DNA from: Phage NC-B
Sequence record: MK310183
Length of the DNA stretch: 64,000 nt
Reading direction: 5' to 3' (one strand)
Shown here: in pieces, positions 1-64,000 of the stretch
How positions within the stretch are numbered: the stretch's first letter is position 1
How the letters are laid out: each line of letters starts with the position of its first letter
Position numbers and translations under genes: made by a program
Notes under the pieces: generated by a model
Told to the model about the DNA's origin: nothing
Databases searched by the model: none
What the model saw: only the letters and a program-made list of their open reading frames with translations

Positions 1-35
1 AGCCTTTCATCCCTTCTCAACATGAGTAAGAGAAA

Positions 36-160
36 TACGGGTAGGAAATCACTGGTTAGATATACATGGGTAGATAATCAATGTCTAATATTAATGGGTA
101 GGGTATTTATGGGTAGGCGTACCACTGAACGCAGGTAGGGCAGGGCTTAGGGCTTAAAGG
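36..160. repeat. cluster of short direct repeats, core GGGTAG(G), plus tandem GGGCTTA x2
   Basis: GGGTAG at 39-44, 68-73, 96-101, 111-116; AGGTAGGG 133-140; GGGCTTA at 143-149 and 150-156. Confidence 0.5.
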
Positions 161-310
161 CTGATTGATTTCCTAAAGGCAATTGCATTGGTAATAACCC
201 TTTTTTAAATGAGGACTCCCCCCCTTTTAGGAAACGCGCTCGGAGAGGCTAGGTCCATCCGGTCAAATTGAAATTTTAAACTGTTATATATAAGCATAAG
301 GAATAACTTA

Positions 311-475
311 ATGTGGAAATTGAAGATGATTATTCGTCAACTTAAATGTCAACATGAATACTACCCGATACGAATATCGAGAGGTGATGAACGGTTACAC
401 GCTTATTACAAGAGTACATGGAGATGCGCAGACTGTGGTAAGGTTAGGAATAGTAAATGGGTGGACAAGCCTTAA
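311..475 (+). CDS. hypothetical small Cys-rich protein (54 aa), not in ORF track
   Basis: ATG at 311 with AAGGA 9 nt upstream; open to TAA 473-475; KCQHE...CADCGK cysteine pattern. Confidence 0.25.
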   Translation: MWKLKMIIRQLKCQHEYYPIRISRGDERLHAYYKSTWRCADCGKVRNSKWVDKP

Positions 476-600
476 CATGATATGGCCTTAATGGGTATGC
501 CTTAATGTGGGGTAGCCTTTATGAAGTCCCCTTTACATCAGCGTACATGGGTTAGTACACGGGTGGGCCTTTAGATGAGTACGCCTTTATGGGTTGATCA
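455..600. repeat. degenerate tandem repeats, unit about 14-16 bp, core GCCTT(A/T)A followed by TGGGT-like
   Basis: GCCTT(A/T)A at 469, 485, 499, 515, 567, 583 with 14-16 bp spacing, interleaved with ATGGGT/GGGTAG-like cores. Confidence 0.5.
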
Positions 601-626
601 CTCTCGTTTATCAGAGGAGAACAAAT

Positions 627-887
627 ATGTTTCTAGACTTTTTATCAGAGGTACTTCCCTACTTCCGTACTGAGAAATGTGCATTTGTATTTGATGAAGG
701 GGAGGAGTCAATGACTTGTTTGGGTAGATTAGTAGACCTAGACGACGATGAAGATTTTGATGCTACGATGGACATTAGTTCATTGGGCTGGTTGTACATG
801 CGCTGCTTTGTAAGTTACAAGGCTGAAACGTTTAAAGATTATCGTTATGGTGATAACGTAAATACTGAAGGAGAGAATGATGAATAA
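627..887 (+). CDS. hypothetical acidic protein
   Basis: ORF 594..887 trimmed to internal ATG 627 with GAGGAGA SD 7 nt upstream. Confidence 0.5.
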   Translation: MFLDFLSEVLPYFRTEKCAFVFDEGEESMTCLGRLVDLDDDEDFDATMDISSLGWLYMRCFVSYKAETFKDYRYGDNVNTEGENDE

Positions 888-1536
888 CAATATGACAGGA
901 ACTAATACACTGAATGCAATCTATGAGAACATGGGATGTAAAGGCGAGGTTGTTTACAATGGTTCACTCCGTCCTTTATCAGAGGACACTTTTTATCTGA
1001 ATCGTGTTCATGAAACTACTGGAGGTAAATCCCAAGTTGAGATGGTAAAACAACTGGCTCATGGTTCTGTGTATGGTTATGCTCCTTCAACCCGTGAACT
1101 ATGGGAAGGTTTGATTCCTCGTACAGAAGCTAAAGATGTGAAAGACTATTTCACTGTAGCAAAAGAAGTTAAACGTAAGTGTCCATCCAATTTAGAAGTT
1201 GTTCCGTATGTAGCTGACAAACATGCACACCTACCGGATTATGCCCGTGAAATGATTGAGATGATTGAAGAAGCCGAGTATGAAGCTCTGAATAATTATT
1301 TAAATTCAAAAGATCAATGGTCACGTAATGTAGTAATTGATGAAGAAGGTAATGAAGTAGTTACGTGGGTACATGCTAGTGAACAAGCTCTGGACCCCGA
1401 GCTTGAAGAATACAAAAAATTTTTGGCGTCCTCTTCTTTTGATGTAGAGAATGACAAATCTGTTCCAGTTAGCTGGGAAGGTGAAACTGTAGCTCTCCAG
1501 ACTTTGTTCAACCTACACGTAGGTGATGTAGATTAA
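877..1536 (+). CDS. hypothetical protein (219 aa)
   Basis: ATGATG start after AGGAGAGA SD; followed by terminator hairpin. Confidence 0.6.
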   Translation: MMNNNMTGTNTLNAIYENMGCKGEVVYNGSLRPLSEDTFYLNRVHETTGGKSQVEMVKQLAHGSVYGYAPSTRELWEGLIPRTEAKDVKDYFTVAKEVKRKCPSNLEVVPYVADKHAHLPDYAREMIEMIEEAEYEALNNYLNSKDQWSRNVVIDEEGNEVVTWVHASEQALDPELEEYKKFLASSSFDVENDKSVPVSWEGETVALQTLFNLHVGDVD

Positions 1537-1545
1537 TAAAAGGTG

Positions 1546-1573
1546 TTGCCTCCTCTCGTGGGAGGCTTTTTGT
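1546..1573 (+). terminator. rho-independent terminator
   Basis: GCCTCC(1548-1553)-loop-GGAGGC(1561-1566) then TTTTTGTT. Confidence 0.65.
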
Positions 1574-1601
1574 TATAACGATAATGTAGAAGGAGTATAA
1601 G

Positions 1602-2069
1602 ATGTTTGGAGAAAAAGGAGAACTCACGCCTGCACAGGTAGCTGAGATTACAGGAAGACTGCCCGGAGTAACGGAAGAACTTGAATCCAAGGGCATGGAA
1701 CCAAGCACAGGGAAGTTCACTAAAGGTAATAAATTTGGACGTCCCAAAGGTAGTAGAGGTAAATTGACACAGCTCATGCTCGATCGTGTTGCTGCTAGTC
1801 ATCTGTCTCCTGATGAAGTGTTGATTCAGATTTATGAAGATCCAAATATTCCACCCGATCTTAGATTCAAGGCTGCAAGTAAAGTCGCTGATCTGGTATA
1901 TCCTAAGGCAGCTTCTGTTGAGGTTAAGATTGAGGAAGAGAATGTAATCAATGAAGAGTCACTGAACGCACAGATTCGAGACTTCTTGACTGGTGCACTG
2001 AAAGTGGATGTGCTACCTCCAGAGGACTCTGAGGACGCTGAAAAGGGGGAGGAAGCGGACGAGAGTTAA
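1602..2069 (+). CDS. putative terminase small subunit
   Basis: 155 aa ORF immediately upstream of large terminase; HTH-like segment LTPAQVAEITG; basic KGNKFGRPKGSRGK stretch. Confidence 0.45.
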   Translation: MFGEKGELTPAQVAEITGRLPGVTEELESKGMEPSTGKFTKGNKFGRPKGSRGKLTQLMLDRVAASHLSPDEVLIQIYEDPNIPPDLRFKAASKVADLVYPKAASVEVKIEEENVINEESLNAQIRDFLTGALKVDVLPPEDSEDAEKGEEADES

Positions 2070-2123
2070 TAGGAATAAAGGGGAGGGTTCTTTTCGCGAG
2101 GGATCTCTCCCTTTCTTATTTTA

Positions 2124-3677
2124 TTGGAGGAATATATGTCGTTAGATAAAGAAATCTATGAAGCTCTAACTGGAGACAAGTTGAGTATAGAGGAAAAGAA
2201 AGCTTTGCTCAATATGTTAAAAGAAAGGGACCAGTGGAGAAAATATAACAAGATGTTGGCTTTTAAAGCTTACGACTTTCAGAAGAAATTCTATGCAGCA
2301 GGGTTGAAGCATCGCTTTCGATTCCTGTGCGCAGCTAACCGTGTTGGTAAATCTTACAGCGAGGCATATGAGTTTGCTTGTCATGTCACAGGTCGCTATC
2401 CAACTTGGTGGACAGGTTACAGATTTAATCGACCCATATTGGCTTGGGCAGTAGGGATTACAGGGGACTCTACAAGAAAGGTATTGCAAAAGGAGTTGTT
2501 TGGAACACCTATCGGAAAGGATATGAATCTAATAGGAACAGGTGTTATTCCTCGTGATGCTATCGTATTGGACACGATAGAACGAGATGGGAATAAATTA
2601 CAGATTGTACAAATTAAGCATCAAAACGCGAGAGGCGAGTTTGACGGTTTAAGTACATTAGAGTTCCGTTCTACCCAACAGGGTGAACATACATTGATGG
2701 GTGCTACAGTTGATTATATTTGGCTGGACGAAGAAGATCCATATGAATCTATGGCAATCTTCTCTCAGTGCGTAACACGTACACTTACAACTAAAGGTTT
2801 AGTTACAATTACAGCTACACCAGAGAACGGTTTAACAGAGCTGGTGGATAAGTTTATGAAAGGTGAAGGAGATGAGAACACAGGTTCTCTGTATTTCCAG
2901 AATGCTTCTTGGTGGGATGCTCATGTAGATTTAGGTGGACATATCACTGACCAAGATATTAAAGACATGACTGAAGGTATTCCAACATGGCAGTTAGAGA
3001 TGCGTTCAAAAGGTATGCCGTTGCTTGGTTCTGGTTTGATTTATGACGTATCAGATGACATGATTAAGTGTGATCCCTTTGAGATACCTGATACGTGGAA
3101 ACGTGTTTGTGCTATTGATATTGGTATCGATCACCCGACAGCCGCTGTTTGGACAGCATATGATGCTAACACTGATACGATTTATGTTTATGACTGCTAT
3201 AAAGAAGGTGGGTTTACTCCGGTGTACCATGCACCAGCTATTAATGGTCGTGGTCAGTGGATTCCAGTTATTCTTCCTCACGATGCCGATAATATTGAGA
3301 AGGGAAGTGGTTCGTCTGTTGCTCAATTCTATAAGAATGCAGGAGTTAATGTACAGAGTGAGACCTTCTACAACAAGATTGGAATGGATGGTAAGAAGAA
3401 CTTCTTTGTAGAGCCGGGAATTACTGATATTCGTGAACGTATGATGTCGGGTCGTTTTAAAATCTTTAACATTGCATCTTGTGCTAAACTCTTTGAAGAG
3501 AAAGCTCGCTATCACCGTAAGGTTGGCAAGATTGTTAAGGAACATGATGACTTGATGGATGCTATGCGATATTCAGCTTGTTCTGTAACACATCGTGGAC
3601 GTAGTAAGCATGATGCTAGTTATGGTAGTTCATCGCTTTATCAAGACAATATTAACAGATGGAATCAGACCTACTAA
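2124..3677 (+). CDS. terminase large subunit
   Basis: Walker A-like CAANRVGKS, Walker B-like DYIWLDEED, C-terminal nuclease-like region; 517 aa. Confidence 0.9.
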   Translation: MEEYMSLDKEIYEALTGDKLSIEEKKALLNMLKERDQWRKYNKMLAFKAYDFQKKFYAAGLKHRFRFLCAANRVGKSYSEAYEFACHVTGRYPTWWTGYRFNRPILAWAVGITGDSTRKVLQKELFGTPIGKDMNLIGTGVIPRDAIVLDTIERDGNKLQIVQIKHQNARGEFDGLSTLEFRSTQQGEHTLMGATVDYIWLDEEDPYESMAIFSQCVTRTLTTKGLVTITATPENGLTELVDKFMKGEGDENTGSLYFQNASWWDAHVDLGGHITDQDIKDMTEGIPTWQLEMRSKGMPLLGSGLIYDVSDDMIKCDPFEIPDTWKRVCAIDIGIDHPTAAVWTAYDANTDTIYVYDCYKEGGFTPVYHAPAINGRGQWIPVILPHDADNIEKGSGSSVAQFYKNAGVNVQSETFYNKIGMDGKKNFFVEPGITDIRERMMSGRFKIFNIASCAKLFEEKARYHRKVGKIVKEHDDLMDAMRYSACSVTHRGRSKHDASYGSSSLYQDNINRWNQTY

Positions 3678-3682
3678 AAATA

Positions 3683-3706
3683 GGGGAGGCTTTGTCCTCC
3701 CTTTAG
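3683..3706 (+). terminator. weak hairpin, possible attenuator after terminase
   Basis: GGGAGG-CTTTGT-CCTCCC then TTT only. Confidence 0.3.
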
Positions 3707-3742
3707 TAGTTCCTTCCAAGCTATCACCGAGGGAGAGATTAG

Positions 3743-5986
3743 ATGGCTAAGAAGAAATTTAGTGAAGATGTTTTGGATGAATTACGCGTTGACCTTCAAC
3801 GTCGATTCAATTATGCTCAAGGTTATGTAGACTTAGCTGTAAAAGGCTATGCTCGTGAGGCTTGGGAATACTTCTATGGGAACCTTCCTGCTCCAGTTAC
3901 TGCTGGTAGCTCTAGTTGGGTAGACCGTACGGTATGGGAATCAGTGAATGGTACGCTCCAAGATATCATTAATGTGTTCTGTTCTGGTGACGAAGCGGTA
4001 ACTTTCGTAGCCGATAACCAAGAAGATAGTGATGCTGCTGACGTAGCCACTAAACTTGTCAACCAAATTTTGTTACGTGATAATCCGGGATACAATATTA
4101 TCTCTTCAGCGGCACAAGAGTGTCTGGTTACACGTAACTCTTTTATTAAATATTATTGGGATGAACAGACTTCTACTCAAACAGAAGAAGCAGAGGGCGT
4201 TCCTCCGGAAGCTTTGGCTGCATATGTCCAAGGTTTAGAAGCTGGTGGGCTTCAAGATTTAGAAATCTTTACCACTGACAACGAAGATGGTACAGTGGAT
4301 GTTAAAGTAACTTACAAACAAACAGTAAAACGCGTTAAAGTAGAATATGTTCCTTCAGAACAGATTTTTGTTGACGAACATGCTACCTCTTTTGCAGATG
4401 CTCAGTATTTCTGTCATCGCACACGTAAATCTAAAGAAGATCTGGTTGCTATGGGCTTCCCTAAAGACGAAATTGAAGCTTTTAATGACTGGACTGATAC
4501 AATGGACACCACTCAATCTACTGTTGCATGGTCACGTACTGACTGGAGACAGGATACAGATGCTGATATTGGTGTTGACACTGAAGATATCGCAAGTATG
4601 GTATGGGTTTACGAGCATTACATTCGTACTGGTACGCTCGATAAGAACAAAGAATCAAAACTCTACCAAGTTATTCAAGCAGGTGAGCATATTCTCTCTT
4701 GTGAAGAAGTAACTAGCATTCCTTTTGTAACATTCTGCCCCTATCCTATTCCGGGTTCATTCTATGGACAATCTGTTTATGATATCACCAAAGATATTCA
4801 GGATTTGCGTACCGCTTTGGTTCGTGGTTATATCGATAACGTAAACAATGCTAACTATGGTCGTTATAAGGCTCTTGTAGGTGCTTATGACCGTCGTTCT
4901 CTACTGGATAACCGTCCGGGTGGTGTAGTAGAAATGGAGCGTCAGGATGCGATTGATCTCTTTCCTTACCACAATCTACCTCAGGGTATTGATGGCTTAC
5001 TAGGAATGTCAGATGAGTTGAAAGAGACTCGTACTGGTGTTACTAAGCTTGGTATGGGCATTAACCCTGATGTGTTTAAGAATGATAACGCATATGCAAC
5101 TGTTGGATTGATGATGAATGCTGCTCAGAACCGTCTCCGTATGGTCTGTCGTAACATTGCTCACAACGGTATGGTTGAATTGATGCGTGGTATTTATAAT
5201 TTAGTCCGAGAAAATGGTGAGGTTCCTTTACAAGTACAAACCCCTCGTGGTATGGTTCAGGTTCATCCTAAACAACTGCCTGCTCGTCACAATCTACAAG
5301 TTGTTGTAGCTATCTCTCCTAGCGAGAAATCAGAACGTGCCCAGAAACTAATCAGCCTGAAGCAATTGATTGCTGCTGATGCTCAGTTAGCACCTCTGTT
5401 TACTCTGGAGCAAGATCGTTACATGACTGCACAGATCTTCGAGTTGATGGGAATTAAAGATACTCACAAATACTTAATGCCTCTGGAACAATATCAACCG
5501 CCAGAACCTTCTCCGATGGAAATCCTCCAGCTTGAGATGACTAAAGCACAGGTTGAGAACGTACAGGCTTCTTCTCAGAAGATGATTGCTGATGCATTCG
5601 ACCAGCGTGAACGCACTACGTTTGAACAGCAGAAAGCTGCGGACGAGTTCAGCTTACGTCAAGAAGAACTGCAATTTAAGCAAGAGAATGCTGCTGATCA
5701 GATGACTTTGGAGAATCGTAAAGAAGACAACAGTGCTACACTTGAACAAGCTAAGCATAAGTTGGCTCTGCTCCAGCAACAGGTCCGTCAGTATGAATCT
5801 GTACTTAAAGAATTGCAGATGACTCTTAATCACCAGGTCGATGTTGAGAAAGTTGCAAATCAGGCTAAGATTCAAGATAAGACTTTGGAACTCCAAAAGA
5901 AAGAAGCAAATGAAACTAAGAAAGAACAGCAGAGTTCAATCAAAGATTCACGGATTCCTAACCGTCGTCTTGGTAGTAGAAAATAA
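3743..5986 (+). CDS. portal protein
   Basis: 747 aa gene directly after terminase; charged coiled-coil C-terminal tail; synteny. Confidence 0.75.
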   Translation: MAKKKFSEDVLDELRVDLQRRFNYAQGYVDLAVKGYAREAWEYFYGNLPAPVTAGSSSWVDRTVWESVNGTLQDIINVFCSGDEAVTFVADNQEDSDAADVATKLVNQILLRDNPGYNIISSAAQECLVTRNSFIKYYWDEQTSTQTEEAEGVPPEALAAYVQGLEAGGLQDLEIFTTDNEDGTVDVKVTYKQTVKRVKVEYVPSEQIFVDEHATSFADAQYFCHRTRKSKEDLVAMGFPKDEIEAFNDWTDTMDTTQSTVAWSRTDWRQDTDADIGVDTEDIASMVWVYEHYIRTGTLDKNKESKLYQVIQAGEHILSCEEVTSIPFVTFCPYPIPGSFYGQSVYDITKDIQDLRTALVRGYIDNVNNANYGRYKALVGAYDRRSLLDNRPGGVVEMERQDAIDLFPYHNLPQGIDGLLGMSDELKETRTGVTKLGMGINPDVFKNDNAYATVGLMMNAAQNRLRMVCRNIAHNGMVELMRGIYNLVRENGEVPLQVQTPRGMVQVHPKQLPARHNLQVVVAISPSEKSERAQKLISLKQLIAADAQLAPLFTLEQDRYMTAQIFELMGIKDTHKYLMPLEQYQPPEPSPMEILQLEMTKAQVENVQASSQKMIADAFDQRERTTFEQQKAADEFSLRQEELQFKQENAADQMTLENRKEDNSATLEQAKHKLALLQQQVRQYESVLKELQMTLNHQVDVEKVANQAKIQDKTLELQKKEANETKKEQQSSIKDSRIPNRRLGSRK

Positions 5987-5995
5987 GGATACTGA

Positions 5996-6232
5996 ATGAA
6001 TACAAGACAGCAATTCAATAAAGAGCACGCCGCCGCTTTGGCGGCTCTCAATCACAACGGCATTCTTGACGCAGCATTAGAGGCATTAAAAGAAACCCTC
6101 ATGAGAGATATCGTATTAACCGAGGCTCATGAGAATAAGAAACGCGAAGAGTGTTATCAAAAGTATAAAATGGTTGGTAGCTTAAAAGAGGTCATAAAAG
6201 CTGCTATCAATAATGCAGGAGATATTTCCTAA
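5996..6232 (+). CDS. hypothetical protein
   Basis: 78 aa ORF between portal and scaffold; stop overlaps next start. Confidence 0.45.
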   Translation: MNTRQQFNKEHAAALAALNHNGILDAALEALKETLMRDIVLTEAHENKKREECYQKYKMVGSLKEVIKAAINNAGDIS

Positions 6233-7314
6233 TGGCAAATGATTATATTGACCCGAACGATTTTAAATCTTTCCTCCAACTAGACGACTTAAAAGGCTCC
6301 TTCAAAGAAGAGCTTAGTCAATTAGAATCAGAACGTGAACCAGAAGTGAACATTGATGATGAATTCCCAGAACAGTCTGAGACTTTTGATCTTGATGCTT
6401 CCGACCTTCTCGGTGATGACGATACGTTAGCGTTCGAAGATGAAGATGGTTGGGAAGATCGTGAAGAGGAAGGCGAAGAAGAAGAGGAAGAGTCGGAGTT
6501 CTCTGATGAAGACGATGAAGAAGATGATTCCGGTGAAGCAGATCACGATGAAGCTGCTAACAGTGATGAAGATGGCGAAGAAGGTGAAGTCTTTGACGTA
6601 GATTATGAAACTGTTATCACCCTTCCTGATGGTCGTGAGATGACTATTGAAGAGTTGTCTAATGGCTATTTGACTGGTGCAGAAATGTCCGAACGTGAGA
6701 CTACTTTGCAGCGTCATGTTGAAGCTTTTGAAGAACGTGTTGCTGGCTTGGGGGATGTATTAGAACTAGCTGCCCTAGAAGCAGACCGAGTAATTGAAGA
6801 TTACAACGGTTTTGATTGGGACAAACTCGCACAAGAAGATCCTCAAGCTTATGTAGAAAATAAACGTTTCTTAGAAAAATATACAGCTCGTCGCCAACAG
6901 CTTGAACAAGCTCAGCTTAAAATCAAGCAAGAAGCACTAGCAAAAGAACAACAGCTCTTCCAAGCTAAATGTACTGAGTGTGTAAGCGTACTTAAACGTG
7001 AGATTCCTAATTGGGATGACAACTTGTATCAGAACCTGATGCAGTATGCAATCGACTTAGGTGCTACAGAAGAAGAAGTGCTGAAAGAGAACCGTCCGTC
7101 AATCTTCCTAGCTCTACACAAAGCATACCAGTTTGATAAAGGTAAGCAGCAGGTGATGGCTAAGATTAAACGTCCCGGCTCTCCACGCAAGGTTGTGAAG
7201 TCCGATGCTTCTAAGTCTCGTTCTTCCAATACGCCAGACAACGCTAAGGTTGCCAAGGCATTCTCAGAGGGTCGTATTCGTCACGAAGACGCATTTAAGT
7301 ATCTCGTAGATTAA
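6232..7314 (+). CDS. scaffolding protein
   Basis: extremely acidic N-terminal half (D/E runs), helical coiled-coil C-terminal half, sits between portal and capsid. Confidence 0.7.
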   Translation: MANDYIDPNDFKSFLQLDDLKGSFKEELSQLESEREPEVNIDDEFPEQSETFDLDASDLLGDDDTLAFEDEDGWEDREEEGEEEEEESEFSDEDDEEDDSGEADHDEAANSDEDGEEGEVFDVDYETVITLPDGREMTIEELSNGYLTGAEMSERETTLQRHVEAFEERVAGLGDVLELAALEADRVIEDYNGFDWDKLAQEDPQAYVENKRFLEKYTARRQQLEQAQLKIKQEALAKEQQLFQAKCTECVSVLKREIPNWDDNLYQNLMQYAIDLGATEEEVLKENRPSIFLALHKAYQFDKGKQQVMAKIKRPGSPRKVVKSDASKSRSSNTPDNAKVAKAFSEGRIRHEDAFKYLVD

Positions 7315-7354
7315 TCGACAAATTTATTTTTAATAGTATAGGAGCTAATATAAC

Positions 7355-8413
7355 ATGGCAAATCCAACTTTATTTGTATCTTACGACCAGAATGGTAAAA
7401 AACTTTCTTTTGCTAACTGGATTTCTGTCCTGTCTCCGCAAGACACTCCGTTTGTGTCTATGACTGGTAAAGAGTCTATCAATCAGACTATTTTCAGCTG
7501 GCAGACCGATGCTCTGGCGAGCGTAGATGCTAACAACGCCCACGTCGAAGGTTCTCGTGCTGAAGACGGCGAAATGAAACCGACTGTAATCAAGTCCAAC
7601 GTTACCCAAATTCTGCGTAAAGTTGTTCGTGTTTCTGATACTGCTAACACCACCGCTAACTACGGTCGTGGTCGTGAACTTATGTATCAGCTGGAGAAGA
7701 AAGGTAAAGAGATTAAACGTGACCTCGAGAAAATCTTGCTGTCCGGTCAGGCTCGTACCGATATTCTGGCAGACCAGTATCTGACCAACTCTGCAACTGA
7801 TCCTGCTGTTGTAGGTCAGAATGATACCTCAGCTGCTCGTAAGACTGGTGCTTTCCAGTTCCTGTGTGCACACAACGGTGTTGCTGGTGGTGTTGTTAAG
7901 AAAGAAGATGGTCCTGCTGACCCGGATACTGGTGCAGTAACTGTTAAAGTTGCACAGAATGCTTCTAACCCGACTACGAACATCGGTTTTGATGAAGCTG
8001 ATATCTTTGATATGACTCTGCAACTGTATACCGCCGGTTCTGAAGCAGACATCATCATGATTAACCCTGCTCACGCTAGTATCTTTGCTAAGCTTCAGGA
8101 AAACTCTGTTGGTTCTCGTCAGCGTATCTTTGAGAACACCAAACAGTTCATCTATGAAGTTAACAGCATCACTGACCCACTGGGCCAGAGCTATAAAATC
8201 ATCGTTAACCGTTGGATGCCTGCTGATGCAGTTTACTTCTTCCGCAGCTCTGACTGGACTCAGATGGTTCTTCGTGCTCCGAAACGTACTGAACTGGCGA
8301 AAGATGGTTCTTACGAGAAATGGATGATCGAAATGGAAGTTGGTCTGCGTCACCGCAACCCATATGCTTCCGGTGTACTGTTCACTGCTGCGGGAAAGGT
8401 GGAAGCGGCGTAA
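7355..8413 (+). CDS. major capsid protein (short form)
   Basis: 352 aa ORF after scaffold, strong AGGAG SD, stop TAA 8411-8413. Confidence 0.85.
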   Translation: MANPTLFVSYDQNGKKLSFANWISVLSPQDTPFVSMTGKESINQTIFSWQTDALASVDANNAHVEGSRAEDGEMKPTVIKSNVTQILRKVVRVSDTANTTANYGRGRELMYQLEKKGKEIKRDLEKILLSGQARTDILADQYLTNSATDPAVVGQNDTSAARKTGAFQFLCAHNGVAGGVVKKEDGPADPDTGAVTVKVAQNASNPTTNIGFDEADIFDMTLQLYTAGSEADIIMINPAHASIFAKLQENSVGSRQRIFENTKQFIYEVNSITDPLGQSYKIIVNRWMPADAVYFFRSSDWTQMVLRAPKRTELAKDGSYEKWMIEMEVGLRHRNPYASGVLFTAAGKVEAA

Positions 8414-9192
8414 CAGTAGATTCCGTAACTGTTAGTCCTTCGTCGGTTGCAAGCCTTCCGACGGGGGCTACTCAGCAGTTTACAGCTACAGCAGAAATGA
8501 GCGACGGCTCCACAAGCACAACCGGATTTAATTGGTCCGTTGAGGGCGGTGGGGCTGTTTCTGTTTCTGGGCTATATACTGCACCGAGTACGTCGCAAGA
8601 AACCCCAGCAACTATTACGGCTATTAAAGGTGGTAAGTCAGGTACTGCTACAGTTCTATCTGTTTTTGAACCTGCTACTATTGAAGCCAAAGCTAACATC
8701 TCGGGTAAAGTAGGTGGAAGCACCACAGCTTTTACTACAATGTTTACAGCAACTAACTCTTCAGCAGAAGATTATTCTTTTGTTGTATCTCCGACGTCAG
8801 CAGGAACCGTTAGTGCCGCAGGAGTTTTAACTTTAAGTAATGATGCAACTGGCACAGTTACTGTTAAAGCAACTCATAAAACTCAGTCAGGTGTTGAAGC
8901 TACTATAACCTTTACAGGTGTTGTTGCTAAAGCAGCTATTACTGGAAAAACCGTCACTGGTAAGGTTGGTGGTGATACTATTACGTTTGCTGAGTTATTT
9001 ACAGCAACTAACTCTTCAGCAGAAGATTACAACTTCGTATCAAGTCCTCCTGAAATGACTTCATCTATCGATGAGAGCACTGGTCTTGTTACCTTGGCTG
9101 CTGGCGCTACAGGTGATATCACAATTACTGCTACTCACAAAACACAAACGTCTGTGACAGCAACTGCTACGATTACGGTGGTATCAGAGTAA
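7355..9192 (+). CDS. major capsid protein long form (capsid fused to three Ig-like Big_2-type domains via -1 frameshift at 8392-8398)
   Basis: -1 frame ORF 8320..9192 has no independent SD; contains tandem repeats ...FTATNSSAEDY...TVKATHKTQ... Confidence 0.55.
8392..8398 (+). other. -1 programmed ribosomal frameshift slippery heptamer G_GGA_AAG
   Basis: X_XXY_YYZ heptamer 5 codons before the capsid stop; the -1 frame is open from here to 9192 and encodes Ig-like domains. Confidence 0.6.
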
Positions 9193-9295
9193 CTGTTATT
9201 CTACTAGCACTTATTATCAGTGCAGGTGTGAAAATTACATTTAGAAAGAGTTCTGGTGTTTTCTGTAATCACTGTTAAATCTAGTACATAAGAAT

Positions 9296-9326
9296 AAAGC
9301 CGCCTTCGGGCGGCTTTTCTCATTTT
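9296..9326 (+). terminator. rho-independent terminator
   Basis: GCCGCC-TTCG-GGCGGC then TTTTCTCATTTT. Confidence 0.8.
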
Positions 9327-9390
9327 AAGACCCTTATAAGGAGATATGTAATGTATTCTCTTTGTCTATACACAACTAGGAGGACAAGTT

Positions 9391-10137
9391 ATGGCAATGC
9401 CTGACGTTCAATATCCCATCAATACCTACGGATGGCTTAAGAAAGCTGTGTCCCTCTGGGCTGACAGGGATGATGATGAATTTGTTAATCAGATTCCAAA
9501 CTTTATTAATTTTGCAGAGAAAGAAATCTATCGTAACTTACGAATTCCTCCTCTGGAAAAAGAAGTATACTTAGATATTAAAGATGGTGTGGCTTTTATT
9601 CCACCAGACTATTTAGAAGCTCAGTGGATGATGAGAGCAAGTAATGGACATATGTTCCGAGTAACTTCTCCAGAAGAATTAGATTGGTTGAAAAGAAATA
9701 ACTCAGTAAACCCAACTAACTGGAATCAGGGAGAAGTAAATTTTACTAGGTTGGGAAGTCGGTTCCTGTTCTACCCAGCTATCAACGCTGATACTCCAGT
9801 CTATCCTGATGATGGAAGTCCAATTATTCCGGCAGAAAACTCTGTTATCCTAAGCTATTATGCTGACCCTCCGGAATTTCATGAGGATTCTGATACAAGT
9901 GCAATTTTAACAATAGCTCCAGAGCTTCTTTTGTACTTTACTCTGCGTCATGCAAGCTTGTTTGTCCAAGATGATAATGGGGTTCAGAAATGGTCTGCTT
10001 TAGGGAAAGCTATTCTAGATGAGGTAGTTGAACAGAGTAAGAAAGCTGAATACTCAGGCTCTCCTCTAGTTATTCCTAGAACTATTGACCGTCTTCACAG
10101 CTCTCGTGAGTTGTATGGAATCAAACACTACAGTTAA
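9391..10137 (+). CDS. virion structural protein (possible head-tail adaptor)
   Basis: 248 aa ORF with AGGAGGA SD, first gene after capsid terminator. Confidence 0.45.
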   Translation: MAMPDVQYPINTYGWLKKAVSLWADRDDDEFVNQIPNFINFAEKEIYRNLRIPPLEKEVYLDIKDGVAFIPPDYLEAQWMMRASNGHMFRVTSPEELDWLKRNNSVNPTNWNQGEVNFTRLGSRFLFYPAINADTPVYPDDGSPIIPAENSVILSYYADPPEFHEDSDTSAILTIAPELLLYFTLRHASLFVQDDNGVQKWSALGKAILDEVVEQSKKAEYSGSPLVIPRTIDRLHSSRELYGIKHYS

Positions 10138-10146
10138 GGAGAGATT

Positions 10147-12924
10147 ATGATCGTTTATAACAACCAAGCACCAGCTAATCCTAATAATGTTGGTCAGTTT
10201 GGTGCTACAGAAGGTTCTATTGGAGCCTATAAACAAGCAGCGGAATATGCTGCTGATTCTAAATATTGGGCACTTTTAGCAGAATCTAAATTTGGGACAA
10301 CTGATGACCTGATTGCACAGGTGGAGCGTTTATACCAACAAGGTGTTTTACTCCGAGAAGATATTGAAGATCTGAAGCAGGATTTTGCTGCTCAAGACAT
10401 TCGCTTAATGAATTTGATTGCTCAAACAAATGCTGCTGTTGCAGATGCCAATAACTCAGTTGCACTTATTGATCAAAAGATTGTAGAAGTCCAGAAGCAA
10501 TTGGATATTCTAATGGATATGAAGGTTACTGTCACTACTCTGCCTCCGGGTTCTCAAGCTACTGGCTCTTTTGATAACCAAACTGGTGAGATTAAGCTGG
10601 GAATTCCTGAGGGTGAAAAAGGTGCAGATGGCTCTGTAACAGATCTGTCAACTGTATCTTCTGGGACTCCAGAGCTTGGGGATTTAGGTTTTTATGTAGA
10701 CAAAGATGACAATACTGTACACAAAACCACTCTAGAAAACATTGCTAACCTGATTCCTTCTGTTCGCTCTATCTCTGTCAATGGTGGAGAGGCTCAGGAT
10801 GGTGACGTTGCTTTGGATATTAATAAAACCACAGTGGGTTTAGGTAATGTTCTTAACGTGGCTCAATATAGTCGTCAAGAGATTAATGACAAGTTTGACA
10901 AACCTGTTAAGATTTATCAATCTAAAGCAGAAGCCGATGCAAATGCTCAATATCGTCAAGCCGGAGAATCTGTTTTAGTTTGGGAAGATACTCAGTATGT
11001 ATTCTACACTGTTGCTGCTAATAAAACCTTAACTCCAGTTAAATCTGAAAGTCGTATATTGACAGTAAACTCAAGATCTCCCGACTCTACAGGTAATATT
11101 GATATTACAATACCTACAGGGAACCCTTCTCTGTATTTAGGTGAAATGGTGATGTTTCCTTATGACCCTAATAAAACTGTATCGTATCCCGGTGTGTTGC
11201 CTGCTGATGGTAGATTAGTTTCTAAAGAAAACGCCTCTGATTTAGGTCCATCTCTTGTTAGTGGACAGCTTCCTGTGGTCTCTGAAACAGAATGGCAGGC
11301 CGGTGCTAGACAATACTTCTCTTGGGGTAAATTGGCAGATGGGGTTACTGATGCAGATTCTACTAACTTTATAAGTATCCGACTTCCTGACTGGACTGGT
11401 GGTGAGGCTATCAGGTCTCCTGATTCAGATAAAGATGCTAATTACAAAGGTCGTGTTCAATCTCAGATTCCTTACATTGTAACCGTAAACGGAAAAGCCC
11501 CTGATGATGCTAATGGTAATGTAGTCCTCACAGCTGCTAATGTTGGTGCAGCGGCATCTGGGGCAAATTCAGATATTACCTCTCTTAGTGGACTGACTAC
11601 TCCTCTCTCTGTTGCTCAGGGTGGTACGGGTGTCACCGATATTGGCTCGCTTCGTAGAGCGGCGTTGGTTCAGGGGGTTCTGTGTAATGATCAGGCCGGA
11701 CCTCAATCTTATAACAGTTATAGATCTCCTAACGGGGAATATGCTTTCAAAGTGGATAACTCGGGACTTGTTGCTTCTATTAATGCAGGGACGGAAAATG
11801 TCGTACCTTTTGCTATAGAATCGGGTGGTACAGGAGCCACTTCTGCTTATGATGCCCGTATTTCTTTGGGTTTAGGGAGATTCAGGGAAGAGGGTGTAGA
11901 AACTAAAATCTTCTCCCCAGATTTCGGAACGTATGTATATGTCAACGATACCTCTTGGGGTTGCTATAATACAGAAAGAGGGACTGTACCTTTAGGTATT
12001 GTTCAAGGAGGTACGGGAGCGATAACTGAGGCCGCTGCTCGCGTCAACCTGAAAGTTGATAAACTTATCCAGAGTTCAACTGACACTAAGCTCTTAGATG
12101 GTTCTGGAGAACATACCTTCTTTATTACAGATGCAGATTGGGGGTATTTCAATAACTCTGATTCTTCTCGAGTAGCATTACCGATTATAAGTGGTGGTAC
12201 AGGAGGGAAGACTCCAGCCGAGGGTTCTGAAAAACTAGGAGCTATGCACTGTCAGTATGGTCAATCGACTTTTTATGGTAGCGAAGATTTGCCAACAGGT
12301 ATTGGCTTCTACAATCAAGATGTTTCCCCGTTCCCCGGGGGTAGTGGAGCACCCTACTCCTATGCAGAGATTATGACCATCTCTGAAGGAGGTCGTGGTG
12401 GGAATTGGTCTCAGATTGGTTTCTCTACCATCACCAACCAAGCTCCTCGGTATCGTCAAAGAACTAATGACCCAGCTTTAATTACAAACTGGAGAGATTT
12501 CTTAATCCGAGATTTAAACACAACAGTAGATGTTAATGGTTTTGTCAAAATAGCGTCGCCTATTGTGAAAGTTAAGTCTGACGGCTCTTTTGAAGTTAAC
12601 GATGCAGCGGTTGGTGCGACAGTAGAGAAGCTGGGGGTTGGTATTTATAAGGTTTCTGGTGTCTTAGGTTTTAACTCTGACCCTTCTTGGGGAGGGACTT
12701 CTGGTGGATTCTCAGTTCCTTACAACTCTAACGGATTGGCTCTGCTCTGGGTCGACTATGAGATTGAAGAAACTGGTGATATTATCCTGAAAACCTACCA
12801 TCGTGTCCATGCTGATGCTCCTGTTTTTGCTAGAAATGAAATAGATGGATTAGCGGATGGGGATCCTGTAGATATTCCAGAAGGTCGGTGGATTGATCTT
12901 CGTGTCGAAATGCCATCCAAGTAA
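10147..12924 (+). CDS. tail fibre protein
   Basis: 925 aa; four copies of the tail-fibre repeat GGTG...(A/S)..AR..L(G/K) e.g. SVAQGGTGVTD, IESGGTGATSAYDARISLGL, IVQGGTGAITEAAARVNLKV, IISGGTGGKTPAEGSEKLGA. Confidence 0.7.
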   Translation: MIVYNNQAPANPNNVGQFGATEGSIGAYKQAAEYAADSKYWALLAESKFGTTDDLIAQVERLYQQGVLLREDIEDLKQDFAAQDIRLMNLIAQTNAAVADANNSVALIDQKIVEVQKQLDILMDMKVTVTTLPPGSQATGSFDNQTGEIKLGIPEGEKGADGSVTDLSTVSSGTPELGDLGFYVDKDDNTVHKTTLENIANLIPSVRSISVNGGEAQDGDVALDINKTTVGLGNVLNVAQYSRQEINDKFDKPVKIYQSKAEADANAQYRQAGESVLVWEDTQYVFYTVAANKTLTPVKSESRILTVNSRSPDSTGNIDITIPTGNPSLYLGEMVMFPYDPNKTVSYPGVLPADGRLVSKENASDLGPSLVSGQLPVVSETEWQAGARQYFSWGKLADGVTDADSTNFISIRLPDWTGGEAIRSPDSDKDANYKGRVQSQIPYIVTVNGKAPDDANGNVVLTAANVGAAASGANSDITSLSGLTTPLSVAQGGTGVTDIGSLRRAALVQGVLCNDQAGPQSYNSYRSPNGEYAFKVDNSGLVASINAGTENVVPFAIESGGTGATSAYDARISLGLGRFREEGVETKIFSPDFGTYVYVNDTSWGCYNTERGTVPLGIVQGGTGAITEAAARVNLKVDKLIQSSTDTKLLDGSGEHTFFITDADWGYFNNSDSSRVALPIISGGTGGKTPAEGSEKLGAMHCQYGQSTFYGSEDLPTGIGFYNQDVSPFPGGSGAPYSYAEIMTISEGGRGGNWSQIGFSTITNQAPRYRQRTNDPALITNWRDFLIRDLNTTVDVNGFVKIASPIVKVKSDGSFEVNDAAVGATVEKLGVGIYKVSGVLGFNSDPSWGGTSGGFSVPYNSNGLALLWVDYEIEETGDIILKTYHRVHADAPVFARNEIDGLADGDPVDIPEGRWIDLRVEMPSK

Positions 12925-12932
12925 ATTTAAGA

Positions 12933-12954
12933 ATGCCCTCTTCGGAGGGCTTTA
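12933..12954 (+). terminator. terminator-like hairpin
   Basis: GCCCTC-TTCG-GAGGGC then TTTA. Confidence 0.5.
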
Positions 12955-12967
12955 TGGAGGATTATAA

Positions 12968-15199
12968 ATGTCTAGAGAGTTAATGCCCAAATCTGGGATA
13001 ATGATGCCTCACGTGGTAGTTACTAGAGATGCCGCAGTAGTGGGTGTATCTACTGTAGATGGGGCCGCTGGTGCTATCAACTTAACAGAAAAATACCTTC
13101 AGAAGTCTGACGCTGAAGCAACCTATCAAACGAAAGCAGAAGGGGCTACTAAGCAATATGTAACCGACGCTATCAACCCCATTATGACAAATGCTCTTTT
13201 TAAAGATGACCCCTTTGTTAATAATGACACACCTATTCGCTCTGGCGGTGGTAATGGTGTTGAATCGGTAGATATGATTAAAGTCACCCCTGAGAACACC
13301 ATCAAACTAGGGAGCTATGCTTCTTCTGTTCAGGGGGTTGAGATTCATTCTGCTGGTCGTCTTCAGGTTGTTGATCAGAACGATTCTGGAGTCGAAACTA
13401 AATATCCGGTATACTCCAAAAGATATCGCCCAGAAGTTGAGGATTTACCTTTCGCTTCAATTGGCTCCTATGTTAAAGACTCCAAAGGACGCACTATTGG
13501 TGTAACTCGTACTGGTATCAACTCTGATATCAAACAGCTCACACAGAAAGTTACTTTCACTCAACCAGTAACTGTCCCTGATGCAGTTGGTGATTATGAT
13601 GCGGTTACTTTGAGACAGCTTCGAAACAGTGGTGGCGGTTCTGGTGGTCCTACCATGAGCGGTATCTCTAACTTCGGAATTGGCGACTTTCATTTACGTG
13701 ACAGCCGTGCTTTCATCCCAGCTTTTGAGGTAGTGTCTGATGGGCAGCTTTTGAATCGTGCTGACTACCCAGATTTATGGGCTTATGCACAACTGCTATC
13801 TCCAATCGAAGACTCTCTTTGGTTGAGCGATTGGTCGCAGCGAGGTAGATATTCCAAAGGAGACGGAACAACAACTTTCCGTGTTCCCGATAGGAACGGG
13901 GTTCAGAGTGGTTCTATTAAGTCTTTATTTGCTAGAGGTGACGGTGGCAACTCAGCTAACAACGGAGAGGTTAGACAATCTTCCATTCCTAATATTACTG
14001 GTAAGATTGGTTTTCATGGAAGTGGTGGTGATAACTCGGGTACAGTTTTGGCGAATGGTAGCGGTGCTTTTTCAGTGTCTCAGACAATACCTAGATATTT
14101 AAGCGGTGCAACAATAGTAGCCGCTGGGGCTAGTTCATACGGAGAAGCTAACCTTAATGCGTCTACTGTTAACCCTGTTTATGGTAGGTATCCTGAACTG
14201 GCTGATGAAGTCTTACCTCGCAATTTTACAGGTGTCTGGACTATTCGAGCACACGGTGGATTTACTGCTGCTAACACTTCTTGGTCTGTTATTAACAGTG
14301 ATGCTACAGTGACACCTGACGTGTATGCGAAAGGTGGTTTAATATCATCTGAATATAAAGTATCAGGGGTTGTTAGAGGGTCTGCTACTTTCCAATCGTC
14401 ATACAGGTTAATGAATGATGGAAAGTCTGAAGCATTTGGTGATATCGATGTTAAGACTTCCGAAGGTGGTCTTGGTCATTACTCTTTTAATGAAAAAGGA
14501 AGGCTACAGATAACTAACAGTGGTCCTGATGCTGCTGGTACTTCAGTTTCACTGAAGGGGGTTAATCGAGGCTGGAATGACATACAATTAGACCCCGGAT
14601 ACTCAAGAGAGACCACAGGAGGTGGGATTAACGTTATTAGTGATAATCAGGTTCGAGATAAAATCACAACTGGTATTAACATCTTCTCCTCAATAGACAC
14701 CGGATATCCTACCAAGACTGGTTTTGGGGCATACTCTCCTGGTTCAGATGATTTCGCCAAAGGTTTAATTTATGTCAGTGGGGATGGTGGATTTTTCTCT
14801 CGTTACTTCTTCGACCACTTTGGACAGATTAATGGTACAAATAGAGATGGTCAATTTAGTTATACGAAAAATGGACCATCAGACGAAAGAATAAAACGTG
14901 AGATTAGAGATATTTCCCCAGAGAAAGCCATTAGTGTTATTAAGGGTTTAAATTTCAAATCTTTTATATACACTAATGATGAACAAGAAAGAGTTCGCCG
15001 TGGGGTTATTGCCCAACAGGCAGAGAAAGTGGAACCTCTTTATGTTAAAACTCGAAAATACCCAGGAATGAAGGAAGGTGATCCAGAGATCGAGCAGAAA
15101 GAGCTAGACACTACTCCAATGCTTTTAGATACCATGCAGGTTGTTCAAGATCTGCTGAAGCGTATTGAAGTTCTAGAAGCGAAGTTAGCAGAGAAGTGA
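12968..15199 (+). CDS. tail fibre/tailspike with C-terminal intramolecular chaperone (peptidase S74-like) domain
   Basis: C-terminus PSDERIKREIRDISPEKAISVIKGL...RGVIAQQAEKVEPLY then coiled coil, matching auto-cleaving chaperone domains of phage fibres. Confidence 0.75.
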   Translation: MSRELMPKSGIMMPHVVVTRDAAVVGVSTVDGAAGAINLTEKYLQKSDAEATYQTKAEGATKQYVTDAINPIMTNALFKDDPFVNNDTPIRSGGGNGVESVDMIKVTPENTIKLGSYASSVQGVEIHSAGRLQVVDQNDSGVETKYPVYSKRYRPEVEDLPFASIGSYVKDSKGRTIGVTRTGINSDIKQLTQKVTFTQPVTVPDAVGDYDAVTLRQLRNSGGGSGGPTMSGISNFGIGDFHLRDSRAFIPAFEVVSDGQLLNRADYPDLWAYAQLLSPIEDSLWLSDWSQRGRYSKGDGTTTFRVPDRNGVQSGSIKSLFARGDGGNSANNGEVRQSSIPNITGKIGFHGSGGDNSGTVLANGSGAFSVSQTIPRYLSGATIVAAGASSYGEANLNASTVNPVYGRYPELADEVLPRNFTGVWTIRAHGGFTAANTSWSVINSDATVTPDVYAKGGLISSEYKVSGVVRGSATFQSSYRLMNDGKSEAFGDIDVKTSEGGLGHYSFNEKGRLQITNSGPDAAGTSVSLKGVNRGWNDIQLDPGYSRETTGGGINVISDNQVRDKITTGINIFSSIDTGYPTKTGFGAYSPGSDDFAKGLIYVSGDGGFFSRYFFDHFGQINGTNRDGQFSYTKNGPSDERIKREIRDISPEKAISVIKGLNFKSFIYTNDEQERVRRGVIAQQAEKVEPLYVKTRKYPGMKEGDPEIEQKELDTTPMLLDTMQVVQDLLKRIEVLEAKLAEK

Positions 15200-15202
15200 G
15201 AT

Positions 15203-15225
15203 AAGCCCCTTCGGGGGCTTTTAGG
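15203..15225 (+). terminator. rho-independent terminator
   Basis: AGCCCC-TTCG-GGGGCT then TTTTA. Confidence 0.7.
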
Positions 15226-15288
15226 AGTGAAACTGGTGAATAAGTAATGAAACTACTATATCCAAAAGGAAAATGAAAGGAGAAGAAA

Positions 15289-15507
15289 ATGAAAATGATG
15301 AAACAGGTAACTTATGGTCTAGCTTGCTTAGGGACAGGTTTTGTGATTTCCACAGCAGTACCTGTAAATGCAGTAGGCTCTCATTCTATTATAGAAGCTC
15401 CTGTAGAGAAGCTTAGTTCTCAATGTAAACAAAGGACCATTCAAAATAATTTGGTTGTTATTTGCCCAGACGCTCAATCTTCAGCTCTGAGAAAAATTCT
15501 TCCTTAA
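15289..15507 (+). CDS. small membrane/secreted protein, holin candidate
   Basis: 72 aa, N-terminal hydrophobic segment VTYGLACLGTGFVISTAVPV, strong AAAGGAG SD, immediately upstream of lysozyme. Confidence 0.35.
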   Translation: MKMMKQVTYGLACLGTGFVISTAVPVNAVGSHSIIEAPVEKLSSQCKQRTIQNNLVVICPDAQSSALRKILP

Positions 15508-15540
15508 TTGACCTAAAATAACAACAAAAGGAGGTCAAAG

Positions 15541-16032
15541 ATGGACGCTATCGCATTGCCGCCTGTACAGATGAGCCTAAGTCCGGCTGGTATGGAGTTT
15601 ATCATGAAGCATGAAGGCATGAGAACTAAAGCCTATAAAGACTCCGCTGGAATCTGGACTATATGTGTAGGGGCTACGCGCGATATGAATGGGTATCCAG
15701 TAAGACAAGGATTAACGTATTCTATAGAGGATTGTCTAGCTCTGCTAGATAGAGACACACAAGACTCTGTTCGTGCTACTCAGAAAAACATAAGAGTTCC
15801 TATGCTAGCTCATGAATTTGATGCTGTCACTTCTTTCAACTTTAATGTTGGTGGTGGTGCTTTGTCAACTTCAAAACTTAGGAAAGTGATCAACGGAGAT
15901 GTGAAGGGTGATGTTTACTCAGAGTTCTTACGTTGGGATAAGATAACTGTTAAAGGTGTAAAACAGCAGAGTCCGGGGCTTCACAATCGTAGGGTTGCAG
16001 AAGCAGACCTATACACCACAGGAAAATATTAA
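15541..16032 (+). CDS. lysozyme (glycoside hydrolase family 24, T4-lysozyme-like), likely endolysin
   Basis: catalytic-region motif HEGMRTKAYKDSAGIWTICVGAT. Confidence 0.85.
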   Translation: MDAIALPPVQMSLSPAGMEFIMKHEGMRTKAYKDSAGIWTICVGATRDMNGYPVRQGLTYSIEDCLALLDRDTQDSVRATQKNIRVPMLAHEFDAVTSFNFNVGGGALSTSKLRKVINGDVKGDVYSEFLRWDKITVKGVKQQSPGLHNRRVAEADLYTTGKY

Positions 16033-16044
16033 TGGAGGTGCCTT

Positions 16045-16848
16045 TTGGCTATCGAAACAACTGCGGTAGTAACTACCGACTTAAACCCTCTGTACCCACG
16101 GGACAGGGATTATCTTTATGAAGGGGCTGCCCAGATACGACTGGTCAAACAAGTATTAATTAACACCTTTCCTAACATCACAGAGCCAGTTCAACTTGAC
16201 TCAGATTCTTTCAACATTCTAGCAAACAAGGTCTCCTTTACTGGAGATTCTATGGATGTTGGAGGTTTGATGATCAAAAACTTAACTCCGGGAACAGGAG
16301 ACAAAGACGCTGTAACCAAAGGTCAGATGGAAGCTTTCATGTTGAATTGGATGCAGAATAAACTATACCGTATTGGTGCTTACTACATCACTGAAGAAGA
16401 TATCAACCCCGGAGATTCTAGCTCTCTTGGTTTTGGTTCTTGGGCTAAAGTAACTGGTGTTATTATGGGTACTGGTGTTGTTAACCCTGATGGATCTGTT
16501 CCTAATGCTCAGCGTGTTGAATTCCAAGCAGGTGGCACAGGAGGTCGAGTATTCAACACAATCCGTGCTGACAATATGCCTCTTACTACAATCAATGGTT
16601 CCAGTTTTCAAGTTAGTTCTTATTCTCACTCACATAATATCACGATGGGTCGTGGAGATGCTAGCGGTCACAACAGCAGTCCTAATTGGTATAGTCCGGG
16701 TGGTGGTTATACTCAGGTAACTGATACTAACACTCACTCTCACTCGATTACAGGTTCTGTTAGTTTTGGACGTGATGATGTATCGAGACAACCTATCAAC
16801 ACTTTGCCGCCTTTCAGAGCAGCGCATATCTGGAGACGTATTAGCTAA
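16045..16848 (+). CDS. tail fibre protein (short)
   Basis: DAVTKGQ motif, Gly-rich, paired His motifs HSHNIT / HSHSIT typical of fibre tips. Confidence 0.55.
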   Translation: MAIETTAVVTTDLNPLYPRDRDYLYEGAAQIRLVKQVLINTFPNITEPVQLDSDSFNILANKVSFTGDSMDVGGLMIKNLTPGTGDKDAVTKGQMEAFMLNWMQNKLYRIGAYYITEEDINPGDSSSLGFGSWAKVTGVIMGTGVVNPDGSVPNAQRVEFQAGGTGGRVFNTIRADNMPLTTINGSSFQVSSYSHSHNITMGRGDASGHNSSPNWYSPGGGYTQVTDTNTHSHSITGSVSFGRDDVSRQPINTLPPFRAAHIWRRIS

Positions 16849-16857
16849 GGAGGAACT

Positions 16858-19800
16858 ATGGCGCTTTATCCAATAAAATCTTTAGGGGCTGTAGGGGTTA
16901 TTGCTGACCAAGCTCCGACTGATTTAGCACCTAATGCTTTCACTAATGCTATCAATGCCCGCTTTGTAGAGCAAAGAGTTTTTAAGACGGGGGGCAATGC
17001 CCCTCTTTCTTATGTAGAAGAAGATAAAGAGATTACACCACTTTCTTTTATATCAATGCCTTTTGACTACTATAGTGCAGGTAATAGCTTTCTGATTGTT
17101 GGTACAGACAAAAAGCTATACAAGCTAACAGATGAAAGTTTGACAGATATTAGCCGAAAGGTTGCTACTGTCACAAAAAGAGCTTCCGCTTCTATTAAGA
17201 TATATCCGGTTGTTTCTCAGATTGTTCCTAAAGAAACTTCTATTTCAATGAATTTCAATCAAACTAAAGCCTTGGAAGTTTCTATTCTTCCTGAAGATGC
17301 TAATAACACAGCTTTAGTTTGGGAGGTTAGTAATTCTTCTTATGGTAAAGTAGAAGCTGACACCGAGAACCCTAAAACTGCAACTTTGACGTCTTATGAA
17401 AAAGAAGGGAATTTAGTAGTTACTGTATCAACAGCTGATAAATCTATTAGTGCTCAGATTGCAGTAAACATCATAGATGGTGATTCTGGTATCTTCTTAA
17501 GTCAGGATACAATAACTGTCCGCAAAGGTGGTAACACAACGCTAACTGCTGTTACTGGAAAAACTCCTGTAACTTGGGTCTCTAGTAATGCTTCTGTTGT
17601 GTCTGTAACACCTAATGCTAATACACTGACAGCTACTTTGTCTGCTAATGGTGAGGGTACTGTAACAATAACTGCTGATAACGGAACTAAGAGTGCTTCT
17701 TGTCAAGTTACTGTTATACCTCAGATAGACAGTATCACTCTGAGTCAGACAAGCGTTCAAATGAGCAGGGGTACTCAGTATGTTTTAACTGCTACGGTTA
17801 ATCCTTCAGATGCTCCCAATAAAAGCATAACTTGGACTTCCTCTAATCCTACCATTGCCACAGTTTCTGGAAATAGTACAGAAGCGGTAATAACAGGGTT
17901 ACTAGCTGGGTTTACTGAAATCACAGCTGTTACTCAAGAGGGTGATAGATCAGCAACCTGTACAGTGAGAGTTGATTTAGCTGGGAGAATGATGCGAACT
18001 TCTGCAATGGCTTTATCAGAACCTGTTGTAGATTCTATACAAGAAGAAGAAACCAATAATACTCCTATCGAATCAGAAGAGGTTTTATATTTTGTTAATG
18101 AGCCATCTGGAGTTGATACCTCAGGAATGTATGAAGGTAACAACTTCTATGATTACTCAAACGTCAACGATATGGAAGGTTTTGCACGAGCTGCACTCAT
18201 GTCCAGCGATACTCCGTTGCAATCTTTATCACTAGATATCATCGATGCCTCTCTTGATGTTGGGGAAGATATTGTAATTACAGCCAATGCTTTGCCTGAG
18301 GGAGAGTATTTCTATCAGTGGACAGTGGACAAAGCAGGATATGTTTCAACCACATCTACTACCGGGAAATCTCTAAAACTGACAGCTATTCGTAAAGGTG
18401 AGATCAAAGTTACTTGTACTGCTAGTCAAATGACTCAGAAAGATTATGATGCTTTTGACGACTATCCTTGGTATCACACCATAATCTCTAACTGTGCAGT
18501 GGCTACCACTCACTATGAAACACCACAGGTCAAAGAGTTTGAATCTGAGTATTTCGTAGATCTTCCGGGATGGGGTGAGCAAACAGTCGTTGATAATGAT
18601 GGCAACCCTTCTGTTAAGAAATTTAACTGGAAGTGTGAGCGTATTCGTGCATTCAACAACAGACTTTTTGCTCTGAATATGAGGGAATCTAATGCATCTG
18701 GTGTAACTACTCACTACCCTCTAAGACTTCGGTGGTCGAATTTCGCTAACGAAAACAAAGCTCCATCTCTTTGGGATGATTATGCTTATGATCGTTTAAC
18801 AACTTCAGACCTATCAGCAAACATCGTTGGTCAAACTGAGGCTTTGGAAAATGGGTACGCTGGGTATATAGATTTAGCAGATTCTAACGGAAGCTTGATT
18901 GATGTACTTCCTCTGAAAGATTACCTTTTTGTTTACACGGAGTTCGAAACCTACATTGGCTCTCCAACCAATAACACATATCAGCCCCTTATGTTTAAGA
19001 AGCTGTTTAATGACTCTGGCATACTTGCTCCTGAGTGTGCAGTTGAAGTCGAAGGTGGACACTTCGTAGTAACTCAAAATGATGTGATCTTACATAATGG
19101 TGCATCTAAAAAATCTATAGCATCTAACCGAGTCAAGAATCTTCTCATTAATGAGATCTGTCTAGTAAACCCTCTAGCTACTAGAGTTCACCTACACCAA
19201 GACAAGAAAGAGGTTTGGGTTTTATATGTAGGTCCGGGAGAGCCTAAAGAGAGTTTTGCTTGTAATAAAGCCGCTGTTTGGAATTATGAGTTTGACACTT
19301 GGTCTTTCCGTACAATACCATATGCTCAGTGTATTGGGTTAGTCGATCCACCAGTTCTTGAGAGAGGTCCAATCTGGGCAGATTTTCAAGAGATCACTTG
19401 GGATGATCCCTCTATTAACCAATTAGTCTGGAGAAAGGATGCTAATAACTTCCGTCAAAGGATTACAATAGTTGGCTCTTTCCTGAAGGGATTCTATCAA
19501 GTGGATGTTGGTGCTCTGGACTACATCTATGATAGAACCAATGATAGGATTATAGAAAAACCTTTAGAAATGAGGCTAGAAAGAACTGGTATTGATTTTG
19601 ATAATGTCACTAATGAGTGGAATCAAAAACATATTAATAGATTTAGACCTCAAGTTACTGGTACAGGTACTTATACTTTTGAAGTCGGTGGAAGTCAATT
19701 CTCAAACGAGTATGGACACAATCACTCAACTAAAGAGTTTAGGGTAGGCTCAGATCGTCATGTATCCGTGAGACTGAACCATCCATACCTATTCTATAAT

Positions 19801-19878
19801 GTTATAGATAATGATGTTAACAGTAATGCTTCTATGAATGGTTTAACCATAGAGTTTAGTGTTGGCGGTCGAAGATAA
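16858..19878 (+). CDS. large tail protein with tandem Ig-like (Big_2-type) domains
   Basis: 1006 aa; N-terminal third has repeated approx 85 aa Ig-like units (…TLTA…VSS/TSSN…VTV…). Confidence 0.55.
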   Translation: MALYPIKSLGAVGVIADQAPTDLAPNAFTNAINARFVEQRVFKTGGNAPLSYVEEDKEITPLSFISMPFDYYSAGNSFLIVGTDKKLYKLTDESLTDISRKVATVTKRASASIKIYPVVSQIVPKETSISMNFNQTKALEVSILPEDANNTALVWEVSNSSYGKVEADTENPKTATLTSYEKEGNLVVTVSTADKSISAQIAVNIIDGDSGIFLSQDTITVRKGGNTTLTAVTGKTPVTWVSSNASVVSVTPNANTLTATLSANGEGTVTITADNGTKSASCQVTVIPQIDSITLSQTSVQMSRGTQYVLTATVNPSDAPNKSITWTSSNPTIATVSGNSTEAVITGLLAGFTEITAVTQEGDRSATCTVRVDLAGRMMRTSAMALSEPVVDSIQEEETNNTPIESEEVLYFVNEPSGVDTSGMYEGNNFYDYSNVNDMEGFARAALMSSDTPLQSLSLDIIDASLDVGEDIVITANALPEGEYFYQWTVDKAGYVSTTSTTGKSLKLTAIRKGEIKVTCTASQMTQKDYDAFDDYPWYHTIISNCAVATTHYETPQVKEFESEYFVDLPGWGEQTVVDNDGNPSVKKFNWKCERIRAFNNRLFALNMRESNASGVTTHYPLRLRWSNFANENKAPSLWDDYAYDRLTTSDLSANIVGQTEALENGYAGYIDLADSNGSLIDVLPLKDYLFVYTEFETYIGSPTNNTYQPLMFKKLFNDSGILAPECAVEVEGGHFVVTQNDVILHNGASKKSIASNRVKNLLINEICLVNPLATRVHLHQDKKEVWVLYVGPGEPKESFACNKAAVWNYEFDTWSFRTIPYAQCIGLVDPPVLERGPIWADFQEITWDDPSINQLVWRKDANNFRQRITIVGSFLKGFYQVDVGALDYIYDRTNDRIIEKPLEMRLERTGIDFDNVTNEWNQKHINRFRPQVTGTGTYTFEVGGSQFSNEYGHNHSTKEFRVGSDRHVSVRLNHPYLFYNVIDNDVNSNASMNGLTIEFSVGGRR

Positions 19879-19883
19879 CAAAT

Positions 19884-19912
19884 AGGGGCTTCGGCCCCTT
19901 TTATTGTTTTTA
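19884..19912 (+). terminator. rho-independent terminator
   Basis: GGGGC-TTCG-GCCCC then TTTTATTGTTTTT. Confidence 0.7.
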
Positions 19913-19913
19913 A

Positions 19914-20894
19914 TTGGAGGTACTTATGGGTGCTGGAGGTTTTCGAAAGAATACTGGTAGAAACAACACCACACTTCCGTACAATGTTGGTTTTCTAAAC
20001 AATGTGCAGGATACAGAAACTTACAACGTTGCCGTCTATGATGAACTACAAAAAGTTAGTACAGCAACTAATCAGATGTTTCAAGCTATTGATGAAATAC
20101 ATGAAGAAATTGATGTTAGGATTAAAGCTCTTAATGCAATGAATCTTCAATTTGATGAACTTGAAAACAGAATTACTACAGAGATCGAAACAGCTATTGC
20201 TGATATTCAAACACAGATGGGCAATCTGTCCACTGAAGATATTTGGGATAATTCAGTACAACCGCCAGTTAAGCTAGAAAGTTCTATGGCAGGGTTTAAA
20301 ACTTCTATAGAAGGTAATGAGGTTAAGATACAGTCTGTTGAGGGAATCGTAAACCAGCAGGGAGAGGAAATTGGCTTAGTTCAAACAGAGATCTCCAACA
20401 TTAACAGCAGTCTATCTTCTTATATGAAGCTATCTGACTACGAAGCTACGTGGGGAATTAACTCAAACGTCAACGGCAGGTATGCTGGTGTCAAACTAAC
20501 TAACAACGGCACGAATAGTCAGTTCCAAGTTACAGCTGATAAGTTTGTTGTAGGTGATGGTAACTCAGGTAATACACCTTTTGTGTTTGAAGGAGGTCGA
20601 GCTAAGATAGAGTTTGCTGATATTAAGAATGTCAATATCACAACTGCTCAGATTGCTAATGCTCGTATCCAGTTTGCTCAGATAGATAACGTGTGGATTA
20701 CTGATGGTCAGATTGCCAATCTTACAGCTAACAAGATCACTGCTGGCTCTATGAGTGGTTCAAACTGGAGACTTACTGTTGGCGGGGATTTTGTGATGGG
20801 TGGTACAGGTGGAGCACAGCTCTGGATGAATGGGAATAGAATCGATTTCTATGACGGGAGTGGTGCACTGAGAATCAGGATAGGGAGTTGGTAA
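19914..20894 (+). CDS. tail fibre-like virion protein
   Basis: N-terminal coiled coil; C-terminal repeats AQIANARIQFAQIDNVWITDGQIANLTANKITAG. Confidence 0.45.
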   Translation: MEVLMGAGGFRKNTGRNNTTLPYNVGFLNNVQDTETYNVAVYDELQKVSTATNQMFQAIDEIHEEIDVRIKALNAMNLQFDELENRITTEIETAIADIQTQMGNLSTEDIWDNSVQPPVKLESSMAGFKTSIEGNEVKIQSVEGIVNQQGEEIGLVQTEISNINSSLSSYMKLSDYEATWGINSNVNGRYAGVKLTNNGTNSQFQVTADKFVVGDGNSGNTPFVFEGGRAKIEFADIKNVNITTAQIANARIQFAQIDNVWITDGQIANLTANKITAGSMSGSNWRLTVGGDFVMGGTGGAQLWMNGNRIDFYDGSGALRIRIGSW

Positions 20895-20895
20895 T

Positions 20896-21927
20896 ATGGC
20901 TTATGGAATATGGTGTCAACCTGTAGGACCGGGACCAGCTTCCCCGGCTCCTCTCTTTATTGATAGCGGAAGTACTTTTCCTCAAATAAAAAATTCAATA
21001 AGTGGGAGTTTTAACTTTAATGGGGCTGGAAGGTCTTTTCCTATTAGCGGGTGGGATGGGAGTGGTCAGATAGTGATTGTACCAACAGGCTCTCTTTGTT
21101 GGCAATGGGAGGTTCCTCCTAACTTAATTCCTGATGTATATTGTGTCAACAATATTTATGTAGAGAATAACACATCGTTCAGGGTTACATTAAATCAAAA
21201 TCCGGGAAGCAACCCTTTGTTTGACTGTGGTTTCAATGTATATCAAATCTACCCAAGAGCTGATAGGAACTATGGAATAACCTTCTCTAATACAGCTGAT
21301 TATTTCTCTATCTCAGATGCTGGGATTGTGGGTCAATGCATCTGGGCTTGGCAAGGAACTATAAACAACGCTCTACAGATACCTGATATTGGTGGTTTCT
21401 ATATGCCTAATGCTGTAGTTTTTGCTAACTGGTCTGATGGTGGTGTTGGTTTATCTTATACATCAGGAGATAGGGTGATTCGAGTTTATCAAAACAGGTC
21501 TTATAACAATGGCAACACTAATGAAGGTGGTTCTGTGTTTGCTAGGGTTGCTGTATTTTGTAATGGTGCTGGGGTTCCTGAACACAACGGCGGTTTAAAT
21601 ATATATTCTCCCGGAACTACTCAGTGCGTATTCTCTACTTATAGGTCTCCTTTTACAGTAGACACTTTCGTAGGCTCAGCAGGTGGAAATACTGGCTTAG
21701 CTTATCCTATGATTCCTCTGTCTTCTGGAGTTGGAGCTATCAGAGGAAGTGGGAGTGGTTGGTATTATCAACAAATGCGTTCTCATACCATGTCAGGGTC
21801 TTCAATAGGAACTGGATATGGTAGATATATGTTCCAATGGTCTAACAGTTATGACTTAGGTTCTAATGCTGCTGTTAATATCTCCATCCCTGTAATCAAC
21901 GCTGCTAAGATTTTTGCAGGTTTATGA
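20896..21927 (+). CDS. virion protein (hypothetical)
   Basis: 343 aa, Gly/Asn/Ser-rich, in structural operon. Confidence 0.45.
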   Translation: MAYGIWCQPVGPGPASPAPLFIDSGSTFPQIKNSISGSFNFNGAGRSFPISGWDGSGQIVIVPTGSLCWQWEVPPNLIPDVYCVNNIYVENNTSFRVTLNQNPGSNPLFDCGFNVYQIYPRADRNYGITFSNTADYFSISDAGIVGQCIWAWQGTINNALQIPDIGGFYMPNAVVFANWSDGGVGLSYTSGDRVIRVYQNRSYNNGNTNEGGSVFARVAVFCNGAGVPEHNGGLNIYSPGTTQCVFSTYRSPFTVDTFVGSAGGNTGLAYPMIPLSSGVGAIRGSGSGWYYQQMRSHTMSGSSIGTGYGRYMFQWSNSYDLGSNAAVNISIPVINAAKIFAGL

Positions 21928-21939
21928 TAAGGAGTTTTT

Positions 21940-22737
21940 ATGACAAAAATAATGGGAGTGTCAGAGCTTGACCCTTTGGTCCAACAAGCTTCTAAGAAAT
22001 ATGGCATTCCTGCTGCTCTTATACATGCAGTGATTCAGAGAGAGTCTAATGGAAGACCTTCTGTTGAATCTGGTACAGGACCAGTAGGTTTAATGCAAAT
22101 CAGTAAGGGGTTGGCTAAAGATTATGGATATAAACTTGAAGATAGGTTAGACCCTGCAAAGAATATTGACATGGGTGCTAGATATTTAAGAGATAACCTG
22201 AAAGCTTTTGATGGTGATGTGAGGAAGGCTTTGGTGGGGTATTCAGAAGGAACTGGTGGTGCTAAGCAAATGTTTGCTGGTAAGAGAGGGTTTACACCTC
22301 AAGCTTTAGATTCAATGAATAATAAGCTGTTCCTACCATTCTTTGATAAGAATACAGCAGCGGCACAAGTGGCTAATCCTGTAGGTGCTTTGAAAGCAGT
22401 TCAGCCTGTGGACCAGTTTGATTCTAATACACTGACTAGAGAAGGTGCTGCAAACGCTCCTACTCAAGCAGAGATAGCTGCAAGCAAGGCTGGAGCTTTA
22501 GGTGGTCGTCCTGTAGAGTTTTACTCTGATGAACAATCTACTGGGGAAAATCAAAAACCTCAACAGAACTTTGGAAATGCTGTATTGGCAGCTGCTTCTA
22601 TGCTTGCAGGAAAACAGCCTAACTCTCAAACCGTACAGAGAGCACATGCCCCTACTCAAGCAGGTTCTCGATACAGTCCACAAACACAAGCCGTGCTGAG
22701 ACGTTTGTCTAGCATAGGTACTGATATTTACAGATAA
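21940..22737 (+). CDS. virion-associated lytic transglycosylase (SLT domain) protein
   Basis: SLT signature AVIQRESNGRP...GPVGLMQI with catalytic Glu. Confidence 0.8.
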   Translation: MTKIMGVSELDPLVQQASKKYGIPAALIHAVIQRESNGRPSVESGTGPVGLMQISKGLAKDYGYKLEDRLDPAKNIDMGARYLRDNLKAFDGDVRKALVGYSEGTGGAKQMFAGKRGFTPQALDSMNNKLFLPFFDKNTAAAQVANPVGALKAVQPVDQFDSNTLTREGAANAPTQAEIAASKAGALGGRPVEFYSDEQSTGENQKPQQNFGNAVLAAASMLAGKQPNSQTVQRAHAPTQAGSRYSPQTQAVLRRLSSIGTDIYR

Positions 22738-22746
22738 GGAGGACGT

Positions 22747-23799
22747 ATGTCTCTTTTCGGTTCTGCTCCTAAATCTAAGACTACGGTAGCTCCGTCTTCT
22801 CAGGTTGATGCTCTTCTGAAACAGATTGTAGCAAATGCTCAGGCTATGAATCAAAACGATCAAGGTTTTATTGGTCGTAACGTAGCGGGTTTTAATGAAA
22901 ACCAAACAGCAGCTCTTTCTAATTTAGCAAATTCTAACACACTCAACCAACTCAGTCAGATGTACACCCCTAGAACTCAACAAGGGTTGGACCAGATGAA
23001 TGAGTTGGCTCAGAAATATCAAAACCTAGTTAATAAAGGTGGTATCACTGCTCAGGATGTTAATAATTTTAGCTCTGGATTGAATAGCTCTGCTTTAGCT
23101 AAGTCTACAGGTAAAGCTGCTGCTAATGTATCTCTTGGTAATGGTTCTGATTCAGGTTCTCTTAGACGTGCTGCTGCTCAAGGTGCTGCTCTCTCTTCAG
23201 CGAATACAAACCTTTCTCGTTCTATTCAAGGTAAAAACATGGGTGTTAGCAATCTTATGAATAACAACTCCTATCAGCAAGGTTTGCTCAATGCTCAATC
23301 GGGTCTAGCAAATCAGAATCTGAATCTAGGAGCTGCTGGGGTACAAGCTGGTCAACAGGCAATACAGAATCAGCTCACTGCTGGGAATCTTCAACAACAG
23401 CAAGATCAACTCCAAGCTAACAACAATTGGGAGAATGCTATTGGCAATCAGCAGTATGGTTGGAATCGGCTTAACAACCAGCTTAATGTATTAAACTCAG
23501 TAAGCCCAATGGCTGGGTACACCATTACTAACAAAGGTGCTGCCCCTAATGTTTCACAACAAATCCTTGGTGCTGGGGTTACTGGTCTTGGTATTGCTGG
23601 ACGTCTAGGTGCTTTTACCCCTAATCAGCAAACTACTAATGCTTGGAACTCATACAATGCTTCTGGAGGTCAAGCTGGGATGGCTGGTCCTATGATTGGT
23701 GGCTCAAACCTGTCTCAACAGAATGGTCAGAGCAACTGGTTATCTACCGCAGGAAGTAATATCTTAGGTGGTGTTCTAGGAGCCTTTGGAGCAAATTAA
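22747..23799 (+). CDS. Gln/Asn/Gly-rich internal virion protein (paralog A)
   Basis: starts MSLFGSAPKSKTT; low-complexity Q/N/S/G; paralogous to next gene. Confidence 0.55.
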   Translation: MSLFGSAPKSKTTVAPSSQVDALLKQIVANAQAMNQNDQGFIGRNVAGFNENQTAALSNLANSNTLNQLSQMYTPRTQQGLDQMNELAQKYQNLVNKGGITAQDVNNFSSGLNSSALAKSTGKAAANVSLGNGSDSGSLRRAAAQGAALSSANTNLSRSIQGKNMGVSNLMNNNSYQQGLLNAQSGLANQNLNLGAAGVQAGQQAIQNQLTAGNLQQQQDQLQANNNWENAIGNQQYGWNRLNNQLNVLNSVSPMAGYTITNKGAAPNVSQQILGAGVTGLGIAGRLGAFTPNQQTTNAWNSYNASGGQAGMAGPMIGGSNLSQQNGQSNWLSTAGSNILGGVLGAFGAN

Positions 23800-23808
23800 G
23801 GAGGAGCT

Positions 23809-24777
23809 ATGGCTTTATTTGGTGGTGGGAGTAGCAAGACTACTTCTAAAATGACAAGACCTGACTACATTCAATCCTATATTGACCAGTTGGTCAATCA
23901 GGTTAATAACACTAGTTCAGGTGATTATGTGTATCGAGAAAATGTTGGACTTAATCAAAACCAACAAGAAGCTCTGAACAATCTATCACAATCTGGTGCA
24001 TTAGGTGCACTTTCTTCTCAATACATGGATGCTGCTCAATCTGGCTTAGGTTATCTAGATAACGCATACTCTGGATATAACAACCTATCTAACTCTGGTC
24101 AAATCACTGGGGAACAGATTGGTGCTCTTGCAGGCCAGCTCTATGACGATGAGGCTGTGCAAGCAGCTATTGCAGCGAATAATGAACAAACCCAACAGAG
24201 TTTGGCTAGGAATGCACTTCCTCAAATCTCTCAGCAGTTTGCTGGTCAGCAAGGTTCTGGTGCACGTATGGCTAAATCTTTTGCTCAAGGTGATGCTCTG
24301 AACCAGATGCAGAACACAGCAACCAATATTACTAATAGTGCTTATGACTCCGCTCTAACTCAAGCACAGAACATTCTTTCTGGTAATAGACAAACACAAG
24401 CATCTGCTTTGGGTGGTTTATCTAACATTGGCTCCAATCTTGCTAATCTAGGAAACCAAGCTGGTCAGTTATCACAACAGCAAATGATGAATCAGTGGAA
24501 TGCAGGACTGCAACAGCAGCAACAACAGCAGTCTGATTTGAACAATGCTTATGAGAATGCTCAGAATGCCGCTAATTGGGGTTGGCAGGATATTAACAAT
24601 CAACTAGGTGCTGCCGGGGTTCTTAATGGAGCTTTAGGGACAACCACAACTACTAAAACATCTGGTGGTAGTGGAGGCTTCCTAGGTGGTGCTGCTAGCG
24701 GTGCTGCTGCTGGCTCAGCTTTTGGCCCTTGGGGTGCTTTAGCTGGCGGTGTTATCGGTGGCTTAGCTAGCTCTTAA
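23809..24777 (+). CDS. Gln/Asn/Gly-rich internal virion protein (paralog B)
   Basis: starts MALFGGGSSKTTS; poly-Q stretch; Gly-rich C-terminus. Confidence 0.55.
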   Translation: MALFGGGSSKTTSKMTRPDYIQSYIDQLVNQVNNTSSGDYVYRENVGLNQNQQEALNNLSQSGALGALSSQYMDAAQSGLGYLDNAYSGYNNLSNSGQITGEQIGALAGQLYDDEAVQAAIAANNEQTQQSLARNALPQISQQFAGQQGSGARMAKSFAQGDALNQMQNTATNITNSAYDSALTQAQNILSGNRQTQASALGGLSNIGSNLANLGNQAGQLSQQQMMNQWNAGLQQQQQQQSDLNNAYENAQNAANWGWQDINNQLGAAGVLNGALGTTTTTKTSGGSGGFLGGAASGAAAGSAFGPWGALAGGVIGGLASS

Positions 24778-24791
24778 TTAGGAGAATAATT

Positions 24792-26459
24792 ATGCAACAA
24801 ACTTCTTATGCGTATCTTCGCAGTCAAGACCCAAGAAATCAGATTTATGGTGTTAAACAAGGGGCCGCTTCGGCCTCTCCATACATGGCAAGACCTGCTT
24901 ACCCAGCTGCTGATGTTTCAATGTATAGTCAGAGACCTCCTGCCTCTCCTGTAGGTTTATCCTCTCTTGTTGCTACTGCTCAAGAAGACCAAGAAGCTAT
25001 GTTAAATCCGGGATTTAGGCAGCGCCTTATGGAAGCAGAGAATCAAGGGACTCCTACAAGCCTTCAGGGTATTGATATTGGCGAACCAGCTCCTGCTATG
25101 AATAACCCAGATCTATCCTCTGATGAGGGTCTACAAGCTGCTGGGTTGATGCCTAGTGACCCACTTCCTGTTACTCCTCCTCGTAAACCTCTGGAAGAAA
25201 CAGATAAAGAGTTCTCTCCAGTTCAGGTGGAACAGGCTCAGAATGTTATTAACACTTTAGCTAATAGTAATCCAGCTCCTGAAGGTATGGCTGGTGCAAC
25301 TCGTGCTAAAGACCAAGAACGTATTAATAATGATATTATGGAAGTAGCTAAAGCTAAAGATCCAGCGCAAGCTTGGAATGAGCTTCAGAAGCAACCGTTC
25401 TACCAGAAGTCTAGTTTCTATACTGGCTTAATGGGTGTTGGTCTTTCTATCATGTCAGGTAAATCTCCTATTGAAGCTTTCCAGATTGGTTCTGGCTTAG
25501 CTGCTCAGGATGAAACTAAACAACAACTAGAAGCCAATCGCGATGCTCTGTTAGAACAAGGCTACTCTCAAGATTCAGTTGCTGCTGCAATTGCTTCGGG
25601 AGATCCTTCTCTTCTCAAGATGCGTCAGATGAGTCCTCAGGAGAAAATGGCTCTTGCTGCTCAGGATGAAGAACGTGCTAATCGTGAGTGGGATAGACGT
25701 CAACAGATTCAGGATCAATCAGTTCGTGAACGTGCTGCTGAGACTCGTCGTGCTGCTGAAGAACGTGCTGATGCACAATTTGCTAAACAGAAAGAGCTTA
25801 TTGAATATCGTGATAAGGTTAAAGCAGACCGCGCTGAACAAGCTGCTCAGAGCTTCAACTTCAGTACGAAAGAGCTTCGTAACGTTCAGAATACTGCTGA
25901 AGGTTCTGTTGCTAAGCAGTGGGCAGAAAAAGCTGCTCTGTTTAAACAGTCTCATAAGGACTTGGATTTGGCAGATCAGGCTATTAAAGATAAAGACTAC
26001 CAATCCGCTCGTACCGCTTACATGCAGGCTATTATGAACTCCGCAAGGGCAGAAATTGGTGCTAACCGTTCTCTCCAAGCTGATGACTTGGCCCACTTTG
26101 CAGAAGACCCATCAATCTTTGTTAAGGTTGGTAACACTTGGTCCCTTAAAGCAGGCTATCGTCCTTCTGATGCTGCTCTGTCATACGCTCGTAAGCAGGC
26201 AACTGTTGGTGCTTCTTCGGCTGACAAAGGTGTTCTGGAGTCTAAGAAATCAACTATTGATGCTTATGTGGGTTCTGGCATGAATAAGAAACGTGCAACA
26301 GCTTTGGTTAACCGTGGTATACCTTCTGGCGGTTTCTATGACCCATACAAGACTTTTGATGCAGAAGCTGAAGAATCTGTTGGTGGAGATGCAACCAATC
26401 CTCGCTTAACAGGTGCTCTTTCTTCTTCAGCGGCAGATACGAGTTGGATGTTCCAGTAA
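24792..26459 (+). CDS. internal virion protein (putative)
   Basis: 555 aa in structural operon, charged helical central region. Confidence 0.5.
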   Translation: MQQTSYAYLRSQDPRNQIYGVKQGAASASPYMARPAYPAADVSMYSQRPPASPVGLSSLVATAQEDQEAMLNPGFRQRLMEAENQGTPTSLQGIDIGEPAPAMNNPDLSSDEGLQAAGLMPSDPLPVTPPRKPLEETDKEFSPVQVEQAQNVINTLANSNPAPEGMAGATRAKDQERINNDIMEVAKAKDPAQAWNELQKQPFYQKSSFYTGLMGVGLSIMSGKSPIEAFQIGSGLAAQDETKQQLEANRDALLEQGYSQDSVAAAIASGDPSLLKMRQMSPQEKMALAAQDEERANREWDRRQQIQDQSVRERAAETRRAAEERADAQFAKQKELIEYRDKVKADRAEQAAQSFNFSTKELRNVQNTAEGSVAKQWAEKAALFKQSHKDLDLADQAIKDKDYQSARTAYMQAIMNSARAEIGANRSLQADDLAHFAEDPSIFVKVGNTWSLKAGYRPSDAALSYARKQATVGASSADKGVLESKKSTIDAYVGSGMNKKRATALVNRGIPSGGFYDPYKTFDAEAEESVGGDATNPRLTGALSSSAADTSWMFQ

Positions 26460-26529
26460 TCTAAGACCTAAGTCCTATCTCTTATAATGTATATAGGAGG
26501 TAGGACATTTTTATTTATAAGGAGACGTT

Positions 26530-29500
26530 ATGGCTAATTTAAAATCGTGGGAAGAAGCTTCCAAAGCTCCTGCGTATCTGAACGCCTCTCCAGAGCAACA
26601 GGCTCAAATGAGAGAACAATACAAGGCAGCAGGGGGCACTATTCCTGAGACTCAACCACAAGAGCAACCACAACAAGAAGAACGAGGTGCTATTGGGGAG
26701 TTTGCTCAAGGTGTGTCTAACGCTCTTCAATCAGGTGGTGCTAACATTGCAGCTAGTGCTGCTAAAGGTTTAGGTGGGCTGGTAGAGATTGGTGAAAACT
26801 TAACTGGTTCAGAAACAAGCTATGGTAAGCGCATTCAAGAGAACTCTAAGCAATTGCTGGAAGAACGCTTATCCAAGATAGAAGACGGTTTTGGTAAAAC
26901 AGCTGGTCAGTATGCTGGTGTTGCTGCTGATATTGGTTTGACAGTTGCAAACCCTGCTGTTGCTGCTGCTGTTATCGCAGCTCGTGAAACAGGTCGTGCT
27001 TATGCTGATCAAACTCCTAAAGAAGATGAAGATAAGTCAGTCTTAGATGCTGCTCTTGTTGGTGGTGCTAACTACGCTGCTCAGAAGATACTTCCGGGCA
27101 TGACTGGTACAGCTTCTACTACTCTTGGTCGTGTAGGACAAAGCGTAGCCTCTAACGCAGTTGCTGGTGCTAAGGGTGGTGCTATTGTTGGTGCTGCTGA
27201 AGCTCAGAACAAATATGGGGATGACACTACTCTAGCTAACGTATTAGAAGGGGCTATTGAAGAGGGTGCACTCGGTGCTGCTTATGGTGGGGCGATTGGT
27301 GGGGTTCATGGGTTAATAAGCCGTCCTAGCCCTCAAGTGTTTGATCGTACTCCTGAGCATGTTAAGACTGACATTGCTGCTGAAGATGAGGCTATTCGTA
27401 AAGCTGCTAACGCTGATGAACTTCGTGAAGCCTATGCTAAAGCTGAGAACGCTAATGCTGCCTCTGCTTTAAACCTTCTGGATGAAAATGGTTTCCGAAT
27501 CACAGATGCAGTTGCTATGGACTCTCCTGCTGTTCAGCGTATTTTAAATACAGACCAAAGCCGCGCTGAGAAGGCTGCTACGGTTCAGAAAGATAGCTCT
27601 AATGTTCCCGGTCTTAATCCTCTCGCTTCTCCTAAGAAGACTCAAGGTAAAGCTTTTGCTGACAATGAGTACAACCAGAAACAAGCTGTGGCAATGAAAG
27701 ATGCAATGGCTGACTACACTAAAGATAACACCAAAGCCCTTACTGATGTTCTAGACAATCTAGACCGAGAGTTAGTAGCTCTGAGAGCAAGTGGTGATTT
27801 TACTGGTAGTACTATTGACATTAAAAACCGTACTCAAGCTGATCGTGATTTTATTGATGCTTATAAAACTTTCTACAGCGAAGCTAATCGTTTCAAAGCT
27901 CGTGATGGTGAAGATCTAAACAACTTCATTGATAAAGCTACTCAGTTGCAGAAGCTATCTGAGAATGTTTCTCCAGAGATGAAGAAGGCCATTGGTGGAT
28001 TAAAGAAACTGAAAGGTATGCCTGAAGGTTTTAACCCTATTCAAGATGCTTTCACTCTGAATAATACAGCTAAGTTCATGAGTAACCAAGACCGTGGTTG
28101 GACCTCTCTGACTGATGATGGTTTTCGTGAAGCTCCGGCTCCTGTGCTAGTTAAGAACCCTCTCGGTGCAGCCAAGTATGTGCTTAATCGCTTTACTTCT
28201 GACCGTGCTCGTGCTCAACGTGAGAAGCAACAGTCAGCTAATAGTGAAGCTATCCGCTCTTTGGCTAGGGCTGATTTAGAAGTACAACGAGCTAGGACTC
28301 AGGCTGAAGAAGCAAGAGCAAAAATGGAAGAAGAACCAACCACAGAAGACATCAAATTCCGTACTCAAAATGATGCACCTTCCGAACCGGTTCGTGAGGA
28401 GCCTTCTGCTACTACTGTGACGGAAGAAATTCCTTCCTCTCCAGCTCCAACTGAAACACCTCTTACTGCGAGGGATTTAGTTGCTCAAAGACGTGCTATC
28501 CAACAAGCAGAGCTTAGACGTCAAGAAGCTGAAGCTGCTCAGGCTCAAGAAAGTGCTACACCAGAACCTGAACCACAGCAAGAAGCTCTTACAGCTAGAG
28601 AATTAGTAGCTCAGCGTAGGGCTGTAGCAGAGGCTAAGAAACGTCAAGAGGCAGAGGAAGCAGAACGTGCTAAAGAAGCTCCTGAGGAAGCCGTAGAAGA
28701 GCCTAAAGAGAAACCTGAGCCATTACCTGCTCGTGCTCCTAAAGCTCCTGAGAAGGCTCCTGAGCCTGTTAAACCGTCCCTTGGTGTAGAACGTCTAGCT
28801 TCTATGTCAACTGCTGCTCGTCAAGCAACAAAAGACCGTGCTGATCGATTTGCTCGTTCTTTGTATTCGGCTGCTGCTAAAGCTAAAGCCACTGCGGAAA
28901 ACTTCCTTTCTTACAAGGGAGATCCTAAAGAGCTTATGCGTCGTATCCGTCAGGAAGACCAAGCAAACAACACACAGCGTCATGAAGAGATGGCTAGAAA
29001 CCAACTAGCTTCCCAGCAAGGCATTGCTTCTGCTAAATCTCAACATGTTCGTGCTTCTTTTGCTGATTGGGTGAAAGAACGTGGGTTGCCTTCTGATATT
29101 GCTACTAAGGCTTTACGGGCTGAAGAGAAAGGTTTAGGTGGGAACGTCACAAGTCTAGATTCACTGAAGCGAAGAGCTGAGCGTTTATATCAGAAACAAA
29201 GAGATGATGAGTTTGACCGTCTCTATCGAGAGGCTCTGGAAGAGAATAAAGCTTTTGATAAGAGAGATGCTCCTAAACTGGTAGACCAGAAGAAAGAGCT
29301 TCAGGATGAAATTGGTGCGTTGCTTGATGCTGAACCGTTACGTCCTGCTCAGAAAGATGCTATGCGTAGGATTATGGAAGACTTCGTGGAGAGTAAGTTT
29401 AAATCTTCAGAGAAAGCTGGAAGGGTTGAGGCTTTGGAAGTTGGTCAGATGAAGGATGTGTGGGATGGGTTTATTAATACCTATAACCGAGAAGTTAACA

Positions 29501-30975
29501 TGTTCAACAAGGCTAACAAGAATTCTCAATACGAAGCAGCAGCTAAACACTTGCAAGCACGTCAAGAACGTCTTGAGACGCTCCGTAACAGAGCTAAGGC
29601 TCGCAGTGATGCTAAGGCAGCCATGGAGGCTGAGAAGCAGTCCTTGGAGGCTATAGCGGCTCAGAAATCAGAGATAGAGAAGATGTTCAAAGAATTGCCT
29701 GAAAGTGTCAGAGAGGCTCAGGAAGGGCGTACTTTGAAACAGCTTGCTGCTCACCATGATAAGAACTCTCCAGTACCACCAGAGCGTTTCCGTAGTATCA
29801 TTGAACGTATTCACAACGCTGAGAGTGATTACCTCGATCGAAAACGCCGTTTGACCGAAGCAGAGGAAGATGCTCGTGAAGCTAAGTGGAATAGGATGTA
29901 TGAACAGGCTGAGGAAATGAACCGTAAGTTTGATATCGATGCTAGAGTGAAGAGAGATAAAGCTCTAAAGGAAGCTCAAGAACGAGAGAATGACTTAATG
30001 GCAGTTCAACGTCAGCGTGATGACATTCATAAGCGTTTAGTCAATACTCTGGAAGAGAAGGGAGTTTCTAGGGAAGATGCTGAAGCGTATGCTGGGTCTT
30101 ACATGGATAATCGGTATGCTTTGTTAGAGAAACCAATGACTCCAGTGGAACATCAGAATGCTCGTGCTCGTATCGAATCTGACGTAGAGAAGTTTGTTAA
30201 GAAATACGAAACAGCTACTCCAATCGAAAGAGAGATTGCTAAGGCAACTGGTGATGCAGATGGGAAGGCTTCTGATCTGGATGCAGAAACAGCAAAAGCT
30301 ATTGAAGATGCTCGTAAAGTGGATTCTGACTTTAAGAAACTTTTAGATGAAGAGAAGGAAATGGAGAAGATTCGTTCGGCTCTACCTGAAGATGAAAGAT
30401 CTCAGGCGAACTCTGATATTCTGGAAAGTATCAAGAAACAGGAAGATGATTTTGCTAGCAAAGCAGAGAAAGCTTTTATTGAAGGGAAGGACTTGCAGGA
30501 GTTAGCGAGTGTTGCAGAAGTTCTAGATAGGGTTCATGGTGCAGACAAGGCTGGTAACAACCGTCGATTTGTACGTGCTCTACAGACTGCTGCCGAGAAC
30601 AAGAAACGTTATGGGGATAATCCAGTGGCTTGGTTTAGTGCTGATGATTATTCTGCTATTGCGAAACTTGGTGCTGCTTCGGCAGGTGGTAACAAATCTC
30701 GAGCACTTGAGAAGATCTTTGGTTCTACAGCAGAACAAGCTAAAGGGAAACTTTTAGGGCGGGATGATGTAGCTAAGATTAGGCGTGTGATTGAAGCGAA
30801 TCCTAATGTTAAGATTCCTTCTTACAAGACAACTACTAGACAAGAGTACATGCAGTTCTTGGAGAAGTATAATGACGAGGGAGAGTTGAAAGTCAAACGT
30901 GGTTCTCTGTCTGACAAGTTGGAGAGAGGTAAGCGTCAAGCCAAACTCCGTGTTAGAGTTCGAGCTAAGGAGTAA
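26530..30975 (+). CDS. large internal virion/ejection protein (1481 aa)
   Basis: A/E/K-rich coiled-coil protein, last gene of structural arm; no polymerase motifs. Confidence 0.5.
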   Translation: MANLKSWEEASKAPAYLNASPEQQAQMREQYKAAGGTIPETQPQEQPQQEERGAIGEFAQGVSNALQSGGANIAASAAKGLGGLVEIGENLTGSETSYGKRIQENSKQLLEERLSKIEDGFGKTAGQYAGVAADIGLTVANPAVAAAVIAARETGRAYADQTPKEDEDKSVLDAALVGGANYAAQKILPGMTGTASTTLGRVGQSVASNAVAGAKGGAIVGAAEAQNKYGDDTTLANVLEGAIEEGALGAAYGGAIGGVHGLISRPSPQVFDRTPEHVKTDIAAEDEAIRKAANADELREAYAKAENANAASALNLLDENGFRITDAVAMDSPAVQRILNTDQSRAEKAATVQKDSSNVPGLNPLASPKKTQGKAFADNEYNQKQAVAMKDAMADYTKDNTKALTDVLDNLDRELVALRASGDFTGSTIDIKNRTQADRDFIDAYKTFYSEANRFKARDGEDLNNFIDKATQLQKLSENVSPEMKKAIGGLKKLKGMPEGFNPIQDAFTLNNTAKFMSNQDRGWTSLTDDGFREAPAPVLVKNPLGAAKYVLNRFTSDRARAQREKQQSANSEAIRSLARADLEVQRARTQAEEARAKMEEEPTTEDIKFRTQNDAPSEPVREEPSATTVTEEIPSSPAPTETPLTARDLVAQRRAIQQAELRRQEAEAAQAQESATPEPEPQQEALTARELVAQRRAVAEAKKRQEAEEAERAKEAPEEAVEEPKEKPEPLPARAPKAPEKAPEPVKPSLGVERLASMSTAARQATKDRADRFARSLYSAAAKAKATAENFLSYKGDPKELMRRIRQEDQANNTQRHEEMARNQLASQQGIASAKSQHVRASFADWVKERGLPSDIATKALRAEEKGLGGNVTSLDSLKRRAERLYQKQRDDEFDRLYREALEENKAFDKRDAPKLVDQKKELQDEIGALLDAEPLRPAQKDAMRRIMEDFVESKFKSSEKAGRVEALEVGQMKDVWDGFINTYNREVNMFNKANKNSQYEAAAKHLQARQERLETLRNRAKARSDAKAAMEAEKQSLEAIAAQKSEIEKMFKELPESVREAQEGRTLKQLAAHHDKNSPVPPERFRSIIERIHNAESDYLDRKRRLTEAEEDAREAKWNRMYEQAEEMNRKFDIDARVKRDKALKEAQERENDLMAVQRQRDDIHKRLVNTLEEKGVSREDAEAYAGSYMDNRYALLEKPMTPVEHQNARARIESDVEKFVKKYETATPIEREIAKATGDADGKASDLDAETAKAIEDARKVDSDFKKLLDEEKEMEKIRSALPEDERSQANSDILESIKKQEDDFASKAEKAFIEGKDLQELASVAEVLDRVHGADKAGNNRRFVRALQTAAENKKRYGDNPVAWFSADDYSAIAKLGAASAGGNKSRALEKIFGSTAEQAKGKLLGRDDVAKIRRVIEANPNVKIPSYKTTTRQEYMQFLEKYNDEGELKVKRGSLSDKLERGKRQAKLRVRVRAKE

Positions 30976-30981
30976 ACAAGA

Positions 30982-31022
30982 AAAGCCCCCAACCTGTAAA
31001 AAGGAAGGGGGCTTCTTTATTT
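30982..31022. terminator. bidirectional terminator at convergence of the two arms
   Basis: GCCCCC(30985-30990)-16 nt loop-GGGGGC(31007-31012), T-rich on both flanks. Confidence 0.7.
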
Positions 31023-31080
31023 CTAGATGTTAGAATCCATCAAATTCATCATACATCCCAATTTTCTTCTTCAAAGTCAA

Positions 31081-31347
31081 TCATAAAACCTCCCAATCAT
31101 CTGCAAATAGATCACCTTGAGATGGAACCCATCCGGGCTGTACAATACCTTGAGCATTCTTTAAAACCAGATGAGGGGCAATATAGAACTGACCTACAAT
31201 ATCAGCTTTTTCGTAAAGAGAACCCGGTAGAGCTTCTTCTACTTCATAACCACCTGCTTTAAAGACAAACTGGTTTGCACCATTCCAACCAGAGCGAGTG
31301 ACCTTTTTCCCTTCTTTTACTTTAATAAGCGCTGAACTAAAATCCAT
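31081..31347 (-). CDS. hypothetical protein (possible DUF2829-like)
   Basis: 88 aa; N-terminal ALIKVKEGKKVTRSGWNG resembles a motif I associate with DUF2829 phage proteins (memory only). Confidence 0.5.
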   Translation of the reverse strand: MDFSSALIKVKEGKKVTRSGWNGANQFVFKAGGYEVEEALPGSLYEKADIVGQFYIAPHLVLKNAQGIVQPGWVPSQGDLFADDWEVL

Positions 31348-31355
31348 TTGTTCTC

Positions 31356-31655
31356 CTAGATTAAATCATAATACTTAATAATATCGGAGAGCTTAAACTC
31401 TCGAATGTCATTCTTGTCGTTGTCCCAAGCGGTCATTATCCAACAAGGTTTGCCCCCATTATGATAACGGGAAGAAGCAACTGAGGTTCGTAAAGGAATA
31501 ACGGAGCGGTCTGCAATTTCACCTCTCCAATTACGATAGCTAAAACGAAGAGTTTGTGTCGTAGATACTTGATCATTTGTGCTTTCCTTGTTCATGGATT
31601 CAAAGACTTCCTTTTCTTCAGGAGTCTCTAGATTTTTTAAATTCACGTCTTGCAT
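31356..31655 (-). CDS. hypothetical protein
   Basis: 99 aa ORF. Confidence 0.5.
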   Translation of the reverse strand: MQDVNLKNLETPEEKEVFESMNKESTNDQVSTTQTLRFSYRNWRGEIADRSVIPLRTSVASSRYHNGGKPCWIMTAWDNDKNDIREFKLSDIIKYYDLI

Positions 31656-32022
31656 CGTTTTCCTCTTTAGTTTTTATCTTATGGCAAGGCTCTTTGCATA
31701 AGACTTGAAAACCATCTTTCTCAACTAAAGCCCTCTCGATGATTTCATCCCAAGTAGCTTCATGGTCCACTGGAACAATAGGCTTTATATGGTCTACTGC
31801 TACGTCTTTAAGAGGAGAATCATTACCACACATGGCGCACTTGTAATGCATTGCCAGTTTGCCAGTTTTAGGGTTGATTTTACGTTCTGTCTGAGCCTCT
31901 TTGAGAGAATCAAACATAGGTTTCCATTTCCTAGTCAGAGAACGAATCCCTGACTTAATGAAGGAGTTATAACGTGCTTCAGTCCACTGACCAGAGCATC
32001 TTGTCTTCTCAGCTTTCGCCAT
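31618..32022 (-). CDS. HNH endonuclease
   Basis: HYKCAMCG...VDHIKP...LCKEPCHKIK HNH/zinc-finger pattern. Confidence 0.75.
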   Translation of the reverse strand: MAKAEKTRCSGQWTEARYNSFIKSGIRSLTRKWKPMFDSLKEAQTERKINPKTGKLAMHYKCAMCGNDSPLKDVAVDHIKPIVPVDHEATWDEIIERALVEKDGFQVLCKEPCHKIKTKEENDARREFKKSRDS

Positions 32023-32200
32023 AACCTACATCCATATCAGCATCTTCCCAAATGCGTTTATTGACTCGGTGTGATTCTTTATCAGCACGAGGGATACGAC
32101 CTGTGCGACGATCAAATGCTTGGTGCTTAATCTTTTGATCTTTACGAGATTCACGAGTAGAGAAGTTTTCATCATACGAACGATAGTCAAATTTACCCAT
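32009..32200 (-). CDS. hypothetical basic protein
   Basis: 63 aa ORF. Confidence 0.35.
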   Translation of the reverse strand: MGKFDYRSYDENFSTRESRKDQKIKHQAFDRRTGRIPRADKESHRVNKRIWEDADMDVGYGES

Positions 32201-32210
32201 TATAATATCC

Positions 32211-33032
32211 TTATTCCCAAGTTTTATCTAACCATGACCAATCAAAGAGGTCACCTTCAGCTTGTCCAACGAAGAGCAATCGAGCGTTTTCTAACATCTT
32301 ATCTTCTGCTTCTTCCTCGAACCTCTTATAGTATTCCATTCGTATAATATGATAAAGAGTCCACTTATCGAATACCTTCTCAATAAGTTTGATTGCAGCC
32401 TTGCTACCAATGCCTTTACGACGCATTACTAGATTGCCACCCCATATCATTTCAACCTTCTCACCACATCCGGGAATGTTATCTGTGCTATCCCCGATCA
32501 GCATCTGGTAGAAGAAGTTCTGCCATGCTACTTCCTCTGGTACATAGTGAGGAGGTACTTCTTTCTGTCTCTCCCCGCAAGCCCAACGGTAATGCCATCC
32601 GGGGGTGATTAACAAATCTTTATCACGGGTGCAAATGATAGTGTTCTTATCACGTCTCTGTCTTTCAGCTAAGGCATCATCTGCCTCTCTCCCAAAAACT
32701 TCAACGAATTCATAATTCTCTTTAATGTAATCGCTGACATTTTGCCAGTGGTGAGGTCTTTCTCCCGGTGGTCGATTAGCTTTATAACCTTGCTGCTTAG
32801 CAATATCAAACCGAAAATTACCACCTTCGCTGAAGTAAAAGATTGTTTTCTCGCAACCAGACCTTGCAATGATTACATCTATTTTATGTTGAAGTCGTTC
32901 AATCAAGAATCCATAATCAACTGGAACACGACCTGTGTCTAGAAAAGGATGCTCTTGTGTAAGAGCACCGACTTCATATCGCAGAACATCTGCATCTACA
33001 ATTGCTACTTCCGGATAGATTACATCAGACAT
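32211..33032 (-). CDS. 5'-3' exonuclease / flap endonuclease
   Basis: motifs IVDADVLRYE, GREADDALA, TRDKDLL, GDSTDNIPG; start moved to internal ATG 33032 (overlaps upstream stop by 8 nt). Confidence 0.85.
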   Translation of the reverse strand: MSDVIYPEVAIVDADVLRYEVGALTQEHPFLDTGRVPVDYGFLIERLQHKIDVIIARSGCEKTIFYFSEGGNFRFDIAKQQGYKANRPPGERPHHWQNVSDYIKENYEFVEVFGREADDALAERQRRDKNTIICTRDKDLLITPGWHYRWACGERQKEVPPHYVPEEVAWQNFFYQMLIGDSTDNIPGCGEKVEMIWGGNLVMRRKGIGSKAAIKLIEKVFDKWTLYHIIRMEYYKRFEEEAEDKMLENARLLFVGQAEGDLFDWSWLDKTWE

Positions 33033-33621
33033 AGAGACCTCTCCGTGTCCCTTCAATAATCCACTCCAAATCCTCCACTGCCTCTTCTACAGAACGGTCG
33101 TTAAAGAGGAGATAGGTTGGTAGATTTGTTCCTTCAATATAAGAACGAGAGTCCCCTTCAAAGGAGCAGCCATCTCGGAGAATCTGAACTACTCGAACAT
33201 GGAAGTGTTTCTCTAGTTCTTCAACTTCTGCTTTAAATCCACCATCAGAGAAGACGATAACATCATTCTGTGATGGGATACGTTGTTGAATATTGCTAAC
33301 AGCAAGTTTACCCATGCAGGTCTCACCAAACATGGGCTTCAGATAGTTCTCACTAGTTGCAATCATCAAGTCTCGAACTGACTTACCGTCCCATTCAGGA
33401 CGGCTATGTTCTTTCCACTCACGATCGTTGTACAGCTCCATGAACTCATAAAGAGGTAGACCTAATGCAGCAGCAGCCACTCGATACATAGGCTCCTTAA
33501 AAGCCTTTACATGCGGCCTAAACTCGGTGTTACCAAGTGTTTTCTCTAACCAAGAATTAGCGATTGTGTCTTTACCACAACCCGGTGGTCCATTCAGAAT
33601 TACTACTAATGGTTTACTCAT
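33025..33621 (-). CDS. P-loop kinase, putative (d)NMP kinase
   Basis: Walker A LNGPPGCGKDT. Confidence 0.55.
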   Translation of the reverse strand: MSKPLVVILNGPPGCGKDTIANSWLEKTLGNTEFRPHVKAFKEPMYRVAAAALGLPLYEFMELYNDREWKEHSRPEWDGKSVRDLMIATSENYLKPMFGETCMGKLAVSNIQQRIPSQNDVIVFSDGGFKAEVEELEKHFHVRVVQILRDGCSFEGDSRSYIEGTNLPTYLLFNDRSVEEAVEDLEWIIEGTRRGLYV

Positions 33622-34271
33622 TATTGAATCATCCCTTGAAGATCTTCTTTATCAAAGTGCTTCTCTACTACCGCTTCATACAGATCACGATTCTCTGAAT
33701 AACGACGATAGAAGGTTCCGTGTGAAATTCCCAACTCTTGCTGGATGTGATCATGTGGGATGCCGAGAAAGAGCATTGAGAACATGCTTGCCATCTTACG
33801 GTTTTCCATAATGTCACTCAGGTCTTGGAAGAAGAAAAAGATTCTAGATTCCAAGAACGGATCTCCAGTAGAATCATGCTTATCCATCGCAATCTCTAAA
33901 GGACTTTCCCATGAATTCATCTCAGGAGGTCTAAACATATCAGCCTCTGGAATAGAGTAGATACGTCGGTCTCCAACTGTCTGACGATTAGAACGAATCG
34001 ACCAGATGATATTCTTGACACGATAAGTCATGTGCTCAATATCTTTTTCATCAGTGAGCAGAAGTTCTTCTTGCTTTGCAAACACAAAACGCCAAGCGTT
34101 CAGTAATACTTCCTGAGCAACATCCTCTGCCTCGTGATAGTCTTTAATGTCATACATAAAATACTTATGCACAACTTTCCAGTTCTCTCGATAAAATTCA
34201 TCGAAGGTTGGATAATATTTAATAGGTATGCCATGAATACGATAGCGTGTGGGTGTTGTCTTTTTCTTCAT
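33621..34271 (-). CDS. phage-encoded sigma factor (sigma-70/ECF-like)
   Basis: region-2-like [18 protein letters not shown] and C-terminal [24 protein letters not shown]. Confidence 0.7.
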
Positions 34272-34295
34272 AAGTCGTCCTTAACTTACTTTACA

Positions 34296-34520
34296 TTAAA
34301 CTACACAGAATAAATACATTGCTGTATCAGGACAAGGGATGGCTGTCTGAATGCCACTTACTTTAATCCACATATCCTCTTCAGAGTCATAATAAGCCCA
34401 ATAGGACTGATCTCCATCTACAAAGAATTTAAAGGTTCGTCCCCAAACCTGATTATTGTATTCCCATACTGCATGAAGCTGAGTAACACCTTCTGGTATT
34501 GTAAGTTCCGCTCTGATCAT
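34296..34520 (-). CDS. hypothetical protein
   Basis: 74 aa ORF; start overlaps upstream stop (ATGA). Confidence 0.45.
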   Translation of the reverse strand: MIRAELTIPEGVTQLHAVWEYNNQVWGRTFKFFVDGDQSYWAYYDSEEDMWIKVSGIQTAIPCPDTAMYLFCVV

Positions 34521-34777
34521 TGTATTCCTCTCTCCTTGAGAGCTTTAAGCAAACCGTTGTGGTTAGCGGCACAGGTTGTATAATTGTCCTGATACCACTC
34601 GAGTGTTGTTGCAAGTGCTACTCCCTGTCCACTCTGAAGTAAAGGGAGGTCTACATCACATTCAGCTTTTAGGTTTGTTGGTAAGGGCATTAGCTGCCTG
34701 CTGTTGTCGCTCGTTGAACAAGCTGACATACTCATCACTAGCACACACATTGTAAAAAACTGGCTTAGTCTTTTCAT
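34517..34777 (-). CDS. o-spanin (Rz1-like outer-membrane lipoprotein)
   Basis: signal peptide with lipobox ...VMSMSAC; Pro-rich mature part; gene overlaps i-spanin 3' end in another frame. Confidence 0.6.
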   Translation of the reverse strand: MKRLSQFFTMCVLVMSMSACSTSDNSRQLMPLPTNLKAECDVDLPLLQSGQGVALATTLEWYQDNYTTCAANHNGLLKALKERGIQ

Positions 34778-35009
34778 AATGCATCTCTTTGTAAATAGTT
34801 TCCGTGTTCTTCTTCCAGTTTGATAAACCAGTCAGAACTTTCTGAGCCACTTCATCAGCAGCCTTAGCTCTCTCAATCTCAATCTCTTGCTGTTTCTTCT
34901 CTTGGTCAAGAGCATTGCTGTCATTTCGATATTGCTCAAACTTGACACCACCAAAGAAAATCAGAGCTGTGAAGATTAAAAAACCTATATTGTTTTGAAG
35001 CTTTTCCAT
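34662..35009 (-). CDS. i-spanin (Rz-like)
   Basis: N-terminal TM (IGFLIFTALIFFGG) then coiled-coil periplasmic domain; start set to ATG 35009 (GGAG SD) because GTG 35033 lies inside the upstream terminator. Confidence 0.6.
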   Translation of the reverse strand: MEKLQNNIGFLIFTALIFFGGVKFEQYRNDSNALDQEKKQQEIEIERAKAADEVAQKVLTGLSNWKKNTETIYKEMHYEKTKPVFYNVCASDEYVSLFNERQQQAANALTNKPKS

Positions 35010-35021
35010 TTTAACTCCAAC

Positions 35022-35049
35022 GAAAAAAGCCACCCGAAGGTGGCTAAGC
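35022..35049 (-). terminator. rho-independent terminator
   Basis: minus-strand AGCCACC-UUCG-GGUGGCU then UUUUUUCG. Confidence 0.75.
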
Positions 35050-35067
35050 TATTACAAGGAGAGATTC

Positions 35068-35808
35068 TTAGAATGGAGAGTCATCCTCTTCAAAGGTTGA
35101 TTGCGGCTCTTCATTAATGGTAGGGATGCTTGGAGTAGCATCTTTCTGTTCAGTGTCAGAAGCTTTAGTAACTTCACGACCAGCCAGAGGGATATTCTTA
35201 GCATCGTTAGCTTGAGTCAAGAGGTTACGTTGGAATGGGAAGATTGCTTGATAAGCAGCTAAGTTAGCGTCAGTCTCAGCATACGGTTCGAAGAAGATCA
35301 ACTCACTACGAGGAGCACCTACCGCGTCACGATATTTAGTCGGGATTGGAGTGATGCTTTTAATGGAGTTTTTCTTCTCACCAGCTTTGTTTACATAGGA
35401 ATTAACCAGAATGTTAACAGGCTGACCTAACAGCATATCTTTAAACCAACCCAAATCACCTTTCAGTGCTTGAACACTTGGGTCGATCATTTTAATCAGA
35501 TTTAGAATACCAGAGTTCTTAGCTCGTGGATTTACATCGAAAGATTTAAACTGGCAAGCAGGACGAGGGTCCAGAGGTTTGCCTTCATTATCAGTCCCTG
35601 TTGCATCTACGCCAATCAGCTCAAAAGCTAAGTCCATACGGAAAGCTGGATTCTTAGGAGTAACTGCTTTGGTTTTAGGGTCAATCCAAGGGTCACGATT
35701 GTGAACACCCAAACCTACAACACGAACAATACGTGCTTCGTACTCACCATCAGGGATTACATTGTAGTTGGATTTACGGGATACAGACAGTTCAGGGATC
35801 ATAGACAT
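35068..35808 (-). CDS. putative single-stranded DNA-binding protein
   Basis: 246 aa; acidic C-terminal tail ending ...FEEDDSPF (SSB-like terminal Phe); first gene after AT-rich intergenic region. Confidence 0.5.
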   Translation of the reverse strand: MSMIPELSVSRKSNYNVIPDGEYEARIVRVVGLGVHNRDPWIDPKTKAVTPKNPAFRMDLAFELIGVDATGTDNEGKPLDPRPACQFKSFDVNPRAKNSGILNLIKMIDPSVQALKGDLGWFKDMLLGQPVNILVNSYVNKAGEKKNSIKSITPIPTKYRDAVGAPRSELIFFEPYAETDANLAAYQAIFPFQRNLLTQANDAKNIPLAGREVTKASDTEQKDATPSIPTINEEPQSTFEEDDSPF

Positions 35809-36141
35809 ATTAATATTTCCTTATATAGATTTAAGATTGTTGCTCTCTTTGAGCGGTTTGTATACTATATACATTACACTTATACAGATAAGGTTCTATT
35901 ATACTATAACCTTTTTGGTAGTAGATAATGACAAGTAGTAATGTATATATGGTATAGCTAGTAAAGCTATTGCAGGCTTGTATATTGGGCAATCATTGTA
36001 ACCCTTGCAAGTACCGAAGGGCAGGAGACACCTGCGAGATAAAAATAGAGAATTAAGGAAATCCTTGATTTAGGTTGAGGACTCCTAGGACTTTGATTCT
36101 CTATTAAAATCAAAAGAAAACTTAACTTAAAACAATAACTT
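35809..36141. promoter_or_regulatory. long AT-rich intergenic region, candidate promoter cluster or origin
   Basis: 333 bp non-coding; repeated TATAC/TATACT motifs; inverted repeat AGAGAAT...ATTCTCT around a CCTAGG palindrome. Confidence 0.35.
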
Positions 36142-36780
36142 CTACCATTCTAAAAGACCTTTAAAACTAGTTTGTTCTACTGTTCTCTGATAAGGTAAGT
36201 TAGATTCTGCTTGTTTGCTTAACATCTCTTGTACTTTATCAGTAATTGGATAATCTTTTTGTAATAAAGAAGCTATCCACTCTTTCCTACTTTCCAGTTC
36301 TTTTCTAATCTCTTGCAGAGACACAGCTTTGTAATCAATTTGTTCCATAGAGGTACAAAAATATCTCCAATCTTTGATAGTAGAGTTATGAGTATGAGCA
36401 TAGATATTATACTTTCCTCTCATTTCATCAGAGTGAATAGGAATATGAGTTACCCAAAATTCTTTGTATTTATAATCACCACTGATGTGTCTAAAGACTT
36501 TCATCATATCAGGGAGAAGTTCTAATCTGTCATGATTTCCTAAGACAAGATGTTTCTCTCCCTTTACTTCAGCGATAATATCAAGTGCATATTTCTCAAA
36601 CACCCAATCACCTGTAAAGAAAGTTTTATCACGTTTAGTAACATGGTCGAACGCTGCTAAGATAGCTTTGTCATGTTCTTCAATACTACTAAACTTCTTT
36701 CTAAAATTACAGATGTTACGATGGCCTAGGTGACCATCACCTGCAAAATAAACTTCAGCCATTCTCGTATGTGTCCTCAT
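36142..36780 (-). CDS. calcineurin-like metallophosphoesterase
   Basis: motifs GDGHLGHRN (GDxHG), GDWVF, LVLGNHD (GNHD). Confidence 0.75.
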   Translation of the reverse strand: MRTHTRMAEVYFAGDGHLGHRNICNFRKKFSSIEEHDKAILAAFDHVTKRDKTFFTGDWVFEKYALDIIAEVKGEKHLVLGNHDRLELLPDMMKVFRHISGDYKYKEFWVTHIPIHSDEMRGKYNIYAHTHNSTIKDWRYFCTSMEQIDYKAVSLQEIRKELESRKEWIASLLQKDYPITDKVQEMLSKQAESNLPYQRTVEQTSFKGLLEW

Positions 36781-36922
36781 AATATGAGTAGTTGAAGGAT
36801 TCAGCTTTCGTTTCAGCCTCCTCCATATCGTCTGTTTCCAGAATCACTTTCCAGCCAGAACCTTCAGGATACTCAGCCCCTTCGTCTAGCCAGACTTTAT
36901 ACCGTTTAGATAGTGCAACCAT
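36755..36922 (-). CDS. small acidic protein (paralog of 37490..37669)
   Basis: shares K(R/K)YxVW...GxGGWxxILxTDxxEEAExxAxxxNxxYYE with 37490..37669; start set to ATG 36922. Confidence 0.45.
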   Translation of the reverse strand: MVALSKRYKVWLDEGAEYPEGSGWKVILETDDMEEAETKAESFNYSYYEDTYENG

Positions 36923-37109
36923 CGCAGATATAATCTCCACTCAAGGATTCTTGTAAGAGACGAGATTGCTCATCGGCATACAAAGCATCAATTTCTTCCT
37001 TGAGCTTTGCAAGCTCTACAAAGTTGATAAGTTGCCCATAATCTGTCGCATCTGTGATAAATTGAAACAAACCTGTCGCATCATTTTTAATAATATATTC
37101 ATTAGACAT
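36906..37109 (-). CDS. hypothetical protein
   Basis: 67 aa ORF. Confidence 0.4.
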   Translation of the reverse strand: MSNEYIIKNDATGLFQFITDATDYGQLINFVELAKLKEEIDALYADEQSRLLQESLSGDYICDGCTI

Positions 37110-37333
37110 TATAGCAACTCCCTTTGTTTACTGTTGATAACAGTCATCGCTGTTACTGGGTTGTTTGTTCCAAGATATTCTAGAACAGAGACACCCTTAG
37201 TCGGTTTATCAGCCTCTATGTAATTCTTAACCTTGCCACCAAGAACCGCTAGAGAAGCCTGAGCTTCTGCTTCATCAGTATGAACTCGGTCAACTGTTTT
37301 CTTTCCAATCGTGTAAGTGTGAACGTAAATCAT
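37109..37333 (-). CDS. hypothetical protein
   Basis: 74 aa ORF. Confidence 0.4.
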   Translation of the reverse strand: MIYVHTYTIGKKTVDRVHTDEAEAQASLAVLGGKVKNYIEADKPTKGVSVLEYLGTNNPVTAMTVINSKQRELL

Positions 37334-37536
37334 TTAACTTCCTCAATATCGACTAATTCAAAACTTCCTATTTCTTCAAGTTTGATAATCTCTTTAACCT
37401 TCTCAACAGCTTTAATAGGGTTTTCTTCTTCTACAACTTTACACCCTGACACTTCAAGACTTCCTGTTCCACGAAGGTATAAATTTAACTTATAAACTAC
37501 TTTGTAGTATTTCATCGTGCTCCCAATTTCTTTCAT
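37330..37536 (-). CDS. hypothetical protein
   Basis: 68 aa ORF. Confidence 0.4.
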   Translation of the reverse strand: MKEIGSTMKYYKVVYKLNLYLRGTGSLEVSGCKVVEEENPIKAVEKVKEIIKLEEIGSFELVDIEEVK

Positions 37537-37669
37537 AATATCCAGAGTTGTAGTTTAGGGCGCATTTCTCGGCCTCTTCTATGTTGTCTGTGTTTAGGAT
37601 ATTAACCCAACCACCAACTTCATCAAAACCCTCTTCTTCTTCATTAAACCATACGCTGTATTTCTTCAT
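37490..37669 (-). CDS. small acidic protein (paralog of 36755..36922)
   Basis: start set to ATG 37669 (MKKYSVWF...). Confidence 0.45.
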   Translation of the reverse strand: MKKYSVWFNEEEEGFDEVGGWVNILNTDNIEEAEKCALNYNSGYYERNWEHDEILQSSL

Positions 37670-37841
37670 CTTGATAAGACTCTCCCCCAATCCTTGATGT
37701 AACAGCGACCGTCAACCCACTTGGTCTCTGATTTAAACTCTTTTGAGATTCGAGTCTCGCAATCTTCTTTACTGTAATCTCCAAGAGCATCCATCGCCCA
37801 AAGAAACAGAGCAATTACAATAGACCAGATTAGAAACTTCT

Positions 37842-38234
37842 TCATCGTATCACCAGAGGCTCTTCAGAGTATACAGGAGAGGCTATTTCTACCGGAGGTG
37901 CTGCTCTAAGGTCATTAAGCCTTACGCCCTTCAGCATACCATCTAGGTGGTCCATTTTAGGGATACCTACAGGGAAGTCATCAATCCAAACATCCACAAA
38001 GAAACCCAAGCTCTGGGTGACGGAATCCTTCTGAACACCGTTGCAAAAGATAACAGGAATATCTAGACTTGCTGCATCTGCTAGAAGCTCCTCATTTGAA
38101 TACCCATTGGGTTGAGCAAAACGATAGGTGACAATACGTACATCATGTCCACGAGATTTCATAAGACCTACAATGTGGGTCCACATCTCTTTGTCCACTG
38201 TAAAAGTATCATCATAATCTAAACCAATATTCAT
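37842..38234 (-). CDS. HAD-superfamily phosphatase (putative nucleotidase)
   Basis: N-terminal MNIGLDYDDTFT contains the DxDxT motif. Confidence 0.55.
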   Translation of the reverse strand: MNIGLDYDDTFTVDKEMWTHIVGLMKSRGHDVRIVTYRFAQPNGYSNEELLADAASLDIPVIFCNGVQKDSVTQSLGFFVDVWIDDFPVGIPKMDHLDGMLKGVRLNDLRAAPPVEIASPVYSEEPLVIR

Positions 38235-38244
38235 ATTAGCCTCT

Positions 38245-38272
38245 TAGACAAGAAAAGCCACCCGAAGGTAGC
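38245..38272 (-). terminator. rho-independent terminator
   Basis: minus-strand GCUACC-UUCG-GGUGGC then UUUUCUUGUC, right after stop of 38273..38518. Confidence 0.7.
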
Positions 38273-38518
38273 TTATTTATTCTGTGTTTCCAGTTCGCTG
38301 ATACGAACTTTCAAACCGTTAATCTCAGCCTGAGCAGCTTCTAGTTTAATTAGAGCTTCTTCAGCGTCAGCTTCTGTTTGAAGAACCGCAGTGGTTAGTT
38401 CGTATAAAGCTTGGCGGAGAGAGTCTTTGCCCATAGCATGAATCTGTGCAACAAAGAATTGCTTACCTTCCGTGGTTTCCAAAGTCTCTTTTAATTCTTT
38501 AGATGTTAAAGTCATCAT
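38273..38518 (-). CDS. hypothetical coiled-coil protein
   Basis: 81 aa helical protein; start shares a base with upstream stop (TAATG). Confidence 0.5.
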   Translation of the reverse strand: MMTLTSKELKETLETTEGKQFFVAQIHAMGKDSLRQALYELTTAVLQTEADAEEALIKLEAAQAEINGLKVRISELETQNK

Positions 38519-38685
38519 TACTCCCTTTCATAAATTTTAAGAACTGTACCGCCATCTGCTTCAATCTGAGCAACTACTTCATCGCGCTCTTCATCAGAAT
38601 AAACCAGTTGGTTGTGAAATTTGCCTGTACTATCTTGGAAATATACATTCCATTTTGGAGCAGGTTTACGAATCAAATCCATCAT
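38518..38685 (-). CDS. hypothetical small protein (55 aa), not in ORF track
   Basis: ATGATG start with GAGGAGA SD 7 nt upstream; stop TAA overlaps next gene start. Confidence 0.35.
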   Translation of the reverse strand: MMDLIRKPAPKWNVYFQDSTGKFHNQLVYSDEERDEVVAQIEADGGTVLKIYERE

Positions 38686-38873
38686 TGATCTTTCTCCTCT
38701 CGTTCAACCCATGTACGGAAAAGCTCCCCATACACTTTGGCATCATCAAAACGTCCTTCTTCCTGTGCGAGTTTTTGTTGCTTCAAGCACCATTCAGAAC
38801 TTTTTACTTCTTCCACTTCCTTGTCTCCTTAAAAAGAACTAATCAATAAGACTAGTTCATTTCGTAATACGAT

Positions 38874-39065
38874 TCAGCTCTTCCACGGGAGGTTGATGGT
38901 TAAATTCTTAATGGAGAAATCTTTATCAGGAAACTCTTCCATTAACTCAGCCGCTTCTTGAATAGCTTTTCTTTCTGTGTTATAGATGCAGAAATGTCCA
39001 TTACAGCAAACAATTGCATCTTTTGCTCCCGTAATGGCCCATGTTTCATGTACATGTCTAGTCAC
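38874..39065 (-). CDS. hypothetical protein
   Basis: 63 aa ORF. Confidence 0.45.
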   Translation of the reverse strand: MTRHVHETWAITGAKDAIVCCNGHFCIYNTERKAIQEAAELMEEFPDKDFSIKNLTINLPWKS

Positions 39066-39082
39066 TATTCCTCCACTACAAA

Positions 39083-40930
39083 TTAGTGAGTGTGATTCCA
39101 GTTTAACCCAATCTTACAGTCAGATGCCAGAGGGCATTCCATTTTGAGATACTCACCTGCTTTACGAACACACTCTTCAGTGAGGGTACGAAGTTTGTTA
39201 ACATCGTCACGATGTACAGTGAACTGGCCTTCATCATGCATGTCAATAACCTTCGCACAACGAACACCATCACGCTCAATCCATTTATTAAGGAATAGCA
39301 TTGCATACTTCATAACAATCGCCCCAGCGCTCTGTAAGAGAGTATTTAAGGCTTTATGAACCATAACCTTTCCAGTTGCATCTCTTCTCATTGTAATACG
39401 ACGTCCATCCACACCGTAGATGTATCCACTTTGTGCTTTCTCTGTCATACGTTCAATAAGAATTGCAATACAAGGATTCTCTGCTAAGAATCTTGCCCTC
39501 ATGACAGCTCCTTCATCAGAGCCACCGCCTACGATGCTTCCTAACTTAGCGTCACCAGCTCCGTAGTTGAATGCGTAGATAAATGTTTTAGCATTATCAC
39601 GAGTAGGAAGGCCAGCAAGTTTTTGGTTATGTGAGTGAATATCTCCTTCTAAAAGAATATCTCTGTACATAACAGCAGAAGCTAGACCGCGTTCAGCTTC
39701 TCGTTTCTTAGCCGGGTTGTTTTCTCGCTCTGCTTCAGCGAGCATCTCACGACATTCTTTAATAAGGTAGTGAGCTAGCATCCTCAGCTCAAGACCAGAG
39801 CCATCGTAACCTAAGAAGATTTCACGACCAGCAGGAACATAGAACTTATAGGCACCTACAGGTTTGTCTTTCTTGCCCGGTTTTCCCACTTCGTAGATAA
39901 TGTTAGTACCCTTTCGTACGTAACACCCATCAGGGATATGGTTGGTAATGATGAAAGGATGGTTATGACTATCGTCTGAGGAATAGTCAGATTGAAAAAG
40001 ACTGCGGCACTCGTGACCAAACAAACCGCGAGAAGGAATATTAACAACAATGCGATGTTTAAAACGAAATGTCGGAGTAGCGCAGCTATTAGCTTCGGCG
40101 GACAACTTACCATCTTTACGTTCCTTGTCGATAAGCCCGCTAATCAAACCTAGCCTGTGAGCCGCTACAACGCGTCTCTTAAGCAAACTTCCTACACCCC
40201 CTAGCTCACCCCCAAGCCCTTCTTCAAGAGTCTCCTCAAGGTTTGTAGGGGCTGTAGGCCACTTGTTTGATGTAGCCAAAGCTTTTTTGATTTCATCAAA
40301 GGTTACAGGCTTCTTCCTATTAGGGTTAAGACCTAAACCGCTGACATAAGCTTTCATATAATTGACAGTGTGATAACGGAAGTGCTTATCCAAAAACCTT
40401 CGGATATCAGCATCTATCATCTCTGCTGTCTGTTTCTCTTTAGCGTTACCTCGAATCCAAGCAGAATACCATGCAGAGTATGTACCATACTTCTTCATAG
40501 CTTTACGAATTTCAAAAGTATTCCAAGGTTTCTTAGAATAATTCCACTCTGGAGGTATAAAACCTTCATCCATCAAGGCTTCTTTAATACGTGCATCTTT
40601 TGATGGGTCAAAATCTACATACTCAACGCAAGTAAACGCCCCACCGATATCTTCTCTTTTAAGACCAACCCTATCGCAATAGAGCTGAGGCCACTTCTGT
40701 AAAGCACCTGACTTCTTAAAAGGCTTAGCATAAGTTGAACCATCCACCCGCATTTTAGGGAGGAGAGGAATCAGTTCTTTATCAATATTGACAATAATCT
40801 CTTTGAGAAGGTGAACAAACCACCGAGCGTTTCTTCTGTTGAAGTTGACTCCATGCTTCGCTTGTTTTGAGATTATATCAGCGACTGTCATCTCCGTTAT
40901 GAAAGGTAACTTATCAGGGTTATCCATCAC
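39083..40930 (-). CDS. DNA polymerase, family A (polymerase domain only)
   Basis: motif A DGSGLELRMLAHY, motif B RDNAKTFIYAFNYGAG, motif C VIDMHDE; no exonuclease motifs in this ORF. Confidence 0.85.
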   Translation of the reverse strand: MMDNPDKLPFITEMTVADIISKQAKHGVNFNRRNARWFVHLLKEIIVNIDKELIPLLPKMRVDGSTYAKPFKKSGALQKWPQLYCDRVGLKREDIGGAFTCVEYVDFDPSKDARIKEALMDEGFIPPEWNYSKKPWNTFEIRKAMKKYGTYSAWYSAWIRGNAKEKQTAEMIDADIRRFLDKHFRYHTVNYMKAYVSGLGLNPNRKKPVTFDEIKKALATSNKWPTAPTNLEETLEEGLGGELGGVGSLLKRRVVAAHRLGLISGLIDKERKDGKLSAEANSCATPTFRFKHRIVVNIPSRGLFGHECRSLFQSDYSSDDSHNHPFIITNHIPDGCYVRKGTNIIYEVGKPGKKDKPVGAYKFYVPAGREIFLGYDGSGLELRMLAHYLIKECREMLAEAERENNPAKKREAERGLASAVMYRDILLEGDIHSHNQKLAGLPTRDNAKTFIYAFNYGAGDAKLGSIVGGGSDEGAVMRARFLAENPCIAILIERMTEKAQSGYIYGVDGRRITMRRDATGKVMVHKALNTLLQSAGAIVMKYAMLFLNKWIERDGVRCAKVIDMHDEGQFTVHRDDVNKLRTLTEECVRKAGEYLKMECPLASDCKIGLNWNHTH

Positions 40931-40943
40931 CCACTCCTTATAG

Positions 40944-41297
40944 TTATTGGTATATTAAATCTGTGAATGCTTGGTTGTCTTCAACAATATCTAAAGCTTC
41001 ATATGAATCAGCCAATTCATCCACATAAAAGACTGCTGGAATATCTTCTGCTCGTTGTCTACGAGCTTCTCTCTGTTCGTTGCTGTTTCTCTGAACCTGT
41101 GCAAGTTTCATACCCCACACCTGCTCATATAACTCTGGATACTTGTCACTAACCACTACATAGTTTCGAGCTGATTGGTTTCTATTAATCTTCGCTGTCA
41201 ACTCAATAAACTGGCGAAACTCTTGAATAGAGAGGTTGTCATGAATATTATCCCACTTGAGAACGCAGTGACGTTCTAGGCGTTGAGGTACTGGCAT
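40944..41297 (-). CDS. hypothetical protein
   Basis: 117 aa ORF. Confidence 0.5.
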   Translation of the reverse strand: MPVPQRLERHCVLKWDNIHDNLSIQEFRQFIELTAKINRNQSARNYVVVSDKYPELYEQVWGMKLAQVQRNSNEQREARRQRAEDIPAVFYVDELADSYEALDIVEDNQAFTDLIYQ

Positions 41298-41300
41298 AAC

Positions 41301-41558
41301 TTACTCCACTGTAGGGAATGGTTTTAGGTTGTTCATGGCTGTACGAACATCAGCACAGATTTCAGGGTCACGATAAGAGAGGAATTTACCATCCTTACCA
41401 CGAATCATTACATTAGTCCGTGCTGTTTTATTAGGCAATAAAGAAATCCCTTCAATAAGATGGTTGGTAGGGTGTTGTCCTTGATTAACCTTGTAGTCAT
41501 GAGTCTGAGCGTCACCATTAAAGAGATGATCACGAATTTGGATTAAGCTAATCTTCAT
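41301..41558 (-). CDS. hypothetical protein, TARTNV-motif family (paralog 1)
   Basis: …NKTARTNVMIRGKDGKFLSYRD…NLKPFP; start set to ATG 41558. Confidence 0.5.
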   Translation of the reverse strand: MKISLIQIRDHLFNGDAQTHDYKVNQGQHPTNHLIEGISLLPNKTARTNVMIRGKDGKFLSYRDPEICADVRTAMNNLKPFPTVE

Positions 41559-41559
41559 A

Positions 41560-41811
41560 TTATGCACCAAAGTTAGGGAAAGGTTTCAGATTTTCAATAG
41601 ACTTAGCAATACGCTTAGGAACATCCTTATCACGGAAGGAGATGAACTTTCCATCAGGACCACGAAGGGCTACATTAGTACGAGCTGTTGTTTTGTTAAA
41701 CTGAATCATCTCAACAGAGCTTGTAACATTTTCTACAGGAAAAGTATAGCTCTCAGTTGTGTTCAGAGAAGGGAGGAAATCAGTTACAGTGATGTAAGTT
41801 ACTTTAGACAT
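41560..41811 (-). CDS. hypothetical protein, TARTNV-motif family (paralog 2)
   Basis: …NKTTARTNVALRGPDGKFISFRD…NLKPFP; start set to ATG 41811 because GTG 41847 lies inside the terminator. Confidence 0.5.
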   Translation of the reverse strand: MSKVTYITVTDFLPSLNTTESYTFPVENVTSSVEMIQFNKTTARTNVALRGPDGKFISFRDKDVPKRIAKSIENLKPFPNFGA

Positions 41812-41829
41812 ATTTATTACCTTAGGTTC

Positions 41830-41862
41830 TATAAAAGAAAAGGCCACCCGAAATGGGTAGCC
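41830..41862 (-). terminator. rho-independent terminator
   Basis: minus-strand GGCUACCC-AUUUC-GGGUGGCC then UUUUCUUUUAU. Confidence 0.75.
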
Positions 41863-41867
41863 TTATA

Positions 41868-42185
41868 TCAACTTGAGCTTAAAGCTCCTTTGCGACCGCC
41901 TGCTGATTTTCCAGCACGATCTCCACTTTTGCCGCCGTTCGAGCGATTTCGAGAGACTGATTCAACACGTAAGTTACTTGACGCATTAGAACCTCCCGAC
42001 TTGATTGATCGTTTGTGTCCAACATCTTTACCTCGGACAGCAGCTTTTCCATCGCGCTTTTCAACGATGCGACGTGCACGGTGGCGCTGAGCATCTCCGC
42101 TCTTGCTACCAACGCCGGTCTCACCCCTTGCGATTGCAGTTCTTCGTTCTTGTGCATAATCACGTTTCGCCTTATCGGTCATCAT
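41868..42185 (-). CDS. basic Gly/Ser/Arg/Lys-rich low-complexity protein (KGG-repeat-like?)
   Basis: 105 aa ORF with strong TAAGGAG SD; locally GC-rich; a second long ORF (41879..42163) overlaps in another frame. Confidence 0.4.
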   Translation of the reverse strand: MMTDKAKRDYAQERRTAIARGETGVGSKSGDAQRHRARRIVEKRDGKAAVRGKDVGHKRSIKSGGSNASSNLRVESVSRNRSNGGKSGDRAGKSAGGRKGALSSS

Positions 42186-42187
42186 AA

Positions 42188-42217
42188 CTCCTTAATATAT
42201 CAGTGTACACTAAGGAG
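42188..42217 (-). promoter_or_regulatory. SD-sequestering hairpin upstream of 41868..42185
   Basis: inverted repeat CTCCTTA (42188-42194) / TAAGGAG (42211-42217); in the mRNA the anti-SD arm pairs with the SD. Confidence 0.4.
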
Positions 42218-42229
42218 TATACATTATGT

Positions 42230-42967
42230 TTATGATTTTTCAGATTCCATTGCTTTAACAATAGCTTTACAGAAACCTGAACGAACAATATCATCCGATT
42301 CGCCATCTACTAGAGCGGCAAATTCAAATAACTGGTGACGGTAGATGAAATCAGTAGCCCAATCAAGACCGCTCTCACCACGCATGTCGTGCTGGTTAGT
42401 GTCCCCCATACAGAACATCTGAGAGGTTTCACCAAGACGTGTCATGATTGAATATGCTTCATCAGGAGTAGTGTTCTGGAACTCATCAACAATCACGATA
42501 GCATCGTTGAACGAGCGACCACGTAGATATTCCAGAGGTACGAACTCAATATTACCATTACCTACTTGACATTCGTAGAAACCTTTACCGTAGCGCTGAG
42601 TAATAACATCAACGATTGGCATTAGGTATGGTTCAAACTTCTCACGAAGCCCACCGGGAAGTAATCCAAGACTATTACCCATACCAACAGCAGGTCGGCT
42701 TAGGATAATCTTCTCAATCTTCCCACTCTTCAGAGCATCAATCACTGTAGAAGTGATTACGAAGGTCTTACCACAACCAGCAGGAGCATCTGTGAATACA
42801 ACCTGTTTGGTTTTAATTGCATCAAGCAGCTCACTCTGGAATTGGTTCTGAGGTACTACCGGCTTAGCAAGAACTACTTCTTCAAATTCCCGCTTTCCTT
42901 TCTTGGTGACGAGAGCTTCACGACGTAATTCTCTCCGTGATGCTTTCCGAGATTCTCTACGACTCAT
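42230..42967 (-). CDS. phoH: PhoH-like ATPase
   Basis: DAPAGCGKTF Walker A, ILSRPAVGMGNSLGLLPGGLREKFEPY PhoH signature. Confidence 0.85.
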   Translation of the reverse strand: MSRRESRKASRRELRREALVTKKGKREFEEVVLAKPVVPQNQFQSELLDAIKTKQVVFTDAPAGCGKTFVITSTVIDALKSGKIEKIILSRPAVGMGNSLGLLPGGLREKFEPYLMPIVDVITQRYGKGFYECQVGNGNIEFVPLEYLRGRSFNDAIVIVDEFQNTTPDEAYSIMTRLGETSQMFCMGDTNQHDMRGESGLDWATDFIYRHQLFEFAALVDGESDDIVRSGFCKAIVKAMESEKS

Positions 42968-43145
42968 TTCCTACCTCCGTGTTCTTCATATAAGAAGCTA
43001 CAGGATTTACACTCTGAGCAATGGATACCTATAACCTTAATTTCGACAAACTTCTTATTCTTCCCTTTAGTCGGGGAGCCTTTGGCAAGCTCCCGTATTA
43101 CTTTCGAGTCCAAATGGAGAAGAGTTGATTCACATTTAAAACATT

Positions 43146-43466
43146 TCAGATTGATTTGTCCTTATGTAAACGGTATACTTCAGTAGCCATACAAGCTATA
43201 CGCTCGTCATGAGGAAGATGCATACCAGTGGAGCCATTCCATCCATTGAACTCTGAATCAAAGAATCCGATAGGCTCAGGATACATCTCTTGCAAAGTGG
43301 TTAAGTCATCGGCCACTTGTTGCCATTTGTCATCAGACCAGATTGGGTCATCCAACCAATAATACAAATAGGAGTGGATAAGCATCTGTGTTCTGTATCG
43401 TTTAATCACTTCAGCAGGACTAATCTCGTTTCCGTTACCAGTCCTAAATGTATTATCGTTGATCAT
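43146..43466 (-). CDS. hypothetical protein
   Basis: 106 aa ORF. Confidence 0.5.
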   Translation of the reverse strand: MINDNTFRTGNGNEISPAEVIKRYRTQMLIHSYLYYWLDDPIWSDDKWQQVADDLTTLQEMYPEPIGFFDSEFNGWNGSTGMHLPHDERIACMATEVYRLHKDKSI

Positions 43467-43775
43467 TTAGATAACCTTGTGCTCGTAGATGCTGGGGTTG
43501 AAATAATGCAACCAGTTTATATATTGTTTCTGTTCAAGGTAGTGTCTGCAATCATGACAAAAAGCATGACCCAAACCTGTTTCCTCGTTCAGCTTGAAGT
43601 TGATAAGAAGCTTCTGCTTTTGACAGAAGCTACATGCTTTAGTGGGCTTCACGTAGTGCATCCCATGAGATTGGGAAAAGTTTACGAAGCTCTTCATCAA
43701 CAGTTGATGCGAACACTCGTACTTCATACTGAGCATGGTCTGACAGCCGCTGACGACATAACTCTGACCAACCAT
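43467..43775 (-). CDS. hypothetical Zn-ribbon protein (start uncertain)
   Basis: Cys pairs CSFC...CHDC; 5' part overlaps the 3' end of thyX, true start probably internal (ATG at 43697 or 43661). Confidence 0.4.
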   Translation of the reverse strand: MVGQSYVVSGCQTMLSMKYECSHQLLMKSFVNFSQSHGMHYVKPTKACSFCQKQKLLINFKLNEETGLGHAFCHDCRHYLEQKQYINWLHYFNPSIYEHKVI

Positions 43776-44289
43776 ACAAAGAGCCTGTCCACACCCATTC
43801 AGTGATCATGCCCTGAGGCAATACAAATCGAGCTTGCTCTGGAGCAATAAACTTAATTAATTCATCATACGACTCAAGAGCTGTTTCATATGCCCGATTA
43901 ATCAGAACTAGTGCAGAGTTTTGTGCTCCTGTGGTGAGGAGATTCCCCGCACCTGCATGGAGGTCCGAAGGTCTTTCAAAAATCTCTTTAGGGATGAAGA
44001 GTTCAACTGCTCCATCTTTATACCGCCGGGACATTTCGTTCCACGAGAATCCAACTTGATGCTTGCCCAGCTGTCTCGCAATTGCGATTGGCGCTTTGCA
44101 TCGGAAGCTAATTGTCGGATGACGGAATGGTGTGACATGCTTTTCTCTGGCAAGGAACTTGATAAGGCGTTCATCTCGTTCATTTAACTCTCCTTCACGA
44201 GTAACCCCAAAAGAAACTCGAGCTGCATTAACAACAGATTTATCAGAACCCATTGCTTCGATTAGTGTTGCTTGTAATTGTTCATTCAT
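43639..44289 (-). CDS. thyX: flavin-dependent thymidylate synthase ThyX-like (divergent)
   Basis: AARVSFG..., HVTPFRHP, RLSDHAQYEV match ThyX; canonical RHR motif replaced by KHQ (LGKHQVGFSWNEMSRRY). Confidence 0.75.
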   Translation of the reverse strand: MNEQLQATLIEAMGSDKSVVNAARVSFGVTREGELNERDERLIKFLAREKHVTPFRHPTISFRCKAPIAIARQLGKHQVGFSWNEMSRRYKDGAVELFIPKEIFERPSDLHAGAGNLLTTGAQNSALVLINRAYETALESYDELIKFIAPEQARFVLPQGMITEWVWTGSLYGWSELCRQRLSDHAQYEVRVFASTVDEELRKLFPISWDALREAH

Positions 44290-44303
44290 CCTTGAACTCT
44301 TCC

Positions 44304-44519
44304 TTAATAATGAATCTTTTTATAAACCATATTGCTTCCGCCTTCTGTTTCAATCCCTTTCTGAATTGTAATCTTAGAAGCGCCAGTGTTAGCAATTTTC
44401 AAAGCTCGCTTAAATCTGCGAGCCTCTTTCCGTGTGGAGTATGTTGAGAAGCTAGGGATTGTACTATCAAAATTAAACCACTTAACTACCCAAAAAGTAA
44501 TCCAAGGTTTCTTTGCCAT
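44304..44519 (-). CDS. small basic protein, TRKEAR-motif family (paralog 3)
   Basis: 71 aa; shares W.V..W...F.TRKEAR..K and C-terminal Tyr with 46386..46598 and 46598..46813. Confidence 0.5.
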   Translation of the reverse strand: MAKKPWITFWVVKWFNFDSTIPSFSTYSTRKEARRFKRALKIANTGASKITIQKGIETEGGSNMVYKKIHY

Positions 44520-44520
44520 A

Positions 44521-44796
44521 TTACTTACCTTTCAGAGCCGTGTCTAAAAATGCACGGAGATTAGATTCAGTTTGCATACCTGACAAGCTGTAGTGAGCAC
44601 CACTATTCTTATCAGGGACTACAAAGGCTGGGATACTGCGAACACCGTATTCAATAGCTCGCTCTCGACCATCACCTTCAGAGATGTTTACCTCTTCAAC
44701 TTCAACGTTGTAATCAGCCACAACCTTCTTAAACACAGGAGCCATAGCTGCACACGGAGCACATGAATTACTATAAAACTTAATTACTTTACTCAT
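44521..44796 (-). CDS. thioredoxin-like protein
   Basis: VIKFYSNSCAPCAAMAP (CxxC), YGVRSIPAFVV, NLRAFLDTAL; start set to ATG 44796 (AAGGA SD). Confidence 0.7.
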   Translation of the reverse strand: MSKVIKFYSNSCAPCAAMAPVFKKVVADYNVEVEEVNISEGDGRERAIEYGVRSIPAFVVPDKNSGAHYSLSGMQTESNLRAFLDTALKGK

Positions 44797-44986
44797 TCTA
44801 TTCCTTGTTAATAAACAGGTTGATATGACGCTGGGTAGCAGGAACAACAATAAAAGATTTATACTGACCTTTTGCTAAGTCATGAGCAATCTTCTTTGTC
44901 TGACCAAGACCCATCACACAGCCACTAACGATAATGGCATGTGCTTGTAATTCTTCAGGTAGGTTTAGTTTCACTCTTTGGATTCC

Positions 44987-45172
44987 TTATAGCATACAAA
45001 GAATAATAACAAGAGGTAGTGTTATAGCAAAATGTACCAGAACAACACTACCTAGCTTGATAGCTTTAACATCCTCTTCTGCTGGGTTTTCTTTAATTGC
45101 TAAATTTCGAGCTTTATATATAACAGTACCAACTATTAACGACCACACGGCCCACACAATCAGTGAAATCAT
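44987..45172 (-). CDS. small two-TM membrane protein (paralog 1)
   Basis: MISLIVWAVWSLIVGTVIY...KENP...LGSVVLVHFAITLPLVIIL. Confidence 0.5.
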   Translation of the reverse strand: MISLIVWAVWSLIVGTVIYKARNLAIKENPAEEDVKAIKLGSVVLVHFAITLPLVIILCML

Positions 45173-45181
45173 GTCAAACCC

Positions 45182-45361
45182 TTATGCAGTCAACAGGTGG
45201 AGAAGGAAAGGAATGACAACAGAGAAAACTACCAGAGCAATGCTACCATGTTTAATAGGTTTGGCATCATTTGGATTTTCTTTAAGCATCTGTTTCTGAG
45301 CCAGATAAACGATACCACCAACAAGAATTGCCCATACAGACCACACGATTGCTGAAAACAT
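45182..45361 (-). CDS. small two-TM membrane protein (paralog 2)
   Basis: MFSAIVWSVWAILVGGIVY...KENP...HGSIALVVFSVVIPFLLHL; start set to ATG 45361. Confidence 0.5.
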   Translation of the reverse strand: MFSAIVWSVWAILVGGIVYLAQKQMLKENPNDAKPIKHGSIALVVFSVVIPFLLHLLTA

Positions 45362-45424
45362 ATTCATATCCTTATAAAGAAGTTCGCCCCACCTCTTAAA
45401 CAAAGAGACAGGGCGGAGGTTTGA

Positions 45425-46000
45425 TTAGTAAGACACGTCACCACTGGAGTGGGACATGTTGCTCTTGACGAAGTAACAGAACTTGCCAAGACCTTCATTA
45501 ATTTCTTGAAGCATACTCTGATCAACTGGATAGGTGCACAAGTCTGAATCAAACTCGTCCATCTTCTCAATGATACACATAAGAGTCATGCACATGTCGG
45601 AAAGCATACCGTCCATGTCGAGATCAGCGTTACCTTCTCGGAACCAAGCATGACCTAAATAGTTACTAGCAGTAGCATCCACTTTAACACAGTGAAAGCG
45701 CATACGCTCTGCTATTCGGTCGCCTGCCTCACGAGCATAATCTTCTAGTTCATCGAACATACCATGAACACCTTGGAAACCAGCTCCAGAGACGTTCCAG
45801 TGGTAGTTCTTTGCTTTGATGTGTAGAAGTTCAAGGTTAGCTTGCACACCACACAAGATGTGTTCTAAGCTGTTACCACTAATCAGTTTATTCATTCCCT
45901 CAAGACGAGAAATAGAAGAGTCAGTAGTAGAGAATGGGTTGCTAGGACCCACTCTTGTTAGCTCTGGTAAATCGAAGACATTATTATGCATTAGGTGCAT
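45425..46000 (-). CDS. dps: Dps-like ferritin-fold protein
   Basis: LELLHIKAKNYHWNVSGAGFQGVHGMFDELEDYAREAGDRIAERMR closely matches the Dps ferroxidase-centre region (H, H, D, E positions conserved). Confidence 0.8.
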   Translation of the reverse strand: MHLMHNNVFDLPELTRVGPSNPFSTTDSSISRLEGMNKLISGNSLEHILCGVQANLELLHIKAKNYHWNVSGAGFQGVHGMFDELEDYAREAGDRIAERMRFHCVKVDATASNYLGHAWFREGNADLDMDGMLSDMCMTLMCIIEKMDEFDSDLCTYPVDQSMLQEINEGLGKFCYFVKSNMSHSSGDVSY

Positions 46001-46313
46001 CCCCTTCTAAGTTAGTTGAATTAGCTACATTACGAGCAATGTTATCCATGACCTGCTGTGTGATAACAATGCAATTCTGAGGGTCTACTGATTTAGAACG
46101 CCCCATTTCAGGGTCATAGACTTTGACTCGCTTGGCTGTTGAGCCAGTAACTTGCAACACTTTGAGAAGATAACCTTGATTTCCAATAGACCATGCAACA
46201 ACATCACGATTCTTGATATAACGACCAAGCATATCCCGATGATAGAACTGCTGCATAACTTTAGCTTTGCTAATCTCTTCAGATGGCGGAGCCACTTTAC
46301 TCAAATCTAACAT
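45984..46313 (-). CDS. hypothetical protein
   Basis: 109 aa ORF. Confidence 0.5.
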   Translation of the reverse strand: MLDLSKVAPPSEEISKAKVMQQFYHRDMLGRYIKNRDVVAWSIGNQGYLLKVLQVTGSTAKRVKVYDPEMGRSKSVDPQNCIVITQQVMDNIARNVANSTNLEGDAPNA

Positions 46314-46385
46314 TTCACTCTCTCCTGTTTAACACAATATTCTTATACTGTATATACATTTGAGAGTGATCATATCTACTACCAA

Positions 46386-46598
46386 TCAGTAGTAAACATA
46401 TCCAGAGATATATGAGCCTTTATCCCCACTAAACTCAAACCATCGATGCATGTCAGCACGTTTAACCGTACCGACTAGAGCTTTCATATTCTTCTTAGCA
46501 ATACGAGCCTCTTTACGAGTGTTAAACAGTTTGATACTATCTTTACCTAGATGGACACCATCTTCCCAAACAACACGAACAGCCCACATCTTTTTCAT
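46386..46598 (-). CDS. small basic protein, TRKEAR-motif family (paralog 2)
   Basis: MKKMWAVRVVWEDG...FNTRKEARIAKK...SGYVYY. Confidence 0.5.
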   Translation of the reverse strand: MKKMWAVRVVWEDGVHLGKDSIKLFNTRKEARIAKKNMKALVGTVKRADMHRWFEFSGDKGSYISGYVYY

Positions 46599-46813
46599 TA
46601 GTAATGTACCTTTCCGCTGATATAAATACGGCCTGAGGTATACTCATAGCCCTTGAGAATCTTAACAGAGATAAGATATCCAGTGTGTAATTCACTGAAT
46701 GATTTCTTAAGCCTACGTGCATCTTCTCGTGTTTTCTGGTAGGTCATGGTCACACCCCCACTTGTCCACTCTGTCTTAACTAACCAAATTCTTTTCATAA
46801 GACCTGCTCTCAT
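46598..46813 (-). CDS. small basic protein, TRKEAR-motif family (paralog 1)
   Basis: ...WLVKTEW...YQKTREDARRLKK...SGKVHY; stop/start overlap with paralog 2. Confidence 0.5.
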   Translation of the reverse strand: MRAGLMKRIWLVKTEWTSGGVTMTYQKTREDARRLKKSFSELHTGYLISVKILKGYEYTSGRIYISGKVHY

Positions 46814-47347
46814 TTAGACACCCTTAGAAGCAACTACACCTTCGCTACCATTATAGCGACCCTTAACTGCATAGGAATGTTCACCAGCATGTGAATGCTC
46901 AAACATCACCATCTGACCAACACGCATACCAGCACGAACTCGTAAGCTGTGGTGCTTGGTTACGTTATGAAATTCGAATGTCAGCTTGCTGTTGTTAAAC
47001 CCAGCGTCTGCCCAACCAGCATGTAAATGGTTCAGGCCACAACGAGCCATCGAAGATCGCAAAACAAACAAACTGGAGATGTTATCTGGAAGGTTGAACT
47101 CTTCCATTGAGTGAGCCAAGAAGAATTGTCCCGGAGTGATGATAATACCATCTTCAGGGATTTTTACTTCTTTCCACTTGAGGTTTTCTTTAGCATCAAT
47201 GTCAACAATACCATCAGCCTGTTCTTCAACAAGGATAGTATCACCAATGCGGATATCCACGCTAGCAGCGTTAACATATTTATGCTCCGCATCTAAAAAG
47301 CCATTATCAATAACGCTGTGTAATTCTTGAGAACCTAAAAGACTCAT
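46814..47347 (-). CDS. dcd: dCTP deaminase (Dcd/dUTPase superfamily)
   Basis: AASVDIRIGD, RSSMARCGLNHLHAGWADAGF, LRVRAGMRVGQMVMFE match Dcd. Confidence 0.8.
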   Translation of the reverse strand: MSLLGSQELHSVIDNGFLDAEHKYVNAASVDIRIGDTILVEEQADGIVDIDAKENLKWKEVKIPEDGIIITPGQFFLAHSMEEFNLPDNISSLFVLRSSMARCGLNHLHAGWADAGFNNSKLTFEFHNVTKHHSLRVRAGMRVGQMVMFEHSHAGEHSYAVKGRYNGSEGVVASKGV

Positions 47348-48789
47348 GAGTTTCTGTTTCCTTGTACGGATGATGCCAAATTATTAATCATGTTGCGAGC
47401 TGTTTCACGAGATAGTGTAACACCTGCTAAGTTGTTACGAAGCTCACCAGATAGTTCACGAGCAGTAGCTCGAAGTTCTGCACCAAGTGCAGTGTCAGAG
47501 TGAGCCAGACCGTTACGACGACCAACAGGTCGAGGAGCTTCGTTAGCGTCATTAGCTAATGATGCAAAACCAATATGAGCAGCTTCACGAGCCGCTATAG
47601 CTGATACTCGATCTTCTGTAGGGGTTGGTAAATCACCAACGTCTACACGTTCGATATCACTAGCACGAATTCCACCAACAACAGATCTTACTGTTTCCCA
47701 TGAACGACGAGAACGCTGCAAATCATCCATTGATGGAGAAGAAACAGGACGAGCAGTTCCCCCTGAGACATGCCATGTATGGTTGTGGGTGTCCGTCCCG
47801 GAAGAGCGTGAACTAACACGTAAGTCACCGGTAAAAGTTTCACGAGGTGCCACTGTAGAAGGAGCTGCGAATCTTGCCTGTTGCCAAGAATCACGTCTGT
47901 TGGTTCCCGGAGTCCAAGGCTGCGTGATTGCTTCAGCACCTATAGTGGTTAATCCGCTAGACCATTCTGTCTGTAGATTAACTTCCTCGTCCAGATAACT
48001 ACGACCCCTTTCCTGAGGAATGTTTAATATAGTTTCCATCATCTTCAGGGTATAATGACGACGCTGATTCTGATATAAATTTACACCAGCCATAGGTCCA
48101 ACTAAATCACTAATCAGGTGAACTTCTGGCTCACCGAAAGCTCCCATTGCAAGGTGCATATATTCAGTAGAACTGCTATAAACTGCAACAGTTGCTTCAG
48201 GCCACTTCTTGTGAACATACTTCATTTCACGACTAGATACCACAGGAATGTCACGAGTGTATGACATTGCAAACAAACCTTCGTTTGACACATACAGATT
48301 ACCAAGAGTCATAAACCCTTGACAGATCATAGGGAAGCGACGGCTTAAAGTGTCCATATCCAAAGGTAGATTAATCATCATCTGGATTTTAACTTGATCA
48401 ATCTCAATTTCCAGAATCTCTTGGAAAGTGAAAAGCGCTTCAGCATAAGTTGTCCCGTTAACAGGTTGAACTAGTCGAGATGTTACTTGAAGTCCCTTAC
48501 TCTCTGTCCAAGACAAGAAGTTGTCGAGGAACAGTGCAGCATTGCCTACGTTAGCAGGGCTATTTTCCTGACGAGTGTTCCAACGAAGACCGCCTTGAAC
48601 TAGGAAGATATCAACATCATTCGGAGTTCTATTTTGGAAGAACGTATCACGGATAGCACCACCTGCAATAACAGGATAGATGCCATCAGGGACTACGTTA
48701 TCTCTGATCAAATTACGAATCAGGTCAAGCCCTACACTGAGGGCTTCTCCTTCTTGAAGGTTCAATTCAGACAATGGAATCTTAATCAT
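47344..48789 (-). CDS. nucleotidyltransferase (CCA-adding / poly(A) polymerase head-domain type) with disordered Arg/Ser-rich C-terminal half
   Basis: VIAGGAIRDTFFQNRTPNDVDIFLV matches the GGxxRD...DxD head-domain signature; C-terminal about 230 aa are R/S/T/A/G-rich low complexity. Confidence 0.6.
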   Translation of the reverse strand: MIKIPLSELNLQEGEALSVGLDLIRNLIRDNVVPDGIYPVIAGGAIRDTFFQNRTPNDVDIFLVQGGLRWNTRQENSPANVGNAALFLDNFLSWTESKGLQVTSRLVQPVNGTTYAEALFTFQEILEIEIDQVKIQMMINLPLDMDTLSRRFPMICQGFMTLGNLYVSNEGLFAMSYTRDIPVVSSREMKYVHKKWPEATVAVYSSSTEYMHLAMGAFGEPEVHLISDLVGPMAGVNLYQNQRRHYTLKMMETILNIPQERGRSYLDEEVNLQTEWSSGLTTIGAEAITQPWTPGTNRRDSWQQARFAAPSTVAPRETFTGDLRVSSRSSGTDTHNHTWHVSGGTARPVSSPSMDDLQRSRRSWETVRSVVGGIRASDIERVDVGDLPTPTEDRVSAIAAREAAHIGFASLANDANEAPRPVGRRNGLAHSDTALGAELRATARELSGELRNNLAGVTLSRETARNMINNLASSVQGNRNS

Positions 48790-48791
48790 TT

Positions 48792-49340
48792 CTACATTTT
48801 CCAGTTGAGAGATGGGGGATTTCTATAATCAAATCCTGCCATTTGGCAAAGACACATGTAAACCTTAACTGTTAAGTTAACGTCTTGCTCACAATACGTG
48901 AACATGTCTTCAGTGAAAGCATCCCATGCTTCTTCCTGTTCACCATAGTCACCCTTCAGCTCTCCCAGAAATTCGCCCCATTGCTTGAGGCCATGACCGC
49001 GAGGGCCATGTCTAGGGTCGCCTTTGGGGTATTCTGGACTGTCACCAATACGGTCAGGCTTGAGGTATCGACTCAGGCACAGGGTATCAAAGACATTAAA
49101 ACGAAAAGGTATCACATGAGAGTAGAATTTAAAGAGAGCACATAAATCATAATCAATGATGTTATGTCCAATCACAACATCAGCCTCTTTGAGTTTATAA
49201 AGAGCATCCTCAATCTCATGTGGTCTAAACCCCCAACGCTCTCCTGAGAGAACATCAAAAATCCAAACACACCAGATATCAGAGACTTCTTCATACAACC
49301 CGTTGGCTTCTATGTCAAAAGCGTAAAGTTTCTTATCCAT
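48792..49340 (-). CDS. 3'-5' exonuclease (DnaQ/DEDD, Pol I proofreading type), separate gene
   Basis: Exo I FDIEANGL, Exo [10 protein letters not shown], Exo [11 protein letters not shown]; start set to ATG 49340. Confidence 0.8.
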
Positions 49341-49776
49341 AAGATTTTTCCAGATACCGCAAGGCGGAGCGTATAATCTCAAGGTCATCTTTTAAATAAC
49401 CTATCCCTGAATTGCACGATCTGCATAGGATTCCTCTAACAACACCTGTTTCGTGACAATGGTCCACACAAGCAATTTTACTTATGTTTTTCATTTCATC
49501 CGAGATGCTTAACTCTTTGCCGCAAATAGCACAAGAGTTATCCTGAGAACCCAATAGAGCTTTGACGTCATCAAGACTTAAACCATATTGCTTCAGTGAG
49601 TTTTTCCTAGAAGCTTTTCGGTGAATCTCTTTAACACCCTCTATATTGTGATATCTGAACATAGTCCTGTCATTCATGCAGACTTTACAAGAAGACCTAT
49701 ACCTGCCAGACTCAGACCTCTTATAGAAAGCGTCTAGGGGTTTTTCAACCCCACACTTACTACAGGTTTTTACCAA
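49333..49776 (-). CDS. endonuclease VII-like Holliday-junction resolvase
   Basis: [24 protein letters not shown] matches the T4 endo VII core; N-terminal zinc-ribbon cysteines. Confidence 0.8.
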
Positions 49777-51560
49777 GGCCGTGCCTCCCCATCTTGTGTT
49801 AGAAGGGAAGCTGCATCTTCTCCGTTGGTGACTGTAAACGGATTATCTTCATCAACTTCATGATCTTCTCGTTCCACAAGACGACCTGTTTCGTTGATGT
49901 ATTTGGTATAGCAAACCCCTGTCTGTCCATAGTTACGCTCTTTGAGCAGACGTATGATTGACAAGTTTTTACCTAACCCATCCGCTTGCTTATTACGTTC
50001 GAAACCGATAATACATTGACACCAGCGCATTAATGAACGTGAGCCAGTAAACTGTACTTCTTTAACCTGACCACCTTCTTCGTGAGGGGCACCGCCCGCC
50101 GGAGCATTCAAGTGAGATAACACAAAAGCAGTGAAGTCTAATTCCTTACACATACCAGCAAGCTCTGAAGCAATCTTACTGATTTCTGTATTCACTTCGG
50201 ATGGAGTTAAGTGAGATACCAATGCAGTGATGTTATCAAGGATGATAAACTTACACTGATTCTCAACTACCCAAAAGCGAATACACTGCTTAATGTCTTC
50301 CCACTCATTCTGTCCAAAGTTGTCGTATAAGAAAAACTTATCAGCGTATCGAAGTGCTTCATCTCGTAGCTGACTTTCTTCATACTCAACATCTGGTCGG
50401 TGAAATGGAACAGATGCAGACTTACCAGCAATGTTCTTAACAGACATGCCTACCTTCTCTTCCAAGAAGAAGCCACCACCATTAAAACCATGCTCAAGGC
50501 AAAGCCATGCTACCAGTTCGTGTGCGATTAAGGTTTTACCTGAACCAACACCACCTCCGATTGCAACCATCTCTCCCCAACGAATACCAAAGGTCATGTC
50601 ATTGAGAGTTTTCCACGGATAAGGGATACCCCATTCCGCTTTCTTCAGAGCGTCTTCAAGGCAGTCAAAAACTGTAACAGCTCCAGCAGGAGATTCCCGC
50701 TTAGCTGAATACTTCAGATTATTGAAAAGCTCTTGACCTCTCCCTGCCAGTAACATGTCGTTTGCATCTTTGATTTCCTTTTCCTGTCCGTTGTAAGTAA
50801 ACGTACCTTTTGGAATTCTTGCAAACTTGACATGTGGGTACAGAGAACGACCTTTAGTCAATGCAATCTCACCTGCATCATCATTGTCCATGCAGAGTAC
50901 AATCTCCTCGAAACCGTTAATAAAATCACGATTTCTTGATAACACAGAAGAGATTGAACCTGCACCGAACGGAAGAGAGACACAAGCAGGTTTGATATTA
51001 GTTGCGTTTGTGAACGCAGTAAGTACGTGGAATCCAGACATACAAGAGAGTGGGTCTTCAAAGATGAAGAGCTTCTTATTGTAAACATCGCCACGTTGTG
51101 CTTGAGCCATACCAAATAAGTCGGCTTCTTTCACATTACCTACATAATAGAACTTCTTGCTGTCTAGAAGTTTTACTTCATATCCAACAATATTCCCATC
51201 ACGTTCACGAGGGAAGAAGTAGCTGTCAGGAGTTTGACCGTCTGTTTGACTTAAACCAATACGGCATCCATAACGTTCAGATACAGCTTTAGGAATTAAG
51301 CGACGAGTCAATTCTCCCTGAGGAAGCTCTAAGCAATCGTCTAAGACTTCTCGGAGTTCTTCAGGGGACAGCTCTTTCTTTTCATTAGGAGTGGGCGTCG
51401 TTCCTTTCTCGAAGATTTCATACGCACCACATCTGTTACATGAACCCCACTCCTCACCGGACTCTTCATTTCGGAAGAGAATCATGTGATTGCGGGTCTT
51501 ATCACGACCATGAGAGATACACTCTTTACAGCCCGTGTCTCCCAAAATGATCTTTGACAT
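49770..51560 (-). CDS. DNA primase/helicase (T7 gp4-like)
   Basis: N-terminal zinc ribbon CKECISHG...CNRCGAY; helicase Walker A GGGVGSGKT, Walker B FIILDNIT. Confidence 0.85.
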   Translation of the reverse strand: MSKIILGDTGCKECISHGRDKTRNHMILFRNEESGEEWGSCNRCGAYEIFEKGTTPTPNEKKELSPEELREVLDDCLELPQGELTRRLIPKAVSERYGCRIGLSQTDGQTPDSYFFPRERDGNIVGYEVKLLDSKKFYYVGNVKEADLFGMAQAQRGDVYNKKLFIFEDPLSCMSGFHVLTAFTNATNIKPACVSLPFGAGSISSVLSRNRDFINGFEEIVLCMDNDDAGEIALTKGRSLYPHVKFARIPKGTFTYNGQEKEIKDANDMLLAGRGQELFNNLKYSAKRESPAGAVTVFDCLEDALKKAEWGIPYPWKTLNDMTFGIRWGEMVAIGGGVGSGKTLIAHELVAWLCLEHGFNGGGFFLEEKVGMSVKNIAGKSASVPFHRPDVEYEESQLRDEALRYADKFFLYDNFGQNEWEDIKQCIRFWVVENQCKFIILDNITALVSHLTPSEVNTEISKIASELAGMCKELDFTAFVLSHLNAPAGGAPHEEGGQVKEVQFTGSRSLMRWCQCIIGFERNKQADGLGKNLSIIRLLKERNYGQTGVCYTKYINETGRLVEREDHEVDEDNPFTVTNGEDAASLLTQDGEARPW

Positions 51561-51595
51561 GCTCTATCCTCCTTGGAATTCCTTGAGCAATCTTC

Positions 51596-51802
51596 TTAGT
51601 AAAACGATCGTATTTCTTCCCACACATCATCTTGCAAGTTTCTAAAACCCTGCAAGGTTTGCTTTGTTCTGTGAATAAATTCTTCAGAGTGCTTATCAGG
51701 TGTGAGCATACTGACAAACTTTTCATAGCGATTAATCTTCCACCGCATCTTCAAGTAGTCAGATTCCAGCTTTCTTAACTTCTGCCTGTCAGTTACTGTC
51801 AT
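51596..51802 (-). CDS. hypothetical protein
   Basis: ORF 51596..51898 trimmed to ATG 51802 to limit overlap with upstream gene. Confidence 0.4.
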   Translation of the reverse strand: MTVTDRQKLRKLESDYLKMRWKINRYEKFVSMLTPDKHSEEFIHRTKQTLQGFRNLQDDVWEEIRSFY

Positions 51803-52220
51803 CCTTCTCACCTGCCAGATATGCTGTCCAGTCACCAGATTCAACCAGAACATCTTGTTCTTCGTCGATGTGATAAATCCACGCTTCCACAGTTTCACCG
51901 CTGTCCAATAATACTGGAATCAGCGTACGCTTGTAAAAGGTGTATGGGTTATCATTACCACGATGACCTTCCAGACCGTCATACGGACCTTCCAGACCAG
52001 CTTGGGTTGTTTCAAAGACCTCTACACGAACAGGCTTACCGTTGCTGTCATGCTCCAGAGATACACTTGGGAAGTATGCTGTGCAATACTGATACAGGTT
52101 ACAGTTGTTTACTGTCCACCCTTCACCAATAGACACACCACCTGCGCGAGCATTGATAGCGTGGTTGTGTTGACCTTTACGAAGAGAACCATACGTTGCA
52201 ACTAATACTTTATCAGACAT
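51789..52220 (-). CDS. gamma-glutamyl cyclotransferase-like (AIG2/GGCT family) protein
   Basis: N-terminal VATYGSLRKGQHNH (YGSL motif). Confidence 0.7.
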   Translation of the reverse strand: MSDKVLVATYGSLRKGQHNHAINARAGGVSIGEGWTVNNCNLYQYCTAYFPSVSLEHDSNGKPVRVEVFETTQAGLEGPYDGLEGHRGNDNPYTFYKRTLIPVLLDSGETVEAWIYHIDEEQDVLVESGDWTAYLAGEKDDSN

Positions 52221-52224
52221 TACA

Positions 52225-52422
52225 TTACCTTTTGTTTAAAATTTCTTTTGTACAAGAAGTCCCGTTACACACGAGAACTGTTTGAGTTATAGAATCGACA
52301 ACTGTTACATGGCTGCCGCATTGAGTTATGATTTGACCTCTCCCTGAATCTTTAGAGATGCATTCATCAGCGGCGATTGCTGACACACTGAATAAGGAGA
52401 GGAAAAATAGAATCTTTTTCAT
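52225..52422 (-). CDS. small secreted Cys-containing protein
   Basis: signal peptide MKKILFFLSLFSVSAIAADE; 5 Cys in mature part. Confidence 0.45.
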   Translation of the reverse strand: MKKILFFLSLFSVSAIAADECISKDSGRGQIITQCGSHVTVVDSITQTVLVCNGTSCTKEILNKR

Positions 52423-52428
52423 TGCTGC

Positions 52429-52845
52429 TTACCAATCATGTTGGAAACCAGAATATCCAGAGAAGATGATTGATCGGATTGGCTTTTCAGGGAATTCTTC
52501 AAAACATCCCTTAATGGCTTTCTTGGTTTCATCAGACATTGACTCTTTTTCGCCAAACCAGTATTCTTCAAAAATATCAGAGAAGATATAAGTTCGGTAT
52601 CTTTCCAAGTCATAAAAACCTTCCACTGCACCTGTAACAGCTCGACTGATCGTACTAGAAGCTACAGGAAATAAATCACTGTGCTCCATAAATAAACACC
52701 AACGATCAAAGAGTGGAATCTCTTCATCTTTCAGAAGACTCTCTAATTCTTCCTTTGCCTCTTTCTTATTCTTCTCAAAGAGGTTTTTGGAATATTCTAC
52801 ATCTAAGATACGACTCTTAAACATATCCAGTTTATTGTCAACCAT
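52429..52845 (-). CDS. hypothetical protein
   Basis: 138 aa ORF. Confidence 0.5.
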   Translation of the reverse strand: MVDNKLDMFKSRILDVEYSKNLFEKNKKEAKEELESLLKDEEIPLFDRWCLFMEHSDLFPVASSTISRAVTGAVEGFYDLERYRTYIFSDIFEEYWFGEKESMSDETKKAIKGCFEEFPEKPIRSIIFSGYSGFQHDW

Positions 52846-52901
52846 TTACAACCTCCAGTTAAATTCGAACTAGCCTCCTCTTTCGAAGAGGCTAAAGCAA
52901 A

Positions 52902-53087
52902 TTATTCTACTTCGAAGTGTTTGATCACACCAGTTAGTACATCAGATTGGAATGTACCCACTAGCTCTGCGCCTCGGAAGAAATTGACATTTGTTCCTAG
53001 TGTTTCAAAGCGCTCTGCTTGAATGTCCAGAGATTGAATATTCCCTTCTGATGTTACTGTACGAAACATGATTGTATATTTATTCAT
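52902..53087 (-). CDS. hypothetical protein
   Basis: 61 aa ORF. Confidence 0.4.
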   Translation of the reverse strand: MNKYTIMFRTVTSEGNIQSLDIQAERFETLGTNVNFFRGAELVGTFQSDVLTGVIKHFEVE

Positions 53088-53326
53088 AGACTTGTTACTC
53101 CCTTATCTGCTTGTGCAATAGCAAAAATTCGCTCTACACATTCCATTGAGTCTTTATCACCACGCTTTAAGAAGGTGACGATAGCAGAGAATTGATTACC
53201 AATCATTCTCTTATTGGTGATACCAAACTCTTCACAGAGTTGGTTAATCATTTTACGAGAGCCTACAATCAGAGGCTCTTTTTCTTCAGTCATTCCACGG
53301 CTGATCAAATCTTCGATAGACAACAT
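53084..53326 (-). CDS. hypothetical protein
   Basis: 80 aa ORF; ATGA overlap with downstream gene. Confidence 0.45.
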   Translation of the reverse strand: MLSIEDLISRGMTEEKEPLIVGSRKMINQLCEEFGITNKRMIGNQFSAIVTFLKRGDKDSMECVERIFAIAQADKGVTSL

Positions 53327-53352
53327 TACAAATTCCTTTTTGTTTAATTTAA

Positions 53353-54588
53353 TTATAGAGTTACTGCTACTTCGCTACCTTCAACATTGACAGACTCTAA
53401 CTTGCGAGGGTTATGAATCTGGACTGGATTGACCGGAACGTTCCAACCACTGCGGTAGAAGTTACGACCATCACAGAACAGGATGACATTGGCAGACATT
53501 GCATTCGGTTGCAGGTTGTTGTGGACATGACGGATATTTGCAATCCAGTAGCCACGAGACAAAGTGTAGCCAGTAGGTGCATTACGAATAGTTTGAGTAT
53601 TCATCTGACCTTCCAGTTGCATTTCTTCAGGAACCATATCAACTGAATCAATCGGCTGTGCTACTTGTCCTTCCAGTGCAAAGTTTTCATCATCAGCACT
53701 TTCACTGTCATCAACCAACTCACCATCTCCGTCTTCAATCGGAGTCTGGTAAACCACTTTATACTGAGGAGTATAGAGAGGGTTCTGAGCTTTAACAAAC
53801 TCAAGAATGTTATGACGGTAGGTATCCAGAGTTGTACCAGTCAGGCCCGGTGCTGTATTAACTTCCAGTACCCACGCTTCTTGACCTTTGGTGATAATAT
53901 CAACTGCACCGAAATCCAGACCCATTGATTCAACAGCTTTCACTGCATTGATCAGAGAGGCGTCATTCGGAGCATCTGTGAAGGAGCTTGAGTAAACCCA
54001 GCCAGTGTGGTGATTACGAATATCTTCACGATAGTTAGGGTCTTCGCGATAACCATTGCGACGAATCTTCTTCTGAACATAGGTGATTACACCTTTGAAC
54101 ACATGGACACGCCACTCACGACGTGGGCCTTGAATGCCTTTAGTGTACAGTTCAGCTCGACCAAGACCATCACCCGGTTCTACAACAACAATGCCCGAAC
54201 CAGAGTGACCAGTCAGCTCATGGCGCTCATACACAATATTACCAGTGTTTGACCACTCTTGAGCAGTCTCTTGAGCATCTGTGTATTCCACAGTTTTAAC
54301 ACCTGCTTGGTCCATCACGCTGAAAGCACGACGTTTGTTCGCTGCCATATGTAAGGCTGCGGTACGGTTAAGGACGGTTGAAGAACCAAAGAATGATTCA
54401 GGATAGCGACGGTTCCCGTAGTTAACAACCACATCACCTTCACGAGAACGCCAGCGGCTATTCTCTGAAAGAAGACCCATCACGTTAGCATTGATGCGTT
54501 CATCACGGATAGTATCACTGATAGCAGATACTAGAGCGTTAACAGAATCAGACGGGCCATACGGAAGAACACGGATACGAGTAGTCAT
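53353..54588 (-). CDS. ATP-grasp ligase (RimK/glutathione-synthetase-like)
   Basis: C-terminal GLDFGAVDIITKGQEAWVLEVNTAPGLTG matches the ATP-grasp Mg/ATP-binding signature; HSGSGIVVVEPG. Confidence 0.7.
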   Translation of the reverse strand: MTTRIRVLPYGPSDSVNALVSAISDTIRDERINANVMGLLSENSRWRSREGDVVVNYGNRRYPESFFGSSTVLNRTAALHMAANKRRAFSVMDQAGVKTVEYTDAQETAQEWSNTGNIVYERHELTGHSGSGIVVVEPGDGLGRAELYTKGIQGPRREWRVHVFKGVITYVQKKIRRNGYREDPNYREDIRNHHTGWVYSSSFTDAPNDASLINAVKAVESMGLDFGAVDIITKGQEAWVLEVNTAPGLTGTTLDTYRHNILEFVKAQNPLYTPQYKVVYQTPIEDGDGELVDDSESADDENFALEGQVAQPIDSVDMVPEEMQLEGQMNTQTIRNAPTGYTLSRGYWIANIRHVHNNLQPNAMSANVILFCDGRNFYRSGWNVPVNPVQIHNPRKLESVNVEGSEVAVTL

Positions 54589-54591
54589 TTT

Positions 54592-54813
54592 TTAGATACC
54601 TTTTAGTTTAAGAATTTCGTTACGACAGGATTGAATTTTAGCTTCGATTGCCCAATACTCAGCGAACATTTCGTCTTCTTGGGCATCGCTTGGAGAGTCG
54701 ATTAAGTTAAAAGCAAACGGATACAGCTTTCGCTGCTCCGTTACCAGTTGTTGAAGTCGGAGTTGTTGATACTCCAGCATTGTCAGGTGAGGCTTAGCTC
54801 CCCTGTTTGACAT
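54592..54813 (-). CDS. hypothetical protein
   Basis: ORF 54592..54822 trimmed to ATG 54813. Confidence 0.4.
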   Translation of the reverse strand: MSNRGAKPHLTMLEYQQLRLQQLVTEQRKLYPFAFNLIDSPSDAQEDEMFAEYWAIEAKIQSCRNEILKLKGI

Positions 54814-55027
54814 GAGGCTCAACTTTAATCCCCTTCATTTTAACATAGTCAGCCAACACGTTATTAATAACGGTTGGAAAAGGGATTTCTACTGGAGAGT
54901 CAACCAGCTTCCCAATACCTTCTTGCATCCACTTCTGGATTGCTCGGAGGTTATCACATCCTGTGCTTGTCATCGGAATACGGCGGGTAGTTACCACGTT
55001 ATCCAACATCAGTTTACGAACTTCCAT
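54794..55027 (-). CDS. hypothetical protein
   Basis: 77 aa ORF. Confidence 0.45.
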   Translation of the reverse strand: MEVRKLMLDNVVTTRRIPMTSTGCDNLRAIQKWMQEGIGKLVDSPVEIPFPTVINNVLADYVKMKGIKVEPHVKQGS

Positions 55028-55038
55028 AACTATACCTC

Positions 55039-57072
55039 TTAGTGTTTACCTTTACAGTAATCTGAATTACAGATCACCCTGTTTTCTTTGTTCAGTGAGC
55101 AAGTTTCTGCATCACGCCACGGAATTTGTTTATAACAGACTGCACAAAACCCAATTGAAGTCCAGAGGGCTTTTGTAAACTCAGCTGTTCGTTGTCCATC
55201 GTAACTGACAACTGTTTTTCGGAGAGAGGTTGACTTTTCTGGAAATGTCTCCGCTTTCTCAGCGGGTACCTCCTTTGGGGCATTCTTTGGACCATAAACA
55301 GAGATGGCATAGGTATCACCACCACGTTTTTCCAAATACGAATTAGGAACATCTGCAAGTGTGATATCCCCTGAACGTTTTGCTGAGCTAACCATTACAA
55401 TCATACGGCTAAGCATACGTTCATCAACACGAACAGCTACTTCAGGACGACGTGGGTTGGTTGTGTCCACTGCTTTAGTCCAAATATAACCCTCAGACAG
55501 CGTAACATTCTTTACTTTGTCTTTGATTTCTTTGGAGCAGATATAACAAACGTCTTCACCACGAAGTTTACTCATTTCGTTGTCAAACTCGAAATCAGTC
55601 TTGACTTCACCACAGATAGCACATACACCCAAAGGCACATCTTCTTCCTCTTCAGAGGTTTTAGATAACGCTTCGAAGCATTCTGGATGCCAGTATGCCT
55701 GATAAGCAAACACAGCCTTACGAGCATCTTTCCAGTCAATGTGCTTATCACAACCACCACAGTCACCATGAGAGTGAGACTCCCAGAACTTACGAGTGAC
55801 TTCTACACCATTCTTAGTGATGAAGGAGTCCTCTGCATCAAAAGGGATATCATCATCAAAATCAGCAGTAGTGCTTTGAGGCTCCTTATCTGTAGCATCA
55901 ACAAACAGCCCTGAAGTTAGTACGAGGCGAATCATACTGTCCACTTCGGAGATACAAGCAATCGTCCCGCGATATACTACCTTTGGGTTTTCAAGAGCCT
56001 TAAGATATTCATCTTTGGCTACGTTGTGAACATCCCCTTCGACATACTCTTGGGCTTTATCATCGTAGATGTAACCAACCATCTTACCACGATCTGTGTT
56101 GTTATAAGCATGGAACTCGTGAGGAATAATATCCACACGACCATCACGACGATAAGGAAGACCACGATCGGCAGCCAGTTTGTTCTGGTCTTCAATCGCT
56201 TTACGACGACGAATGTCTCCGCTTGTCACGCCGGGCTTGTCGTCTTTGTTTCCGTAAATGTCGCTTGTGCTGCTGCTTGATTTGTTTGTCTGTTGGTTCT
56301 GATATAGAGAGGAGTTCGAGTAATAGCCGCCCCAGCGACTCGTTATCGTAAAAACCGGAAGCTTGTGCTCCACCTCTTGAACCAGAGTCATACGACTGTT
56401 AGACACATCAAAGATATACTCAGTTCCCACTTTACACTCGAAGTGGTCATTGATACGGTTCTTATGGGACTTAGAACGCTCTAAAATCCACATAAGCATA
56501 GCTTCTTCAGAAGCCCCAAACCAATCTAAACCACAACGGGCTAGGTGGAAAGGACGCTCATCATTACGGATAATGTGAAGCGTGTTGTCTTTAGCATCAT
56601 GCCAAATCAAAGTGAATGCACCATCCAGTTTTTGGATAGTCTCTGCTGCTCCAATGGTGTTAATTGAGTGGCAGATGTTTTCACTATCAACTTCGAAACG
56701 TTTACTGTCAGGAAGGAGATCTTGATCTAACAGGGTTCCATTATGAACCAGAGTGATATCACCGTGAGTAAATGGGTGAGCGTTTCGAGCATTGACAGCC
56801 CCACGAGTGGCATGTCGGCTATGACCAACAATCCACGAAGGAGGAACTACGTAGTTCGTAAGTCCTTTGGTAATATTCTTATATTCTGTCTGGAGCATAA
56901 AAGCGTAAGAAGGAAGAGCTTCTTTGTAAGAGAAGACTTGCTTTTCACCTTTACGCTGACCAAACACACCAGTTGAGTGCTGTCCACGGAAAACACCAGC
57001 ATACAGAAGTTGGTTGAAAATATCCAAATCTGTTGAGGTCATGTTGCCGCCAGCTAATACGATACCACAAAT
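55039..57072 (-). CDS. class-II glutamine amidotransferase (Ntn-hydrolase) domain protein with Cys-rich C-terminal extension; predicted non-AUG (ATT) start
   Basis: GVFRGQHSTGVF, GHSRHATRGAVNARNAHPF, LVHNGTL match the GlmS/PurF-type GATase domain; in-frame codons just upstream of the ATG read K-I-C-G-I-V-L-A-G-G-N, i.e. the conserved (M)CGIV N-terminus, bounded by a stop two codons further up. Confidence 0.75.
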   Translation of the reverse strand: MCGIVLAGGNMTSTDLDIFNQLLYAGVFRGQHSTGVFGQRKGEKQVFSYKEALPSYAFMLQTEYKNITKGLTNYVVPPSWIVGHSRHATRGAVNARNAHPFTHGDITLVHNGTLLDQDLLPDSKRFEVDSENICHSINTIGAAETIQKLDGAFTLIWHDAKDNTLHIIRNDERPFHLARCGLDWFGASEEAMLMWILERSKSHKNRINDHFECKVGTEYIFDVSNSRMTLVQEVEHKLPVFTITSRWGGYYSNSSLYQNQQTNKSSSSTSDIYGNKDDKPGVTSGDIRRRKAIEDQNKLAADRGLPYRRDGRVDIIPHEFHAYNNTDRGKMVGYIYDDKAQEYVEGDVHNVAKDEYLKALENPKVVYRGTIACISEVDSMIRLVLTSGLFVDATDKEPQSTTADFDDDIPFDAEDSFITKNGVEVTRKFWESHSHGDCGGCDKHIDWKDARKAVFAYQAYWHPECFEALSKTSEEEEDVPLGVCAICGEVKTDFEFDNEMSKLRGEDVCYICSKEIKDKVKNVTLSEGYIWTKAVDTTNPRRPEVAVRVDERMLSRMIVMVSSAKRSGDITLADVPNSYLEKRGGDTYAISVYGPKNAPKEVPAEKAETFPEKSTSLRKTVVSYDGQRTAEFTKALWTSIGFCAVCYKQIPWRDAETCSLNKENRVICNSDYCKGKH

Positions 57073-57149
57073 TTTCTAATCCACCTGAAGGGTAAACCCT
57101 TTCATCTAATTAACCTTTAAATGCGCCCTTTATCAGAGCGCCCATTGTG

Positions 57150-58250
57150 TTACAGCAGTCGTTCTAACTGCATTTCCAGATGATCTGGAATATAACCAGT
57201 GACATTATCATCACTACTGCCTGATTCACGCATCAATGCAAACATGTGACGAATCTCACCAACCGTTGCGGTTCGTGTATTCTCAATCTGGTTAGAGTAA
57301 TGAGATAAGATTTCTTCATAGACACGGTTAGCATTACCACGAACATATCCCAAGAAACCATAGAAGTCATTCATGTCACGAAGATTAATCAAGATTTCTC
57401 CATCAGAACCTGTCTGATGTACACGAACTCGACCGACCAAAGTTACAGATCGCTCACGACAGAACAGAATATCTCGAGCAAGACGATACCCTTCAGTGAG
57501 ATCACTATCTCTTGGGGTGTAGTCTAGAGGTAGATGTTGAATCATAGGAGCGAAGCGCAGCTCATTCAACTTCTCAACATAAGCTTCATTGTCTAAATCT
57601 GCATATTCAACAGCCAGTTTCTTGAGAACCAAGAAACGATTGACCAGATTTAGCAGCTGACTCTTTTTCCACTTCGGCTCTGAGATACGGAACTCAACAG
57701 AACCAAACTGAGAGAGAGGTAACAGATTAAGGGAGGTGTACTTGTCCCAGCTATTAACAAGAGTACGGAAGAAATCTTCCCCATCTCGGTTGAACGCTGA
57801 TGAAGCATTCATAACTTGAGCTTGAACAACAGCAAAAGCTGGGCAGAAGTTACTACGGTAACGATGATATCCAGAACATTTGAACATCATCTTTTCATAG
57901 AACGTCCACCCAAGAATAACTTTCTTAAGGATATTACTATCAGCGTCCCGCATATCCATATGAACGTGAGTGGAGCAGCGCCAAGTTCCCTCGGCTCCAG
58001 AATCCTGTACCGCTTCACTCAGATTGTTAATAGCACGAAGTAATTCTTCACCGTTGTAAGGTCGTGAACAAACTAACTCACAACCATCACGAAGAGAGCC
58101 GTCTTCAGTACAAACCCACATATCGACGTCAATGTCAGTCGTACCTTCAACCTCTAACTCAATACCAACACCACACTGAAAGGCAATACTTGGATGCGGT
58201 TCAGATAAGCGAGGGTTACGGTATCCAAAAACTTGTGCTACGGTTGTCAT
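57150..58250 (-). CDS. amidoligase-like protein (glutamine-synthetase-like fold)
   Basis: GVGIELEVEG and STHVHMD motifs; sits next to the GATase and near a GGCT gene, the neighbourhood I recall being described for this family. Confidence 0.6.
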   Translation of the reverse strand: MTTVAQVFGYRNPRLSEPHPSIAFQCGVGIELEVEGTTDIDVDMWVCTEDGSLRDGCELVCSRPYNGEELLRAINNLSEAVQDSGAEGTWRCSTHVHMDMRDADSNILKKVILGWTFYEKMMFKCSGYHRYRSNFCPAFAVVQAQVMNASSAFNRDGEDFFRTLVNSWDKYTSLNLLPLSQFGSVEFRISEPKWKKSQLLNLVNRFLVLKKLAVEYADLDNEAYVEKLNELRFAPMIQHLPLDYTPRDSDLTEGYRLARDILFCRERSVTLVGRVRVHQTGSDGEILINLRDMNDFYGFLGYVRGNANRVYEEILSHYSNQIENTRTATVGEIRHMFALMRESGSSDDNVTGYIPDHLEMQLERLL

Positions 58251-58873
58251 AATGATTCCACCAACTCTACATTATATGATGACAGGTCTGAAGAAATATG
58301 CTTGAACTTCTCCAGAAGGTTTAAAGATTGACGACCATTGTCGCCATAACCAGCTTCAAGAAGCACGTTTCCAACGTAAGCCCCTTTGTAATAAACTTTT
58401 CCATCGACAGGATTGATATAGATGAAACGAGTAACCAACCCTTCAAACTCTGGATTAAACAGGTTGTACACCAAATCACCCGGAATCGAACGTCCGAGAG
58501 AAGGTGGAGCACCACGAAGTTTATTCCCCATCAAGCCTTTAGCTCGCTGACGAACAGGGTTAATATGGGTCCAGCTCACCATGTTATTACCATGCTGAAG
58601 GTATCCTACATCTGGAGACTCCAGAATGAGGTTGTGATCAAACACTGGGATATTACTAACAATCTGACGTTCAAACTGACCTTCAGAGTTTTTAGTCCAG
58701 CGTTCCGCCTCAAACACTAAAGACATTTCAGCGTCGTGTGAGTAGTCGTCGATATCAAAGTTACCTTGCTGACGAACATCAAGCACATATAGAGGGAGGT
58801 TTTTACCATCAGGTGATCGCTGAGCAATCCATGTTCCACAATAATAGTGTTGAAAATCTCTTAACAGGCTCAC
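58247..58873 (-). CDS. hypothetical protein
   Basis: 208 aa ORF, ATGA overlap. Confidence 0.5.
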   Translation of the reverse strand: MSLLRDFQHYYCGTWIAQRSPDGKNLPLYVLDVRQQGNFDIDDYSHDAEMSLVFEAERWTKNSEGQFERQIVSNIPVFDHNLILESPDVGYLQHGNNMVSWTHINPVRQRAKGLMGNKLRGAPPSLGRSIPGDLVYNLFNPEFEGLVTRFIYINPVDGKVYYKGAYVGNVLLEAGYGDNGRQSLNLLEKFKHISSDLSSYNVELVESL

Positions 58874-58882
58874 AATATCACC

Positions 58883-59689
58883 TTATACAATCTGGAGTTT
58901 AGAGGAGAATTTATCCGCTTCTTTAACATCGTTACTGTTGATGATGTTGTGAAGCTTTTCAATTGGAAGGCGAGAGTGAAGTGACATCAATACTTCTATA
59001 TCACAACCCTGAACAACCTTATCCACTTGCTCATAAACAAACTTGCGAGTGGACTTATCACCAATCCAGAAGTTAGAAAGAGAACGATATTCAATACCGT
59101 AATCTTTGTAGCGAATGGCAGAAGCCTTTCCGTACAACTCTTTACGACGAGTGTCTTTATCCATGATCACAGCTGGCAAGGACAGGAAGTAATCACACAA
59201 CACACCCAACATCATTTGAGTTTGTCGAGTAATCTCTAAAGTCCCGGAGACACCAAGGTGCACATGACCCCCAGCAGTACGCAAACCTTTATCAGTTGCG
59301 ACCGGTGAAGGGTTCTTTTGTCCAGTGAAGGCATTGAAATCAGGAGTACAACCAAATACAAAGGCTGACGGATGGAAAGATTCAAGCTCTTCTGAAGTGA
59401 ACACATGAGAGCTAATCCCAAGTGCTGCCTCCATGCCACGTTCATTGAGAACTTTGTTAGTCAGATCAATACCGCGCTGAATGTTATCATCAAACGCTTC
59501 AAACCCTTTCTGTGGGTTAATATCAAACTCGGCCAGAACGTTGTCTTCTTGAAGACGAACATCAGGAGCCAGATCAATTTTATTATCTTTAGAACAGCCC
59601 AGCTTACCAGCCACAGAGGTGATAATACCGGAAGCAGTACGAACAAACATTTCAGGGTCAGAGCCAATAAGGAAAGCGCGCTTAGTCAT
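58883..59689 (-). CDS. hypothetical protein (possible second ligase-fold protein)
   Basis: AFLIGSDPEMFV and GGHVHLGV resemble the acidic-strand plus HVH pattern of 57150..58250; start set to ATG 59689. Confidence 0.45.
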   Translation of the reverse strand: MTKRAFLIGSDPEMFVRTASGIITSVAGKLGCSKDNKIDLAPDVRLQEDNVLAEFDINPQKGFEAFDDNIQRGIDLTNKVLNERGMEAALGISSHVFTSEELESFHPSAFVFGCTPDFNAFTGQKNPSPVATDKGLRTAGGHVHLGVSGTLEITRQTQMMLGVLCDYFLSLPAVIMDKDTRRKELYGKASAIRYKDYGIEYRSLSNFWIGDKSTRKFVYEQVDKVVQGCDIEVLMSLHSRLPIEKLHNIINSNDVKEADKFSSKLQIV

Positions 59690-60632
59690 TGTAATACTCC
59701 ACGAGTTCATCAAAAAGGGAAACAACACGAGCACCAGCTTCTTCTGGTGTCATTGAGGAAGGTACTGCTTGCATCAGACGTTCGATAAAACTTCGAACAG
59801 TAATTCTGTCCATACGCTGATCTAATACTTCTCGCTTGTGACCTGCACAAGTTGACCAGAGACGTAACCACTCACTCATACTCTCATAATGGTCAGGGTC
59901 TTGGTCACGACGACGTGCCATACGACGGAGAACTCCATCATTATGGTTTCGTACATAACCATCTCGGTTGTCATCAACACCGAATACATTCTGAACCCAT
60001 ACGTTTTCAGAAAATTCATCAGTGGTGCAAATTAATGGCAGAAATGCAATTGCACTCATGTCGCCATCAAAATAAGTCGCTGCTGACTCATCGGTTGAGT
60101 CTACGTCATTACTATAACACCAGCGACCAAAGAAGTTACGACTTAAACCAGCTAAGCGTAGAGCTAAACCGATTCGTTGTCGCTTAAGCAACTCTTCCTT
60201 GTCTTGTACGCCTTCCTGAAGGAACTCCATTCCATTAAAATCACCATCCAAATAGCTACGGATGGTCATTAGTCCAGTAAACACCTTGTCTGCTGGATGG
60301 TTTCGAAGGTTCACGGCAATGGAGTTCACCGAAGTGACAGAGAACATATCTTTATAGCAAGACATTGAGTTAAAAATATCTGTTGCTTCAACTAAAGCTC
60401 TTTCGATATCTTTAGCTGGCACGCCATAAAAATTGTGAGGCCAGAAGTTAATAACTTCAATTTCTGAAGTTCTATCACGAAGGCTTGTTCGGTTACGACT
60501 TTCACCGTTAATGTCTGTAACAGAATACATGTGCATGCAGTTAAAAGTACCAAAGCAAGCTCTTCCTTTGAACACTGACTCACCGAAATCCTCTGCCGGT
60601 GTTACCGGAGCAATCGATGCGGAGATTGACAT
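59682..60632 (-). CDS. hypothetical protein
   Basis: 316 aa ORF. Confidence 0.5.
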   Translation of the reverse strand: MSISASIAPVTPAEDFGESVFKGRACFGTFNCMHMYSVTDINGESRNRTSLRDRTSEIEVINFWPHNFYGVPAKDIERALVEATDIFNSMSCYKDMFSVTSVNSIAVNLRNHPADKVFTGLMTIRSYLDGDFNGMEFLQEGVQDKEELLKRQRIGLALRLAGLSRNFFGRWCYSNDVDSTDESAATYFDGDMSAIAFLPLICTTDEFSENVWVQNVFGVDDNRDGYVRNHNDGVLRRMARRRDQDPDHYESMSEWLRLWSTCAGHKREVLDQRMDRITVRSFIERLMQAVPSSMTPEEAGARVVSLFDELVEYYND

Positions 60633-60640
60633 ATTCGCCT

Positions 60641-61858
60641 CTATTTATTAAAGAATAGTTTTTCCATAATGGTTTCCCACTCTTCTGAGGGGAGGGTTGA
60701 GAACCCGTTTCCGTGAAGCCTGTTTGTCATGCAACTAATAATATTGTACATGTTGTAGCTTCGGGTGGATTCTGTTCCATTGTTCCAGTTATAACCGAAA
60801 ACAATTTTATCGAAGGAGGTTTTATCCGTAGTTACTTCTCGGATAAACTCAACCAAGAGCGATTTCTCTGTGATGACCGCACGTTCACCATCTGGCAGAT
60901 TGCAATACTGAGGAAGAAGGATTGGTAAGAACATCGAATTGTTCACTCGACAATCACGAACACCTTCACTGCGATAGATTAGGCTTGAGAAGTCTTCATC
61001 ACGCAGGTGTCCTTCACCTTCAGTGTATTCACACTGTCGCCACTTGGTCTGGCGAGGCTCAATCATTGTACTACCAACGCCTACTGTATACAGAGACGCT
61101 TGGAAAATACATGAATCGTAATCATTCCCCGTTAAAGCAACTTGCTCGTTGCCGAACACATCCACTGAAGAGTTAATCAGTCGGCTGAATGCAAGAGAGG
61201 CTAAAGGGGACCAGCCTTTCTTATACATCTTGTTCAGCATTTCATACACAGCAGATTTTTCATCATCTGTATAGAATGTACGATTCAGCATCAGATAGAA
61301 CAGAGCGCGATCAGCAGGACAACCATCAGTACAAACACCCATGAATCCTACTTCATGCCATACCAGACATGAGTCAGAATCTTTATCCATGAATGCTTCA
61401 AAGGCTTCCATTACAGCCCTGTCAGTAACATCAGGACGGTTGTTTTCTTCTGCCCATGTTTCTACATGAGAAGGAGGACGAGGGTCTCCATTCTCCACCC
61501 CTTCGCGGAAATATTGAGTGGTAATAGGCTTTTTATCACCATAACGTTTTACACCATAAGCGGGAAGGTGTGTACCAGAGTTCCAGATGTACTTAATTTC
61601 GGACATAGGCATCATGTTTTCGAGAACGTTCTCTTCAGCAGTGCCTTGACGAACCATCATATTTTCACTCCACACCTTAATGCGGATATTCCAGCCGTAG
61701 TTGCTGTCGTATGTGCAGTAGTAGTCAGGATCACCGTCTTCATCTTCACCATAATCACCACCCTGATAGTAACCCGCTTTCAGGAAACCATAACAAGGAG
61801 GCCAAACAGTTACAACGTCTTCTGATTCTTTCCAGCTTTGAAGTGTTACAGGGAACAT
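60641..61858 (-). CDS. hypothetical protein
   Basis: ORF 60641..61957 trimmed to ATG 61858 (AGAGG SD, no overlap with upstream gene). Confidence 0.5.
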   Translation of the reverse strand: MFPVTLQSWKESEDVVTVWPPCYGFLKAGYYQGGDYGEDEDGDPDYYCTYDSNYGWNIRIKVWSENMMVRQGTAEENVLENMMPMSEIKYIWNSGTHLPAYGVKRYGDKKPITTQYFREGVENGDPRPPSHVETWAEENNRPDVTDRAVMEAFEAFMDKDSDSCLVWHEVGFMGVCTDGCPADRALFYLMLNRTFYTDDEKSAVYEMLNKMYKKGWSPLASLAFSRLINSSVDVFGNEQVALTGNDYDSCIFQASLYTVGVGSTMIEPRQTKWRQCEYTEGEGHLRDEDFSSLIYRSEGVRDCRVNNSMFLPILLPQYCNLPDGERAVITEKSLLVEFIREVTTDKTSFDKIVFGYNWNNGTESTRSYNMYNIISCMTNRLHGNGFSTLPSEEWETIMEKLFFNK

Positions 61859-61868
61859 TTTTACCTCT

Positions 61869-62231
61869 TTACTCTGATACCAGAAGGCCCAGAGATTTGC
61901 GAATGTAGTCAATACTACGGAAGTTTCGATAGTTCTCTTGGAAGCGCATCTTTTCAAACTCTGCTTCCTGAAGCTCTACCTCTGCTGCTTTATATCCCGA
62001 TAAAGCTAAACTCACCACATCCTGAGGCAAGACATTACGACGACGAATAAGATATTTATTCGCTTTTAATTTACCTTGTGCACGAGCCATTTTGGCCTTT
62101 GCCGCCTTGATTCCATGAGAAATCCAAAGCAGTTGCTGCTTCAGGTCTTCCTCGTCCATACCACCTAAATCGTTTGCTACTTTATGCAGCGTAGACAGGT
62201 TTACATGGCCTTTAATGGGGCGTAGGTTCAT
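61869..62231 (-). CDS. hypothetical protein
   Basis: 120 aa basic helical ORF. Confidence 0.5.
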   Translation of the reverse strand: MNLRPIKGHVNLSTLHKVANDLGGMDEEDLKQQLLWISHGIKAAKAKMARAQGKLKANKYLIRRRNVLPQDVVSLALSGYKAAEVELQEAEFEKMRFQENYRNFRSIDYIRKSLGLLVSE

Positions 62232-62395
62232 AACTTCTCCTGTTTGTCACATTGATTGGTTAGCCAGTTGTAAGACCCTCTGTTATTCTTGCTTAACTCA
62301 CAAGATACAAAGGAAGTCACACGGGCAAACCCCACAGTGGCTAAGCAAATAAAGATTGCTGCCAATAAGAATTTAGCTTTCAACTTATTATCCAT
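62228..62395 (-). CDS. hypothetical small secreted/membrane protein (55 aa), not in ORF track
   Basis: MDNKLKAKFLLAAIFICLATVGFA signal-like N-terminus; AGAGG SD; stop TGA overlaps next ATG (ATGA). Confidence 0.35.
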   Translation of the reverse strand: MDNKLKAKFLLAAIFICLATVGFARVTSFVSCELSKNNRGSYNWLTNQCDKQEKL

Positions 62396-62636
62396 ACAAC
62401 CTCTTCTTTGAACTTAAAAAAGGACTCTCCTAAGAGAGCCAAGCTTTAAGGCCAATTAAATAGATATCACCCAATATCTGTGGATAACCTGCTCTTAAAA
62501 TATTCTATCCGACGGATGTTCGAGGATTACTCCTCTCCCTAGCATCGGCCCCATACGGGTAAGATTAAATTAAGTTTAGGTTAGTTGAGCCAGAATAGCT
62601 CACATAGCCCTCTGATACTCACAAGGGCTATAGATG

Positions 62637-62888
62637 TTACTCTGTGGCTCCGTCGAATCGGAGGATTGCTGTTGGAACAGGAATCACCACCATGTCAATC
62701 TCTAAACGGAAGAGATGACCTGTACTTAGCTGAACTGCTGTTACAGGTTTAGCGATACCCCCAACAGAAGCTGAGGGGATTCGAATAAAGAACTCCCCCG
62801 GATATTCAGTTGCACGGAATACATCTCCCGGTGTCATGTCCTTTACTTGGACAACCAATTCAGGAGGTTGTTTATTAGCAATTTGCAT
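62637..62888 (-). CDS. hypothetical protein
   Basis: 83 aa ORF after a 240-bp non-coding region. Confidence 0.45.
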   Translation of the reverse strand: MQIANKQPPELVVQVKDMTPGDVFRATEYPGEFFIRIPSASVGGIAKPVTAVQLSTGHLFRLEIDMVVIPVPTAILRFDGATE

Positions 62889-63121
62889 TACAGACCTTTC
62901 TTAGCACGATCTTTGGCAGTTTTGCCGGTGCGAATACGGTGGGAAACATTAACCAATTCGCCGCCTTCGACGATGGTTACGCTTTTGTTTTTCGCAATAT
63001 CGAATACAGTCTTCTCTGTACCGCCCAGACGAATCTGTTTAGGTTCGCTGTGGGTCTGAGTTGATTTAGACCGGAACTGGAACGGCTGACGGATGGCATC
63101 AATTGCGCTAACTTTAGACAT
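62888..63121 (-). CDS. hypothetical protein
   Basis: 77 aa ORF. Confidence 0.45.
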   Translation of the reverse strand: MSKVSAIDAIRQPFQFRSKSTQTHSEPKQIRLGGTEKTVFDIAKNKSVTIVEGGELVNVSHRIRTGKTAKDRAKKGL

Positions 63122-63148
63122 GTTTTATTACCTTACATTAAAGAGAGA

Positions 63149-63562
63149 TTAAACAACAAATTGGAACGCTTTGTATCCAAACTTGTAAGAGAAGTCGTGC
63201 TTGAATTTCACTACACGACCACGATCACGGAAAGATTTCAGACGGCTAATAAAGCCAGCCATCGGCTCAGGGTCAATAGGGCTACGAATCTTCATAGCTA
63301 CAGAGTGCAGCTTGAAGCGTTTACCAGTGCTACAGGCCATCATCACATACTCCATACGAGTAGTCCAGATGTTGAGCACCATGCTTGTTTTCTCCGCTGA
63401 CCAACCAGTCTTGCGGGCGATTTCCTTGTGGACATTAAGCTCCAAAGGAAGAGGGAATTGCTTGTTGAATGAAGCCGGATATAGCTTGACCAGAAGGTCA
63501 ATGTTTTCTTTATACGTTAAATAAGCCAATTTCTTGCTTACGTTGGGGAATTTCCCAGCCAT
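63149..63562 (-). CDS. ProQ/FinO-domain-like RNA-binding protein (putative)
   Basis: LVKLYPASFNKQFPLPLELNVHKEI and VLNIWTTRMEYV...GKRFKLHS align with the ProQ N-terminal domain pattern; start set to ATG 63562. Confidence 0.5.
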   Translation of the reverse strand: MAGKFPNVSKKLAYLTYKENIDLLVKLYPASFNKQFPLPLELNVHKEIARKTGWSAEKTSMVLNIWTTRMEYVMMACSTGKRFKLHSVAMKIRSPIDPEPMAGFISRLKSFRDRGRVVKFKHDFSYKFGYKAFQFVV

Positions 63563-63761
63563 TTTTTGAAGCTCCAAAACAGCGCCGAAAAGAGAGGCGT
63601 CATAGTAGCTAAAGGGAGGAGAGAAGAGGGCTTATTTACTTGCCTTTTTCTGTCCGTTAATGTACCAGATAACTGAGCCATCAGGCTGTCGCTGACCAAA
63701 GCCTTTCAGGTTAACCATTTCTTCTTCAGAGTAGGCACGTTTTCTCACTGAGTTTCTCCTG

Positions 63762-63992
63762 TCAATAGAAGGTGTGTGTAGAGTCATCGTTCATACATAA
63801 CCAAACGAAGAAGACAATCACACAGAAAGCAATAACACCGAGAATTGCAAGGATTATAGTGTTAGCTAATGTGATATCTAACACGCTTTGCAGATACATA
63901 AAGAACTGTACGACACCACATATCATTAGCACGACACCAACAACAATGAGGAGCCAATATGTGCAGAGAAGGGCTGCATCCAATAGTGACAC
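63762..63992 (-). CDS. small hydrophobic membrane protein (two predicted TM segments)
   Basis: 76 aa, LLCTYWLLIVVGVVLMICGVV and IILAILGVIAFCVIVFFVWL. Confidence 0.5.
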   Translation of the reverse strand: MSLLDAALLCTYWLLIVVGVVLMICGVVQFFMYLQSVLDITLANTIILAILGVIAFCVIVFFVWLCMNDDSTHTFY

Positions 63993-64000
63993 ATATTTTG

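Follow-up and report, generated by a model that had tools for sequence, protein, structure and literature searches.

A Tad2-family protein at a variable cargo site of a Gordonclarkvirinae phage is a candidate sponge for a type II Thoeris signal

The Tad2 family is large and well described (2,783 non-redundant homologs in IMG/VR according to the 2025 sponge-diversity preprint), and its members bind a TIR-made signal without degrading it, so that the effector is starved of its activator. Tad2 proteins assemble as homotetramers in which non-dimeric protomers meet to form two symmetric pockets, and individual members bind variously 3'cADPR, 2'cADPR, His-ADPR, N7-cADPR, cGG/cGAMP or cUMP/cCMP. SPO1 Tad2 binds 1''-3' and 1''-2' gcADPR and inhibits type I Thoeris; it neither inhibits type II Thoeris nor binds cyclic nucleotides. 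ModTad2 binds His-ADPR, the signal of type II Thoeris, as well as cUMP/cCMP in a second pocket, and does not inhibit type I Thoeris. HgmTad2 and SptTad2 also bind cGG/cGAMP, by way of a long insertion, and Tad2_71 inhibits Thoeris I, II and IV. Sabonis et al. reported that two prophage homologs, namely TmoTad2 from Tatumella morbirosei and CcaTad2 from Clostridium cadaveris, inhibit the type II Thoeris system of B. amyloliquefaciens Y2; ModTad2 alone was used for His-ADPR capture in that study.

The gene described here lies within the 64,000-nucleotide stretch of DNA that was analysed (hereafter the window) and that comes from a Gordonclarkvirinae (Suseptimavirus-like) E. coli phage. Its coding sequence occupies positions 31081..31347 of the minus strand and comprises, in the open reading frame listing, an ATG start, 88 codons and a TGA stop; the product is MDFSSALIKVKEGKKVTRSGWNGANQFVFKAGGYEVEEALPGSLYEKADIVGQFYIAPHLVLKNAQGIVQPGWVPSQGDLFADDWEVL. 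The initial annotation had placed a small protein at 31081-31347, with no strand given, and had likened its N-terminus to DUF2829-type proteins, with a Tad2-like sponge as a possible identity. The coordinates hold for the minus strand, and the product is indeed a small, phage-encoded protein of 88 residues, in which the motif quoted at the time, ALIKVKEGKKVTRSGWNG, forms residues 6-23. Two plus-strand alternatives were rejected, since translation of 31081-31347 in that direction is riddled with stops and a 46-residue open reading frame at 31122-31262, which overlaps tad2, is without support. A putative ribosome-binding site, GGAG, can be read from the sequence at 31353..31356 on the minus strand, 7-10 nt 5' of the ATG. 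This GGAG overlaps the TAG stop codon (31356-31358) of the preceding WYL-like gene, leaving an intergenic gap of 8 nt, so that translational coupling of the two genes is plausible.

The resemblance to DUF2829 is far above chance. A Pfam-A profile search, the check proposed alongside the initial annotation with a missing profile match as the outcome that would count against it, assigns the protein to PF11195.14 (Tad2-like, named 'Thoeris anti-defense 2-like domain'; formerly DUF2829) with an E-value of 1.9e-23 and a score of 83.2 bits, where the gathering cutoff is 25 bits. The match is full-length (profile positions 1-73 of 73, protein residues 1-88), and each of the 56 database homologs likewise carries PF11195. 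A phmmer search of PDB sequences returned seven distinct chains, all of them Tad2 proteins, with E-values from 1.7e-11 to 6e-8: SptTad2 (8WJD, the best at 1.7e-11), Myroides Tad2 (8V3E and 9EIB), SPO1 Gp34.65 (8SME and 8WJE) and HgmTad2/AcrIIA7 (8KBI and 9KZR). Other resources say little about function: PHROGs places the protein in phrog_1048 and phrog_872, both function-unknown, and an NCBIfam profile search matched neither the protein nor the neighbouring WYL-like product.

Structure prediction points the same way. An AlphaFold2 model built from a 55-sequence alignment (mean pLDDT 96.0, pTM 0.81) contains helices at residues 3-11, 44-47 and 77-80 in addition to strands, and displays the N-terminal helix, the antiparallel beta sheet and the short helices in the beta2-beta3 and beta4-beta5 loops that characterize the Tad2 fold. 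When this model was compared with the PDB using Foldseek, the 24 best matches were all Tad2 structures (E 7e-8 to 4e-6, TM 0.65-0.81), and the 25th, the first beyond them, reached an E-value of only 0.59. The full-length profile match, the PDB sequence matches to Tad2 proteins only and the AlphaFold2/Foldseek result together make the family assignment secure, and we regard membership in the Tad2 family as virtually certain. The Tad2-like identity first proposed is thus supported by profile and fold, and further by the core pocket residues and the purifying selection described below.

The pocket of SPO1 Tad2 (Gp34.65; 8SME/8SMF/8SMG), the founding member of the family, has been described residue by residue. 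According to the Yirmiya et al. preprint, W25 and W73 make van der Waals contacts to gcADPR, N26 and D79 make polar contacts, T78 is hydrogen-bonded to the adenine, I63 and T65 make non-polar contacts, and N26, D67, H71, W73, S76 and D79 coordinate water. We checked the SPO1 numbering on the full SPO1 sequence given in Table S3 of Sabonis et al., and mappings by HMMER and by MAFFT agree. All four direct signal contacts are kept in the phage protein (W25 as W21, N26 as N22, W73 as W73 and D79 as D79), as is S76 at the same number. Five neighbouring positions are changed, namely T78 to G78, I63 to L62, T65 to N64, D67 to Q66 and H71 to Q70; the T65, D67, H71 and T78 replacements fall on water-coordinating or adenine-side residues of SPO1 Tad2. 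The same pattern runs through the close relatives. In an alignment of the phage protein with 54 of the 56 database homologs (55 sequences), W21, N22, Q26, P71, W73, P75, S76, Q77 and D79 are invariant and N64, A65, Q66, Q70, G72 and G78 nearly so, and the motif SQGD, which places Gly at the position of SPO1 T78, is found in 55 of the 56 homologs. Judged from these alignments, the pocket core is intact and the pocket periphery carries a clade-specific signature.

Comparison with the well-characterized members places the phage protein among the short forms of the family. SPO1 Tad2, encoded by a Bacillus myophage, resembles it in fold, in length and in the five retained pocket residues, and differs from it in overall sequence (33-35% identity) and in the five substitutions in and around the pocket. 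ModTad2, from a Myroides odoratus prophage (8V3E, apo; 9EIB, with His-ADPR), is the best structural match (Foldseek E 7e-8, TM 0.77). It too has 88 residues, a short insertion and the GWNG and W..S..D..EDW motifs, but it is only 33-38% identical, reads SVSD where the phage protein reads SQGD, and keeps the equivalents of T65 and D67, which are N and Q in the phage protein. The dual gcADPR/cyclic-dinucleotide sponges HgmTad2/AcrIIA7 and SptTad2 (8KBI-8KBM, 8WJD) share the core fold and have W21 and N22 at identical numbering; unlike the phage protein, they carry Thr in place of G78 and a 41-residue beta2-beta5 insertion that forms the cGG/cGAMP pocket. The corresponding insertion of the phage protein spans 27 residues (32-58), compared with 24 in SPO1 Tad2 and 41 in HgmTad2, and alignment to SptTad2 opens an 8-residue gap. 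By sequence, then, this is a 'short' Tad2 with 27 residues in place of the extended insertion of about 41 that houses the cyclic-dinucleotide pocket.

The position of SPO1 T78 deserves particular attention. Its counterpart in HgmTad2, T92, was among the residues changed (S90A/T92A/D93A) to probe where gcADPR binds. Thr occupies this position in SPO1 Tad2, HgmTad2 and SptTad2, while Ser, Ala and Gly occupy it in the three type II inhibitors and Gly in the phage protein. Thr versus a small residue thus tracks gcADPR versus type II activity in a suggestive manner across six sequences, three against three, with gcADPR binding shown for SPO1 Tad2 and HgmTad2 and SptTad2 counted by its residue alone; the position is a candidate and no established determinant of specificity.

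These residues bear on a reading in which the protein would be a Tad2 in the type I style: it would sequester 3'cADPR, possibly 2'cADPR as well, and would block type I Thoeris, or type V/VI systems with identical signal molecules, and not type II. In favour of this reading, all four direct gcADPR contacts and S76 are retained in the pocket core; moreover, the majority of the first-tested Tad2 homologs inhibited type I Thoeris, type I Thoeris occurs in E. coli, and the type VI (2'cADPR) systems were cloned from E. coli strains. Against this, the adenine-bonding Thr has become Gly in the phage protein and nearly its entire clade, T65, D67 and H71 have all been replaced, ModTad2 lacked type I inhibition in the study of Sabonis et al., and a tested relative with 67% identity was reported in that same study as a type II inhibitor. 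We consider the type I-style reading unlikely.

That relative emerged from a search in which one genome per bacterial species was scanned with the conserved peptides of the clade, yielding 27 loci. The homolog from T. morbirosei LMG 23360 is 67% identical to the phage protein (57 of 85 positions, residues 1-85) and is encoded by a prophage, where it has the lysis genes on one side and the terminase on the other. The two proteins are alike in length (90 residues in T. morbirosei), in their enterobacterial hosts and in the clade signature, GWNG..QF followed by NAQGxxQPGWVPSQGDLFAxDW, which includes the Gly at the SPO1 T78 position. They differ in about one third of their residues, mostly in the variable region 31-60, and in setting, a temperate prophage versus a virulent podophage. 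By comparison, the phage protein is only 33-41% identical to ModTad2, SPO1 Tad2, SptTad2 and the second tested type II inhibitor (38-41% for the other two type II inhibitors).

Whether the T. morbirosei homolog is the protein that was assayed required some care, because the construct labelled 'TmoTad2' in Table S3 of Sabonis et al. (row 19, 37% GC) has a sequence that is absent from the Tatumella locus. The insert in row 20, labelled 'CcaTad2' (51% GC), is identical to the Tatumella contig at 273 of 273 nt. The doubt was dismissed on the strength of this exact identity, and the two labels look swapped in that table. The conclusion regarding type II is independent of the labels, since both constructs were reported active. 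We found no report in the literature on T. morbirosei Tad2 and type I Thoeris.

On this evidence the phage protein is very probably a sponge for a TIR-derived signal. The fuller statement, that it is a Thoeris signal sponge with type II specificity, is the one we favour, with somewhat less assurance. By analogy with the tested inhibitors its ligand is probably His-ADPR, the signal of type II Thoeris with its Macro-domain membrane effector. A target for such a sponge is present in the host, E. coli. The likely ligand would thus differ from that of SPO1 Tad2, because the system that the closest tested relative (67% identity) is reported to inhibit is type II and not canonical type I; an identity of 67% does not guarantee the ligand, since Tad2 specificity is plastic.

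This plasticity also gives room to a different or broader set of signals, which could be a pan-Thoeris range like that of Tad2_71, cyclic nucleotides (mono- or di-) held in an additional pocket, or a new signal from one of the numerous E. coli TIR systems yet to be characterised. Taken together, members of the Tad2 family inhibit CBASS, Pycsar and types I, II and IV of Thoeris, with single members acting on several systems, and even the short ModTad2 still binds cUMP in its second pocket. The clade also has invariant or nearly invariant residues of its own, Q26, N64, Q66, Q70 and G78, that line the pocket region. The length of the insertion speaks against binding of cyclic nucleotides, as its 27 residues are near the 24 of SPO1 Tad2, which binds none, and well short of the 41 in HgmTad2. 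Overall we judge a different or broader signal set to be rather unlikely. A related conjecture, which we put forward tentatively and with some reserve, is that proteins with these five residues form an 'SQGD' clade with a ligand specificity of its own that has yet to be described, directed at an E. coli TIR signal or at Thoeris generally, and that the change at T78 may act as a switch between gcADPR and His-ADPR.

The genomic setting of the gene is that of Gordonclarkvirinae, a group of E. coli podophages that resemble phiEco32 and have prolate heads. The 4.2 kb of sequence surrounding tad2 are 97.4% identical to Escherichia phage AnnaHegner_Bas87 and 93-96% identical to EK010, SU7 and other Gordonclarkvirinae (Suseptimavirus/Kuravirus). 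Structural genes occupy the plus strand of the window up to 30975, and a long minus-strand arm of non-structural genes runs leftward from about 63.5 kb to 31081, with tad2 as its last gene. Upstream in the same arm, and probably co-transcribed with tad2, are minus-strand genes for a sigma factor (33621-34271), a dNMP kinase (33025-33621), an exonuclease (32211-33056), a 63-residue protein (32009-32200), an HNH endonuclease (31618-32022) and, directly upstream, the WYL-like protein of 99 residues (31356-31655). These assignments derive from the open reading frame listing, from Pfam and PHROGs and from the annotation of the Bas87 record.

The two arms converge on a strong bidirectional intrinsic terminator at 30984..31023 (hairpin 30984-31013), which has U-rich tracts on both strands and closes the transcription unit of tad2. 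Its hairpin folds with -20.6 kcal/mol on the plus strand and -22.4 kcal/mol on the minus strand (z -3.3 and -4.0, respectively), and the SU7 and 4E8 records annotate the equivalent terminator on both strands. A generic terminator scan missed it because of its long loop; folding confirmed it. Another hairpin, a weak one, lies at 31387-31402. Between this terminator and tad2 lies a putative mini-ORF of 11 codons at 31049..31084 on the minus strand, encoding MIDFEEENWDV and a stop, whose ATG overlaps the tad2 stop codon (ATGA).

Expression of tad2 is probably middle-class, by analogy with phiEco32, in which the block of DNA polymerase, nucleotide metabolism and sigma genes is of the middle class and is driven by gp36-dependent promoters with a single element, tAATGTAtA (PMC8948821). 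A candidate promoter of this middle/late type, TAATGTAAA, is found at 34290..34298 on the minus strand, just 5' of the sigma gene and one mismatch away from the phiEco32 element; it may conceivably drive a unit that ends with tad2. Exact copies of tAATGTAtA occur at 35868-35876 and 42218-42226, also on the minus strand. A scan of the whole window gave 25 matches of this type compared with 18 +/- 4 in shuffled sequences, which is not significant, and promoter assignments by this motif are therefore tentative. A consensus scan also found a sigma-70-like match, TAGATA-17-TATTAT, at 32202..32230 on the minus strand, 5' of the gene for the 63-residue protein, and a promoter is marked at the corresponding point of the SU7 record; this match may serve as an internal promoter from which the genes of the 63-residue protein, the HNH endonuclease, the WYL-like protein and tad2 are read.

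The end of this arm varies among related phages. The tad2 gene is found in Bas86, Bas87, Bas88, EK010, E20-1 and TH43, and in ShigP1 in a form with 69% identity; overall, 8 of about 100 phage records that match the region contain it (about 7 related phages). It is absent from UKE3, SU7 and 4E8, and the pattern of match coverage suggests that IME267, MLP3 and HC-25922 are without it as well. Across the indel UKE3 reads CTAGGAGGTTTTATGATTGAC, and in the alignment the same flanks enclose tad2 in the window, so that the gene constitutes a clean cassette with GGAG microhomology at both junctions. Elsewhere the same slot holds an HNH endonuclease (PAS59), tad2 together with an HNH endonuclease (ShigP1) or about 110 extra bases (SU7). 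From these sequences, the slot is best described as a variable cargo site at the end of the arm. The mini-ORF is kept in phages with and without tad2, and in UKE3 it lies directly 3' of AGGAGG; it forms the downstream boundary of the presence/absence polymorphism.

Among the phages that carry tad2, two diverged groups of alleles can be distinguished, A (the window, Bas88 and TH43) and B (EK010, Bas86 and Bas87). The tad2 DNA of the window is 95% identical to the Bas88 gene and 86% identical to the Bas87 gene, whereas its flanks are 98% identical to Bas87 and 84-90% identical to Bas88. This reversal between gene and flanks indicates exchange of alleles by recombination. Pairwise comparison of six phage alleles gives dN/dS values of 0.07-0.16 with dS up to 0.62, and hence indicates purifying selection on tad2. 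With the gene as query, blastn returned no match in 5,426 complete E. coli genomes, and thus no prophage copies at the DNA level in that set.

Since close relatives do without it, the gene must be dispensable, and this property would also suit a protein with some other role, be it an AcrIIA7-like anti-CRISPR, a different function altogether or a passenger gene in decay. AcrIIA7/HgmTad2, which is a DUF2829 protein, was originally described as an anti-CRISPR against type II-A, and 19 of the 84 tested sponge homologs from three families (Acb2, Tad1 and Tad2), about a quarter, inhibit none of seven systems. The anti-CRISPR reading was rejected: the phage protein shares only the DUF2829 domain with AcrIIA7, the AcrIIA7 claim came without a binding mechanism, and later work showed AcrIIA7 to be a sponge for gcADPR and cGG and reinterpreted it accordingly. 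The pseudogene reading was rejected as well, because a gene under such selection, even at dS up to 0.6, with an intact ribosome-binding site and an invariant pocket, does not behave as a decaying one. We also know of no type II-A Cas9 system in E. coli, which counts further against an anti-CRISPR function. All told, a role outside signal sequestration is very improbable.

We therefore return to the preferred reading, that of a Thoeris signal sponge with type II specificity. It rests on the family and fold of the protein, its conserved pocket core, the purifying selection on an accessory gene and the close relationship with a tested type II inhibitor; from these we infer, by analogy with the solved Tad2 proteins, the tetramer, the identity of the ligand, the anti-Thoeris activity in vivo and the timing of expression. 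The tad2 gene is accessory cargo, located where the leftward, probably middle-class arm ends. In the proposed mechanism, four copies of its product would assemble into a homotetramer with two symmetric inter-protomer pockets, each lined by W21 and N22 of the beta1-beta2 loop and by W73, S76 and D79 of the beta4-alpha3 region. Following infection, these pockets would sequester the ADP-ribose-derived alarm molecule produced by a host TIR (ThsB) protein, such that the Thoeris effector never fires and the phage cycle runs to completion. The likeliest target would be type II Thoeris, with histidine-ADPR as its signal.

What is new here is modest: a prediction of type II specificity, a natural polymorphism both in presence/absence and between two alleles, and a candidate position for specificity; otherwise the protein is an ordinary member of its family, and the understanding of how Tad2 proteins work is unchanged. 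The practical value lies in annotation and in the choice of phages. Gordonclarkvirinae are noted for their broad host range and their resistance to tested defence systems and are of interest for therapy. With a sponge present in some members and not in close relatives, plating on E. coli that carries Thoeris is predicted to differ from strain to strain, and tad2-plus and tad2-minus phages offer a natural set for comparison. Kinship with a tested type II inhibitor likewise supplies a specific and cheap hypothesis on specificity (G78 versus Thr). Should the SQGD clade prove to have a specificity of its own, the plus and minus phages with their two alleles would amount to a ready set of isogenic-like strains for testing, and a new signal could be captured with the protein as bait.

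Existing records name this protein unevenly. It is a 'hypothetical protein' in every Gordonclarkvirinae record inspected (Bas86-88, EK010, E20-1 and ShigP1), and Tad2 and Thoeris go unmentioned both in the BASEL completion paper and in a recent paper on Kuravirus. Several relatives are listed in RefSeq as 'DUF2829 domain-containing protein', and UniRef names the 72%-identical relative from IME_EC2 'Thoeris anti-defense 2-like'. Relatives with 60-72% identity are in fact encoded by unrelated phages, namely the Murrayvirus phages IME_EC2 and sortsyn and the Schitoviridae phage TR2. At the two of these loci that were examined, those of IME_EC2 and TR2, the gene again lies near the end of a replication/recombination arm, beside convergent structural genes.

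Nucleotide comparison of the window tad2 (31081-31347, minus strand), encoding a predicted Thoeris signal sponge, with the Bas87 record (L001) and records L004-L007 identifies an 'A' allele that is 95% identical to its counterpart in Bas88 and 93% identical to that in TH43. The flanks of the gene are 98% identical to Bas87, and Bas87 itself carries a 'B' allele with 86% identity to the window tad2. On these alignments, the tad2 locus is clearly mosaic, the product of local recombination. In the relatives PAS59 and ShigP1, this slot or a neighboring one is occupied by HNH homing endonuclease genes, and genes of this kind might drive the exchange of tad2 alleles.

The window phage encodes a 134-amino acid HNH endonuclease close by (31618-32022, minus strand; phrog_3106, E 5e-37). 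For this region, the GenBank records of EK010 (LC553734), E20-1, PAS59, SU7 (MZ342906), and 4E8 list a 'terminase small subunit'. Inspection of per-gene coordinates in two of these records, 4E8 and PAS59, places the label on the ortholog of the HNH gene, where it is probably a mis-annotation. A further HNH endonuclease gene lies inside the Rz-like spanin gene of Bas87, annotated as a two-piece join (L001 8163-9055) with an intron-like insertion. The corresponding region of the window (approximately 34662-35033, minus strand) is some 545 bp shorter than in Bas87, as judged by coordinate offsets, and contains an uninterrupted 123-amino acid ORF; on this evidence, the window phage seems to lack the mobile insertion.

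The immediate upstream neighbor of tad2 is a WYL-like gene (31356-31655, minus strand) whose 99-amino acid product consists of a stand-alone domain (PF13280, 25 bits versus a gathering threshold of 21.8; phrog_3715, unknown function). The first 38 nt of the WYL-like gene are shared with the HNH gene. Unlike tad2, the WYL-like gene is kept across the Gordonclarkvirinae, with forms of 79-99 amino acids in PAS59, ShigP1, SU7, and UKE3. WYL domains in defense regulators act as sensors of ligands or nucleic acids, and the presence of a tiny phage-encoded WYL protein beside a sponge gene is for that reason curious. Shortly before tad2, the WYL-like gene harbors in its 3' end a small hairpin, GAGAGTTTAAGCTCTC (31387-31402, minus strand; folding energy -7.4 kcal/mol, z -2.7), and the 4E8 record carries an annotated terminator near the equivalent position. 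If this hairpin attenuates transcription, tad2 would be expressed below the level of the upstream genes.

At its other end, the tad2 stop codon overlaps, as ATGA, the start of an 11-codon mini-ORF, MIDFEEENWDV* (31049-31084, minus strand). Conservation of the mini-ORF extends to phages without tad2; in their genomes it sits directly 3' of AGGAGG. The encoded peptide starts and finishes much like DUF2829 proteins, which have MDF at the N-terminus and DDWEV at the C-terminus; given this resemblance, the mini-ORF may be what is left of an earlier tad2 copy after an internal deletion. One database homolog, P0002 (99 amino acids), has a tad2 ORF that continues as far as the NWDV end of the mini-ORF.

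Salmonella phage vB_SalP_TR2 (Schitoviridae) carries two annotated DUF2829 genes (1520-1903 and 2495-2767 of L009), approximately 600 bp apart. Its 90-amino acid DUF2829 protein shares 60% identity with the window Tad2-like protein, and its 127-amino acid DUF2829-annotated protein gave no Pfam match in a scan at E <= 0.01. The pair may represent two sponges of differing specificity, or one of them may be mis-annotated.

Labels also appear to be swapped between the 'CcaTad2' and 'TmoTad2' inserts in Table S3 of Sabonis et al. (bioRxiv 10.1101/2024.01.03.573942). The 'TmoTad2' insert (37% GC) was not found in the Tatumella morbirosei LMG 23360 locus (L014), and the 'CcaTad2' insert (51% GC), labeled Clostridium cadaveris, matches that locus at 273 of 273 nt (6001-6273).

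The structural arm of the window ends with a gene (26530-30975, plus strand) for a highly charged, Ala/Glu/Lys/Gln-rich protein of 1,481 amino acids, annotated in relatives only as hypothetical or as a 'putative liver stage antigen'. Near-repeats such as LTARDLVAQRRAIQQAE and LTARELVAQRRAVAEAK occur within its sequence, and its presumed role is that of an internal virion or ejection protein.

Follow-up and report, generated by a model that had tools for sequence, protein, structure and literature searches.

We found that the gene at 33621-34271 of the window, the 64 kb of phage DNA analysed here out of a genome of ~77 kb (the remaining ~13 kb lie outside the analysis), almost certainly encodes a gp36-type sigma factor of a phiEco32-like coliphage, which by analogy with gp36 would act as gp36 does. 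Genetic, biochemical and structural work on phiEco32 has already described this gene together with its mechanism, partner and promoters; the finding is correct, and since the system is characterised there in such detail, it is already known. For the window, we computed homology, contact residues, promoter elements and their positions, and the presence of the partner protein; biochemical activity is inferred from the ortholog.

By its sequence, the window is that of a phiEco32-like E. coli podophage. Its plus-strand genes up to ~31 kb encode structural proteins (SU10-type portal, tail and Ig-domain), and past ~31 kb replication and nucleotide-metabolism genes follow on the minus strand, the same layout as in phiEco32. 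The 5-kb stretch around the sigma gene matches ~100 podophages from the phiEco32 group (Gordonclarkvirinae), of E. coli and Shigella; the nearest genome in this comparison is that of phage Bas87, at 97.8% identity, followed by SU7 at 93%. The window had been predicted to hold no phage RNA polymerase, which is consistent with a Pfam search that found no RNA polymerase domain among its ten largest ORFs and with the reliance of phiEco32 on host RNA polymerase (PMC8948821). Three of these ten ORFs had no Pfam match, and PHROGs assigned two of the three to unknown function and one to the nucleotidyltransferases. The 1481-aa ORF at 26530-30975 on the plus strand, which is the gp26 homolog and the first gene after promoter P26, has no Pfam domain and falls in a PHROG of unknown function, as does the 555-aa ORF at 24792-26459 on the same strand.

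The sigma gene had been predicted at 33621-34271, and an ORF of 216 aa with an ATG start lies exactly there, its stop overlapping the start of the next gene.

33621-34271, minus strand: sigma factor gene, phiEco32 gp36 ortholog (PDB 9m7y_F, PHROG 1740, contact residues).

Searching PDB with phmmer, we matched this ORF to 9m7y_F, the phiEco32 gp36 protein listed as 'RNA polymerase ECF sigma factor', with an E value of 9.7e-118. The alignment is full-length (residues 1-215 against 1-213), and global identity to gp36 is 81%. The two proteins belong to the same length class, and their genes share a position in the middle cluster by the dNMP kinase and exonuclease genes; the window protein differs by a 2-residue insertion in the inter-domain linker. 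The ORF also matched PHROG 1740, 'RNA polymerase sigma factor', with an E value of 1e-43. Proteins 100% identical to it are already in GenBank from MLP3 and HC-25922, the SU7 copy is 99.5% identical, and Kuravirus-type phages carry an ~80% form. Among the Suseptimavirus-type phages (MLP3, HC-25922, SU7, Bas87 and Bas88), the sigma factor is identical or near-identical within surrounding DNA of 93-98% identity, and we saw no biological difference from the window, although several of these records label the gene 'hypothetical protein'.

The original prediction had rested on region-2-like and region-4 helix–turn–helix (HTH) signatures, which hold as folds in the cryo-EM structure of the ortholog but not as matches to generic profiles. 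Pfam Sigma70_r2 scored 19.1 bits against a cutoff of 24 and covered residues 26-61 only, TIGR02937 (sigma70-ECF) scored 20.6 bits against a cutoff of 42.9, and ~20 ECF models matched residues 22-63, all below cutoff. Neither Sigma70_r4 nor r4_2 matched the ORF at E values up to 10 in the Pfam search, in which the HTH-type matches were faint and C-terminal (DUF1492, E 0.028; TetR_N, E 0.064). Sequence homology to region 4 is absent from gp36 too (Lavysh 2022, PMC8948821), and both the region-2-like and the region-4-like folds are visible in its structure (PMC12276001). Because the generic sigma-70 and ECF profiles all stay below their curated cutoffs, placing the protein in the sigma-70 family depends on the structure of the ortholog.

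That structure, a cryo-EM complex of E. coli RNA polymerase with gp36, gp79 and promoter P68 (Xu et al. 2025, PMC12276001; PDB 9M7Y), places the N-terminal domain of gp36 on the clamp helices in a sigma-2-like manner. The AATGTA element at -14 to -9 is read by E79, H80, S91, S94 and N95, with Y83 and W90 stacked where the DNA forks; the C-terminal domain is sigma-4-like and binds the flap-tip helix, with R187 contacting the -37 G and Y186 the -34 A (PMC12276001). Using the residue list of the same paper, we found that 23 of 24 contact positions are identical between the window protein and gp36, the sole change being a conservative one, M138 to L. All ten base-contacting residues are identical, and the list also covers the groove that holds gp79. 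The identical positions include the -10 readers and fork-junction residues E79/H80/Y83/R84/W90/S91/S94/N95, the -35 readers Y186/R187 and the acidic clamp-helix patch D44/E47/E49/D50/E54; four of the five residues of the hydrophobic flap-tip groove are identical, M138 being the fifth.

The partner of gp36 is also present in the window.

53084-53326, minus strand: gp79 homolog, 80 aa (tblastn with phiEco32 gp79; PHROG 8339).

The phiEco32 gp79 query matched this ORF by tblastn with 76% identity and an E value of 1.5e-38, and PHROG 8339 matched it with an E value of 2.5e-47. At the gp36-binding positions L6/L9/V10/M14 of gp79, the window homolog has I/L/I/M in an alignment read by eye. In phiEco32, gp79 displaces sigma-70 region 4, anchors on the C-terminal domain of gp36 and raises gp36 activity at P26 and P68 three- to four-fold (PMC12276001).

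The prediction of a shared promoter motif upstream of late genes was borne out by the promoters themselves. Six gp36 promoters have been defined experimentally in phiEco32, namely P6, P13, P26, P40, P58 and P68 (PMC8948821 text and Table S3), and each has a counterpart with AATGTA in the window, upstream of the orthologous gene (6, 13, 26, 40, 58 and 68). All six were placed by orthologous position and a position weight matrix (PWM).

1559-1590, plus strand: P6-type late promoter, TGGGA ... TAATGTAGA, predicted start ~1597 (variant TAATGTAgA, as in phiEco32 P6).
9326-9357, plus strand: P13-type late promoter, TAAGA ... TAATGTATT, predicted start ~9364.
26462-26493, plus strand: P26-type late promoter, TAAGA ... 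TAATGTATA, predicted start ~26500.
35868-35899, minus strand: P40-type middle promoter, TAGAA ... TAATGTATA, predicted start ~35861.
42218-42249, minus strand: P58-type middle promoter, TGGAA ... TAATGTATA, predicted start ~42211.
46353-46384, minus strand: P68-type middle promoter, TGGTA ... AAATGTATA, predicted start ~46346.

The shared core, tAATGTAtA, lies at about -15 to -7 of the predicted starts; the plus-strand copies of AATGTA start at 1583, 9350 and 26486, and the minus-strand copies have their A-14 at 35875, 42225 and 46360. In phiEco32, the elements read TAATGTAgA at P6, aAATGTATA at P68 and TAATGTATA at P13, P26, P40 and P58 (PMC8948821), and transcription begins 6-8 nt past the element (PMC8948821; PMC4281155). 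The P6 and P68 variants are the same in the window. Its P13 differs from that of phiEco32 in reading TAATGTATT, with T rather than A at -7, and its P40 has T at -37 unless the spacer is one base shorter. Of the phiEco32 promoters, P26 is gp36-dependent in vitro, and P68 is the promoter of the cryo-EM open complex (PMC12276001).

At the late promoters P6, P13 and P26, terminator and promoter are fused or abutting. The -35 box of P6 lies inside the 3' arm of the terminator hairpin at 1548-1566, P13 directly follows the terminator at 9296-9317, and the -10 element of P26 lies inside a 15-bp terminator-like hairpin at 26472-26506, whose pairing is maintained between the window and phiEco32 through G-U pairs and compensatory changes (by eye). 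The ORF that starts at 1602 has its Shine-Dalgarno sequence, AAGGAG (1590-1595), ahead of the predicted P6 start (~1597), so P6 transcripts would have just a 5-nt leader for this ORF; phiEco32 has the same arrangement.

We aligned 14 promoter sequences in register, comprising the sites of the window and the seven sites of phiEco32. AATGTA and the A at -34 were invariant (14 of 14), and, as read by eye, -38 was T and -37 a purine in 13 of 14 each. The -37 purine, -34 A and AATGTA of this alignment agree with the structural contacts of gp36. The composite pattern TRRNA-N18-20-AATGTA had 9 matches against 2.6 +/- 1.6 expected, and WAATGTATA had 5 against 1.2 +/- 1.2, all five in non-coding gaps. 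With a PWM trained on the six phiEco32 promoters only, the six orthologous sites and one extra site were the top seven of 128,000 positions, a test that is not independent for the six, since they are homologous to the training set. Also in favour of the gp36 reading, sigma-70-type promoter matches in the middle and late regions were at shuffle level. Against it, TAATGTATA with up to one mismatch showed no genome-wide enrichment (25 matches against 18 +/- 4). In motif discovery in intergenic regions, the check proposed with the original prediction, Shine-Dalgarno and terminator words ranked first among k-mers in gaps between crude ORF calls, and AATGTAT reached only p = 6e-3. With only six sites, count-based discovery is weak, and MEME failed similarly for phage 7-11 (Lavysh 2022, PMC8948821). 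The statistics for the gp36 motif are modest but consistent, and the motif is convincing by position, composite architecture and orthology, not by raw count.

Several further candidates were considered and set aside. A composite match at 23461-23490 on the plus strand (TGGAATC ... TAATGTATT) falls within a structural gene, and the next gene follows ~310 nt downstream of it; its -35 heptamer is that of P58, and phiEco32 also has TAATGTATT at the corresponding place (23028). Ranked 48th by the PWM, it probably reflects chance or coding conservation. The composite match at 45007 on the plus strand looks like chance. A weak candidate before the lysis genes, TAATGAAAC (A-14 at 15246, PWM rank 10), lacks T at -10 in its core, and the phiEco32 element before the holin gene, TAATATATA, lacks the G at -11; we did not accept it.

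Two other readings of the sigma gene and its promoters bear on this evidence. The sub-threshold generic profiles and the faint C-terminal TetR_N and DUF1492 matches would suit an ordinary HTH regulator, TetR-like or DUF1492-like, that acts with sigma-70 and is no sigma factor, but we regard this as extremely improbable, given 81% full-length identity to a protein that occupies the sigma-2 and sigma-4 positions on RNA polymerase with the promoter melted in cryo-EM, and given that the clamp-helix and fork-junction residues are all conserved. Scarcely more credible is a sigma factor whose specificity has drifted from that of phiEco32, with TAAGACC...CTTATAA, the motif originally proposed, as its true target. 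The 19% of positions at which the protein differs from gp36 leave the ten base-contacting residues untouched, and AATGTA is invariant at the six orthologous sites in both phages. TAAGACC does stand at an equal distance from AATGTA in two late promoters, at -38 to -32 of P13 (9326-9332) and P26 (26462-26468), where phiEco32 conserves it; covering the invariant -34 A as well as a purine at -37, it is a genuine -35-like box, but none of the other four promoters has it. The distance between CTTATAA and TAATGTAT is 17 nt in P13 but 4 nt in P26, and since CTTATAA is thus out of register, and phiEco32 does not conserve it, we do not count it as an element. The core tAATGTAtA had been overlooked, although it is present at both of the terminator sites named in the original prediction. 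Likewise, the 'TATAC-rich' region at 35.8-36.1 kb that had been singled out does hold P40, whose core (plus-strand reading TATACATTA) is invariant in 8 genomes, but the core motif there had been missed.

We therefore keep to a gp36-type sigma factor with the specificity of gp36. Redirection of host core RNA polymerase by the phage sigma factor, as had been proposed for the window, has been demonstrated experimentally for the 81%-identical gp36 (PMC12276001, PMC8948821) and by analogy probably applies here. The sigma-2-like N-terminal domain of the window protein would bind the clamp helices of the host E. coli core enzyme and would read and melt AATGTA at -14 to -9, and its sigma-4-like C-terminal domain would bind the flap-tip helix and touch the -35 region at the -37 purine and the -34 A. 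The gp79 homolog would push sigma-70 region 4 off the polymerase, shutting off transcription of the host and of early phage genes, and would also clamp onto the C-terminal domain of the phage sigma factor and stimulate it. The six AATGTA promoters would head the middle operons on the minus strand and the late operons on the plus strand of the window.

How the sigma gene itself is first transcribed may differ from phiEco32, as the DNA upstream of it is not homologous between the two phages. One element in this region is shared with phiEco32.

35028-35045, minus strand: intrinsic terminator, AGCCACCTTCGGGTGGCT then TTTTTCG, separating the gp40 homolog from the spanin/sigma gene group.

In phiEco32, a near-consensus sigma-70 promoter, TGGACA-18-TATAAT, lies just upstream of gene 36, inside gene 37 (also PMC8948821). 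Between the terminator at 35028-35045 and the sigma gene of the window we found no counterpart, the best match being 9 of 12, and in place of the macro-domain gene 37 the window has an unrelated ORF of 74 aa (34296-34520). An autoregulatory promoter upstream of the sigma gene was rejected: the AATGTA sequences there (A-14 at 34297 and 34320) ranked 590 and 3273 by the PWM and have poor -35 regions. Our guess is that the sigma gene is first expressed by read-through from upstream promoters.

The extra site among the top seven PWM positions lies beside P40 and is followed by a conserved non-coding block.

35916-35947, plus strand: seventh gp36-type promoter-like site, TGGTAGTAGATA-N11-TAATGTATA, predicted start ~35954, consensus-perfect and divergent from P40.
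35954-36105, plus strand: conserved, apparently structured non-coding stretch (alignments, consensus fold).

This site ranked 6th of 128,000 positions with the PWM from the six phiEco32 promoters. It lies on the strand opposite the middle genes and points away from P40, and it has the same -35 box as P68. phiEco32 carries it as well, at 36704; it is not among the six promoters of PMC8948821 Table S3 and may have been noticed in Pavlova 2012. Both boxes are invariant in 17 related genomes, unlike the 11-nt spacer and the flank upstream of the site, and in some of the related genomes an insertion of ~140 nt separates the site from P40.

Downstream, the predicted +1 is also the exact start of a 6-bp hairpin, which is 98% paired, with compensatory changes at 2 pairs and, in 8 of 17 sequences, a G-U pair that the other strand would show as a C-A mismatch. 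The block at 36016-36105 is invariant or nearly so in 17 of 17 genomes, exceeding adjacent coding DNA in conservation, and its long hairpin has two wobble pairs that are valid on the plus strand only. After the block comes a stretch of 22-25% GC, AT-rich to ~36180. Single-sequence fold energies of the non-coding block were -46.7 and -47.0 kcal/mol on the two strands, so single-sequence folding cannot tell the strands apart. Downstream of the seventh site, we found neither an ORF of 30 aa or more nor an intrinsic terminator on the plus strand. Rfam gave no match at gathering thresholds in the whole window, with chance-level matches only at 35900-36200, and an IMG/VR scan for the conserved block returned five loci. 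In the literature on the phiEco32-like phage group we found nothing relevant on antisense RNA, an origin or the transcriptome. The middle part of 35954-36105 occurs as two alternative cassettes among relatives, for example in ECBP2 and myPSH2311 as against the rest. At 36066-36095 on the plus strand, the apical part of the long hairpin carries a direct repeat, AGGAC...AGGAC here and AGGGAC...AGGGAC in phiEco32-type genomes; both copies change together across genomes, which may reflect two linked haplotypes.

From these sequence patterns we tentatively propose, giving it close to an even chance at best, a seventh gp36-dependent promoter in phiEco32-like phages that would drive a structured non-coding or antisense RNA. 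Slightly short of an even chance also goes to an account in which 35916-35947 is no working promoter and has a role at the DNA level, as an inverted repeat with P40 or as a polymerase 'sink' that regulates P40, with the downstream block serving as the minus-strand terminator of the preceding middle operon. The seventh site and P40 do form a perfect 12-nt inverted repeat, but its arms are split by the ~140-nt insertion in some genomes and the boxes are invariant all the same. Likewise, a T-run, TTTTTATCT, comes after the large hairpin on the minus strand and could make it a terminator, the fold energies are the same on both strands, and neither a terminator nor an ORF follows the site on the plus strand; the two wobble pairs of the large hairpin, however, are valid on the plus strand only, and the +1 hairpin combines compensatory changes with G-U pairs that become C-A mismatches on the minus strand. 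The -35 box shared with P68, a proven promoter, also speaks for transcription from the site. If the seventh site is a promoter, its RNA would be ~150 nt or longer, would run into the AT-rich stretch and from there, in antisense, into the upstream middle genes, and could be a regulatory or antisense RNA. The primary origin of T7 consists of a promoter and an AT-rich stretch, and by analogy we speculate that the seventh-site transcript might prime or activate a replication origin.

The system can also be set against others of its kind. ECF (group 4) sigma-70 factors (TIGR02937; for example M. tuberculosis SigL, PDB 6dv9) share the sigma-2 and sigma-4 layout with a linker through the active-site cleft, and resemble the window protein weakly by profile in region 2.1-2.2 (residues 22-63). 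Compared with them, gp36 has a rotated first helix, a shortened sigma-4 helix 4 and a different orientation of the flap-tip helix, and reads its -10-like element, AATGTA, partly as duplex DNA (PMC12276001). Salmonella phage 7-11 also encodes a sigma factor, gp47, in a phiEco32-like genome with promoters at similar positions, but gp47 has only ~15% identity, the phage has neither a gp79 homolog nor host shut-off, and gp47 was judged to be independently acquired (PMC8948821). In T4, AsiA and MotA likewise combine a repressor of sigma-70 region 4 function with a specificity factor in the early-to-middle switch, as compared by Xu 2025 (PMC12276001); sigma-70 is kept and remodelled there, whereas in the gp36 system it is replaced by a separate sigma factor.

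The practical value of the sigma finding is in annotation: it bears on the 'hypothetical protein' labels of the relatives, and annotation of the window genome can take over the positions of the six promoters as well as the gp79 homolog. If real, the seventh site and the block that follows it would be a missing piece of the transcription map of a model phage family, either a non-coding or antisense transcript that depends on the sigma factor or an origin element.

Follow-up and report, generated by a model that had tools for sequence, protein, structure and literature searches.

A predicted divergent gp36 promoter pair and a putative conserved non-coding RNA in the gap upstream of gene 40 of phiEco32-like phages

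gp36 promoters and the gap upstream of gene 40

Bacteriophage phiEco32 is a model for the takeover of the host RNA polymerase by a phage sigma factor, gp36, with gp79 as its partner. Promoters of the gp36 type share the element tAATGTAtA, in which AATGTA is centred at −11.5 and transcription starts 6–8 nt downstream. For the promoter P68, a cryo-EM structure revealed contacts of gp36 with G at −37 and A at −34, the mutation of which abolishes transcription, and the G at −11 was shown to matter as well. Six gp36 promoters have been published for phiEco32, located directly upstream of genes 6, 13, 26, 40, 58, and 68, and the promoter set of this phage is regarded as consisting of six sites, all of them upstream of genes.

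Among other phages, the OOP RNA of lambda is a 77-nt cis-antisense RNA that is transcribed from a host sigma-70 promoter, ends at an intrinsic terminator, and is encoded beside the replication genes. The primary origin of T7 and the T4 origins ori(uvsY) and ori(34) are promoter-dependent phage origins.

The DNA analyzed here is a stretch of 64 kb, which is referred to as a whole as the window, and belongs to a phiEco32-like E. coli podophage of the Kuravirus group (Gordonclarkvirinae, Kuravirus and allies). Over the 2 kb surrounding the gap under study, identity is 99.8% to Escherichia phage AnnaHegner_Bas87 (Bas87) and 82–97% to 97 other E. coli or Shigella podophages of the phiEco32 group. 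Genes are oriented on the plus strand left of ~31 kb and on the minus strand right of ~31 kb; the GC skew has its sole turn at ~31 kb, where the gene direction flips, and follows gene direction. The gap (positions 35809–36141, 333 bp) is exactly the space between two minus-strand ORFs, the homologue of gene 40 (phi32_40; 35068–35808) on its left and a phosphoesterase ORF (36142–36780) on its right, and is unannotated in the Bas87 record. It lies within the middle-gene replication region, ~3 kb from the DNA polymerase gene, and the gp36 homologue is encoded at 33621–34271 on the minus strand. Every one of the 98 phage records whose gene 40 product was at least 80% identical also contained the gap sequence.

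A preliminary description of this DNA had characterized the gap as AT-rich, non-coding, and rich in TATAC motifs. The GC content is indeed 31.5% as compared to 42.3% for the window, and TATAC and GTATA each occur four times, with ~0.24 and ~0.22 copies, respectively, expected from window frequencies. Most of the TATAC motifs belong to two copies of GTAATGTATATA, one per strand, which form a perfect 12-nt inverted repeat (arms 35866–35877 and 35938–35949). This is the strongest repeat in the gap and was absent from that description. For the gap to be the largest intergenic one in the window, as stated there, small GTG-start ORFs have to be counted; the statement fails for ATG-start ORFs alone, as a 397-bp stretch at 38686–39082, in which two small CDSs are annotated in Bas87, contains no ATG-start ORF. 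The designation of the gene 40 product as SSB-like was unsupported by Pfam, PDB, and PHROGs: the protein had no Pfam or PDB match, its PHROG is of unknown function, and what supports the label is one GenBank entry and the acidic C-terminal tail (...FEEDDSPF), a kind of tail that also ends some phage single-strand DNA-binding proteins.

P40 and a gp36-type site on the opposite strand

All six published promoters map in the window, at positions 1582(+), 9349(+), 26485(+), 35868(−), 42218(−), and 46353(−). Exact matches to TAATGTATA occur four times in the window; three of these are known promoters, and the fourth is located at 35939–35947 on the plus strand of the gap. The exact match on the minus strand of the gap (35868–35876) is the homologue of phiEco32 P40, the gp36-dependent middle promoter of gene 40, which has been mapped experimentally and is already published; in the SU10 paper, the homologous sequence is listed as a middle promoter “between CDS37 and CDS38”. 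With AATGTA placed at −14 to −9 (PMC12276001), transcription from P40 is predicted to start at 35861, and the resulting 5′ leader of the gene 40 mRNA (35809–35861, minus strand) contains the ribosome-binding site AAGGA at 35818–35822. In an alignment of 27 distinct relatives, 38 of the 53 leader columns were invariant. The leader also holds a small hairpin, GCUC-AAAGA-GAGC. The promoters P58 and P68 are situated in very small spaces without comparable extra sequence, and the 270 extra bases in the gap upstream of gene 40 therefore stand out.

The fourth TAATGTATA match represents a −10-type element with a predicted transcription start at 35954. Upstream of it lies the −35-region block TGGTAGTAGATA (35916–35927, plus strand), of which the window contains only one other exact copy, that of P68 (46373–46384, minus strand). 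The distance between TGGTAGTAGATA and AATGTA is the same at both sites, and the plus-strand site carries G at −37 and A at −34 as does P68, while P40 has A at −34 but T at −37. Hence, the plus-strand site resembles P68 and P40 in its exact TAATGTATA and P68 also in the −35 block and its spacing, and it would provide another template carrying the −35 bases that gp36 contacts in the cryo-EM structure of P68. Across the 27 distinct relatives, identity was 93% in the −35 block and 94% in the −10 element, in contrast to 42% in the 10-nt spacer. Conserved −35 and −10 sequences around a variable spacer are the pattern expected of a working promoter.

The plus-strand element is kept in 26 of the 27 distinct relatives. 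L040 (ERZ1034915 NODE-75), a high-coverage metagenome contig, has TAATaTATA at this site, a G-to-A change at −11, together with an intact P40. Since L040 has lost the −11 G while keeping P40, the plus-strand promoter may be dispensable. The variant site lies ~110 nt upstream of position 9053 of the L040 locus. A scan of IMG/VR with the two-part pattern recovered two sites each, the same pair as in the window, in phiEco32, ECBP2, NJ01, and KBNP1711, and the number of matches in unrelated contigs was about that expected by chance. A metagenome scan contributed six loci only.

The plus-strand site differs from the six published phiEco32 promoters in that it faces against the gene cluster, has no ORF downstream, and is predicted from sequence. 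It is not located directly upstream of a gene in its own direction and is antisense to the flanking genes, and the plus strand from 35954 to 36141 contains no ATG and no ORF of more than seven codons. The site was found in none of the published six-promoter lists that we compared, with the primary mapping paper (Pavlova 2012) outside this comparison. One published promoter study would necessarily have missed it, because only the strand of the downstream gene was searched. Of the two sites in the gap, the published transcription experiments that we consulted cover P40 only. The predicted plus-strand gp36 promoter, with its predicted start, appears to be unreported. The promoter cluster proposed in the preliminary description is borne out by the presence of the P40 homologue and of another gp36-type site that faces the other way. 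A sigma-70 promoter scan yielded chance-level matches only.

The two promoters are separated by an AT-rich segment (35878–35915), which is the least conserved part of the gap: among the 27 relatives, its mean pairwise identity is 47%, and 3 of its 38 columns do not vary. It lies inside the region between the two predicted starts (35857–35956), where the duplex is less stable than anywhere else in the 64-kb window on each of three scales (60, 100, and 150 bp), ~4 SD from the window mean. Phages of the ES17 type carry an insertion of ~150 nt at this place with a 48-aa ORF on the minus strand. In these loci (L013 from ES17, 480–623; L006, L040–L044), the ATG of the ORF abuts the conserved −35 block, and the insertion holds a second GGTAGTAG beside the hairpin CTACC-GGAA-GGTAG.

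Conservation and predicted folding downstream of the plus-strand site

The region downstream of the plus-strand promoter has a GC content of 45%. It begins with a hairpin, AUAGCU-AGUAA-AGCUAU (35954–35970, plus strand), which opens at the predicted first base of the transcript. Two of its pairs show compensatory changes among the relatives (UA to GC, and CG to UA or AU). At a third position of the helix, 8 of 20 sequences form a G-U pair, whose minus-strand equivalent would be an A-C mismatch, and the phiEco32-type version of this hairpin folds on the plus strand only. The adjacent segment (35973–36012) is an exchangeable middle cassette that occurs in two unrelated versions among the relatives, with 69% mean identity. 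It is followed by a conserved block of 97 nt (36013–36109), in which 87 of 97 columns are the same in all 27 relatives and mean pairwise identity reaches 95.9%. This conservation is about that of the first and second codon positions of gene 40 (95–96%), as compared to 78.6% at third positions. The indels in the block total +2 nt, which rules out a conserved ORF, and the block is therefore non-coding. At 36109, the similarity between relatives stops abruptly, and at least three different right-hand flanks occur beyond this point; in the window, the flank begins with an AT-rich tail (36110–36141, 16% GC) that reaches the stop codon of the phosphoesterase gene.

Two further hairpins are predicted on the plus strand of the 97-nt block, GCAGG-AGACA-CCUGC at 36021–36035 and a 62-nt hairpin at 36044–36105. 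The latter comprises the inverted repeat highlighted in the preliminary description, the AGGACT direct repeat, and the CCTAGG palindrome. The inverted repeat itself was confirmed, with arms AATAGAGAATTAA and TTGATTCTCTATT at 36044–36056 and 36093–36105, but CCTAGG is not its centre: the repeat is centred at ~36074.5, and CCTAGG (36084–36089) lies off-centre as the junction of the direct repeat AGGACT-CCT-AGGACT (copies at 36078–36083 and 36087–36092). On the plus strand only, the lower stem of the 62-nt hairpin reaches 15 bp and includes two invariant G-U pairs. The predicted free energy is −21.7 kcal/mol on the plus strand vs. −15.7 kcal/mol on the minus strand, and overall the plus-strand form is 5–6 kcal/mol more stable. 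The plus-strand RNA folded better than the minus strand in all 15 of 15 phages tested, and the fold z-scores of the window sequence were −3.0 (plus) vs. −2.0 (minus).

Covariation was limited to one 6-bp helix; the other 27 pairs are near-invariant and neither support nor contradict a structure. In the TH42 variant, a predicted plus-strand pair is broken, whereas the pair would be kept on the minus strand. The distant relatives 7-11, GAP52, J3S, PKM.Lu.22.1, and vB_CsaP_009 added no covariation depth; except for GAP52, in which an HNH endonuclease gene abuts the gene 40 homologue, they have only 75–100 bp upstream of this homologue. The two copies of the direct repeat (36078–36092) vary in parallel between relatives, AGGACU ... 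AGGACU in one version and UAGGGACU ... UAGGGACU in the other (alignment A1, columns 152–169). The gain of the same bases in both copies points to a common partner or to conversion of one copy by the other.

A search of Rfam 15 (E up to 10) assigned the gap to no family, the best hit being 6A RNA with 18.7 bits (gathering threshold 41.2, E = 3.4), and scans for tRNA and tmRNA genes in the gap were negative. On the plus strand, no intrinsic terminator was found up to position 39500. Several other candidates were rejected or found no support. A 48-aa ORF with a TTG start (35967–36113, minus strand) is disrupted in relatives, where the indels add up to +2 nt. Derivation from the host, or mimicry of a host sequence, was rejected because there was no match in 5,426 E. 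coli genomes, and the longest complementarity to a potential trans target within the window was 12 nt, which is the chance level. A long-range pairing UUGCAGG/CCUGCGA was predicted for one cassette type but is broken in the other and was not adopted. The ribosome-binding region of gene 40 (35815–35823) is perfectly complementary over 9 nt to the conserved block (36054–36062), a pairing that could mask the ribosome-binding site on a read-through minus-strand RNA; this match was dismissed as being at chance level (~0.6 expected) and is shorter in phiEco32-type phages.

Proposed antisense RNA and rival explanations

We consider it probable that the gap is a divergent pair of gp36 promoters and that the rightward one makes an antisense non-coding RNA. 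Host RNA polymerase together with gp36 would read both back-to-back promoters. Leftward transcription from P40 would start the gene 40 mRNA at ~35861, and the rightward promoter (−35 at 35916–35927, −10 at 35939–35947) would give rise to a transcript that starts at 35954 and runs against the flanking genes. The conserved part of this RNA would comprise ~155 nt (35954–36109), would be non-coding, and would consist of the 5′ hairpin, the exchangeable cassette, and a near-invariant 3′ domain around the 62-nt hairpin. It would run antisense to the untranslated 3′ end of the minus-strand operon located upstream. As there is no terminator on the plus strand, the RNA may extend into the phosphoesterase gene if neither processing nor Rho ends it earlier. 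The firing of the plus-strand site, the end of its transcript, and the role of the RNA are points that we infer from sequence comparison. Our preferred role, to which we hold loosely, is that of a cis-antisense or structured regulatory RNA at the junction of two middle transcription units. A literature search retrieved no report of antisense RNA in these phages.

Such an RNA would resemble OOP of lambda as a predicted small non-coding transcript that has its own promoter, opposes the flanking genes, lies near replication functions, and is predicted to overlap with the 3′ end of the upstream message. Unlike OOP, it would depend on a phage-sigma promoter, lack a plus-strand terminator, and have a conserved part of ~155 nt; sequence and Rfam comparisons revealed no similarity between OOP and the gap RNA. 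If the proposal is true, no non-coding transcription unit would have been proposed for the phiEco32 group before this seventh site, which would also be a candidate for an antisense regulator where two middle operons meet or for the replication origin. While the gene 40 promoter is already in the literature, the plus-strand promoter and its putative conserved non-coding product appear to be unreported and would be a moderate, testable addition.

The functions that could be ascribed to the plus-strand promoter are not limited to antisense regulation. We regard it as doubtful, although conceivable, that the product of this orphan promoter is a functional RNA peculiar to the phiEco32 group, serving either as an origin primer or R-loop or as a structured RNA bound by a protein. 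On the second of these readings, the near-invariant 97-nt domain might be bound by a phage or host protein; this domain holds the AGGAC(U) repeat pair, both members of which differ in the same way from one form of the block to the other. Both readings would make the exchangeable middle cassette a variable module. That the gap as a whole is a transcription-activated origin, where transcription from the orphan middle promoter or from both divergent promoters would melt the AT-rich segment or provide a primer RNA or an R-loop, seems quite improbable to us. A strictly conserved promoter without a gene to serve would suit such an origin, as would the least stable duplex in the window at three scales (35857–35956) and the location among the middle genes for replication, ~3 kb from the DNA polymerase gene. 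The gap would also share with the T7 and T4 origins a phage-specific middle-type promoter in non-coding DNA beside an easily melted AT-rich segment. However, this segment lies upstream of both promoters and thus behind them, unlike in T7, where it is downstream; it is also the least conserved part of the gap (47%) and is split by the ORF-bearing insertion of ~150 nt in ES17-type phages. The region that would be transcribed is GC-richer (45%), predicted to be folded, and conserved, unlike the corresponding part of the T7 and T4 origins, instead of being an AT-rich unwinding region, and apart from one 6-nt direct repeat no repeated binding sites were found. The GC skew has no inflection at ~36 kb, which is a weak test because the skew follows gene direction. 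A literature search yielded no paper on a replication origin in the phiEco32 group.

Returning to the preferred antisense RNA, its 3′ domain has to be weighed against a function on the minus strand. Read in this direction, the inverted repeat (36037–36105) has a 10-bp A/U-rich stem followed by UUUUUAU, and TTTTTATCTCG is invariant in an alignment of 15 phages. The minus strand continues as ...AUUCUCUAUU UUUAUCU with the U-run directly after the stem, whereas the plus strand reads UAAAAUC and has no U-run. The inverted repeat is therefore possibly a weak, atypical terminator for the upstream operon, and as such could coexist with a plus-strand RNA. It is unlikely, in our estimate, that the conserved block acts solely on the minus strand, terminating or processing the transcript of the upstream operon, and that the plus-strand match is a weak or silent side effect. 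Rho-independent terminators likewise have a T-run after an inverted repeat, and the invariant UUUUUAU suits a terminator on the minus strand better. The position would suit the insulation of two transcription units before the restart at P40, the minus-strand hairpin also forms (−15.7 to −17.7 kcal/mol), the TH42 variant favours minus-strand pairing, and one natural variant is without the −11 G of the plus-strand element. Yet the stem is A/U-rich with few G-C pairs and encloses an interior of ~40 nt, which is not typical of Rho-independent terminators, and on account of these features a terminator scan of 35300–36700 called no site, unlike the clear terminators of this phage and the four listed for SU10. 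A terminator would also leave unexplained the 96% identity over 97 nt, the conserved −35 and −10 sequences of the plus strand around a variable spacer, and the G-U pairs of the 5′ hairpin that can form on the plus strand only. We consider it highly improbable that the conserved blocks are mainly recombination linkers, which stay uniform because they mediate the exchange of variable cassettes and which have no RNA function of their own. The abrupt end of similarity at 36109 with at least three right-hand flanks beyond it would fit such linkers, and so would the occurrence of two unrelated cassettes and two direct-repeat versions in different combinations (e.g., in SU7 and ECBP2). For recombination, however, homology suffices and a sigma-factor consensus at exact spacing is unneeded, and linkers would not produce the compensatory changes in the hairpin. 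Moreover, linkers are compatible with the promoter explanation and do not replace it.

Some minor observations concern the genes around the gap. Of the 212 aa of the phosphoesterase encoded in the window (36142–36780, minus strand), the final 35 match a distinct family of small proteins (phrog_14248). In many relatives, this place is taken by a phosphatase of 168 aa and, after it, by small ORFs that are separate from it (phi32_41/42-like); the form in the window resembles a fusion or an alternative flank on the right. On the other side of gene 40, the spanin gene of Bas87 (L052 1441–2333) is annotated as two joined pieces with an HNH endonuclease gene inside. Approximately 545 bp of this spanin/HNH stretch are missing from the window (34517–35033), from which we conclude that the phage of the window is not Bas87. 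The spanin site of Bas87 appears to host a mobile endonuclease element, and an HNH endonuclease is also encoded near the same region in IME267.

Follow-up and report, generated by a model that had tools for sequence, protein, structure and literature searches.

Predicted division of a T7 gp5-type family A DNA polymerase between distant exonuclease and polymerase genes in a phiEco32-like phage

T7 gp5 is a single polypeptide, whereas in the stretch of DNA analysed here (64,000 nucleotides, hereafter the window) its counterparts are encoded by two genes 7.9 kb apart, raising the question of whether these genes are the two parts of one replicative polymerase. The window derives from a Suseptimavirus-like (Gordonclarkvirinae, phiEco32-like) phage of E. 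coli. Both ORFs are found at the coordinates given in an earlier note on this DNA, and both lie on the minus strand:

39083..40927, minus strand: exonuclease-less family A DNA polymerase (thumb, palm and fingers), 614 aa, by homology to T7 gp5 213-704
48792..49340, minus strand: stand-alone DEDDy 3'-5' proofreading exonuclease (predicted), 182 aa, by homology to T7 gp5 residues 2-203

The ATG at 40927, which lies 6 nt past an AAGGAG and yields the 614-aa protein annotated in relatives, is a likelier polymerase start than 40930. Mechanical calling extends the exonuclease ORF as far as its first ATG, at 49388. A start at 49340, which overlaps the stop codon of the ORF upstream, gives the same 549-nt gene as in the annotation of relatives. 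The gap between the two genes measures 7,861-7,864 bp, in line with the roughly 8 kb given in the earlier note, and contains 20 tiled minus-strand ORFs. Since IME267 is likewise annotated with 20 genes in this interval, the "more than 20 genes" of that note is slightly high. As the note had described, the interval encodes ThyX (1e-42), Dcd (6.5e-35), a ferritin/Dps-like protein (7e-8) and thioredoxin (1.8e-12).

The larger gene product is a family A DNA polymerase by its motifs, Pfam match and fold, and is predicted to synthesise DNA. Residues 363-612 match Pfam DNA_pol_A with 85.8 bits (cut-off 34.3), and T7 gp5 is matched with an E-value of 4e-33 by phmmer and, over gp5 213-704, of 8e-54 by hhalign. 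D375 of motif A, R443/K447/Y451 of motif B and H564-D565-E566 of motif C are invariant in 36 homologues and correspond to T7 D475, R518/K522/Y526 and residues 653-655. In a Foldseek search of the PDB with the AF2 model (pLDDT 89.4), the 27 best matches are T7 gp5 (E 6e-26, TM 0.55-0.59), and Bst, Taq and Klenow-type Pol I come next. The protein carries clade-specific insertions at about residues 144-200, 320-370 and 389-416, and a helical clade-specific insertion in the core, at about residues 144-237, is absent from T7 gp5. The DNA polymerases annotated in IME267, Bas87 and others share 99.5% identity with it, and at least 80% of it is present in 242 phage records. The best 120 homologues are all 369-618 aa long, too short for an exonuclease domain.

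The smaller gene product contains all three motifs of a DEDDy exonuclease, namely Exo I (D9-I-E11), Exo II (H59-N60-x-x-D63-Y-D65) and Exo III (Y149-x-x-x-D153), and its residues D9/E11, H59-N60...D65 and Y149...D153 correspond to T7 D5/E7, D65 and Y170/D174. D9, E11, N60, D65 and D153 are invariant in 26 homologues, and Y149 is found in at least 90%. Residues 4-142 of T7 gp5 are matched with an E-value of 2e-9 by phmmer. The Pfam model DNA_pol_A_exo1 scores 21.9 bits (E 1.7e-4), just short of its cut-off of 23.6, and the class assignment therefore draws on the hhalign match of the family to gp5 2-203 (probability 99.5%), on phrog_403 (1e-35) and on the fold. Both GenBank and PHROGs label the gene "DNA polymerase exonuclease subunit". 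The 27 best PDB matches of the AF2 model (pLDDT 93.8, ~94) are all T7 gp5 chains (TMq 0.61-0.71), with DpoZ next. In addition, the protein has at its C-terminus a conserved "FDxxNPP" tail that can be aligned with the interdomain linker of gp5, P175 being kept in at least 90% of sequences. All 42 homologues from a word search are shorter than 300 aa; in addition, 74 fused proteins (at least 500 aa) match the exonuclease profile within their N-terminal 150-170 residues, and 73 of these contain the HDE motif C. Most of the exonuclease is present in 1,790 phage records.

Stand-alone DEDD nucleases with other roles (NrnC, TREX1 and diDNase) appear among the weaker fold matches, and the 7.9 kb that separate the two genes hold promoter motifs and terminator-like hairpins. 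Both observations would fit an independent nuclease, acting, for example, in repair or recombination, in the degradation of host DNA or in primer processing, beside a polymerase that has no intrinsic proofreading. We consider this improbable, because the nearest relatives in sequence and structure are T7-type polymerase exonuclease domains rather than stand-alone nucleases, the linker-like tail is conserved, and the exonuclease-less polymerase of this clade co-occurs with the exonuclease in the same genome in every lineage examined.

Aligned to gp5 with hhalign, the two ORFs form collinear, non-overlapping and complementary halves, the exonuclease covering gp5 2-203 and the polymerase gp5 213-704. 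The same complementarity is seen in the PHROG profile phrog_17, in which the exonuclease occupies positions 669-826 and the polymerase positions 837-1233. T7 gp5 is the top match in both sequence and fold for each half, with identical catalytic residues; these residues are complete in both ORFs, and the window holds a single homologue of each. We thus put at roughly 80% the probability that the two genes encode a T7 gp5-type family A replicative polymerase with its gene split where the exonuclease and polymerase domains meet. The earlier note had read the locus as a split family A polymerase, which is right but not new.

Exonuclease motifs at the N-terminus of the polymerase would be incompatible with this reading. 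When an exonuclease-family HMM was searched, with all filters disabled, against the window's 614 six-frame ORFs, its sole match was 48795-49391 (E 9e-85). Even at an E-value of 10, the same search gives no exonuclease remnant in the polymerase frame and no match in the 117-aa ORF at 40944-41297, upstream of the polymerase. The AF2 model of the polymerase starts with the long thumb helices, its N-terminus being helical and devoid of an RNase H-like fold. Together, the six-frame search and the helical N-terminus rule out a remnant in or beside the polymerase gene.

An assembly or frameshift error, or decaying pieces of a once-fused gene, would also present themselves as two ORFs. Both ORFs are intact and keep all catalytic residues, however, and the arrangement recurs in independently sequenced genomes of several genera (242 phage records for the polymerase and 1,790 for the exonuclease). 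This conservation refutes an artefact, to which we assign a negligible chance.

The split is real, was rightly read, and has already been described for phiEco32-like phages and their relatives. The window shows its full pattern, with an exonuclease-less polymerase, a stand-alone exonuclease downstream of the primase/helicase, and genes in between. The phiEco32-like phages (Kuravirus, Suseptimavirus) carry these genes too, in the order found here, and the same split occurs in Kuravirus-like, Proteus Privateer-like and Pseudomonas LUZ24-like phages, the exonuclease always lying beside the primase/helicase gene. The distance between exonuclease and polymerase is 9.2 kb with 24 genes in Bas87, 8.5 kb with 20 genes in IME267 (the closest RefSeq relative), 4.5 kb with 12 genes in Proteus 3H10_20, and 2.3 kb with 9 genes in Pseudomonas Ka1. 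LUZ24-like Pseudomonas phages (Bruynoghevirus) encode a "DNA polymerase part I" (exonuclease) and a "part II" (polymerase). Their exonuclease, about 34% identical to that of the window, is stand-alone and directly follows the primase/helicase; their polymerase, about 41% identical, is exonuclease-less and ~545 aa long, but is without the insertion at 389-416 and some of that at 142-162, and their gap is merely 2.1-2.3 kb with 9-10 small genes and without Trx, Dps, ThyX or Dcd.

In the literature, separate 3'-5' and 5'-3' exonuclease subunits are described as common to all Kuravirus-like phages, and YF01 gp49/gp70/gp27 are given as a DNA polymerase with separately encoded 3'-5' and 5'-3' exonuclease subunits (PMC9965538). 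The split was noted for LUZ24-like phages in PMC3517423, which cites a 2008 report of it in phiEco32 (Savalia). With the separation stated in earlier public annotation and papers, it was already known, and, being also built into PHROG annotation, carries little weight as a discovery.

The gene order points to how the split may have arisen. Two further genes flank the divided polymerase:

49770..51560, minus strand: T7 gp4-like primase/helicase (Pfam DnaB_C and Toprim), conserved as the neighbour upstream of the exonuclease gene
32211..33056, minus strand: separately encoded 5'-3' (flap) exonuclease, a third Pol I-type activity, assigned by phrog_107; start uncertain

The latter ORF matches phrog_107 "exonuclease" with an E-value of 1e-61 and Pfam 5_3_exonuc_N weakly, under the cut-off; its counterpart is annotated as an exonuclease in Bas87 and IME267, and that of YF01 is named in PMC9965538. 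T7 has a like order of primase/helicase, polymerase and 5'-3' exonuclease, and the order primase/helicase, exonuclease, polymerase, 5'-3' exonuclease in the window is collinear with T7 genes 4, 5 and 6. This collinearity suggests that insertions of other genes built up within an ancestral gene 5.

The primase/helicase and exonuclease genes are neighbours in Bas87, IME267, Proteus 3H10_20 and Pseudomonas Ka1, and in most relatives that lack a homing endonuclease gene their reading frames overlap. The exonuclease might be tied functionally to the primase/helicase and not to the polymerase, being brought to the fork in trans, as epsilon is in a holoenzyme. It is true that the exonuclease gene directly follows the primase/helicase in all lineages checked, that the two genes overlap in most (except in 3H10_20 and in the window, which has an endonuclease gene in between), and that both would, by homology, share an early transcription unit, whereas the distance from exonuclease to polymerase ranges from 2.3 to 9.2 kb. 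Yet the ancestral T7 order of gene 4 followed by gene 5 yields the same adjacency, which thus needs no functional reason, and the exonuclease has no sequence feature for helicase binding. We regard a tie to the helicase as very unlikely.

The split state is ancient: Gordonclarkvirinae, Privateer-like and LUZ24-like phages all have it. Among the best 150 exonuclease-profile matches, stand-alone forms are interspersed with fused ones, and only 74 of 135 have a nearest neighbour of the same class, a count that comes from a short domain and in which some stand-alone matches may be fragments. Among these 150, the ten sequences closest to the exonuclease are all stand-alone, and the nearest fused one is 42% identical. 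In T7-like cyanophages such as S-TIP37, an exonuclease region (homologous, 32.6% identity) and a nucleotidyl transferase region are also annotated separately; unlike those of the window, the S-TIP37 parts are contiguous, without genes between them, and are possibly joined by frameshifting according to the note in the record. The split may serve as a system for how genes-in-pieces arise in phages.

In the E. coli Pol III core, the polymerase DnaE (alpha) and the DEDD proofreading exonuclease DnaQ (epsilon) are separate polypeptides encoded by unlinked genes, and the Pol III polymerase belongs to family C, unrelated to family A. In contrast to DnaQ, the exonuclease of the window is a detached family A exonuclease domain. 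We infer that the two polypeptides form one complex. The 182-aa exonuclease, encoded directly downstream of the primase/helicase, and the 614-aa polymerase core, encoded 7.9 kb further along the same strand, would join non-covalently into a proofreading replicase resembling the two domains of gp5; alternatively, the exonuclease may edit in trans. Likely partners would be the gp4-like primase/helicase, the separate 5'-3' exonuclease and possibly the phage thioredoxin. The locus offers a natural system in which to study how the polymerase and proofreading domains of a family A enzyme function as separate polypeptides.

The thioredoxin gene lies between the two polymerase genes:

44521..44796, minus strand: phage thioredoxin, 91 aa, with a CAPC active site (Pfam Thioredoxin, 1.8e-12)

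Its product matches E. coli Trx1, as present in complexes with T7 gp5, with an E-value of 1e-6 (phmmer). The phage therefore encodes its own thioredoxin, whereas T7 gp5 pairs with that of E. coli. It is a candidate processivity partner of the polymerase, a hypothesis put forward for Privateer (PMC7881722). Compared with T7 gp5, the polymerase has extra insertions in the core, and its segment aligned to the thioredoxin-binding loop is shorter: residues ~56-100 align with T7 258-325, the region of that loop, but are about 25 residues shorter, and in the model they take the form of a structured beta/alpha element (pLDDT 86-91). The phage also lends itself to asking if a phage-encoded thioredoxin substitutes for host Trx as a processivity factor.

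The interval between the two genes also contains putative transcription signals:

46351..46361, minus strand: AAATGTATATA, a phiEco32-type middle-promoter motif upstream of ORF 45984-46313
45385-45415: second terminator-like hairpin, putative, from the consensus scan
42218..42226, minus strand: TAATGTATA, a further promoter motif of phiEco32 type, located between PhoH and a 105-aa basic ORF
41840..41864, minus strand: terminator-like hairpin, putative, with a 10-bp stem and a T tract, from the consensus scan

AAATGTATATA is preceded by the sigma-70-like hexamers TTTACT-16-TATGAT; the motif tAATGTATAtA, and a promoter located upstream of SU10 CDS68, have been described (PMC4281155). The window contains four exact copies of TAATGTATA, where 0.38 would be expected, and the one at 42218..42226 is the counterpart of the promoter that SU10 has between CDS56 and CDS57. 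A generic sigma-70 promoter scan of the window did no better than shuffles (26 found, 29.5 expected), and only the phage-specific TAATGTATA is enriched. The promoter motifs and hairpins agree with transcription as mapped in SU10 and phiEco32. Homology with these two phages would put the exonuclease gene in the early primase/helicase transcription unit and, together with the motifs, the polymerase gene downstream of two middle promoters; in SU10, early transcription may run on into the middle genes (PMC4281155).

With the exonuclease early and the polymerase behind phage-sigma middle promoters, the exonuclease:polymerase ratio could change in infection. The separation might then be functional rather than a frozen accident, the insertion at ~144-237 perhaps docking the exonuclease, although we think this unlikely. 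In the closest fused homologue, P0179, the polymerase region is too short for that insertion. Were the separation functional, replication fidelity or primer-end processing could vary during infection, and the insertion would be the surface that replaces the covalent link between exonuclease and polymerase.

Unlike its phiEco32-like relatives, the window has an Endonuclease VII-type ORF, at 49333-49776, between the primase/helicase and exonuclease genes. This homing-endonuclease insertion adjoins the exonuclease gene, and the flanking tract is divergent. Over its first ~240 nt, the exonuclease gene is merely 59-85% identical to those of relatives, which leaves the protein at best 88-90% identical to any known one. 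Within the lineage, homing endonuclease genes are found in or adjoining both polymerase halves, and some relatives have polymerase genes interrupted by introns.

The exonuclease and the polymerase lie in a region transcribed on the minus strand, with a gp4-like primase/helicase recognized by Pfam just upstream of the exonuclease, and the flap exonuclease is encoded separately:

48792–49340, minus strand, T7 gp5-like 3′-5′ exonuclease, 182 aa from the start at 49340 annotated in relatives (549-nt gene)
39083–40930, minus strand, family A DNA polymerase, 614 aa from the ATG at 40927, the length annotated in relatives
32211–33056, flap (5′-3′) exonuclease (phrog_107, 1e-61)

The mechanical exonuclease ORF reaches back to an ATG at 49388, while the ATG at 49340 shares bases with the preceding ORF's stop codon (ATGGATAA); AAGGAG lies 6 nt before the polymerase ATG at 40927. 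The two genes are 7,861–7,864 bp apart. The earlier note had described a polymerase split into genes more than 20 genes apart; the separation holds, but the interval is tiled by 20 minus-strand ORFs, and 20 (gp049–gp068) are also annotated in IME267, the closest RefSeq relative. Pfam matches in the interval comprise ThyX, dCTP deaminase, a ferritin/Dps-like protein and thioredoxin, all four of which the note had placed there, and PhoH.

Together the exonuclease and the polymerase make up one gp5-type enzyme, as complementary halves that do not overlap and that are broken at the interdomain linker. Specifically, an exonuclease profile built from 26 homologues aligns to residues 2–203 of T7 gp5 (probability 99.5%), while the polymerase profile aligns to residues 213–704 (E 8e-54); on the PHROG profile phrog_17 they are complementary too, with the exonuclease at positions 669–826 and the polymerase at 837–1233. 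Among PDB sequences, the exonuclease matches only T7 gp5 chains (residues 4–142, E 2e-9). Its Exo I (D9/E11), Exo II (H59-N60...D65) and Exo III (Y149...D153) residues are invariant or nearly so, and the motif residues equate to T7 D5/E7, D65 and Y170/D174. The polymerase scores far over the cut-off for Pfam DNA_pol_A, and its motif A (D375), motif B (R443/K447/Y451) and motif C (D565/E566) residues are invariant in 36 homologues. Confident AF2 models (pLDDT 89 for the polymerase and 94 for the exonuclease) both have T7 gp5 as best solved-structure match, and the polymerase model opens with long thumb helices, with no RNase H-like fold seen in it. An exonuclease-family HMM run with filters off found no further match anywhere in the window, neither in the polymerase frame nor in the ORF upstream of the polymerase. 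The sign that the note had named as refuting the split, intact exonuclease motifs at the polymerase N-terminus, is therefore absent.

The polymerase differs from T7 gp5 in that its segment at the place of the gp5 thioredoxin-binding loop is shorter and in that its core carries insertions at about 144–200 and 320–370; a further insertion, 389–416, occurs only in Kuravirus/Privateer-like members of the clade. A T7-like role of the phage thioredoxin as partner of the polymerase has been proposed (PMC7881722).

The polymerase shares 99.5% identity with its counterparts in Escherichia phages IME267, vB_EcoP-101114UKE3, Bas87 and others (Gordonclarkvirinae, Suseptimavirus). Its best 120 database homologues, among them the LUZ24-like Pseudomonas phage proteins named "DNA polymerase part II" (about 41% identity), are all only 369–618 aa, the shortest being fragments or intron-split pieces, and therefore lack an exonuclease domain. 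Likewise, a word search with the exonuclease gave 42 homologues, every one shorter than 300 aa, i.e. without polymerase fusion. When 1.8 billion representatives were searched with a profile, 4,924 exonuclease relatives came up; of the top 150, 60 are at most 300 aa and 74 are at least 500 aa with the exonuclease N-terminal (HDE motif C in 73 of the 74). The ten nearest of these 150 all stand alone, and the nearest fused protein has 42% identity. All lineages examined share one layout, in which the exonuclease adjoins the primase/helicase and the polymerase lies farther downstream:

Exonuclease–polymerase gaps in relatives
Bas87, 9.2 kb, 24 genes between
IME267, 8.5 kb, 20 genes between
Proteus phage 3H10_20, 4.5 kb, 12 genes between, including Dcd-type deaminase, Trx and Dps
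Pseudomonas phage Ka1, 2.3 kb, 9 genes between
UFV-P2, 2.1 kb, 10 genes between

The order primase/helicase, exonuclease, polymerase, 5′-3′ exonuclease is collinear with T7 genes 4, 5 and 6, which fits a split by gene insertion into an ancestral gene 5; the Ka1 gap contains homing-endonuclease genes.

The observed split is confirmed and the reading given to it supported, and two intact, catalytically complete halves are kept together across several phage lineages. Separately encoded polymerase, 5′-3′ exonuclease subunit and 3′-5′ exonuclease subunit have been reported for YF01 (PMC9965538, Viruses 2023), and distinct proofreading exonuclease and polymerase genes for all LUZ24-group phages (PMC3517423, 2012); the small gene carries the label "DNA polymerase exonuclease subunit" in GenBank records and in PHROGs. 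A split polymerase is an ordinary feature of these phages, on record in both papers and annotation. The halves probably assemble non-covalently, or the exonuclease edits in trans, giving a proofreading replicase that would cooperate with the gp4-like primase/helicase and the flap exonuclease. A conserved "FDxxNPP" tail at the exonuclease C-terminus, aligned with the gp5 interdomain linker, hints at retained docking.

Between the two genes there are two terminator-like hairpins and two phiEco32-type promoter motifs:

46351–46361, AAATGTATATA
42218–42226, minus strand, TAATGTATA

The window has 4 exact matches, versus 0.38 expected. In the SU10/phiEco32 map, one middle promoter precedes CDS68 and another separates CDS56 from CDS57; early genes are those upstream of CDS68, whereas the polymerase (CDS51) belongs to the middle genes. 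Because the two motifs occupy positions equivalent to these middle promoters, the exonuclease would, by homology, belong to the early primase/helicase transcription unit and the polymerase would be expressed from middle promoters, with read-through expected. Outside the interval, further exact copies of the phiEco32 σ-gp36 promoter motif, (T)AATGTATA, lie at 26485–26493 (plus), 35868–35876 (minus), 35939–35947 (plus) and 38642–38649 (minus); those near 35.9 kb form a divergent pair, and another precedes a 1,481-aa plus-strand ORF starting at 26530. A very basic 105-aa ORF (41868–42185, minus), just upstream of the polymerase cluster, is bracketed by the TAATGTATA motif and a strong T-tract hairpin (41840–41864), suggesting a small gene that is separately and strongly expressed.

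The primase/helicase and exonuclease genes are separated by an insertion of ~436 nt:

49333–49776, minus strand, Endonuclease VII/HNH-type ORF (Pfam PF02945, 7e-21; phrog_2633)

This ORF is missing in Bas87, IME267 and other close relatives, with a counterpart only in phage YW01 (72% identity). The adjoining ~240 nt of the exonuclease gene (49101–49340, minus) are 59–85% identical to Bas87, versus 97–100% on both sides; the N-terminal 75 residues are divergent, with catalytic residues retained. The ORF looks like a free-standing homing endonuclease whose flank is cleavage-resistant or co-converted. In several relatives, among them phage SU7 (L004 2196–2802), a 607-nt insertion, comprising an HNH endonuclease ORF and then a stretch weakly matching an Rfam group I intron (26 bits, E 7e-4, under the gathering score), follows polymerase codon D565 exactly, within HDE motif C. 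ECBP2, KBNP1711, PAS59 and PE006 carry it at the same site, equivalent to codon 565 (about 39233–39235) of the window gene, which is uninterrupted; identity there is 91.5% downstream versus 96.7% upstream.

Immediately downstream of the exonuclease, a 481-aa "nucleotidyltransferase" (47344–48789, minus; phrog_12715, 1.8e-166; no match in the Pfam search) has a long, S/R/G/T-rich C-terminal half that is probably disordered. A stand-alone 106-aa protein (43146–43466, minus) contains no more than domain Ia, which binds NAD+ in NAD-dependent DNA ligases (Pfam Nlig-Ia, 3.9e-33), and is labelled "DNA ligase" in relatives, though it lacks the catalytic ligase domain. Small paralogous minus-strand ORFs in the interval include one pair (41301–41570 and 41560–41847, 37.5% identity), a membrane-like pair (44987–45172 and 45182–45403, 45%) and a ~70-aa trio (44304–44519, 46386–46598 and 46598–46813).
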